Positions 1-32,000 of a stretch of 32,000 nucleotides of DNA are shown here, in pieces. Position 1 is the first letter of the stretch; each line of letters opens with the position of its first letter. A program made the translations under genes and the position numbers. The DNA is from Sinorhizobium meliloti (GTDB lineage Bacteria > Pseudomonadota > Alphaproteobacteria > Rhizobiales > Rhizobiaceae). The notes under the pieces are model-generated. The model did not search any database. It was given only the letters and a program-made list of their open reading frames with translations, and was not told the DNA's origin. The DNA is taken from assembly GCF_017876815.1 (NCBI RefSeq), contig NZ_JAGIOS010000004.1, positions 150,001-182,000 of the forward strand, in the 5' to 3' direction.

Positions 1-2
1 GA

Positions 3-584
3 TCCGGAAAGTCGACGATGATTCGATGCATCAACCGGCTCGAAGAGCATCAGAAGGGTAAAATCGTCGTCGACGGGATCGAACTCACCAACGACCTGAA
101 GAAGATCGACGAAGTGCGCCGGGAAGTCGGCATGGTCTTCCAGCACTTCAACCTCTTCCCGCATCTCACGATCCTGGAAAACTGCACACTGGCGCCGATC
201 TGGGTGCGCAAGATGCCGAAGAAGGAAGCCGAGGAAGTCGCGATGCACTTTCTGGAGCGCGTAAAGATTCCGGAGCAGGCCAAAAAATATCCGGGTCAGC
301 TTTCGGGCGGCCAGCAGCAGCGAGTCGCCATTGCCCGCTCACTTTGCATGCGACCGAAAATCCTTCTTTTCGACGAGCCGACCTCTGCACTCGACCCTGA
401 AATGGTCAAGGAAGTGCTCGACACCATGGTCAGCCTCGCCGAAGAAGGCACCATGATCTGCGTGACACATGAAATGGGCTTCGCGCGACAGGTCGCCAAC
501 CGCGTGATCTTCATGGACCAGGGCCAGATCGTCGAGCAGAACTCGCCGGCTGAGTTCTTCGACAATCCGCAGCATGAGCGGACC
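3..584 (+). pseudogene. Polar amino-acid ABC transporter ATP-binding subunit (GlnQ/HisP/OccP-like); 5' end off-window, last ~10 codons replaced by an IS256-type fragment
   Basis: Frame 3 is open from base 3 (SGKST is the end of Walker A). Signature [15 protein letters not shown], Walker [13 protein letters not shown] and H-loop VTHEMGF are present. Homology stops at [10 protein letters not shown] (about 584), where the same frame runs into transposase sequence. Confidence 0.85.
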
Positions 585-752
585 CATCTTGAAGAGCTCT
601 ACGGCATCGATGTGTCGCCGGATCTGATCTCGGCGGTGACCGATACGGTTCTGGAGGCCGTCGGAGAGTGGCAAAACCGGCCGCTCGAGCTTTGCTATCA
701 CCTCGTGTTTTTCGACGCCATCCGGGTCAAGATCAGAGACGAGGGCTTCGTA
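585..752 (+). mobile_element. 168-bp internal fragment of an IS256-family transposase gene (no IS ends)
   Basis: Encodes [56 protein letters not shown], residues 122-177 of the intact transposase at 1426-2628. It is an inverted nucleotide copy of 2098-2265 with 3 mismatches counted by eye, fused in frame to the ABC ATPase remnant. Confidence 0.9.
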
Positions 753-1388
753 TGTCGGATTTGCGACTGGTGCGCAGTCGACGAGGACGAAGCGCAACGG
801 GCGGGGACCGCCCAAACTGGTTGGCTGCATCATTGTTGAAGTGCGCCAGTGCGCGTTCAGTATGGAATCCGTCCTTCGATGGGATTGCAGCTGCCCATGC
901 GCAATCTTGTGCTGCCGCCCCGGTCATCACGAGCTGTCAGCTACGCGCGGCTTCTCTTCGGGGTAGTGGAGCCGATCGTATCAGGCTTCCTCTTGCGGAA
1001 CGCTGAGGTGATTCGCTGCGGTGGCTATTCAGCCGCGACTTGACGGGCCTTCAGGAAAGCCTGGAAACGCTCGGTCTGCTCTTCCACCGGTACGCCTTCT
1101 GCGTCCATTTGAGCCGTGAAGTCCGTGTACCGCGGATCAGGCGCAATAGCTTCTATTCGGGGGTTCGCCCGTCTCTGATCCACACGCCATTTCATATAAG
1201 CAGGTTTCTGTGACGTTAGATGGATCACTGGCCTTCTGAATTGTCGGTACACAGGCCAATCCTCGAACCCAGTTCGTCAGGCTGGATCTCGCCAGCGATG
1301 TCGTCGTCGGTGACAACAGATGCACCTGAAACGCGCGCAGTCCAAGACGGTCTGGCGATCGCCCGAATGGCGGAACTTGGTCACCGCA

Positions 1389-2686
1389 GGGACTGTCAGG
1401 AATTCTGTGCGGTGGGCCGGTTTCATCAGTTGAAGAACCGCTCGCCAAAGATGACGGCGAACTGTGTCTTTGCCTCGACCCATTCCCGCGGCGCCCGTTT
1501 CCATTGCTCGGCCGCGTTGTTAAGAACGAGATATAACAGCTTCATCGCGGCTTCGTCACCAGGGAAATGCCCGCGAGAACGCACAGCTCGCCGAAGCTTC
1601 GAGTTGAGGGCCTCTATTGCGTTCGTCGTGTAGATGATGCGGCGGACCCCTTCGGGGAAGGCGAAGAAGGGAACGACGTGTTCCCAGTTGCGCCGCCAGC
1701 TTTGAGCGATAGCGGGATATTTCTGGCCCCAGTACCCTTCCTCGAAGGCCTCCAGCGCCTTCAGGCCCGCCTCGGCATCTCGGGCGCGGTAGATGGCTCT
1801 CAACGCCGGCACAACGGTCCTTCTATCCTTATAGGATACGAACTCCAACGAGTGCCGGATCAGGTGGACGATGCAGGTCTGGACGATTGTTTGGGGAAAG
1901 ACGGCGGTGATGGCCTCGGGGAAGCCCTTCAAGCCGTCGACCACGGCGATTAGGATATCCTGGCAACCGCGGTTCTTCAGCTCGTTCATGACCCGCAGCC
2001 AGAACTTTGCCCCTTCCGTCTGCTCGATCCAGAGCCCGAGGATCTCCTTGCTGCCGTCAGCGAGCACGGCCAGGGCGATATAGACGGCTTTGTTGCGTAC
2101 GAAGCCCTCGTCTCTGATCTTGACCCGGATGGCGTCGAAAAACACGAGGGGGTAGCAAAGCTCGAGCGGCCGGTTTTGCCACTCTCCAACGGCCTCCAGA
2201 ACCGTATCGGTCACCGCCGAGATCAGATCCGGCGACACATCGATGCCGTAGAGCTCTTCAAGATGCCCCTGGATCTCGCGCACTGTCATACCACGGGCGT
2301 ACATCGAAATGATCTTATCGTCGAAATCGGGAAACCGGCGCTGATACCTGGCGATCAGCTTTGGGTCGAAGGTACCCGCCCGATCGCGCGGGATGGTCAG
2401 CGTCATCTTCGATGTGCCAGTCAAAACCGTCTTCTTGGAGGAACCGTTGCGCCTGTTGGCGGGGCCGCCCTCCAGGCGCTCGACGTCGAGATGGTCGTCA
2501 AGCTCCGCATTGAGGATGCGCTCTGAAAGCGCCTTCTTCAGATCGTCCAGCAAACCGTCCTTGCCGAAAACCTCGGATGGATCACGTCCAGCCAGGAGCT
2601 GGTCCAGAAGTTCTTTCTCGATAGCCATGTGATGATTCTCTCCTTTTCATCATCATGGCCCACCGCACAGAATTCCTGACAGTCCC
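1389..2686 (-). mobile_element. Complete IS256-family insertion sequence (ISRm3-like), 1298 bp
   Basis: Perfect 30-bp terminal inverted repeats: gggactgtcaggaattctgtgcggtgggcc at 1389-1418 and its reverse complement at 2657-2686, enclosing one 400-aa transposase ORF. The 1298 bp length and 30-bp IRs match my recollection of ISRm3. The flanking 8 bp (tcaccgca / gcctcctc) are not a target duplication. Confidence 0.9.
1426..2628 (-). CDS. IS256-family (Mutator-type) transposase, 400 aa
   Basis: Full-length ORF between the IRs. Typical IS256 family sequence is present (MAIEKELLDQLL..., [60 protein letters not shown]). Confidence 0.95.
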   Translation of the reverse strand: MAIEKELLDQLLAGRDPSEVFGKDGLLDDLKKALSERILNAELDDHLDVERLEGGPANRRNGSSKKTVLTGTSKMTLTIPRDRAGTFDPKLIARYQRRFPDFDDKIISMYARGMTVREIQGHLEELYGIDVSPDLISAVTDTVLEAVGEWQNRPLELCYPLVFFDAIRVKIRDEGFVRNKAVYIALAVLADGSKEILGLWIEQTEGAKFWLRVMNELKNRGCQDILIAVVDGLKGFPEAITAVFPQTIVQTCIVHLIRHSLEFVSYKDRRTVVPALRAIYRARDAEAGLKALEAFEEGYWGQKYPAIAQSWRRNWEHVVPFFAFPEGVRRIIYTTNAIEALNSKLRRAVRSRGHFPGDEAAMKLLYLVLNNAAEQWKRAPREWVEAKTQFAVIFGERFFN

Positions 2687-2779
2687 GCCTCCTCCGCTCA
2701 CGCTCCGGCCTATGATGCGCACCGCTTTTCGCCGTGCCTTTGGAACGATCATCGCAACCACCAAAGAGGAGTGAAAGAC

Positions 2780-3064
2780 ATGAACATCACCAACTACATC
2801 CAGTTCGACGGCGACAATCTCGACAACGCAAAGGGCGCCGGCCTCATCTCCACTGTCGACCGCGACATGGACATCAAGGTGGTGCCGTTCGCGTCCGACA
2901 ATGAAAAGGCCCCGACGCACCGCTTCTACGCCAAGTCACTGCGCGGACATGACATCTACACCCTCTCGATCCGCAAGCTTCGCTACAACGCCAATCTCGG
3001 CCGGTTCCCCCGCCAGGACGACGCCTCCCTGCAGGCGATCATCGAATGGGAACCCCGCGATTAA
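2780..3064 (+). CDS. DUF736-family protein (plasmid/ICE-associated small protein)
   Basis: AGGAG at 2767-2771, 8 nt before ATG 2780. The central segment IKVVPFASDNEKAPTHRFYA matches the remembered DUF736 core (VP..SDN.KAP.HR.Y), and the C-terminal ANL...LQAIIEW is also family-like. Confidence 0.65.
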   Translation: MNITNYIQFDGDNLDNAKGAGLISTVDRDMDIKVVPFASDNEKAPTHRFYAKSLRGHDIYTLSIRKLRYNANLGRFPRQDDASLQAIIEWEPRD

Positions 3065-3129
3065 ACCATTCACAGTGCCCGGCGAGCAGCCGGGCGCCCA
3101 CCTTCGAAAGGCCGGAGAACCCGGCAAAG

Positions 3130-3149
3130 TGCTGATATTCAGCATTTTT
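3130..3149 (+). terminator. Weak rho-independent terminator-like hairpin downstream of the DUF736 gene
   Basis: Stem tgctga, loop tat, stem tcagca, followed by ttttt. A GC-rich hairpin (gcccggc gagca gccgggc, 3077-3095) without a U-tract precedes it. Confidence 0.35.
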
Positions 3150-3183
3150 CCTGCTACGGTGGCCCGTAACTGGAGATTTGCCG

Positions 3184-3324
3184 ATGAACGTTCATTCCCG
3201 CCGTCCGGATCGTTCCCCGGAAGCTATCGAGAAGAGGCGTAAGGCCGCCGAGCAGGCGCGCGCCGCCAATATCCGGCAGGGCTACGTTCACTATCCTGCC
3301 CTCGAGGAGGCGACCGCGCGGTAG
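3184..3324 (+). CDS. Hypothetical small basic protein (46 aa)
   Basis: GGAG at 3172-3175, 8 nt before ATG 3184. Translation is MNVHSRRPDRSPEAIEKRRKAAEQARAANIRQGYVHYPALEEATAR. It is below the ORF-track cutoff and no family was recognised. Confidence 0.3.
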   Translation: MNVHSRRPDRSPEAIEKRRKAAEQARAANIRQGYVHYPALEEATAR

Positions 3325-3748
3325 TCGCCGGCGAAGGCGCAGGGTCCCAAAGCCTTCCGACATTTACTCTTTGGCGAGCCAGGAACAGACGCCGGTGAGA
3401 CTTACCAATGAGCGGCGATACGTGCTTGAGCAATGCGTGAGGAACGTCCTGCGTTCCCGCCAGGTGAGCGGCGGCAAGGCTGGCTCCGAAGCAATTAAAG
3501 CTGTACGACGTCTCTCTACGAATGTGCTCTCGACTATTAATGCGAGCTCTAGAACTGCCAGTGAGAGGACTATGCAGGCGCGGTTTGGCGGCAAATAGGA
3601 TCTCGGAGCCGGCAAAAACCGATCCTGCTCACCAATCTGACGAGAGGTAGCAACGTCGCCCGATTTCGCGTCTCCTCTGTTCCGGAGCACCGAGCGAGAT
3701 CGAAGCGGCGTATTCACGTTAACAGCTGACGGGGAAGATGAAGCCAAC

Positions 3749-4858
3749 ATGCACGATAGCACCTCCACACACGTGCCGCTATGGTCCTGGATCATTCCGC
3801 TCCTCGGTGGCGTGATTGCGGCTCTCGCACTAGCGCACCTGCTGCCCGAAGGCTCTGTCCTGATACTGCTGACGTCGGCGGCCCTGCTTGCAGGTGCTGT
3901 TTTTGCAGCGGTGCATCACGCCGAAGTTCTTGCCGAGCGGGTGGGTGAGCCTTTTGGAGCGATCCTCCTCGCTATCTGCGTGACAATCATCGAAGTGGCG
4001 GTCATCGTCTCCATAATGTTATCTGGCGCAGAGGGAAACGAAGAGGTCGCGAGAGATACGGTTTTTTCCGCGTTGATGATTGTGCTCAACGGAGTCATCG
4101 GACTTTGTCTAGTGGTTGGCGGCCGACGCCACCACGAGCAGTCGTTTCAGTTGAATGCGGCCTCGGCGGCACTGGCAGTGCTTGGCACACTCGCGACGCT
4201 GTCTCTCGTGCTGCCGAATTTCGTCATCGCGGGACAGCCCCAGCAGTTCGCTCGAATACAGCTTGCCATCATTGGACTTGTGTCGCTGGTCCTCTACGGC
4301 GTGTTTCTATACGTGCAGACGGTCCGCCATCGCGACTATTTCATGGATCACACGGGTGCCATCGATGACGGCAAGGCGCTTCCGGCCGAGCATGAACGCC
4401 CGAAGGGCAATATGCCGGTAACTGGAGGCCTGCTCGTGCTGGCCCTCGTGGCAGTCGTTTTGTTGGCCAAGCTGCTTTCTCATCCCCTCGACAGCGCAGT
4501 CGACGCGGTCGGGCTGCCACAAGCCGTGGTTGGCGTGGTCATCGCGGGTGTCGTTCTCCTGCCGGAGGGCATAGCCTCGATCAAAGCAGCATTGCTGAAC
4601 CGCCTTCAAAACAGCGTAAATCTTGTTCTCGGGTCGGCCCTTGCAAGCATAGGTATGACAGTTCCGGTGGTCGCTGCGATCTCCGTCACACTCGGGCAGA
4701 ACATTACGTTGGGGCTCCGCCCGGAGAACCTCGTAATGCTCGTCCTGACACTCTTTGTCAGCACGATCACCCTCGGCACCGGCAGAACCACCGTGCTCCA
4801 AGGTGCCGTTCACCTCTCGATATTTGTTGTTTTTCTCCTGCTTTCCGCCGTGCCCTAA
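3749..4858 (+). CDS. Cation (Ca2+)/H+ antiporter, CaCA/ChaA-type
   Basis: 369-aa polytopic membrane protein with about 10-11 hydrophobic spans in two similar halves, with acidic intramembrane segments (IIEVAVIVS, VLLPEGIASI). It resembles ChaA/CAX exchangers and, from memory, the 'putative ionic transporter y4hA' class on rhizobial sym plasmids. Confidence 0.8.
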   Translation: MHDSTSTHVPLWSWIIPLLGGVIAALALAHLLPEGSVLILLTSAALLAGAVFAAVHHAEVLAERVGEPFGAILLAICVTIIEVAVIVSIMLSGAEGNEEVARDTVFSALMIVLNGVIGLCLVVGGRRHHEQSFQLNAASAALAVLGTLATLSLVLPNFVIAGQPQQFARIQLAIIGLVSLVLYGVFLYVQTVRHRDYFMDHTGAIDDGKALPAEHERPKGNMPVTGGLLVLALVAVVLLAKLLSHPLDSAVDAVGLPQAVVGVVIAGVVLLPEGIASIKAALLNRLQNSVNLVLGSALASIGMTVPVVAAISVTLGQNITLGLRPENLVMLVLTLFVSTITLGTGRTTVLQGAVHLSIFVVFLLLSAVP

Positions 4859-5214
4859 TTCGGGCGAATCGATTGTGGCCGATTGGCCCCTCGATCGTCC
4901 CGTAGCGTCGCCAACGATGGTCTGCACGGCCTGATGCTCGGTTGTTTCCATTGGCAGGGTTAGGGCCTCCGGGCCAGTCAGCAACAGGCGGAAGGCCAAA
5001 TCAACCGCCTGAAGACAATCAAGCGTGCCCATGCCTTCGCCGGCGAGACGCGTGAGTGTGGCGACGTCGTCATCGATCAGCAACTCGGCGAGCCGGTCGA
5101 ATGGAAGGACGGCGTCGAGTCCTTCGGCGCGCCCGCAGGATCACATCCTCGCCGATTGTCACAGGACAGTTTCCTTTTACCACATGAACGTCGTTCCGAT
5201 TGGCGACTTCCTTC

Positions 5215-5468
5215 CTACCGTGATGCACGCGTATGCCAAAGCCGCAGCACGTAGATCGTCGACATTTCGTAATGGCCAACGAGAATTCGCCGAACCTCTC
5301 GTGGGTCGAATTCCTCCAGCCGTTCGCCGATGCGCGGTTGTTCGAGCAGGCGCGCAGGAGCGCTTGTCAACGATTGCACAGTGCGAGCAGCAGCTTGCCG
5401 ATTTACCGATGCCAGGAAATCATGCAGGCGCCCTAGATCGGAGACTGCCGCGTCCACTCGAGCTTCAT
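5215..5468 (-). pseudogene. ParE/RelE-family toxin, frameshifted near the 5' end
   Basis: ATG 5468 overlaps the antitoxin stop by 1 nt and reads MKLEWTRQSPI-stop. The family-like sequence AVSDLGRLHDFLASVNRQAAARTVQSL...PRIGERL...REVRRILVGHYEM..TIYVLRLWHTR continues in another frame to 5215. One missing base around 5447-5452 would restore MKLEWTRxAVSDL. Confidence 0.65.
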
Positions 5469-5728
5469 CACAGCGGCAAGGGTAGCGGCTTGTCGCTGTC
5501 AAGACTGTCGGCCCAGGCCTGAACGGCATGGTGCTCGATCACGCGGCCAGCGTCGACGTCGGCAAGCGCTTCCAGCGTCAAGCGTCGGCGCTCCTCTTCC
5601 TGATCGATCCAGGCGGTCAGCGCCTGCTTGACGATCCACCCGCGCGAGCGCTCAAGGCGGGCGGCGATCTGATCGACTTTCTCGGCGAGAGGCAGTGGCA
5701 CGTGCGCGGTCAGCACCTTGGTTTCCAT
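5468..5728 (-). CDS. Ribbon-helix-helix (CopG/ParD-like) antitoxin, 86 aa
   Basis: GGGAG lies 6 nt upstream of ATG 5728. The N-terminal METKVLTAHVPLPLAEKVDQIAARLERSRGWIVKQAL is an RHH pattern. The gene sits directly upstream of, and overlaps, the ParE-like remnant. Confidence 0.7.
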   Translation of the reverse strand: METKVLTAHVPLPLAEKVDQIAARLERSRGWIVKQALTAWIDQEEERRRLTLEALADVDAGRVIEHHAVQAWADSLDSDKPLPLPL

Positions 5729-6232
5729 GTTTGGCTCCCATCGAGTCATTGTCAATCACCATGATTAATATTGATTATTGTTGGAGCAAAATCAAGGTTG
5801 GAGGCGCCAACGTGTCGAACATGAAGTCGATCTTCTCGGAATTGAGCGCACCCTCGTCATCAACGTCGTACTCTGCGTATCGCGAGACGACGAGGCTCCG
5901 CCGTCGCCTGAGGAGACGCTTCTTGATCTCGTCGAGGTGCCCTCGCCTCGCCAGTCAGGGTCGTCTCGCCGGTCCGCGACCGACGACGGCGGCGCTCAGG
6001 GTCGGACAGCACTTCCACCTTTGGGTTGTGACCAGTCAAAAGGGGCAGACTACTCATCACACTCAAAAAGTGAGAGATCGTGTCGTGGAATTTATGGGAC
6101 CACTAGTACGGCCATATTCCCGATCGAGCTAGACGTGGTATTCTTCGGTCGCCCTTACTTTGCTAGTCACCTGGAACTAAAATTCACTACATTGTATGCT
6201 TGGCCTCTTCATTGGAGGTTGAGGCATGGCAA

Positions 6233-7137
6233 ATGCGACTGGCCGACCAACGGGCCCCATTGGTTTTGAGCGAGGCGGAGCGGGAATATCTGGAGCGACA
6301 GGTGCGCAAGCATCGTGTTGCACGCTCCCTGTCGGAGCGGTGCCGGATCATTCTTCGCTGTGGCGAGGGAGTTCCGAGCAAGGTCGTTGCGGACGAGCTC
6401 GGCCTGCATGAACATACGGTTGGCAAATGGCGACGGCGCTTCCTCAAAGACCGACTCGATGGTCTGCTCGACGAAGTTCGCCCTGGTCGGCCCCGAACCA
6501 TCGACGACGATCAGATTGCGGCTGTGATCGAGCGCACGCTGCGTTCAACGCCAAGCGATGCGACCCACATTGGTCGATCCGCTCGATGGCAGGGGCCACA
6601 GGCTTTTCGCACACGACCATCCGCCGGATATGGAACGCTTTCGGCCTGCAGCCGCATCGCACAGAGACGTTCAAGCTTTCCAGCGATCCTTTGTTCGTCG
6701 ATAAGGTCCGCGACATCGTCGGTCTTTATCTGTCACCTCCCAATCGGGCGCTGGTTCTCAGCGTGGACGAGAAGAGCCAAATCCAGGCTCTCGACCGCGA
6801 GCAGCCAGTGTTGCCGATGATGCCTGGCGTGCCGGAACGGCGCACGCATTCCTATGTCCGACACGGCACAACCACGTTGTTTGCCGCTCTGGATGTCGCC
6901 TCCGGCTTTGTCATCGGCAAATGCTACAAGCGGCACCGTGCCACCGAATTCCTGGATTTCCTCAAGCAGATCGATGCGAGCGTACCGTCCGATTTGGACG
7001 TTCATATCGTGATGGACAACTATGCGACCCACAAAACTGCATCGGTCAAAAACTGGCTGATGCGACGGCCGCGCTACCACGTGCACTTCACCCCGACCTC
7101 GGCGTCATGGATCAATCAGGTCGAACGCTGGTTTGCA
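6233..7137 (+). pseudogene. IS630-family transposase, frameshifted (~6569) and 3'-truncated at 7137
   Basis: The N-terminal HTH part MRLADQRAPLVLSEAEREYLERQ...[23 protein letters not shown] switches frame at acccacATtggtcg to [21 protein letters not shown]...[11 protein letters not shown]...[10 protein letters not shown]...[10 protein letters not shown]. About 50 codons are missing before the tail at 7927-8001. Confidence 0.85.
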
Positions 7138-7925
7138 GGCGAATGTGCGCTCCACGACCCAGCGACGCGGCAGCACCTCGAAGCCCTTGGCCTTGTCTGT
7201 TCGCTTGACGATCTGCAGCGTGAACTTTGCGACGTTGCGCAATGCGGCCCGCAGTTTCGGACCGGCATAGCCGCCGTCAGCAAAGATATGCCTGAGCCAC
7301 GGCCAGCGTCTGAGGACGGTTTTGAGCGCCGCTACGGCACCATCGCGGTCTTGAATGTCAGCACTGTGAACGACGAGCCCCACCATCAAGCCGAGCGTGT
7401 CAACAACGATATGACGCTTGCGACCTTTGATCTTCTTGCCCGCGTCATAGCCCGCGATCCCCCCGCTTTCAGTCGTTTTGACGCTCTGACTGTCGATCAC
7501 GCCTGCCGTCGGTGAGGCTTCCTTTCCTTCCAGCTCTCGCGTCTCCATAACGAGATGATAGTTGATCCGCAGCCACAAGCCAGTCGACCGCCACTCGTAG
7601 AAATAACCCTGCACGGTTGAATAAGGTGGAAAATCCTTTGGTAGCATCCGCCATTGGCAACCAGTCGACGCGATATAAAGCAGTGCGTTCAGAACCTCGC
7701 GCAATTCCGTCTTGCGCGGTCGACCGAGCCTGCGGGGCATCGGCATAAACGGAGCAATCAGCGACCACTCCCTGTCCGTCAGATCACTTGCATAACGCCC
7801 CGTCCGTCGGCCATATTGGCGACGGGTGAAATCAGTCCAGCCCATTGCGGTCTCGATCGAATCCTAAGCAAATCCGAAGGAATCACAACTGGCTGATTTC
7901 ATTCAACTCTTTTTCGGTCAGGCTC
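7138..7925 (-). mobile_element. IS5-family (IS427/IS1031-like) element fragment: left end plus 5' 236 codons of the transposase
   Basis: The transposase ORF starts at ATG 7845 (MGWTDFTRRQYGRR...YSTVQGYFYEWRSTGLW...DSQSVKTTE...[13 protein letters not shown]...FADGGYAG...[10 protein letters not shown]) and loses homology at about 7138. A putative terminal IR gagcctgaccgaaaaagagttg (minus strand) ends at about 7925. Confidence 0.75.
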
Positions 7926-8026
7926 TTACAGGTGGACGAAATCCGCAGACGACATCCTGGCCTCCGTCAAACGTTTCTGCCAGAAAGTCCAGGACTTATG
8001 ACACGAATTTCGGATTCGGATGACTA

Positions 8027-8295
8027 GGGCGTCGATTCATACACTTTGATATCCTCGCGGCGATGAGCTTTGGCGGCGAGGTAGTTTCCGGGCGCTTATC
8101 GTATCGGCTTGCGATGCCTCGGAACTGTTTGATCCTATTGAAGAAGCGCTCCACGAGGTTCCGCTGCCGATAGAACCAGGTGGCCCAGGCCTTTCGCTCG
8201 GCGGCCTTGGCCCGGATGGCATTACTGTCATAGCCCGTATCCGCCAGCAGGATATCTTCCTCGCCGAGCTCGTCCGTCAGTGCGTCAGCTGCTAA
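8027..8295 (-). pseudogene. C-terminal remnant of a second IS5-family (IS427-group-like) transposase
   Basis: Reads LLADTGYDSNAIRAKAAERKAWA..WFYRQRNLVERFFNRIKQFRGIASRYDKR, with an internal deletion and a terminal frameshift (VYESTP-stop in another frame). It is cut on the upstream side by the element that starts at about 8293. Confidence 0.7.
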
Positions 8296-9814
8296 AGTGT
8301 ACCTGAAACCGCCGGAGCCGACAATGCGCCAAGAACGCACCGTCCAGGGCAGCATATTCGATCTTTTCGCCGAGCACGAGATCGGTCGTGAGTTGGAGGC
8401 GATGTCGCAGTGGCTGGACGCCCATCGCGATCTTTTGAATTTGGTGACGTCCGATCTGCGCCGACAGGGGGTCACGGAAACTGGCCGGCAGGGTTTGCCG
8501 TCGGAGGCGGTGCTGCGCTGTGCCCTCCTCAAACAGTACCGCCAGTTGAGCTACGAGGAGTTGGCGTTTCATCTGGAAGATTCCGCCTCGTTCCGGGCCT
8601 TTGCCCGGCTGCCATGGGGATGGAGCCCGAAAAAGTCGGTCTTGCACAAGACGATCAGCGCGATCCGGGCGGACACCTGGGAAGCGGTCAACAAAATGCT
8701 GCTGGCCAGCGCCCGGCAAGAAAGGTTGGAAAGCGGCAGGGTCGTGCGTGTGGACAGCACCGTCACGGCGGCGCTGATCCACGAACCAAGCGACAGCAGT
8801 CTTTTGTGGGACTGCGTGCGGGTGATGGTTCGTCTTCTGCAGCAGGCGGATTCGCTGGGCAGCACCATTCCCTGGCACGATCACTGCCGCGCGGCGAAGA
8901 AGCGGGCTCGGGTGATCGAGTATACCCGCGGTCGCCCGAAACGGGTTCAGCACTACCGCGCTCTGCTCAGGATCGCCCGGAACACCCTGGATTATCTGCA
9001 GCAGGCGGCGGCACAGTTGCCGCTGGCGGCGGGCCCGGCGGGCAAACTCTGGCAGGCCCAGGTTCGCCACTATCAGCCACTGATCACGCAGATCATCGCC
9101 CAGACGGAGCGGCGGGTGCTAGCCGGCGAAGCAGTGCCGGCCGGCGAGAAGCTTGTCAGCCTGTTCGAACCGCATGCCGACATCATCGTCAAGGGCAGCC
9201 GCGACGTCGATTACGGACATAAGCTCAATCTGACCACCGGCAGGAGCGGACTGATCCTCGATCTCGTCATCGAAGCCGGCAATCCAGCCGACAGCGAGCG
9301 GCTCTTGCCCCTACTGGAGCGCCACATCGCCTTCTATGGCGAGGCGCCGCGGCAGGCGGCCGCCGACGGCGGCTATGCAAGCCGTGAAAACCTGCGCCAA
9401 GCCAAGGCCTGGGGTGTACGCGACATGGCCTTCCATAAGAAGAGCGGCCTCAGGATCGAAGACATGGTCAGGAGCCGCTGGGTGTATCGAAAGCTCAGAA
9501 ACTTCCGGGCCGGCATCGAGGCCGGCATCTCCTGCCTGAAGCGGACCTATGGCCTGGCCCGCTGCACCTGGCGCGGGCTTGACCACTTCAAGACCTACGT
9601 CTGGTCCTCGGTGGTTGCCTACAATCTCGCCCTCTTCGCCCGTCTCAGGCCGACCTAACGCCGGTCATCGCGCCGCGTTCCGGAACACGCCGCGAGCGCC
9701 GGCCGATGCCACACGACCCTATCGCCGCCAAATCGCCCTTCGATCACAACCTGCAAGCCCTGTGCCATCACGCCTCGCGAATAAAGACCGCTTCAGCGAG
9801 CAAAACACTTCTAA
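8293..9814 (+). mobile_element. ISNCY/IS5-like insertion sequence (ends uncertain)
   Basis: A single 444-aa DDE transposase. The candidate termini share only a weak inverted match (left taaagtgt..ctgaaaccg; right, reverse-complemented, tagaagtgt..ctgaagcgg). The left boundary coincides with the break in the IS5-family remnant. Confidence 0.45.
8324..9658 (+). CDS. DDE transposase (DDE_Tnp_1 type, ISNCY/IS5-like), intact
   Basis: Start is taken at MRQERTVQGSIFDLFAEHEIGRELEAMSQWLD. DDE-like blocks VRVDSTV, AADGGYAS and YRKLRNFRAGIEAGISCLKR are present. There are no internal stops. Confidence 0.85.
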   Translation: MRQERTVQGSIFDLFAEHEIGRELEAMSQWLDAHRDLLNLVTSDLRRQGVTETGRQGLPSEAVLRCALLKQYRQLSYEELAFHLEDSASFRAFARLPWGWSPKKSVLHKTISAIRADTWEAVNKMLLASARQERLESGRVVRVDSTVTAALIHEPSDSSLLWDCVRVMVRLLQQADSLGSTIPWHDHCRAAKKRARVIEYTRGRPKRVQHYRALLRIARNTLDYLQQAAAQLPLAAGPAGKLWQAQVRHYQPLITQIIAQTERRVLAGEAVPAGEKLVSLFEPHADIIVKGSRDVDYGHKLNLTTGRSGLILDLVIEAGNPADSERLLPLLERHIAFYGEAPRQAAADGGYASRENLRQAKAWGVRDMAFHKKSGLRIEDMVRSRWVYRKLRNFRAGIEAGISCLKRTYGLARCTWRGLDHFKTYVWSSVVAYNLALFARLRPT

Positions 9815-9837
9815 AACCCTGAAAAACAGGCGTTGGC

Positions 9838-9870
9838 GAGTAGCGGAGGCGCATTCGCGCCTCCGCTCTC
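9838..9870 (-). ncRNA. Group II intron domain VI with bulged branch-point A
   Basis: GAGAGCGGAGGCGC GAAU GCGCCUCCGCU(A)CUC forms a perfect stem except for one bulged A (complement of t at 9841), 7-9 nt from the proposed 3' splice site. Confidence 0.75.
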
Positions 9871-9873
9871 TCA

Positions 9874-9907
9874 GAACCGTGCGTGAACCTCTCAGTTCAC
9901 ACGGCTC
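9874..9907 (-). ncRNA. Group II intron domain V (catalytic hairpin)
   Basis: The minus-strand RNA GAGCCGUGUGAACUGAGAGGUUCACGCACGGUUC folds as a 34-nt hairpin with the AGC triad at positions 2-4, a 2-nt bulge (CG) and a GAGA (GNRA) tetraloop. Confidence 0.85.
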
Positions 9908-9910
9908 CCA

Positions 9911-11170
9911 TCAGGCAAACGTGCCGATCAGACCGAGTTGCCAGTGCACAAAGAGATCGGTGCGCTGCTCGACGAGCCGTTGTAAGAACCGACTTGCCCG
10001 AGCCTTACCCCTGCCAAAGCGCTTGAACTTCCGCCTTGCCCACGCAAGCATCGTCTGATTGACGTAGCGAAGTATGGGCTGCAGCCCCGTTGGCGCGTAC
10101 CGTCCATAATAGCTGATCCACCCCCTGAGGAGCGGATTGATCAGCCGGGCGATGTCGTTCAACGAGAGCTGCGTCTGTCGGCGGATGTGCAAGTCCCTGA
10201 TCTTTTCCCGCATCGCTTTCAGCGCCGAGGAACTGACCGCTGGTGTGAAGCCGCAAAACAGTCGCCCGCTTTGCGTTCCCCATACCGCGCGCGGTCGGAA
10301 GCAATATCCGAGGAAGTCGAACGTCACATTCGGATGTTGCCCTCTGCGTTTGGAGTCTCTGCAGTAAACGATCTTGGTTTTGGTGGGATGCATCTCCAGT
10401 TGGCACTCCGCCAGCCTCGCCTGAAGTGCGGCCTTGACGGCCTCCGCTTCCTGCTCGCTCCGGCAGTGCACCAAACCGTCATCCGCATACCGACACCATG
10501 GGAGGTCGGGATGTGTCCGGTCCATCCACAAGTCAAATGCGTAGTGCAGGAACAGATTTGAAAGAATCGGACTAATCACGCCCCCTTGCGGGGTGCCGCA
10601 ATCACGCTCTATTCTTTGTTCATCTTGTTCCATGGGCGCCGTCAGCCATCTTTCGATGTAGAGCAACGCCCATTTGCACTTTACATGCTTGCGGACAGCC
10701 TTGAGCAATAGTTCGTGGGAGATGTTGTCGAACAGACCCTTGATGTCGAACTCTAAAACCCAATCATATTTCCAGCACCGCTGACGCGTGATCCCCACGG
10801 CATCGAGCGCCGATTTGTTCGGCCTGTAGCCGTAGGAATCTTTCAGGAAGATCTGATCGAGTTCCGGTTCGATGAGCTGCTTGACCACCATCTGCGCGAT
10901 CCTATCGCTCACGGTGGGCACACCCAAAATCCGCTGGCCCCCAGTCTTTTTGGGAATGGGGACGGCTCGCACCGGTGGCGGAAAGTAGCTTCCCGAACTC
11001 ATCCTATTCCAGATCTTGTAGAGATTACCCTTCAAGTCGGCTTCGAACTGCTCGATCGTCTGCCCGTCCACACCGGCCGCACCACCATTGGATTTGACCG
11101 CTTTATAAGCTTCGTACACCAGCCGCTTATCGATCCTAAACGGCTTGTCTGTCGTATCCGCCGACGTCAT
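9911..11170 (-). CDS. Group II intron-encoded reverse transcriptase/maturase (no endonuclease domain), 419 aa
   Basis: RT blocks VDGQTIEQF, RAVPIPKKTGGQRILGVPTVSDRIAQ, FDIKGLFDNISH, GTPQGGVISPILSNLFL and YADDGLVHC are present, followed by a maturase X region (LINPLLRGWISYYG). No H-N-H motif was seen. Confidence 0.95.
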   Translation of the reverse strand: MTSADTTDKPFRIDKRLVYEAYKAVKSNGGAAGVDGQTIEQFEADLKGNLYKIWNRMSSGSYFPPPVRAVPIPKKTGGQRILGVPTVSDRIAQMVVKQLIEPELDQIFLKDSYGYRPNKSALDAVGITRQRCWKYDWVLEFDIKGLFDNISHELLLKAVRKHVKCKWALLYIERWLTAPMEQDEQRIERDCGTPQGGVISPILSNLFLHYAFDLWMDRTHPDLPWCRYADDGLVHCRSEQEAEAVKAALQARLAECQLEMHPTKTKIVYCRDSKRRGQHPNVTFDFLGYCFRPRAVWGTQSGRLFCGFTPAVSSSALKAMREKIRDLHIRRQTQLSLNDIARLINPLLRGWISYYGRYAPTGLQPILRYVNQTMLAWARRKFKRFGRGKARASRFLQRLVEQRTDLFVHWQLGLIGTFA

Positions 11171-11766
11171 CCTGTTTCCAGTTGTTTCGAAAATACGACC
11201 ACCTGACCCGACCCCTTCGCTCCAGCCCCATTACAGGGCCTTCAACGCTAATACGGGTCGATCCGTCCCAGCTTCCTGCATCGGTACTCTCGCCTCGCGG
11301 TGATGTGCCGCTTGTGCTTCTCCCTTGGCATCAGAAAGCTGGTTCCTGCAGTTCCACGCAAAAGCCTGCATCCGTCTCATGCCCCCTATACGCCGTCCAC
11401 TGTCCGCCCAGTCATCAGGCTCCCGACGGACTTGTCCCGAGAGATCCATACACCCTCGGTTTTAGTGGTGGTAAAGAGTTCTAACGACGCGTCATCGAAG
11501 GGTTTGCTTGCGCTCATCTTCCGGATGCCTACCTGCCCCGGATCATGTCCGCGGCTTTTGACCCAACGCTCACCACCATGGCTCTTCTACCACAGCAGCT
11601 TGGGCTGGTTTGAGACCCGCTCCTGAAAGCCGATCCCGAGGGGCCTACCCTCATCTTTCACGCAGCTTCTCAGCATGTTGTCAGTTCGCCATCGAACCTC
11701 CTTCTGCTTGCTGCAGCACACTATGGACGGGCACTAGTCTAGAGCGGATCGCCGCCGAGCCGCCTG

Positions 11767-11994
11767 ATGGCCACCCATCACCCATATTTTCACCATCAAT
11801 CATGTCGCCGAAATGCTCGGCGAAGACCGAGAACTCCTCGAGGCGATCGACAGCAACTCTGACAGTTTGACCTATGGAAGTATGGAAGTATCTTCAGCGT
11901 CGTACATGGTGACGATGAGACAATCACCGCACTGACCGACGATGGCATCGATGAGCTGAGGCAAATGCTTGCCGATGCGCGCCGTTCACCTTAA
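11767..11994 (+). pseudogene. Small conserved-looking ORF (~70 aa) broken by frameshifts
   Basis: Removing one copy of the 8-bp duplication gives ...PITHIFTINHVAEMLGEDRELLEAIDSNSDSLTYGSIFSVVHGDDETITALTDDGIDELRQMLADARRSP-stop. The only ATG (11767) is one base out of frame. No family name was recognised. Confidence 0.4.
11873..11888 (+). repeat. Perfect 8-bp tandem duplication (tatggaag x2)
   Basis: tatggaag at 11873-11880 is repeated at 11881-11888. The duplication shifts the frame of the small ORF above. Confidence 0.95.
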
Positions 11995-12132
11995 GCTTGG
12001 AACGACTTCCTCGACTACGAAGAAGTCATCGCTTGCGTCAAGGCGAAATCTCCGCGGTAACAATCGGCCGGTTACCATATTAGCGGCTTGCCAAGAGTTC
12101 ACGCCGACTAGTTACTTCGAGGCCTTGGCTCT

Positions 12133-12330
12133 ATGTTTCAGTGTCATGGCGCTCCGATGGCCTTTTCCGACAAGCATTCGGTCTTTCGCGTGGCGAAGAA
12201 GGACGCCACGCGCCGCCAGGGCATGACCCCAGTACAACCGTGCGCTTTTGGAGCGAAACATCGAGATCACATGCGATCTCAGCGTTCGTACGACGGAGGC
12301 ACCCCATCGCGTGGTCATTTGTAGCTCTCG
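12133..12330 (+). pseudogene. Heavily decayed remnant of an rve (integrase-core) type transposase
   Basis: Across three frames it reads AFSDKHSVFRVAKKDA...GMT / LERNIEITC. This resembles the remembered YSDKHS.FRV...G.TQFGRAL.ELNIE..CA.SPQAKGRVER block. Several frameshifts are present. Confidence 0.3.
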
Positions 12331-12449
12331 CAAATTGCCAGAGTACGATCTCAGAAGTGTCCGCTTCGTAGCCCCGCGTCCGCCATGGCGTTGGGCTCCT
12401 TCAAGAGCTCAGCCGTTCGTACACATCGAGCGCAGCGCTGTGGGTCGGC

Positions 12450-13727
12450 TCATTTGCTAGGCCTCTTAGATTGGGATTTCGCCTTACCTGCAGTCGTCGA
12501 GCGCGAAGCCTGCGACACATAGATCGGGGGACGACCCCAAACCTCCGATATGATATCCATCACCTCGGCATTGACGGAATTCAGCGTTTCCATCGCTTGC
12601 TCGTATGCCGATCGGCCTACCGCTCCCGCTGATAGCTCATACAGCGATCGATTCTTGAGCCCCGCGTATCCTATCGCATCCGATTCCCAGACGATGGCAG
12701 TCAAGAGATCATCACCCAGGGAGCCCCGCAGCAGGGCGATCGTCTCCTGCTCTGCGACGTCACGCGGGTCGTGCCTTGTCACCAAGAATTTGAAAAAATC
12801 ATAATCTTCGGACTTCCCAGCTTCTTCGATCCTGCGGACGTATTCCGAGAAAATGCTGAGGGACATGGCCGTTGACGCGACATCATCCAATTGCGGGTGG
12901 ACTGTAACCAGCACGCCGGTCGCTGCTTCAAGCGCAACCGGGCCTAAGCCGTCGCGTACAGGTGCACCGGCAATAACGACGACATCGTAATTGCCCTCGA
13001 CTTCCTCGATCGCAGACACCAGTCTCGAGTTAGCATCTGGGTTCCTCGAGGCCCCGCTGAGGTAGCGCCGCAAGCGTTCCTCCTCGAACCGGCGGAGCTC
13101 GATACTGCCCGGCACGATATCAAGACCATCAAAATGCGTCGGTCGGATTACAGTCCTAATACTGGCCCGATCGTCATCACAGCGTAACGCGGCATATATG
13201 CTTTTATTGTAGACCGGCGTCGTACTGGCGGTGTAACCGAACATTCCCGAGAATGAGCCTCGCCTATCAAGATCTACAGCGAGAACACGGAATCCTTGAA
13301 GTGCAAGGCCCTGAACCAGATAGAATGCTGTAGTGGTACTTGCGGAGCCGCCTACTGAGATAATCTGTAGTTTCTCACCCTCGCGCCTCCGCGGGTAAAA
13401 CTTTAAAGCATCTTTCGGACGGGCCGAAGCGAGATAAGCACGAAGTTCGTTGATTTGTCGAAGCGTATAGGAGCGTCGCCCTGCGGTCCCTAGCTCCGGT
13501 GTTGGCCCCAGACCATCAATTGACAACTGGCGCAGATAACTGTGCGACACACCGAGGATCTCGGCGACCTCGCCCAAGGAGAAGGAGCGCAAGGTCATGG
13601 GGTCTGGAAATGGAAAGTCGATAGCTACGCCAGAGGCGCGTACGCGATCGAAGAGTTCTTTGGCCCGACGCCGGATGCGTTCCGACGTTCTCTCCTTTTC
13701 ATGCGGCGGACTAACAGTTTGTGGCAT
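12450..13727 (-). CDS. RepA/ParA-family partition protein homologue (repABC-type) with degenerate ATPase motifs; no repB/repC follows
   Basis: Collinear with remembered RepA proteins: LRSFSLGEVAEILGVSHSYLRQLS...GRRSYTLRQINELR...LQIISV..GFRVLAVDLD...FDGLDIVPG...YDVVVI...TVHPQL.DV...FLVTRHDP...SLYEL...SAYEQAMETLNSVNAEV...WGR. Walker A is VGGSASTTT instead of KGGSGKTTT. The start is assumed at ATG 13727; the ORF is open to 13895. Confidence 0.8.
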   Translation of the reverse strand: MPQTVSPPHEKERTSERIRRRAKELFDRVRASGVAIDFPFPDPMTLRSFSLGEVAEILGVSHSYLRQLSIDGLGPTPELGTAGRRSYTLRQINELRAYLASARPKDALKFYPRRREGEKLQIISVGGSASTTTAFYLVQGLALQGFRVLAVDLDRRGSFSGMFGYTASTTPVYNKSIYAALRCDDDRASIRTVIRPTHFDGLDIVPGSIELRRFEEERLRRYLSGASRNPDANSRLVSAIEEVEGNYDVVVIAGAPVRDGLGPVALEAATGVLVTVHPQLDDVASTAMSLSIFSEYVRRIEEAGKSEDYDFFKFLVTRHDPRDVAEQETIALLRGSLGDDLLTAIVWESDAIGYAGLKNRSLYELSAGAVGRSAYEQAMETLNSVNAEVMDIISEVWGRPPIYVSQASRSTTAGKAKSQSKRPSK

Positions 13728-14359
13728 AACGGGTCCCGCGAAGGCTATTCTCCAGCATGTAGGTTTATTGCCACGGCCCTTCTTGCACGTCTGAAAACGC
13801 CGCGCAAGTCGCAACCGGATAGATTGTGGCGGGTCCACCGCACAATCTAGTCCGATCAGCGCGCGCTCGATCTTCCCTAGGGTTGATTTGCGCATGTACG
13901 AAGCCAGTTTCCCGCTGCGCCCCGTGGAACATTTCTGCCGGTATGAGTGAGTGTGTCACAGCCCGAGCGTTGACATCTATTGGGGCCCGACCCGCAGCTT
14001 GTTATGCGGCGAGTAGATAAGAGTTCCTTTTTCGCGCGCTACTCACACCATTGCAGCATCCCGCGGACGAAAGCAGAAGCTCGGCGCGACATCCCGCATG
14101 GGCGAATGAACCTTGAGCCGACTGGTGATCCTCGGTCCGAACGCGGCCGGTGCGCTGGGCAAAGCGTAAAAGCTCGACCGTGGACCATGGCTTGCGCGAA
14201 TGCTGAACCGCAAACAACCCAGATTGGCGGCCCGGCCAACAAAGATGGGTTGCATCGTCCGGCGGAACGCATTGCAAGTCAGCAAGAGCGCCGGCCGCAA
14301 CAGCGGCAAATGTGAGCCAGAGCCTCATATCGGTGGAAACCGCCGGGTCAGCTCTCAGC

Positions 14360-15049
14360 CTAAAGCTTCGACAATGTCTCCAACCAACTCTCTTTCGTAT
14401 TCCCGGCACGACGATTGCCTTCCAGCACAAGCTTGGGAACAGTGCTAATCATTGCACTGAATTGCCGATCAACATTTGCGATCGCCGCATCGTTGTCTCG
14501 CTTATCAAGAAGCTCCAGAAGCTCGCTCATGTCATCTCTGATACATGAGAGACGCTCCGGCTGGTGCAAGTCCAACCAACGAATGTATCTCGTCCGAACG
14601 TTGTACTCATGCACGAGGTCCCGCATTATTCTGTTGTTCGAAGCCTTCGCGATACGTTCGTAAAAAGACTGTTGGAACTCCCTGATCAAGTCGTAGTCGG
14701 TCCAGCTGGGAAGAACTACAAACGTAGAGTGCTCATACAGGTTTTCTCTGAACACATGCTTGAGCACCATCATAATAAAATCAAGTTGATCCGACAGTTT
14801 CTGTGGATCAAGCTTCTTGGTGTAGTAGCCATTGTTGAATGAGCTCATGATGTATTCTTCTATTTCGAGCTGAATTAGTACCTCGCGCACAGGTACAACG
14901 CTAGTATTCATGACGTTGCTGATTGCAACAGCATCGAGTCGCGTACCGGGTGGAACCTCACAATTGACGATAAGCTTCTTGAGTGCTTTATATACTTTGC
15001 CGACCTTGGACTCGTCCCATCCTAGTTTATGTTCGTGGCGACTATACAT
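14360..15049 (-). CDS. GntR-family transcriptional regulator (FadR/FCD-like C-terminal domain)
   Basis: An N-terminal winged HTH (KVYKALKKLIVNCEVPPGTRLDAVAISNVMNTSVVPVREVLIQLEIEEYI) is followed by a ~150-aa helical domain. GGAGGAG lies 5 nt upstream of ATG 15049; the ORF is open to 15067. The gene is visibly AT-richer than its flanks. Confidence 0.85.
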   Translation of the reverse strand: MYSRHEHKLGWDESKVGKVYKALKKLIVNCEVPPGTRLDAVAISNVMNTSVVPVREVLIQLEIEEYIMSSFNNGYYTKKLDPQKLSDQLDFIMMVLKHVFRENLYEHSTFVVLPSWTDYDLIREFQQSFYERIAKASNNRIMRDLVHEYNVRTRYIRWLDLHQPERLSCIRDDMSELLELLDKRDNDAAIANVDRQFSAMISTVPKLVLEGNRRAGNTKESWLETLSKL

Positions 15050-16287
15050 GCCTTCTCCTCCGCGCATAGTTTCTGTTGTTCAAAGAAGTCTGGGGCTGCA
15101 GCCCGCTTCTGGCGCTGGCGTGTAATTTCTCCTCTGTCGCGTACCGCGGAATACTCGAGAAGTAACCGAACATGTCCGACAATTAGCCGTACGGATCGAG
15201 ATCTCCGGCGGTGACGCGTAATTTTTTGCAGTGCGAAGGCTCTGAGAACGATGTGGTGGTGCGGAGCCGGAGGCTACGAGATGATCTGTGATTTCTTGGC
15301 CTCGCGCCGCCACGGGCAAAACTGCAAAGCCTTCTTCGCACGGGCCGAAGCGGAATAACGTTCGTTTGTGTCGCAAGACGCATCCTGACGGTGTTTGAGC
15401 TGCATGTTGATAAACATCCGTCACGATGTAGACTCGCTTCTCCGTGCCAGTCAACCGAAACTTACGGCTTTATCGGAGCGCCTTTCGTCAGCCTCATTGA
15501 ACTCTTGTGTTTATTTCCCTCACAGTCAGCTGCGGAGTTGTCGCTTGGCACTTATATGTGAGAATGCGGCTGTTTCAGCCGAATGTGGCATTAAAGATGA
15601 GAATCCAACGGGTGGGATGCGCAAAATAACTGCACTGGGAAGACGCCACCGAACGGCATGTATGGGGCATGATCTCCTCAATAGCGCTGCTGAATCGCAC
15701 TTGATTCTGACCCATCATTTTCGCACGCCTCATCATGAGCATCACTGGTCCAGCCCGCTCGAGATGGATACTCCGGCTAGCCGAGCTGATCGCAGATGCA
15801 GCGCCAGCATGGGATTTGCTGCAGTAGGTAGGCTCCTTAGTTCCGTGGCGACGGCGAGCGATTTCGGTCGGCGAAGTCCAGGTTCGGACGCCGCGCTCGG
15901 CCTCATCGTCGAGGAGCCGTTCTCCTATGAGCGCAGTCCCATGATAGCGGCCGAACAGGAGACGGGCGGTCATGCCTGCCTGGGTGCCGGAGCAGGCCAC
16001 CACACAGCGGGCAGGTGATGCGCCAGCCGAGAAGCTGGCTGCGAAGGCCGGGTCCCGGTTCATGGTCACTCGGATGGCAGGCTGAGCGGGACTCTAGCGG
16101 TCTGGCTGCAATCAGGCGTCGCGATGCTCGCGCCACATTCGAAGAGGTCATGCGGCGCAGGGCGGCCGGTTCGGTCGAGAAGATGCCGGCCAGGCGCGTA
16201 ACCTGAGCAGCGGTTAGGCTGCGATCGCCCGCGCGCAAAGACAACACCTGGGAAGACAATGCCGCAGCATACTAGAGCAGATCCTGT

Positions 16288-17234
16288 TCAATCCGGGTCA
16301 TACCCGGCAGCCCTGAAGTAGTTGGCACACTCGTCAGGAGTGAAGCGGGGTATCAAGGCGCCGACTGCGTCCCACAGGGCATCGATCTTTCGCTCCGCGC
16401 GGCCTCGCAGCATGGCTTTCAGTTTCGAGAATGCATTCTCGATGGGATTGAAGTCTGGGCTATAGGGCGGGAGGAACATAAGCTTGGCCCCGGCGCGCTC
16501 GATGGCATCCCGCACACCGGATGTCTTGTGTGCTGGCAAGTTGTCCATGACTACGACGTCCCCGGCCTGAAGGGTCGGCAGAAGTACCTGTTCGACATAG
16601 GCCAGGAAGACGTTGCCGTTCATCGCGCCGTCGTAGACAAACGGTGCGGTCATTCCGGTTAGGCGCAAGGCGCCGGTGAAGGTCGTTGTCTTCCAGTGCC
16701 CGTGCGGTACGCCGGCCCGGCAACGTTCGCCTCGCAGTGCACGCCCGCGCAGACGTGCCATCTTCGTGGAAAGGCCGGTTTCATCGATGTAGATCAGCTT
16801 CTCCGGATCGAGATCGAGCTGACCATCAAACCAGACGCGCCGGCGCTTCAGGACATCCGGCCGGTCTTGCTCCAGTGCGTGTGCGGTCTTTTTTTAAAGG
16901 TCCATCCTCGGCCTCGAAGCCAGGCGCCAAGTGCGCTACGGCTGATCTTCACCTGCCGTTCGACGGACAAGCGCTGGACCATTTCATCGAGCGTCACGTC
17001 CTTCCGCTCTTCGATCAGGGCGACAACAAATTCCTCGTGTGCGTCTACCGCCGATGGCCGCCTCCAGCCCTGCGGCCGAGGGGTCAGCTCGCCCTCTTTC
17101 GCTCTCGCGATCCAGCGGATCGCTGTCGAGATCCCAACTCCGAACCGGGCTGCAGCCTGTCGAGCTGACATGCCCGCTGCAGACGCTTTCAAAACCCGTA
17201 TTCGAAGATCGTCGCTCAGTGCCTGGCCCATCAT
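16288..17234 (-). CDS. IS630-family transposase made from two frames (orfA 17234-16848, orfB to 16288), probably by -1 frameshifting
   Basis: orfA reads [40 protein letters not shown]...WTFKK. The -1 frame continues [49 protein letters not shown]...[10 protein letters not shown]...[19 protein letters not shown] (DDE blocks). Confidence 0.8.
16888..16895 (-). promoter_or_regulatory. Candidate programmed -1 ribosomal frameshift heptamer A AAA AAG
   Basis: The minus strand reads ACC UUU AAA AAA AGA (a run of 7 A then G) exactly where orfA homology ends and the -1 frame picks up transposase homology. Confidence 0.6.
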
Positions 17235-17748
17235 CCACCTCTTCGCTGTGGATGTTGAATCAGCTTCGGCCTGCGTCGTCACTTCACAATCGATTCATCG
17301 ATCGCAGCACGTGCTCTAAGTGGCGGGATCGCATCGAAGGAAGCATGCCGGCTGATCCAAGACGACAAGGAGCTCGTCGGCGTTCGGGCGCCAAGATTAC
17401 CGGCAATTGCCGCGAGGATATACCCGCGTCATGCGAAGACTGCCTCGGCATCAAACTCCGGCTCCCACTTCTCGATCGGTTCGCTCGTAATCTGCTCGCG
17501 TCCAAGGGACATACCGAAAATACAGTAGCGAATTATAAAATTCTCAACAGAGGTGGCCCTTGTTAAGGAAATAATACAATATCCCAATATATATACTTGC
17601 GTCGGCTCATTTGTTTGCTCAAAACCATCCCGGCCAAATCAACCGTTTTGACGCGATTCTAGCCAAACCAATGAGGCACCAGGCGGGACTGCGGCAGGCG
17701 ATGCCCTCCCTTCAATCCGAGTGTCTCGTCCTAGTAGGAGATCAAGCT

Positions 17749-18867
17749 ATGTCACGCAAAGCACCTTTCACGAGCGATCCGATCTTGCAAATGAACTCGC
17801 TGGCGCCTGCGCTCGAAGTGCGGGACTGGGTACGTGGTGAGCCCCTTGCGAGCTTCCAGCCCGGCAGAGTGTACATCCTTGAAATTTTGTGCAACCTGGT
17901 GTGGATCTTGTGTGGGGGCGATGCTCACCCTGATAGAGCTGCAGGAGACTTACAAGGACAGTGGAGTTGAGGTCGTTGCAGTCGCGGCACACGAAAGCGC
18001 TGCATCCGCCGAAGAGGCCCGCAGCAAGCTTGACGCGTGGTTAAATGAGAGTTTCCCGAAGTTGAACTTTCTGGTCGCGTTCGACGACACAGGCGCAATG
18101 AACACTCTTTGGATGCAGCCGAGTTTTTCTGTCGGGATTCCGAAGGTGTTCGTGATCGGCCGAGACGCCACATCGCCTTTGTCGGTCGACCGGACAAATT
18201 GCACGACGTTCTGCCGCAAATTCTTGACGGCACCTGGCGCACCAGCGCTCAAGCGAAAGCCGCCGAAAGGGAGCGGATCGCCGAAGATGAGCCAAAAGCG
18301 CGCAAACAAGCGTTGAAGGAGCAGATCAGGGGCAAATTCAGGGAAGCGGAGGAGCTAGAGGATTGGAAAACGGCGCTTGCGACGATTAAAAAGGGCGTTG
18401 CCCTTTATCCGAATAACCTTTCTTTCCGCCAGGCGCATGTCATGCTGCATGCGGCGTTTTTCGAACTTTTCGACCCGGCGTATGACCACTCGAAATTTCC
18501 ATCTGTCGAGCGCTTCGCCATGGGCAAGGAGCTCTCCGAACACATTCTGGCACTGTCTCGGCTGAAAGATGACTACAGCAAGGCGTGGTTTTATCGTATG
18601 GTCGCTGCGTACTATCATGCGAGTGGCAACAAAGACCGCGCAGTCGAGTTGCTCGAGCTGGCAGTGAAGTCGCTGGACGGGCCAAAGCCTATTTCCGAAG
18701 TTCTGAAAGACGGCTTTCTAGCCGATTTGCTGCAGACCCTAGCCAACTACAAGGGCGAGAAGGTTTGTTACGGCAATGTTTGTGTGGCTCCGGAGGAGAT
18801 AGCTCCGGACGGTGTCACGCCGAAGGCGGGGAAGAAGAACCCGGCTGACAGAGGAGCTCTTGAATGA
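17749..18867 (+). pseudogene. Thioredoxin-fold (TlpA/redoxin-like, CxxC) protein with helical C-terminal domain; two 1-nt frameshifts
   Basis: AGGAG lies 8 nt before ATG 17749. MSRKAPFTS...GRVYILE shifts (extra base in gaaattttgt, ~17881-17888) to FCATWCGSCVGAMLTLIELQETYKDSGVEVVAV...GIPKVFVIGRD, then shifts again (missing base ~18165) to HIAFVGRPDKLHDVLPQILDGTW...helical repeats...YKGEKVCYGNVC. Confidence 0.7.
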
Positions 18868-18889
18868 CCTCTATTCCATTTGCATCAAG

Positions 18890-19156
18890 GTCGGCGTTGT
18901 TGTCGGCAAGATCCTCGAGAAGAACACCGACGACTTCGGCTACAACGCTCAGACCGGCGAATATGGCGACATGATCGCCATGGGCATCATCGACCCGGTC
19001 AAGGTCGTTCGCACCGCGCTCCAGGACGCAGCCTCGGTTGCTTCGCTGCTCATCACCACCGAAGCCATGATCGCCGAACTGCCGAAGAAGGACGCTCCGG
19101 CAATGCCTGGCGGCATGGGCGGAATGGGTGGAATGGGTGGAATGGACATGATGTGA
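18890..19156 (+). pseudogene. groEL: 3'-terminal fragment of a groEL (Cpn60) gene, ~88 codons
   Basis: [86 protein letters not shown]-stop is the unmistakable GroEL C-terminus with its GGM tail. Nothing upstream resembles GroEL. Confidence 0.9.
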
Positions 19157-19192
19157 TAAGGCGACAGCCTTAGCACGATCCATCCGGATCTG

Positions 19193-19219
19193 AAGGGCGG
19201 CTCTCGAGCCGCCCTTTTT
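19193..19219 (+). terminator. Rho-independent terminator (native groEL terminator)
   Basis: aagggcggc tctcga gccgccctt followed by tttg, starting 37 nt after the groEL stop. Confidence 0.75.
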
Positions 19220-19220
19220 G

Positions 19221-19540
19221 TTACCCACAGAAGAAGCGACCGATCTCGTCGAGTCAGGACGATCCAACGTTGATCACCCGGTCTGCTGGCCACCTCGGAC
19301 CGGGCCGATTGCTACCGCTGGAGACGCCTTGATGGGAGCGGTGAGTTCATAACGGAAGGCGTTAGCCAGATCGCCCTTGCCCGGAATACGGGACAGTTGC
19401 GCTTCAGCCCAGACGCGGAATGCTTCGACCATTGCTTTGCTGTGCTTCTGACGAGCAGCAAGGCGGATATCGCCAGGTTGGCCTGCAATGTCGCGCTCGA
19501 TGTCGTAAAGCGCACCGATACGGTCGAGAGCCTCTCGCGC
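19221..19540 (-). pseudogene. Remnant of an IS66-family transposase (TnpC) C-terminal region
   Basis: AREALDRIGALYDIERDIAGQPGDIRLAARQKHSKAMVEAFRVWAEAQLSRIPGKGDLANAFRYEL matches the remembered IS66 block (EAL.RI..LY.IE...R...RQ..S.P......W......LS.KS.LA.AIRY.L). An internal deletion follows, then a decayed tail (..LDEIGRFFCG-stop). Confidence 0.65.
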
Positions 19541-20305
19541 GAAGGAACATTGCGATCACAGCAATCATCTCGCTAAGCTCAGGTCGCTATCGGGAGGAAA
19601 TCTCGTCGACGAGTTCGAAACGACGGTTTTTGACAAGGCTCGAACACTCTGAGGACTGTCGTCCTGAGCAAAGGCCGTTCACGAGCTCTGCCATGAGGTC
19701 GAGGATGTCCCGCGCCAGCATGGTCTTCCGCCGTTCGTGTGGCAATCCCTTTCTTGTTAATCAACCGCCGCGATTCCCGGCATGTATCACGTCAAATCCA
19801 TCAGTCGGGAAAATAGATCAGAATATAGGTTCATATATAGTGAGATGTGCGGGGTATCGATGAAGTAGAGCGGTTGTATAACACTATATGGCAGAATATA
19901 TTTCGAAATATCTAGAGTTACGCTTGTCTCAAGCATGCACTTCTATTAGAGCTCGTCTTACGTCATTCGCCGCCCACAGCGGGTGCCGGTCTTCCGCCCT
20001 TGCATCGCTTAGAGAGTGAAGTGCCACCATGTCCGAACGACCCTTACCGCGCCAACTGTCCGATCCACTGCGTGCGCTTCCCGTCCGGGGGAGAAGGCTG
20101 GTGGGTGACAGGCTAGGACGACGCCAAGGCGATACTGTCCGACGCGGCGTTCCGGCCCTCGGGAATGCCGCCAGCGGAAAGGGTTCTCACCGGGGACTGG
20201 AATTAAGGAACATTGCCCCTACCAGTCTCCAAACAGGTCTTCCGGCCACGGACAGCGTGTCCACCAAATCGTCTCGCTCCGCTTCCAACTGCGCCAAGAG
20301 GATAC

Positions 20306-21334
20306 ATGAGCAGCAACCAGAGCTTCACATCGGAATGTGATCGCGCCCCTCGCCTGAACGAGATGGCAGAATTCTTTTCTACAACAGCCGCAGGCAGATC
20401 AGGCGTTCCCCTAAAGATGCCCGACGTCGATCATCGCCTTTTCGAAGGCGACCCGGCTTTGGCAGAATTTATTGATGCTCACCGTCTCCTCTGGGGGAAC
20501 TTTGATCCGCATTATTTCAGCAGTATCCCGTATCGCTTAGAGGAAGAAGCTAGGCTCGGCGATGCCATGTTCCGTTATGGAATGGCCACCGGGCGAGCCG
20601 ACCGCCCCGCTACTTTCTATGTATTGGGTTCAGCGGAGGGCACATTTGCCAGAACGCTCGCTCAGGCGGGCCAAGGCTGCTTCCGTACACTTTCATGCAG
20701 CCCTAACAAAGAAAATAAGGAGAGTTTCTATTCACATGGCGCACCTGCGTTTGCAGAGTTCTTCCTAGGTCCGTTTCACCATCTGACCAATGAGCTAATT
20801 CGCACAAGCGATCGGTTGCGGCACTTCAGCGAAGGATTCGACATCATCCTGGAAGACACCACGTTCCAAATGTACTCACCGAACCGACCGGCCCAAATTG
20901 AATTCGTTAGAGGTCACCTCAAGGATGAGGGGATTATGATATTCGTTGAGAAGTTCAGTCATGACGACGCCAATGAATACTCGGCCCGAGAGTTGCAGAA
21001 AGATTACGGATACAAATCACGCTTCTTCACGAACCGAACTATTGAGAGAAAAAACTCAGAAGTTCTTAGCATAATGAACAAAAACGAAAACACCATATCA
21101 GAAATGGCCGAGGCGGTAGATCAGCATTTCCGTCATGCATACATCACATGGAATAGCGGCAACTTCTACACTATAACTGCGAGTAACAGTTCCGAAAATC
21201 TTTCCAGGTACATTTGCTCGATGGTCCCCCCCTGCATCCCCAACGAGTATGTATATACAGGAACGCCTCAATCGCTACTTAATCCCGTCATTCCGGATCT
21301 GCAATTTCGTGGTTACGGGAGAAATCCAGTATGA
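20306..21334 (+). CDS. Class I SAM-methyltransferase-fold protein, CmoA-like architecture (function unknown)
   Basis: AGAGGA precedes ATG 20306; the ORF-track N-terminal extension from 20213 is Pro/Arg-rich and unlikely to be coding. Motif I-like FYVLGSAEGTFARTLAQ, motif II-like FDIILEDTTFQM and GIMIFVEKFSHDD...ELQKD...ERKNSEVLSIM recall CmoA (EKF..ED....KR...ENV). The 3' half is AT-rich. Confidence 0.5.
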   Translation: MSSNQSFTSECDRAPRLNEMAEFFSTTAAGRSGVPLKMPDVDHRLFEGDPALAEFIDAHRLLWGNFDPHYFSSIPYRLEEEARLGDAMFRYGMATGRADRPATFYVLGSAEGTFARTLAQAGQGCFRTLSCSPNKENKESFYSHGAPAFAEFFLGPFHHLTNELIRTSDRLRHFSEGFDIILEDTTFQMYSPNRPAQIEFVRGHLKDEGIMIFVEKFSHDDANEYSARELQKDYGYKSRFFTNRTIERKNSEVLSIMNKNENTISEMAEAVDQHFRHAYITWNSGNFYTITASNSSENLSRYICSMVPPCIPNEYVYTGTPQSLLNPVIPDLQFRGYGRNPV

Positions 21335-21546
21335 CCTTCTCCGCTTGGATTTCGTTCGCTTTATTGACGGCAGTTCAGACCGCCAGCCCCGGCCCGGCGG
21401 TCTCACTCCTCATATCTACTGGTTTGCGGAGCGGCGTCTCCGGCGCGCTGGCTTTGCTACCCGGCATTTTGGTCGGCGTCGTAGTGCGCCTGTTTCGCCA
21501 CCTGGAACGGCACGTCATGCGTCACCGACAACACTCGTCTGTCTAA
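21331..21546 (+). pseudogene. N-terminal ~55 codons of a LysE/RhtB-family amino-acid exporter
   Basis: MTFSAWISFALLTAVQTASPGPAVSLLISTGLRSGVSGALALLPGIL is a typical LysE-family N-terminus. The start ATG overlaps the upstream stop (ATGA, 21331-21334). Homology is then lost, and there is no room for a ~200-aa protein before 21610. Confidence 0.6.
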
Positions 21547-21609
21547 AGACACAGTTCTTCGGTCGGACGAGAGCTGTGAGCGGCCCTTCATCACTCGCCA
21601 GGTCTCCTA

Positions 21610-22782
21610 ATGTCCATCATTCATTACCCGACGCTACATGAAACCTCCGGCCTTCCGAGCCTGGCATTTACCTCTTCACCAAGGACCCGTGAGAGCTGGT
21701 ACGAAATCGACTTGGGTGCGATCAGACACAACTACCGCCAATTGCGTGCTCATCTGCCCGACACTGTAAAAATCTTCGCCTGTTTGAAGCGCAACGGATA
21801 CGGCTGTGGGGCAGGTCCTGTCGCTCACGCCTTGGCAGCAGAGGGCGCTGACGGCTTTGCCGTTGCCTCGTTGCCAGACGCCATAGCAATCCGGGAAACA
21901 GGCGTAGACCACCCGATTCTGCTCTATCCGGGGCCTCTGCCGGCATCGGCGCAGGCCGTAGAGTCTCTCGAGCTTACGGTCACTGTGTCCAGTCTCGACG
22001 AACTGGAACATTGGCGCGCGGCCTTGAGCACCACGCGGATCTTCGTCAAGGTTGATCTGGGCTTCTTCCGGGCGGGAGCTACGCCGCAGGAGATCGGCAG
22101 GATTTTGTCGGCCGCTTATGCCTACAACGATGTCGAACTACAGGGGCTCTACGCTCATTTGAGTGAATTGCCGACCTCATCATCCTCGGCCGCAGAAGAG
22201 CAATTTGCTCGTATGCAGCGCGTTCTGGCGCAGGCAGAGTCCGCAGGGACACGTCCTCCCTTAGTGATGATGTCAAGCACCGAGGGGGTGCTTCGCTATC
22301 CGCTCATGGATCTTGATGCCGTCGACCCCGGTGCCTTGTTCATCGGTCTACCAGAGACCGATCACCCCGCACGGCCCATAGCCTTGCGACCCGCCCTCAA
22401 AGCCATCTCGACGCCCCTCGTCGCAGTGAAGCGGATCGATGCTTCTCTTGGCCCGATCCCTGACATTCCAGGTTTTCGGCCAGGGATGACCATTGGCATC
22501 CTCGGCATGGGATGGGGCGACGGCCTTCCGCGCAAGGTTTCAAGCCAAGCGGCGGGCTTGGTGAGGGGGCAGCGCGCACGCCTACTACCTCCCGCCCACC
22601 TCGAACATCTGCGCATCGATCTGACGGACGTGCCTGATGCCCGATTTGGTGACCAAGTACTGCTGCTTGGGCAGCAAGGAAACGAGATCATCACACTAGA
22701 GGAAGTCGCGGCTCAATGGAGCACAGATGTCGTCGGACTCTACGCCCAGCTCCGCGACCATATCCCGCGTGTCTACTCCTGA
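21610..22782 (+). CDS. Fold-type III PLP enzyme of the alanine-racemase family (probably not a classical Alr)
   Basis: SWYEIDLGAIRHNYRQLRAHL..VKIFACLKRNGYGCG (PLP lysine), PILLY, IFVKVDLGFFRAG and GMGWGDG are collinear with Alr over 390 aa. Several Alr catalytic positions differ (see findings). Confidence 0.8.
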   Translation: MSIIHYPTLHETSGLPSLAFTSSPRTRESWYEIDLGAIRHNYRQLRAHLPDTVKIFACLKRNGYGCGAGPVAHALAAEGADGFAVASLPDAIAIRETGVDHPILLYPGPLPASAQAVESLELTVTVSSLDELEHWRAALSTTRIFVKVDLGFFRAGATPQEIGRILSAAYAYNDVELQGLYAHLSELPTSSSSAAEEQFARMQRVLAQAESAGTRPPLVMMSSTEGVLRYPLMDLDAVDPGALFIGLPETDHPARPIALRPALKAISTPLVAVKRIDASLGPIPDIPGFRPGMTIGILGMGWGDGLPRKVSSQAAGLVRGQRARLLPPAHLEHLRIDLTDVPDARFGDQVLLLGQQGNEIITLEEVAAQWSTDVVGLYAQLRDHIPRVYS

Positions 22783-22812
22783 GTTCAACACACACACAAG
22801 GGGAATTAGAAA

Positions 22813-23459
22813 ATGAATGCCTTCAGAACCGCTCTCGCAGTCTTGCTTTCAACCGTTGTCGTTAGCCACGTCGACGCGGCTGATCGCAAGACTATCAAAA
22901 TCGCTACCGAAGGGGCCTTTCCTCCTTGGAACGCGGTCGACGCCGATGGCAAAGCGATCGGCTTTGACATCGATGTGGGGCGGGAACTTTGCCGCATGCA
23001 AAACTGACTTGCGAGTTTGTCACCCAGGATTGGGACGGTATCATCCCTGCTCTCAACGTTGGGAAATATCATGCCATCATGGCTGGAATGTCGATCACCG
23101 AAAAGCTCAAACAGGTGATTGCATTTTCCCGACCTTACGCGCTGACCTCCAACTACTTCGTGATCAGAAAGGAGCTCGATGTACCGGTGATGGATGCAGA
23201 CTCCAAGATCGATCTCTCCCGCAATGATGACGAAACCAAACAGATCCTGGCCTCATTGATTTCCAATTTGAAAGGGCATTCTATCGGCGTGCAGCGATCG
23301 ACCAACGCTGAGGCCTTCATCCGCGAGTACTTCGGTGACTCCGTCGAAATTCGTAGTTACGACAACCAGGGTAACCTTAACTTGGACTTGGCATCAGGCC
23401 GGATCGACGGCGGGCTGGCTGATTACTCGGTTTGGAAAACATTCTTGGCGTCCGGTAAA
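22813..23459 (+). pseudogene. Periplasmic polar amino-acid/opine-binding protein (HisJ/OccT/NocT-like), frameshifted and 3'-truncated
   Basis: A signal peptide MNAFRTALAVLLSTVVVSHVDAA is followed by IKIATEGAFPPWNAVDADGKAIGFDIDVGRELCR. A frameshift at ~22985-22995 leads to KLTCEFVTQDWDGIIPALNVGKYHAIMAGMSIT...GRIDGGLADYSVWKTFLASGK. Homology ends at about 23455. Confidence 0.8.
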
Positions 23460-24510
23460 CCGGCCCTTCGCCCCCTTGTGGCGGCACCCAGTTGATGTTC
23501 TGGTTCGGGTCCTTGATGTCGCAGGTCTTGCAGTGGACGCAGTTCTGGGCGTTGATGACGAAGGTCGGCTGGCCGTCCTTTTCCACCCATTCGTAAACGC
23601 CGGCCGGACAGTGGCCGGCATAGACCTCGTATTCAGAGCGCTTCTGCAGGTCCCAGTCCTTCACCTGAAGATGCACCGGCTGGTCCTCCTCGTGATTGGT
23701 GTTCGACAGGAACACCGAGGAGAGCCGGTCGAAGGTCAGCACCCCGTCCGGCTTCGGGTAATCGATCTTCTGGTGCTTCGAGGCCGGCTCCAGCGATTGG
23801 GCGTCGGTCTTGCCGTGCTTCAGCGTCCCGAAAAAGGAAAAGCCGAAGAGCTGGTTCGTCCACATGTCGGGACCGCCCAGGGCCACGCCGACGGCGGTGC
23901 CGAAGCGCGACCACAGCGGCCCTCACCCTTTTCAGGTCCTGGCCGATTGCACTCTCGCGCCAGCCGCGCTCAATCTCGATCGGTTCGTCATTGGCGCGGC
24001 CGCTGGCGATCGCCTCCGCCAGTTCTCCGCGGCGAGGATGCCGGACAGTACCGCATTGTGGCTGCCCTTGATGCGCGGCACGTTACGAAGCCGGCCGAGC
24101 AGCCGATCAGCGCCCCGCCGGGGAAGGACAGCTTCGGCACCGACTGGTAGCCGCCCTCGGTGATGCCGCGGGCGCCGTAGCAGAGCCTTTTTCCACCCTC
24201 GAAAGTGCCGCGGATCGCCGGATGCGTCTTAAAGCGCTGGAATTCCTCGAACGGATAGAGATACGGGTTCTTGTAGTTGAGGTGGACGACGAAACCGACG
24301 GCAACCAGATTGTCCTCCAGGTGATAGAGGAAGGAGCCGCCACCGGTCTTCATTCCGAGCGGCCAGCCGAAGGAATGCTGCACGAGGCCGGCTTATGATT
24401 TCCGGTTTCACCTCCCGGAGCTCCTTCAGGCCGATGCCGAATTTCGGCACGCCGCGGCTCGCGTCGAGCTTGTATCTGGCGATCAGCTGCTTGGCGAGCG
24501 AGCCACGCAC
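23455..24510 (-). pseudogene. Electron-transfer-flavoprotein:ubiquinone oxidoreductase (ETF-QO), 5'-truncated with several frameshifts
   Basis: Spread over at least four frames: RGSLAKQLIARYKLDASRGVPKFGIGLKEL.EVKPE / [53 protein letters not shown]...[11 protein letters not shown] / [15 protein letters not shown] / ...CPAGVYEWVEKDG..FVINAQNCVHCKTCDIKDPNQNINWVPPQGGEGPVY. Confidence 0.85.
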
Positions 24511-24942
24511 GCCCTCGCCGAAGACCTTCAAGCCGGTGCTGTCGACAACCAGATGGACCGGACCTGATGTTGTGGCTCGGGACTTTGTCGACGGCAACGC
24601 CAGCCCTTTGCTCCGGCGAGACATGGTGGAGAAGTCAGGCACCGCAATATCGAACCCCATCAGCGCCACGACACTGCGCATCAAGCCTTTGGTCTGGCGA
24701 AGCGCCAGCCCATAGACGACGCGCAGGGTCAAGCACAACGTAATCGCCAGATCCGAGTATTTCGGCTGACCACCCCGCGATGTCCGCCTCCGCGCCGTCC
24801 ATAAAGACAGGGCCTCATCCTTCACCCAGATGGTCAAATCACCACGTTGACGCAGGCTTTCATTATATGCCGGCCAATTCGTCATTTGATATTTCTGCTT
24901 GGCAATCTTGTCCCGCCGATCGGCATTGAACTTGTGAGGCAT
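24511..24942 (-). pseudogene. N-terminal 144 codons of an IS5-family (IS903-group-like) transposase
   Basis: MPHKFNADRRDKIAKQKYQMTNWPAYNESLRQRGDLTIWVKDEALSLWTA...GGQPKYSDLAITLCLTLRVVYGLALRQTKGLMRS...PDFSTMSRR...VHLVVDSTGLKVFGEG then runs in frame straight into ETF-QO sequence. Confidence 0.75.
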
Positions 24943-25194
24943 CGTCGAAATCCGGATCAGGAGACTGAAAACAACTGCTCAATATCAGTCGCCGGGTGAT
25001 CCACGCAACGACGCCATTTGCATGCATTCGTTAGTTATTTGGCCGTGATAATAGGCACATGTTTGGTATTCTCCCCAATCTTCGTGCGGTTCAAGTTCTG
25101 TATACGCGCACTCAATCTTCCCATTCTTATAAGCAAGGCATGCCCCCTTGTCCCTTGTCCTCAGCCGAAACCTGACTACTCGGTACGACGACGA

Positions 25195-25602
25195 TCACGT
25201 CGCAGCAAGGATCATCCCCTTCCAGAAAGACGGGGATGCACTCGATGGATCGGGATGGCCGCGGTGGCGGTCTCTTTCGGTGAGGATCTCATGTAAGGAT
25301 TCCTTTGCTCGTTTGTGAATTGTCCGCCATCGCATCCGTTTCGCGATCGTCAAGTCGAACCGAACTTGTATAGCGGCCAGAACTGACAATACCGACACGC
25401 CTGATGCCCTCCATTCCTTCAACGCTTCACCCATACCGGGAACGTCGGAGGAGACGCCAAGCAGCGCGCCCTTGTATCGCCCTGCCGCGATCTCGTAAAT
25501 CTTCGTCTTTGCGCCGATCGGATGCCTCCCGCTCCCGCCGCAAGTGGCGCGGCTGTCAGCGACCATAAGCCCCGTCTTGCGCTCGTAGGGGATGCAAGTC
25601 AT
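25195..25602 (-). pseudogene. Proteasome-beta/HslV-like Ntn-hydrolase gene, probably decayed after ~65 codons
   Basis: GGGAGGG lies 8 nt upstream of ATG 25602. MTCIPYERKTGLMVADSRATCGGSGRHPIGAKTKIYEI places Thr at mature position 1, Asp at 15 and Lys at 33. The remaining 135-aa ORF looks non-protein-like, while protein-like pieces appear in other frames down to about 24985. Confidence 0.4.
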
Positions 25603-25660
25603 TGGACCAGCCCTCCCTTGACGCGCTTCGGGCGCATGATGGTGTTCGTACTGAGTGAGC

Positions 25661-27121
25661 TCAATCCTCGCTTTGAGCCGGCACCAGGTCCTGAGCTTGC
25701 GGCAGGTCCTCTGTAAGGTCGGTGTCTTCAGCGTCCAGTGTGGGGATGAGAGCCAAAAAATCGCGGACCATGAAGTTCGGGTCGGACAGCGAATGGCTCG
25801 CCTGGATTAGCCTGTCAATCTGGCTCCCCTCGATATCGGGGAAGGCGTAGGCAAGGCAGCGGCTGAACTTGTCTTCGAGTTCTTCTTGCGAAAGAGGATT
25901 TTGTGGATTGCCTTTGGGCTTGGAAACTTCCCCGATCGTGCGCGTGCCGTCGGCCCACGTGATGTTGACGATGATAAGGCCATGCGCGCCGAGTTCAGCG
26001 ATCTCACAGGCAGGATCAACACGCGGATGAACCTTTTCACTCAGCTGCAATATTTCGGGCTGGGAAAGTGCATCCTCATCATAATCCTGGATGAAGACGA
26101 TGCCATTTTGCAGTCCGACCGCTACGGTATATGCCATGCCGAAACGGGCTTCGACCGGTGTCCGAGGCCTCCATTTCTGATCTGCGGGGGCGCATACAAG
26201 ATCGAAAATCTGCTGGTTCATTGCTATGTCGATACGCTCGACATCATCGGCGGAGATCGGGCGACCATCAGCAAGTTCGATAGCCAAAGCGGTGGCGGAG
26301 ATGTTGGGGCGGCAGGTCGGATAGGGCTTGTAGGCAATGTCATCATCACCTGCGAAATGCTCGCCGAGCCGATCCAACAGCGTCTCGGGTCGGGAACCGG
26401 GCTCGAAGGCGGAGAAAAGTCCGTATCGACCCGTCAAAAACTGACGCGCGCCTGTAAATCCTTGTTCGGCCAGGAGCACGGCGCGGACGGCATTGGATGC
26501 AACCAGACCTTGCTGGTAGGAAACAGTGGGGGCGCCTTCCACCATGCACTGCGCCTCTCCAAGCGCGGACGTGTAGGCGATACCCATGGCGGCGTGGAGC
26601 TGCTCTTGCGAAAGTCCGCGCAATCGTGCTGCGGCGGCCGCTGCGGCAATAACCTTGCTGAGGTCATATCGGCCACTTTCGAGAAGCGTTTCCTTTCTTG
26701 ATCGAGCCAATCGCGTTTGAAGATCTTGACCAATGGCCATAGCTGCCAGGAAATCACGGCCGAAGACCTTATCCGGGGACAAGGCAGCGATCGCGCAGAT
26801 GACGGGAAAGATAGCGACGCTGGGATGTATGCCCAACGGGTCGACGACATCATCGAAATCCAGAACGCGCGCAGCCGCGCCATTGAGCAGAGCCGCATCT
26901 GCCGGCGGCAGCTGGATAGCGGTGCCAAGTACCGGGCACTCAGGCGGCCCCCAGGTCTTCATCGCCTTTTGCAGTAACCGAACTTCGGGGCGCGTTTGTC
27001 CCGCCAGCGTCACGCCAAGTATGTCGAGCACCGATTGGCGTGCGGTTCGCATCGCCTGATCCGAGATCGAAGCGGTGGGAAAACTATGCGCATATTGGGC
27101 AAGAGCTTCTTCTACAGACAT
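25661..27121 (-). CDS. MmgE/PrpD-family protein (2-methylcitrate dehydratase / cis-aconitate decarboxylase family), 486 aa
   Basis: Full-length family-like sequence: ...ARQSVLDILGVTLAG..., LNGAAARVLDFDDV...HPSVAIFPVICAIA, AAAAAARLRGLSQEQLHAAMGIAYTSALG, KPYPTCR. The ATG is 8 nt after the BCCP stop. Confidence 0.88.
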   Translation of the reverse strand: MSVEEALAQYAHSFPTASISDQAMRTARQSVLDILGVTLAGQTRPEVRLLQKAMKTWGPPECPVLGTAIQLPPADAALLNGAAARVLDFDDVVDPLGIHPSVAIFPVICAIAALSPDKVFGRDFLAAMAIGQDLQTRLARSRKETLLESGRYDLSKVIAAAAAAARLRGLSQEQLHAAMGIAYTSALGEAQCMVEGAPTVSYQQGLVASNAVRAVLLAEQGFTGARQFLTGRYGLFSAFEPGSRPETLLDRLGEHFAGDDDIAYKPYPTCRPNISATALAIELADGRPISADDVERIDIAMNQQIFDLVCAPADQKWRPRTPVEARFGMAYTVAVGLQNGIVFIQDYDEDALSQPEILQLSEKVHPRVDPACEIAELGAHGLIIVNITWADGTRTIGEVSKPKGNPQNPLSQEELEDKFSRCLAYAFPDIEGSQIDRLIQASHSLSDPNFMVRDFLALIPTLDAEDTDLTEDLPQAQDLVPAQSED

Positions 27122-27129
27122 GATAAATC

Positions 27130-27687
27130 CTACTCTTCGTCGTGGGGGAGCAGTTCAAAGCGGGCAAGGATCTGTCCTGTCTCGACCGTTTGGCCGGGAT
27201 TGACGCACAGTTCGACAACCCGGCATGCCGCGCTTGCGGAAAGCGTCGAGATCACCTTCATCGCTTCAAGCTGAAGGACGGGCTGAAAGGGTGCGAGATG
27301 ATCGCCCGGTTTGACCAGGAGATCGTTCACAGCGCCGTGAAATGGTGCCCAAAGGCCGGTAGGGTCGGTATGCGCGAGTGCTGAGTGGCGCGTACGCGAC
27401 TTAGCGCCGATCGCATATTCCAGATAGTAGGCGTCCATTGAGATTGGGACGCTGCCGTTTGGCTGCCGCACATTTCCGATGGTGACAGTCCGAGGCAGGC
27501 CATCGATAACGAGGTGGAAGTGGTCCGCCACGGCATCTTTGCTTACCCCCAATAGCTCAACGCCGATCACGCCTTCAGCGACATGGGCTTCAAACTGGGT
27601 CGCGCTCGTGGATGTGAGAATTAAATCCCACTCCGAAACGATATCCGCTGGTCCGAAGGTGATGCCCTCAATTCGCCTGCCAACCAT
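27130..27687 (-). CDS. Biotin carboxyl carrier protein with ~110-aa N-terminal extension
   Basis: The C-terminal biotinyl domain is VKPGDHLAPFQPVLQLEAMKVISTLSASAACRVVELCVNPGQTVETGQILARFE. The start is taken at ATG 27687; the ORF is open to 27702. It overlaps the BC gene end by 20 nt. Confidence 0.8.
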   Translation of the reverse strand: MVGRRIEGITFGPADIVSEWDLILTSTSATQFEAHVAEGVIGVELLGVSKDAVADHFHLVIDGLPRTVTIGNVRQPNGSVPISMDAYYLEYAIGAKSRTRHSALAHTDPTGLWAPFHGAVNDLLVKPGDHLAPFQPVLQLEAMKVISTLSASAACRVVELCVNPGQTVETGQILARFELLPHDEE

Positions 27688-29155
27688 TAGGCACCCCCCC
27701 ATTGTTGACCCGTTGCCACTTAGACGCAGGGTTTGCCTGAACAGGGGACGAGGCGGTGGATGCAGCGAGATGTTTTTGCAGTGCCGCTGCTATTGCCACA
27801 TCGCGTAGCAGCGTAGTGGGCGCAGCATTGGGGACAAACGTCGAGGCGATGGAGAGGTCGTAGGTGCCAGCGACGAAATCTGGCTGATCGAGAAGCCAGC
27901 GATGAAAAATCAAGTTGGTGGGAAAGCCGGCAATTCGTGTTTCGCTCAGGGCCTGACGCGCGCGTCCGATCGCCTCCGTGCGGTCGCGTCCCCATATGAT
28001 AAGCTTGGCGCACAGACTATCGTAGCGGGATGGCTGTAGCGCGCCAGTCTTGATTCCAGCGTCAACCCGGACGCCGGGACCGGCGGGGAATTCGCAGGCC
28101 GAGACGGTGCCGCCACCCGGACGGAAGTCACGATGGGGATCTTCTGCACAGATGCGAAGCTCAATGGCGTGTCCGCGATGCGTCTCTTCGCCGACAACTT
28201 CCAGAGAATCGCCATTGGCGATCCGGAACATCTGCTCAACAATATCTACGCCTGTGATAGCTTCGGTCACGGGATGCTCGACCTGAATGCGGCCGTTCAT
28301 CTCGATGAAGTAAAAACGTGCCTCAGTATCGAGCAAAAATTCCACCGTGCCCGCACTTGTATAGGAAGCGGCTTTCGCAAAGGCGGTTGCTGCGGCGGAT
28401 ATCTCGTGCCGCAAGGCCGGAGGGATGCTGGGCGCCGGCGCTTCTTCAACGAGCTTTTGCCGCCGTCTCTGAACGCTGCAACCGCGATCACCAAGCGAGA
28501 AGACATTGCCCGATTGATCGGCCACTATCTGGATTTCGACGTGCCGGATATCGTCGCCCAGATAACGCTCGATATAGATTCCGGAACGGCCGAAAGCGAT
28601 GCGGCTCTCGAGATCGACTTCTTTCCAGGCGGTCTCAAGATTCTGCAGAGTGGTGGCAAGACGGATACCCCGCCCCCCACCTCCAGCGACGGCCTTGAGG
28701 AGAACGGGAAATCCGATCTCCTCAGCAAGGACGATGGCAGCTTCAAGCGTTGCGACCGCTCCACCAGGAATGACAGGGAGACCGGCGTCGCGGGCAAGAT
28801 CTCTGGCACGCACCTTATCGCCCGCCAATAGCAGTGCATCGGGATGGGGCCCGATGAATATCAGCCCTGCGCTCCCACATGCAGCTGCAAAATCAGCATT
28901 TTCCGCGAGCGGACCATAGCCCGGTGCAATGGCGTCCGCTTTCCAATTTTTTGCGATGGCAAGGAGTGCTTCGGGCGAGGCATAAGGGTTGGCCGCGTCG
29001 CTGCGGACCCTGTGATCTGCGGCAAGCACGAATGAAGCCTGTCTCTCTTCGTCAGTGTAGACCGATATGGTCTCGATGTTGAGCCTCTTGGCCGTGCGGA
29101 TAAACCGCAATGCAATTTCTCCCCGACAAGCCAGGAGGACGCGCTTGATCGTCAT
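27668..29155 (-). CDS. Biotin carboxylase (ATP-grasp) subunit of an acyl-CoA carboxylase, 495 aa
   Basis: MTIKRVLLACRGEIALRFIRTAKRL, GYGPLAENADFA, VLLKAVAGGGGRGIRL, RHVEIQIVAD, CSVQRRRQKLVEEAP and YFIEMNGRIQVEHPVTE are all present. There is no BCCP domain at the C-terminus. Confidence 0.95.
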   Translation of the reverse strand: MTIKRVLLACRGEIALRFIRTAKRLNIETISVYTDEERQASFVLAADHRVRSDAANPYASPEALLAIAKNWKADAIAPGYGPLAENADFAAACGSAGLIFIGPHPDALLLAGDKVRARDLARDAGLPVIPGGAVATLEAAIVLAEEIGFPVLLKAVAGGGGRGIRLATTLQNLETAWKEVDLESRIAFGRSGIYIERYLGDDIRHVEIQIVADQSGNVFSLGDRGCSVQRRRQKLVEEAPAPSIPPALRHEISAAATAFAKAASYTSAGTVEFLLDTEARFYFIEMNGRIQVEHPVTEAITGVDIVEQMFRIANGDSLEVVGEETHRGHAIELRICAEDPHRDFRPGGGTVSACEFPAGPGVRVDAGIKTGALQPSRYDSLCAKLIIWGRDRTEAIGRARQALSETRIAGFPTNLIFHRWLLDQPDFVAGTYDLSIASTFVPNAAPTTLLRDVAIAAALQKHLAASTASSPVQANPASKWQRVNNGGVPNGWQAN

Positions 29156-30402
29156 GAAGTCACCTCCACGGAAGGGACAACATCGCTGTGCCGCACATGC
29201 TGTCGCCCACGGCCAAGTTCGGTGTGGGCGCGCGTGAACTCTCCGGCACTAACGGCGCCGGCGACAGAAACCTCTCCCGCCAGTGCCACGGCGGCGGCGA
29301 TCTCGGCGAGTTTTCGCGCGTCATCCAGGCAATCAAGCATGGCAAGGCATTCGCGCTGTGCGGGAAGTTTCGTTCCTCCACCGACCGTGCCGACAAGGAC
29401 GTTGGGCAACGTGACACTGGCGACAAGATCACCGGCACCGTTGACCTCGAAGCAGGTACTGGCATTGCGGAAAGCAACGGTGGTGAACGCCGGATCCTGG
29501 CCGCAGGCGATAAAGAGCGCAGCGAGTGCATTGGCTATATGAATATTGGGGGCGGTCGCCCCTCGTTGGGACAGGACCAGGTTGCAGGCCAGCAAGAAGC
29601 GCCGCATCTTGTCTGGCGTGGACCTCACGCGGCGCTCGATAAGCGCGGCCGATATCGTGGCGCTTGCAGTGACGTAGCGTCCCTTCGCCTCATCGGGGAC
29701 AAAACGCTTGTCGCCACCTAGCGTGTTGAAATAGCCGGTGACCAGATCCCCGGCATGTTCCATGATATAGTGGCAGGCTGCCTCGTTGCCCTTGGTGGCC
29801 ATATTGAGGCCCATGGCGTTGTCAGTCTCGTAGCGGAAGGCGAGACCCACTATATCGCCCTGAAAGATCGGCGTTACCTCCTTGAGCCGGGCAAAACGGC
29901 TGGTCGCATTTGCTGTCTCCGAAAGACGAACGGCATGAGCGCGCAACCAGCTATCGAAGGAAGCAGCGTCGGCCGGAGATCGCAGGCAGATCGCGCTGAT
30001 CTTGGTGAGCGCATCTCCGCGAAACCGGTATGGGCTATCTGCTTCGTCGGGCGACCACTGATTGTCTGGCAGGAATGTCGTGACGCCTCCAGCCTCGGTG
30101 AGAAGCTGCATGCCTCGTGAAAAGGAGGCAACCAAGGCCCCCTCGGTCGTAGCGAGCGGGACGAAATAGTCTCCTTTAGCGTACTTTCCATGCACCAGCA
30201 GCGGCCCGGCAATTCCGACAGGGACGCCGACAAGGCCGAGATAGTTTTCGATCGTGCCCAGCAGTTGGTCCGGCTCTGTCGGAACGCTACCGAACAGATA
30301 TGGGTAGTCGCGCCCATGCATTTTCGAGAGCCAATCCTGGCGATAAGCCACTTGCTGCGGCGAGAAATCATTCTGGGGGTCGCGCGGGATCTTCACGATC
30401 AC
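29152..30402 (-). CDS. HMG-CoA reductase-family protein (class I-like catalytic domain), atypical
   Basis: IENYLGLVGVPVGIAGPL, VPLATTEGALVAS, DNAMGLNMATKG, GGDKR, FIACGQD, VGTVGGGT and LAGEVS are present. Start is GTG 30402, or more likely GTG 30396 (GGGAGG plus a 5-nt spacer). The stop overlaps the BC start (ATGA). Confidence 0.85.
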   Translation of the reverse strand: MIVKIPRDPQNDFSPQQVAYRQDWLSKMHGRDYPYLFGSVPTEPDQLLGTIENYLGLVGVPVGIAGPLLVHGKYAKGDYFVPLATTEGALVASFSRGMQLLTEAGGVTTFLPDNQWSPDEADSPYRFRGDALTKISAICLRSPADAASFDSWLRAHAVRLSETANATSRFARLKEVTPIFQGDIVGLAFRYETDNAMGLNMATKGNEAACHYIMEHAGDLVTGYFNTLGGDKRFVPDEAKGRYVTASATISAALIERRVRSTPDKMRRFLLACNLVLSQRGATAPNIHIANALAALFIACGQDPAFTTVAFRNASTCFEVNGAGDLVASVTLPNVLVGTVGGGTKLPAQRECLAMLDCLDDARKLAEIAAAVALAGEVSVAGAVSAGEFTRAHTELGRGRQHVRHSDVVPSVEVTS

Positions 30403-30408
30403 CTCCCG

Positions 30409-31869
30409 TCAGAGCTGGATGTTGGAATGTTTACGGCGCGGCGTACCGTCGATCTTGCTGGCAAGAAGGCAGAAGCTGGCTGCCAGAGTCGGTCGGATAG
30501 TGTCGGGGGGAAGCAGGGCCTCGACATAACCACGCCGGGCGGAATAGGCAGCGCTTGCATGAGCGTCGCGATATTCCGCTGCTAGCCTGGCCTTGTGCGC
30601 AATGGGATCCTCCGCCTCCGCGATCTGCCTGCGGAAGATGACGGCAACGGCGGCCTCGGGACCCATCACGGCGATTTCGGCATCGGGAAGAGCATAGGTG
30701 AGGTCAGTCGCCCAGCGATTGGCAAGCGTAGGATGGGCGCCTCCATATGCCTTGCGCAGGACCAGGGCGATCTTCGGGACGGTAGCCTCGCAGTAGGCGT
30801 GGAGCAGCTTTGCTCCCGCTCCAATAATCCCCCCCGCCTCCTGTTTGAGGCCAGGCAGGTAACCGGGAACGTCAAGAAGCGTGAGAATTGGAATGGAGAA
30901 GGCATCGCAGAAGCGTATGAACCGAGCAGCCTTCTCGGACGAGGCCACGTCAAGGCAGCCGGCAAGTACCTTGGGCTGATTTGCCACAATGCCGATAGTA
31001 AGCCCTCCCAGTCGGGCGAAACCGGTCAAGACATTGGGAGCAAACAGGCGATGCACTTCCAGGAAGTGTCGGTCATCGACGATTTCTCCGATGACGTCGA
31101 GGACATCGTACGGCTGCGTGGCAACTTGCGGAATGAGCTTTGCAATAGCGGAGGAACCGGAAACATCCGCTGGCTGTGAAGACGACTGTGAAACGCAGTT
31201 ATTCGCCGGAAGGAAACTCAAAAGCTCGCGGGCGATCTCAAGGGCATCGTCAACTGAATCTGCCAGGAAATGGGCGAGCCCCGTCGTGACTGCGTGAAGG
31301 ATGGGGCCGCCTATCTCTTCCTTGCTGACGATTTCCCCGGTCGCCTGCTTAATGACGGTTGGTCCTGTGAGAAACATGGTGGACTTGTCGCGTACCATGA
31401 TGATGAAGTCGGTGAGAGCCGGAGCGTAAGCGGCACCTCCGGCGCAATCGCCGAGCAGAATGGAAATCTGGGGAATGACGCCGGATGCCCGAACAGTTTT
31501 ATAGAAGACCTCTCCGAACTGGACGCCGGCATCGACGCCTTCGTGGATGCGAATACCCGAAGAGTCATTCAGGCCGAGGACAGGCATGCCGGCCTTGAGG
31601 GCCAGATCGAGTATCTTCGTTATTTTGAGTGCGTGCATCCGGCTGGAGCTTCCTCCCAGAAACGCAGCGTCATGGGCATAGATGCCGACTGGGCGGCCGT
31701 CGATCCGGGCATGGCCGACAACAAGTCCGTCACCCGAAACCCGGCGGCGGTCGGCGCCGAAATGAATGCAATCATGTTCGACCAGCGCGTCAATCTCGGC
31801 AAAGCTGCCGGGGTCAACAAGTTGATAGATGCGTTGCATTGAATTCGAGATGGGTGAGGCATCCGTCAT
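30409..31869 (-). CDS. Acyl-CoA carboxylase carboxyltransferase (beta) subunit, PccB/MccB-like, 486 aa
   Basis: LVDPGSFAEIDALV, GRPVGIYAHDAAFLGGSSSRMHALKITKILDLALKAGMPVLGLNDSSGIRIHEGV, VIPQISILLGDCAGGAAYAPALTDFIIMV and MFLTGPTVIK are present, with a second crotonase-fold half (GIVANQP...AEKAARFIRFCDAFSIPILTLLDVPGYLPG). Confidence 0.92.
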   Translation of the reverse strand: MTDASPISNSMQRIYQLVDPGSFAEIDALVEHDCIHFGADRRRVSGDGLVVGHARIDGRPVGIYAHDAAFLGGSSSRMHALKITKILDLALKAGMPVLGLNDSSGIRIHEGVDAGVQFGEVFYKTVRASGVIPQISILLGDCAGGAAYAPALTDFIIMVRDKSTMFLTGPTVIKQATGEIVSKEEIGGPILHAVTTGLAHFLADSVDDALEIARELLSFLPANNCVSQSSSQPADVSGSSAIAKLIPQVATQPYDVLDVIGEIVDDRHFLEVHRLFAPNVLTGFARLGGLTIGIVANQPKVLAGCLDVASSEKAARFIRFCDAFSIPILTLLDVPGYLPGLKQEAGGIIGAGAKLLHAYCEATVPKIALVLRKAYGGAHPTLANRWATDLTYALPDAEIAVMGPEAAVAVIFRRQIAEAEDPIAHKARLAAEYRDAHASAAYSARRGYVEALLPPDTIRPTLAASFCLLASKIDGTPRRKHSNIQL

Positions 31870-32000
31870 GGTCGTTGTCCAATCAGCTTTTTCTCTTTTT
31901 CGGGGGCATCACGTCCCCGACTGAATTCCGGCCTGGTGTCCGGGACTTCGTTTCTGAGGCTCGACTCGATTTGCTGAAGCAATTCGCGTCTCCGGGTCGA
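31866..32000 (-). CDS. 3' end (44 codons) of an unidentified upstream gene of the same operon
   Basis: The frame is open from the window edge: ...STRRRELLQQIESSLRNEVPDTRPEFSRGRDAPEKEKKLIGQRP-stop. Its TGA overlaps the CT start (ATGA at 31866-31869). It is too short to assign a family. Confidence 0.5.
   Translation of the reverse strand, partial: STRRRELLQQIESSLRNEVPDTRPEFSRGRDAPEKEKKLIGQRP

Follow-up and report, generated by a model that had tools for sequence, protein, structure and literature searches.

Acyl-CoA carboxylases other than ACC are mostly catabolic, as PCC, MCC and GCC all are, and the product of IRG1, a relative of PrpD, is itaconate. To our knowledge, the characterised and structurally solved members of the PrpD family act on di- or tricarboxylates, and not on monocarboxylic aryl acids. 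FcrA is a class-I homologue of HMG-CoA reductase (HMGR) that a 2025 paper reports to be changed at pocket residues Ser684, Lys735 and Leu862 and not to reduce HMG-CoA; class-I homologues altered at exactly these sites convert other acyl-CoAs to alcohols (PMC11948995). MhaAB is a 3-hydroxyphenylacetate hydroxylase with a two-protein architecture (PMC3053370). The Sinorhizobium meliloti operon considered here combines an acyl-CoA carboxylase with homologues of HMGR and PrpD. Full-text literature searches found no description of this gene arrangement, which appears to be undescribed, in agreement with an initial sequence-only reading that had placed it outside the known carboxylase loci.

The window, meaning the whole 32,000-nucleotide stretch that was analysed, carries on its minus strand (25661-32000) six co-directional, coupled and tightly packed genes (Table 1). 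Three of them encode the biotin carboxylase (BC), the biotin carboxyl carrier protein (BCCP) and the carboxyltransferase beta subunit (CT) of a biotin-dependent acyl-CoA carboxylase. The IOR-family and CT genes overlap in an ATGA (31866-31869), as do the HMGR-like stop and the BC start (29152-29155), BC and BCCP overlap by 20 nt, and an 8-nt spacer separates BCCP from the PrpD-like gene. The GGGAGG lies 5 nt upstream of the annotated HMGR-like GTG (30396); alternative starts are a GTG at 30402 for the HMGR-like gene, which extends the protein from 414 to 416 aa, and an ATG at 27702 for BCCP. Every ORF and junction that the sequence-only reading had listed was re-read as claimed, and its five family assignments were borne out by full-length Pfam matches far above threshold; the pattern is not due to chance. 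This is a coupled operon containing the families originally named.

Table 1. Features of the operon, in window coordinates.
Feature	Position	Strand	Basis or remark
PrpD-like (MmgE/PrpD family)	25661-27121	-	Pfam MmgE_PrpD_N and _C
BCCP	27130-27687	-	Pfam Biotin_lipoyl; start as annotated in CP140923.1
BC (ATP-grasp subunit)	27668-29155	-	Pfam Biotin_carb_N, CPSase_L_D2, Biotin_carb_C
HMGR-like	29152-30396	-	GTG start as annotated in CP140923.1; Pfam HMG-CoA_red
GGGAGG Shine-Dalgarno	30402-30407	-	between CT stop (30409-30411) and HMGR-like start; read from sequence
CT (beta subunit)	30409-31869	-	Pfam Carboxyl_trans
3' end of fused IOR-family gene	31866-32000	-	last 44 codons; remainder past window edge

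The cut-off upstream ORF is the tail of a gene for a 1163-aa fused protein of the indolepyruvate:ferredoxin oxidoreductase (IOR) family, a full copy of which was read in CP140923.1 (locus L001, 26206-29697). The fused protein scores 1471 bits against NCBIfam NF009588 (cut-off 952), contains Pfam POR and DUF6537 domains, and has the CPGCPH and GDG...N (TPP) motifs. This gene had not been recognised initially. It adjoins the module in 13 of 17 loci, and in one locus (L028) its place is taken by genes for E1alpha, E1beta and E2 of a 2-oxoacid dehydrogenase, a swap that points to the IOR-family enzyme as the supplier of the acyl-CoA. In the first proposed step, this enzyme would convert a 2-oxo acid, possibly an arylpyruvate, to the acyl-CoA by oxidative decarboxylation.

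The CT protein (Pfam Carboxyl_trans, 3e-149) has propionyl-CoA carboxylase beta subunits and the 12S transcarboxylase as its nearest solved structures, scoring 510 bits against 1vrg (PCC beta) and 486 bits against Streptomyces coelicolor PccB, versus 219 bits against MCC beta and 200 bits against GCC beta. The oxyanion-hole motifs AGGA and GGA are retained, and in all 17 clade members PccB Asp422 is replaced by proline and GPCAGGA by GDCxGGA. On these comparisons, CT is of the alpha-carboxylating PccB/12S type, not of the MccB/GCC type, with a clade-specific alteration of the acyl pocket. BC contains three biotin-carboxylase Pfam domains (1e-32 to 1e-64) and scores 484-496 bits against accC-type NCBIfam models, under their equivalog cut-offs, while BCCP is extended at its N terminus by about 105 aa and has a Biotin_lipoyl match (3.7e-12) at residues 125-181 and the biotinylation motif EAMKV. 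In the second step, BC, BCCP and the PccB-like CT would carboxylate the alpha-carbon of the presumed acyl-CoA, giving a 2-substituted malonyl-CoA.

The HMGR-like protein matches Pfam HMG-CoA_red along its whole length (3.4e-80, profile positions 2-368 of 368), and scores 241 bits against TIGR00533, about half the cut-off of 441.8, and only 52 bits against TIGR00532. Glu559, Lys691, Asp767, His866 and Asn755 are invariant. The protein is altered at exactly the three positions changed in FcrA, with Ser684 deleted, Lys735 replaced by Ala and Leu862 by Phe, and it also has Lys for Arg590 and a 17-aa insertion. It is best described as a putative acyl-CoA reductase of the class-I HMGR family, with intact catalytic residues and a non-HMG pocket. 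One of two routes first proposed ran from methylcrotonyl-CoA, by an MCC-like carboxylase, to 3-methylglutaconyl-CoA and HMG-CoA, and then, by a true HMG-CoA reductase, to mevalonate or a mevalonate-type product. The full-length Pfam match and the presence of all four catalytic residues agree with this route, but the PccB-like rather than MccB-like character of CT leaves it unsupported, as do the altered HMG pocket and the low equivalog score. Moreover, no enoyl-CoA hydratase gene is found among the five invariant genes, and no genes for HMG-CoA synthase, HMG-CoA lyase, mevalonate kinase or other mevalonate-pathway enzymes in the neighbourhoods of the examined loci, and we consider it very improbable. 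The accompanying suggestion, in which the carboxylase makes a thioester and the HMGR homologue then reduces it, is still the most economical reading, given the invariant gene order and a 4-nt overlap of the HMGR-like stop and BC start in 10 of the 13 loci whose genes were called, although the reductase might instead act on the uncarboxylated acyl-CoA. In this third step the reductase, whose gene is translationally coupled into those of the carboxylase, would use NAD(P)H to form a 2-substituted 3-hydroxypropionate; with an aryl substituent, this would be an acid of the tropate type.

The PrpD-like protein (Pfam MmgE_PrpD_N 1e-51, _C 4e-31) scores 60.6 bits against the PrpD equivalog TIGR02330, far from the cut-off of 458, and its best solved relatives are Bacillus subtilis IRG1, human CAD and IDS epimerase. 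The DFDD, HPS and FK motifs are kept, while in 17 of 17 clade members GWH has become GRYD and TKPLH has become TV(S/F)YQ. Two cationic active-site positions, His159 and Lys207 of CAD, are lost, in keeping with a substrate that bears fewer carboxylates. The protein belongs to the IRG1/CAD and IDS-epimerase branch of the family, with a changed active site. As the fourth and least certain step, it may dehydrate, isomerise or decarboxylate its substrate to a 2-substituted acrylate; a MaoC hydratase gene follows the PrpD-like gene in Paraburkholderia, which fits an unsaturated product.

The order CT-HMGR-BC-BCCP-PrpD is invariant in every examined locus whose contig covers all five genes, and two contigs cut at one end (L025 and L029) agree as far as each runs. 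These loci come from at least six proteobacterial genera, from metagenomes and from one contig labelled Amycolatopsis; the genera include Xenorhabdus, Photorhabdus, Burkholderia, Paraburkholderia, Pseudomonas and Chromobacterium (C. violaceum), insect pathogens among them. The HMGR-like and PrpD-like proteins both form tight clades of common taxa, with identity falling sharply outside them, from 56-71% to about 40% for the former and from 49% to 35% for the latter. This wide but patchy conservation was not part of the sequence-only reading.

Outside Sinorhizobium the cluster is completed in other genera by a MhaAB-like hydroxylase, an EthD-like protein, an MFS transporter and a MarR regulator. 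The hydroxylase, an FAD_binding_3 protein of about 555 aa, flanks the IOR gene in 12 of the 13 loci that have one, with a small DUF2783 gene between the two where genes were called, the same two-protein architecture as that of MhaAB (PMC3053370); the exception is L026, which has a longer hydroxylase ORF (626 aa) and lacks a called small gene of its own. Extra shikimate-pathway genes adjoin the module in three lineages, namely a class II DAHP synthase (L004), a chorismate mutase and a prephenate dehydrogenase (L007, L011 and L012), and an EPSP synthase and a chorismate synthase (L026). The hydroxylase and the spare shikimate-pathway genes suggest a route from arylpyruvate through arylacetyl-CoA, arylmalonyl-CoA and 2-aryl-3-hydroxypropionate to 2-arylacrylate. 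The aromatic assignment is weakened by the absence of these neighbours from Sinorhizobium and from the loci of Photorhabdus asymbiotica, P. australis and Paraburkholderia, and the di- and tricarboxylate substrates of the PrpD family also count against it.

Small aliphatic substrates are an alternative, with acetyl- or propionyl-CoA converted through (methyl)malonyl-CoA and 3-hydroxypropionate or 3-hydroxyisobutyrate to acrylate or methacrylate, or succinyl-CoA through 2-hydroxymethylsuccinate to itaconate. The propionyl-CoA carboxylase and 12S relatives of CT, the small polycarboxylates used by characterised or solved PrpD/IRG1-family enzymes, and the modules of Paraburkholderia and some Photorhabdus, which have neither IOR nor any aromatic neighbours, would all suit such substrates. 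However, the PccB specificity residue is proline and the pocket deviates in several motifs throughout the clade, the PrpD-like protein lacks two cationic residues with which CAD binds carboxylates, and the acyl-CoA is usually supplied by an IOR-family enzyme that comes together with an aromatic-ring hydroxylase and shikimate paralogs. Small aliphatics seem unlikely, and of the second route first proposed, from (methyl)malonyl-CoA to a 3-hydroxy acid, the chemical logic stands while the acyl group is probably wrong.

Since catabolism is the usual role of acyl-CoA carboxylases other than ACC, the module might be degradative: an arylacetate or a 2-oxo acid, aromatic or otherwise, could be converted to its acyl-CoA, carboxylated and processed as in the PCC, MCC and GCC pathways, and the HMGR-like enzyme might even run oxidatively, from alcohol or aldehyde and CoA to acyl-CoA, like the degradative class-II HMGR. 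MhaAB-type hydroxylases are enzymes of hydroxyphenylacetate catabolism (PMC3053370). In Xenorhabdus the cluster is followed by PaaX- and PaaY-like genes, and in Paraburkholderia piptadeniae the module has thiolase, enoyl-CoA hydratase, MaoC and CoA-transferase genes in its vicinity. Typical of biosynthesis, on the other hand, are the dedicated paralogs of shikimate-pathway genes, present in three independent lineages, the MarR and MFS genes and a patchy spread among secondary-metabolite producers, and the HMGR-like protein is of the NADPH-type class I, not class II, by its TIGR00532 score; catabolism is accordingly a doubtful reading.

Relative to the larger cluster, the copy in Sinorhizobium is truncated to a fragment, a point missed initially. 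On the Sinorhizobium plasmids only the six-gene core is present, stranded among insertion sequences, and none of the FAD monooxygenase, DUF2783, EthD-like, MFS and MarR genes lies within 20 kb of it. A truncated P450 gene and IS elements lie upstream, and the window is rich in transposases and also contains a group II intron. The block might thus be a non-functional passenger, a foreign fragment on an IS-rich plasmid whose product has been lost, with or without decay. The claim that it is free of frameshifts holds for the window and CP140923.1, where all six ORFs are intact, but not for S. medicae ml4, where the CT gene has a 1-nt deletion in a C7 run, either genuine or a homopolymer error of long-read sequencing; to judge from annotation, the defect may be shared by several more plasmid records of S. 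medicae and S. meliloti. S. meliloti and S. medicae are 99.5% identical over about 6.3 kb, where 13 non-synonymous and 17 synonymous changes separate them, which would also suit a passenger. Against this, the junctions have the same geometry in an ortholog that shares 83-94% amino-acid identity and that, compared with the window, gives a dN/dS of 0.07-0.28 for all five genes (dS 0.31-0.56), and five-gene versions without accessory genes persist in Photorhabdus and Paraburkholderia. The block is under purifying selection, as had been proposed from its intactness, and a passenger is quite unlikely.

Taken together, the module probably makes an acyl-CoA from a 2-oxo acid, adds CO2 to it, uses an HMGR relative to reduce the product and modifies it with a PrpD/IRG1-like enzyme. 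Tentatively, and with a little less than even confidence, we regard the operon as the core of a so far uncharacterised pathway that is conserved and horizontally mobile and in which these four steps would act on an arylpyruvate-type substrate.

The module consists of five complete genes, encoding in order a carboxyltransferase (CT), an HMG-CoA reductase-like (HMGR-like) protein, a biotin carboxylase (BC), a biotin carboxyl carrier protein (BCCP) and a PrpD-like protein, preceded in the window by the 3' end of a sixth gene. Listing the ORFs and reading all five junctions directly bears out the sequence-only reading, in which these six minus-strand genes lie head to tail: there are two ATGA overlaps, a GTG start preceded by GGGAGG, a 20-nt overlap between the BC and BCCP genes and an 8-nt spacer between the BCCP and PrpD-like genes. 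The families assigned at that stage also hold, with very strong full-length Pfam matches for every product. CT matches Carboxyl_trans (3e-149), BC contains the three biotin-carboxylase domains, BCCP contains Biotin_lipoyl and the PrpD-like protein contains MmgE_PrpD_N/C, while a profile search confirms that the 416-aa protein belongs to the HMGR family (HMG-CoA_red, PF00368; 3.4e-80, profile positions 2-368 of 368). None of the five complete proteins reaches any NCBIfam equivalog cut-off, and on this profile evidence they can be placed in families but not given a specific function.

Coordinates of features of the module, of its surroundings and of selected comparison loci
Feature	Sequence	Position	Strand	Remarks
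ATGA overlap, upstream gene/CT	window	31866-31869	-	junction read directly
C7 run in CT	window	~30829-30835		site of 1-nt deletion in S. medicae ml4
GGGAGG before GTG start	window	30402-30407	-	
ATGA overlap, HMGR-like/BC	window	29152-29155	-	junction read directly
135-aa ORF	window	25195-25602	-	58 nt downstream of PrpD-like stop; SD-like GGGAGGG upstream
ETF-ubiquinone-oxidoreductase-like gene	window	23377-24383	-	split into two ORFs
GntR regulator	window	14360-15067		
ParA-like protein with MerR HTH	window	12450-13895		
Group II intron RT/maturase	window	9911-11170		
DDE transposase	window	8297-9658		
DDE transposase	window	6427-7515		
Mutator-family transposase	window	1426-2628		
ABC-ATPase/transposase chimeric ORF	window	18-839		
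Cytochrome P450, N-terminal ~170 residues	L001 (CP140923.1)	29745-30506	-	48 nt upstream of the sixth (IOR) gene
NRPS cluster	L001 (CP140923.1)	35577-46340		beyond IS66 element upstream of operon
4Fe-4S dicluster domain-containing protein	L008 (S. medicae ml4)	12711-14228		1518 nt; ETF-like region
MaoC-type hydratase gene	L022/L023 (Paraburkholderia)	14821-15262		directly after PrpD-like gene
2-oxoacid dehydrogenase E1alpha/E1beta/E2 genes; benzoate-CoA-ligase-family and EamA transporter genes	L028 (labelled Amycolatopsis)	11622-14817, 3197-4714		E1/E2 genes follow, the others precede module

The order CT, HMGR-like, BC, BCCP, PrpD-like is kept in every locus that is fully covered by its contig. 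The Chromobacterium violaceum locus has the same order, and two contigs cut at one end (L025 and L029) agree as far as their sequence runs. The adjacency of HMG-CoA_red and carboxyl_trans, first remarked on in this one stretch, recurs across genera. The HMGR-like proteins form a clade with 56-71% identity inside, after which identity falls abruptly to ~40%; its members come from Xenorhabdus, Photorhabdus, Burkholderia, Paraburkholderia, Chromobacteriaceae, Pseudomonas and metagenomes, and the relatives found here in the B. pseudomallei group are B. oklahomensis, B. mayonis and B. savannae. The PrpD-like proteins come from the same taxa and show the same pattern (49-69% identity, then 35%). The 4-nt overlap of the HMGR stop and the BC start is found in 10 of the 13 loci with called genes. 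In the ortholog locus L029, the proteins are 83-94% identical to those of the window at the amino-acid level, and the junction geometry is identical. Between the two, dN/dS is 0.07-0.28 (dS 0.31-0.56) across all five genes, which argues that the module as a whole is under purifying selection, as had been proposed.

The reductase clade was compared with human (1dq8) and archaeal (Methanothermococcus thermolithotrophicus 6hr7) class I HMGRs only; residues are numbered as in the human enzyme. The fold family is shared, the catalytic Glu559, Lys691, Asp767 and His866 are invariant in the 32 clade members, Asn755, His752, Ser565 and Arg568 are also kept and the GTVGGGT nucleotide motif is present. 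However, identity to the class I enzymes is only 34-38%, and the three residues that distinguish an HMG pocket all differ. The position of Ser684 is deleted in all 32 members, with a cis-loop shorter by 2-4 residues depending on the alignment; Lys735 is replaced by Ala in 29 of 32, and Leu862 by Phe in 32 of 32. The clade also has Lys at Arg590, Arg at Lys692 and a 17-residue insertion. The TIGR00533 equivalog model gives 241.3 bits against a cut-off of 441.8, and neither the HMG-CoA synthase nor the mevalonate kinase family of the mevalonate pathway is found in any of the annotated neighbourhoods.

A precedent for such a pocket exists in FcrA, a fatty acyl-CoA reductase that is a class I HMGR homologue differing at Ser684, at the lysine that binds the HMG carboxylate and at Leu862; it keeps the catalytic residues and carries out a four-electron reduction of a non-HMG acyl-CoA, and many bacterial "class I HMGR" proteins are reported to be of its kind (PMC11948995, 2025). 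The clade shares with FcrA a small residue at 735 (Ala), a bulky residue at 862 (Phe) and the retained catalytic residues, but it has a deletion where FcrA has Glu at 684, it has neither a Lad nor an ACP domain and it is partnered by a carboxylase and a PrpD-like enzyme. The lysine printed as "Lys795" in the FcrA paper is Lys735. The partner enzymes suggest that the substrate is short and carboxylated, not a C14+ fatty acyl chain, and a WS/DGAT wax-ester synthase gene was found in none of the neighbourhoods examined. In a rough neighbour-joining tree, constructed without a verified FcrA sequence, the clade stands apart from both the HMGRs and the FcrA-like set. Given the altered pocket and the FcrA precedent, the window protein is very probably not an HMG-CoA reductase but an acyl-CoA reductase of the HMGR family. 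To judge from its residues and context, it is not a typical FcrA either, with no Glu at 684, no lipid-carrier domain, no wax-ester synthase nearby and, in the rough tree, a separate clade.

The nearest relatives outside the clade (~40% identity) are Bacteroidetes proteins, of which 80 of 82 have Glu at the position of Ser684. Replacement of Lys735 by Ala was considered as a clade-specific feature and rejected, as these relatives share the FcrA-type residues. All 82 proteins (P0035-P0120) are named 'class I HMG-CoA reductases'; apart from one gap they have Glu or Asp at Ser684, while Lys735 is replaced by a small residue or Met and Leu862 by Phe or Trp. Because this is the FcrA-type pattern, the HMGR annotation is probably wrong, and the proteins were not accepted as canonical HMGRs on account of the FcrA residue triad (PMC11948995).

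The best relatives of CT are propionyl-CoA carboxylase (PCC) beta subunits and the 12S transcarboxylase (510-450 bits), compared with 219 bits for methylcrotonyl-CoA carboxylase beta (MccB) and 200 bits for geranyl-CoA carboxylase beta; the gamma-carboxylating enzymes are therefore not the closest. The mmdA subfamily model gives 570 bits against a cut-off of 998.8. The CT, BC and BCCP domains, the biotinyl-lysine motif EAMKV and the CT oxyanion glycines place the complex in the PCC/ACC type, and a CT of PCC type should carboxylate the alpha-carbon of a saturated acyl-CoA. Measured against PCC itself (Streptomyces coelicolor PccB, Thermotoga maritima 1vrg), the full-length CT domain, the oxyanion-hole glycines, the three BC domains and the (A/V)MK motif of BCCP are all preserved, and the alpha-carboxylating type is the closest match. 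However, BC and BCCP are separate proteins in place of one alpha subunit, BCCP carries ~105 additional aa at its N-terminus, the reductase gene lies between the CT and BC genes, and the PCC motifs GPCAGGA and DSGGARIQEG become GDCxGGA and xSSG(I/L)RIHEG. PccB Asp422, found in enzymes acting on propionyl-CoA and replaced by Ile in those acting on acetyl-CoA, is Pro throughout the 17 clade members, every one of which also differs in three further pocket motifs. These changes point to a predicted substrate other than propionyl- or acetyl-CoA.

The sequence-only reading had suggested that methylcrotonyl-CoA might be converted via methylglutaconyl-CoA and HMG-CoA to a mevalonate-type product. The reductase does belong to the HMGR family, but this route is contradicted by its non-HMG pocket and by the PCC-type CT; moreover, there is no hydratase among the five invariant genes, and there are no mevalonate genes in the neighbourhoods.

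The PrpD-like protein is nearest to Bacillus subtilis IRG1, human cis-aconitate decarboxylase (CAD) and iminodisuccinate epimerase (~105-120 bits), compared with 35-50 bits for true PrpD. It falls far below the 2-methylcitrate dehydratase equivalogs (TIGR02330, 60.6 against 458 bits; NF006943, 66.4 against 575 bits). We take the active site of human CAD to consist of His103, His159, Lys207 and Lys272. Both Pfam domains are shared with IRG1/CAD, iminodisuccinate epimerase and PrpD, as are the DFDD, HPS (CAD His103) and FK (CAD Lys272) motifs. However, the similarity to IRG1/CAD amounts to only ~120 bits, there is a 5-aa insertion before the ARF motif and two of the four active-site residues are lost in 17 of 17 clade members: at the His159 position GWH/RFH becomes GRYD (Tyr), and at the Lys207 position TKPLH becomes TV(S/F)YQ (Val). 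By these residues the protein lies outside CAD/IRG1 proper; the two replacements, read as a probable loss of carboxylate-binding groups, suggest a substrate that is less carboxylated and more hydrophobic.

Beyond position 32000, where the start of the operon and its promoter had been expected, the next gene was found but a promoter signal could not be assigned. In the full record (CP140923.1), the partial ORF that overlaps CT by ATGA is the end of a gene for a fused, 1163-aa protein of the indolepyruvate:ferredoxin oxidoreductase (IOR) family. It belongs to NCBIfam NF009588/NF009589 (NF009588, 1471 bits against a subfamily cut-off of 952) and contains POR and DUF6537 domains, the TPP motif GDG..N and the cysteine motif CPGCPH. 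Archaeal two-subunit IOR has the same alpha- and beta-like regions, TPP motif and Fe-S cysteine motifs, and by analogy the reaction would be of the same type (arylpyruvate + CoA -> arylacetyl-CoA + CO2). However, the protein described here is a single polypeptide with a C-terminal DUF6537 domain, it occurs in aerobic bacteria and it scores only 95-116 bits with the IOR_alpha equivalog (cut-off 651). In C. violaceum, CV_0303, a 'probable indolepyruvate ferredoxin oxidoreductase', appears in two proteomic tables as abundant in the secretome and as ~20-fold lower after lead exposure (PMC13324451, PMC13545060); it may be the IOR of the C. violaceum cluster, for which it is a candidate only.

The fused IOR adjoins the module in 13 of 17 non-redundant loci, and in 12 of these 13 a FAD_binding_3 aromatic-ring hydroxylase of ~555 aa lies ahead of it. 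In loci with called genes, the two are separated by a DUF2783 protein of 66-92 aa, except in locus L026, where the hydroxylase ORF is 626 aa and a separate small gene was not called. This pair has the architecture of the two-component 3-hydroxyphenylacetate 6-hydroxylase, MhaA (566 aa) and MhaB (60 aa) (PMC3053370), a likeness at the level of architecture. Frequent companions are an EthD-like protein, an MFS transporter and a MarR regulator. Spare shikimate-pathway genes adjoin the cluster in three independent lineages: a class II DAHP synthase gene in Burkholderia mayonis, chorismate mutase and prephenate dehydrogenase genes in three Pseudomonas, and EPSP synthase and chorismate synthase genes on a metagenomic contig.

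On the contig labelled Amycolatopsis sp. NPDC059090 (L028), IOR is replaced by 2-oxoacid dehydrogenase E1alpha, E1beta and E2 genes, which follow the five-gene module. This replacement by a non-orthologous enzyme is the strongest sign that an acyl-CoA, formed from a 2-oxo acid by oxidative decarboxylation, feeds the module. A divergent benzoate-CoA-ligase-family gene and an EamA transporter gene precede the module there; group II intron RT genes flank the contig, and its Amycolatopsis label may deserve checking. In the Paraburkholderia loci (L022/L023) there is no IOR, and a gene for a MaoC-type hydratase of 144-146 aa follows the PrpD-like gene directly. Thiolase, enoyl-CoA hydratase, MaoC and CoA-transferase genes lie a few kb upstream in P. 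piptadeniae.

A pathway can be proposed in which IOR would convert an arylpyruvate to an arylacetyl-CoA, the carboxylase would convert this to an arylmalonyl-CoA, the HMGR-like enzyme, using two NAD(P)H, would reduce it to a 2-aryl-3-hydroxypropionate and the PrpD-like enzyme would yield a 2-arylacrylate or a related product, with the aryl substrate putative at each step. Hydroxylation and export of the product would follow in other genera. The 3-hydroxypropionate bicycle combines acetyl-CoA carboxylase with malonyl-CoA reductase; its genes are not known to form one coupled operon with a PrpD-like gene. The proposed logic would be the same, namely ATP-dependent carboxylation followed by four-electron reduction of a malonyl-type thioester to a 3-hydroxy acid; however, malonyl-CoA reductase is of the SDR/aldehyde-dehydrogenase type and not of the HMGR family, and the substrate of the module is probably substituted. 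There are two rivals to the arylpyruvate route. The same chemistry might act on small aliphatic acyl-CoAs, a reading that sits less easily with the CT and PrpD-like pockets, or the module might have a catabolic role.

The Sinorhizobium copy lies in a region that matches plasmid pMl1 of S. meliloti ml56 (CP140923.1) at 100% identity and seven plasmids of S. medicae isolates from Medicago lupulina at 99.5%. A rival explanation is that this copy is a non-functional remnant. The six genes are intact in the window. There are 32 differences between the S. meliloti and S. medicae copies, namely 31 substitutions (17 synonymous, 13 non-synonymous and one in a spacer) and one deletion. This 1-nt deletion, in a C7 run, splits CT in S. 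medicae ml4, and to judge from their annotation several other plasmids may have a split CT as well; either real decay or a homopolymer error of long-read sequencing could explain it. Neither the window nor the 20-kb flanks searched in two Sinorhizobium plasmids contain the FAD monooxygenase, DUF2783, EthD-like, MFS or MarR genes. No promoter or terminator signal could be assigned to the Sinorhizobium operon: an RpoN (-24/-12) search of L001 gave 27 matches against 23 expected, none upstream of the operon on the right strand, and a scan for sigma-70 promoters and terminators downstream of the PrpD-like gene found nothing.

Two neighbouring ORFs were considered as module members and left out. 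The cytochrome P450 fragment upstream of IOR (best NCBIfam match pentalenolactone synthase, 1e-28) is cut short in S. meliloti and S. medicae alike, with IS fragments beyond it, and is not beside the module in other genera. The 135-aa ORF downstream was excluded because it has no Pfam or NCBIfam match and is present in Sinorhizobium plasmids only. Elsewhere the window consists of transposases, a group II intron and split genes in a mosaic, and positions 1-20000 are riddled with IS elements. The split ETF-ubiquinone-oxidoreductase-like gene corresponds to a region annotated as a single gene in S. medicae ml4, and the NRPS cluster on L001 includes two adenylation-domain genes, a PPTase and a SagB-family dehydrogenase.

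The pathway is real and well conserved; every enzyme comes from a well-known family, and the combination is new to the literature searched. No description of this gene combination with its invariant, coupled order was found in the full-text literature searched, where coverage of subscription journals is incomplete; as many such papers lie outside it, an earlier description is possible. Taken as one joint reading, it is possible, if rather doubtful, that the module is an unrecognised route from 2-oxo acids to alpha-methylene or alpha-hydroxymethyl carboxylic acids (tropate- or atropate-type aryl acids, or itaconate-like compounds), proceeding by oxidative decarboxylation, biotin-dependent carboxylation, four-electron reduction of the thioester by a class I HMGR homologue that would be a third functional type besides HMGR and FcrA and might be physically associated with the carboxylase, and a PrpD/IRG1-family reaction of a new kind, and that it yields a small, probably electrophilic molecule common to Chromobacterium violaceum, Burkholderia, Photorhabdus, Xenorhabdus, Pseudomonas and rhizobial plasmids. 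The significance for rhizobia is smaller, the Sinorhizobium copy being a truncated, horizontally acquired fragment on accessory plasmids. Should the proposed chemistry be right, the module would define a new specificity class of HMG-CoA reductase homologues, now mis-annotated as "hydroxymethylglutaryl-CoA reductase" in proteobacteria with no mevalonate genes seen nearby. The carboxylase would represent a new acyl-CoA specificity, and the PrpD-like enzyme a reaction new to the PrpD/IRG1 family. The metabolite would then be made by the tractable C. violaceum ATCC 12472, by Burkholderia and by Photorhabdus, where its existence would be directly testable.
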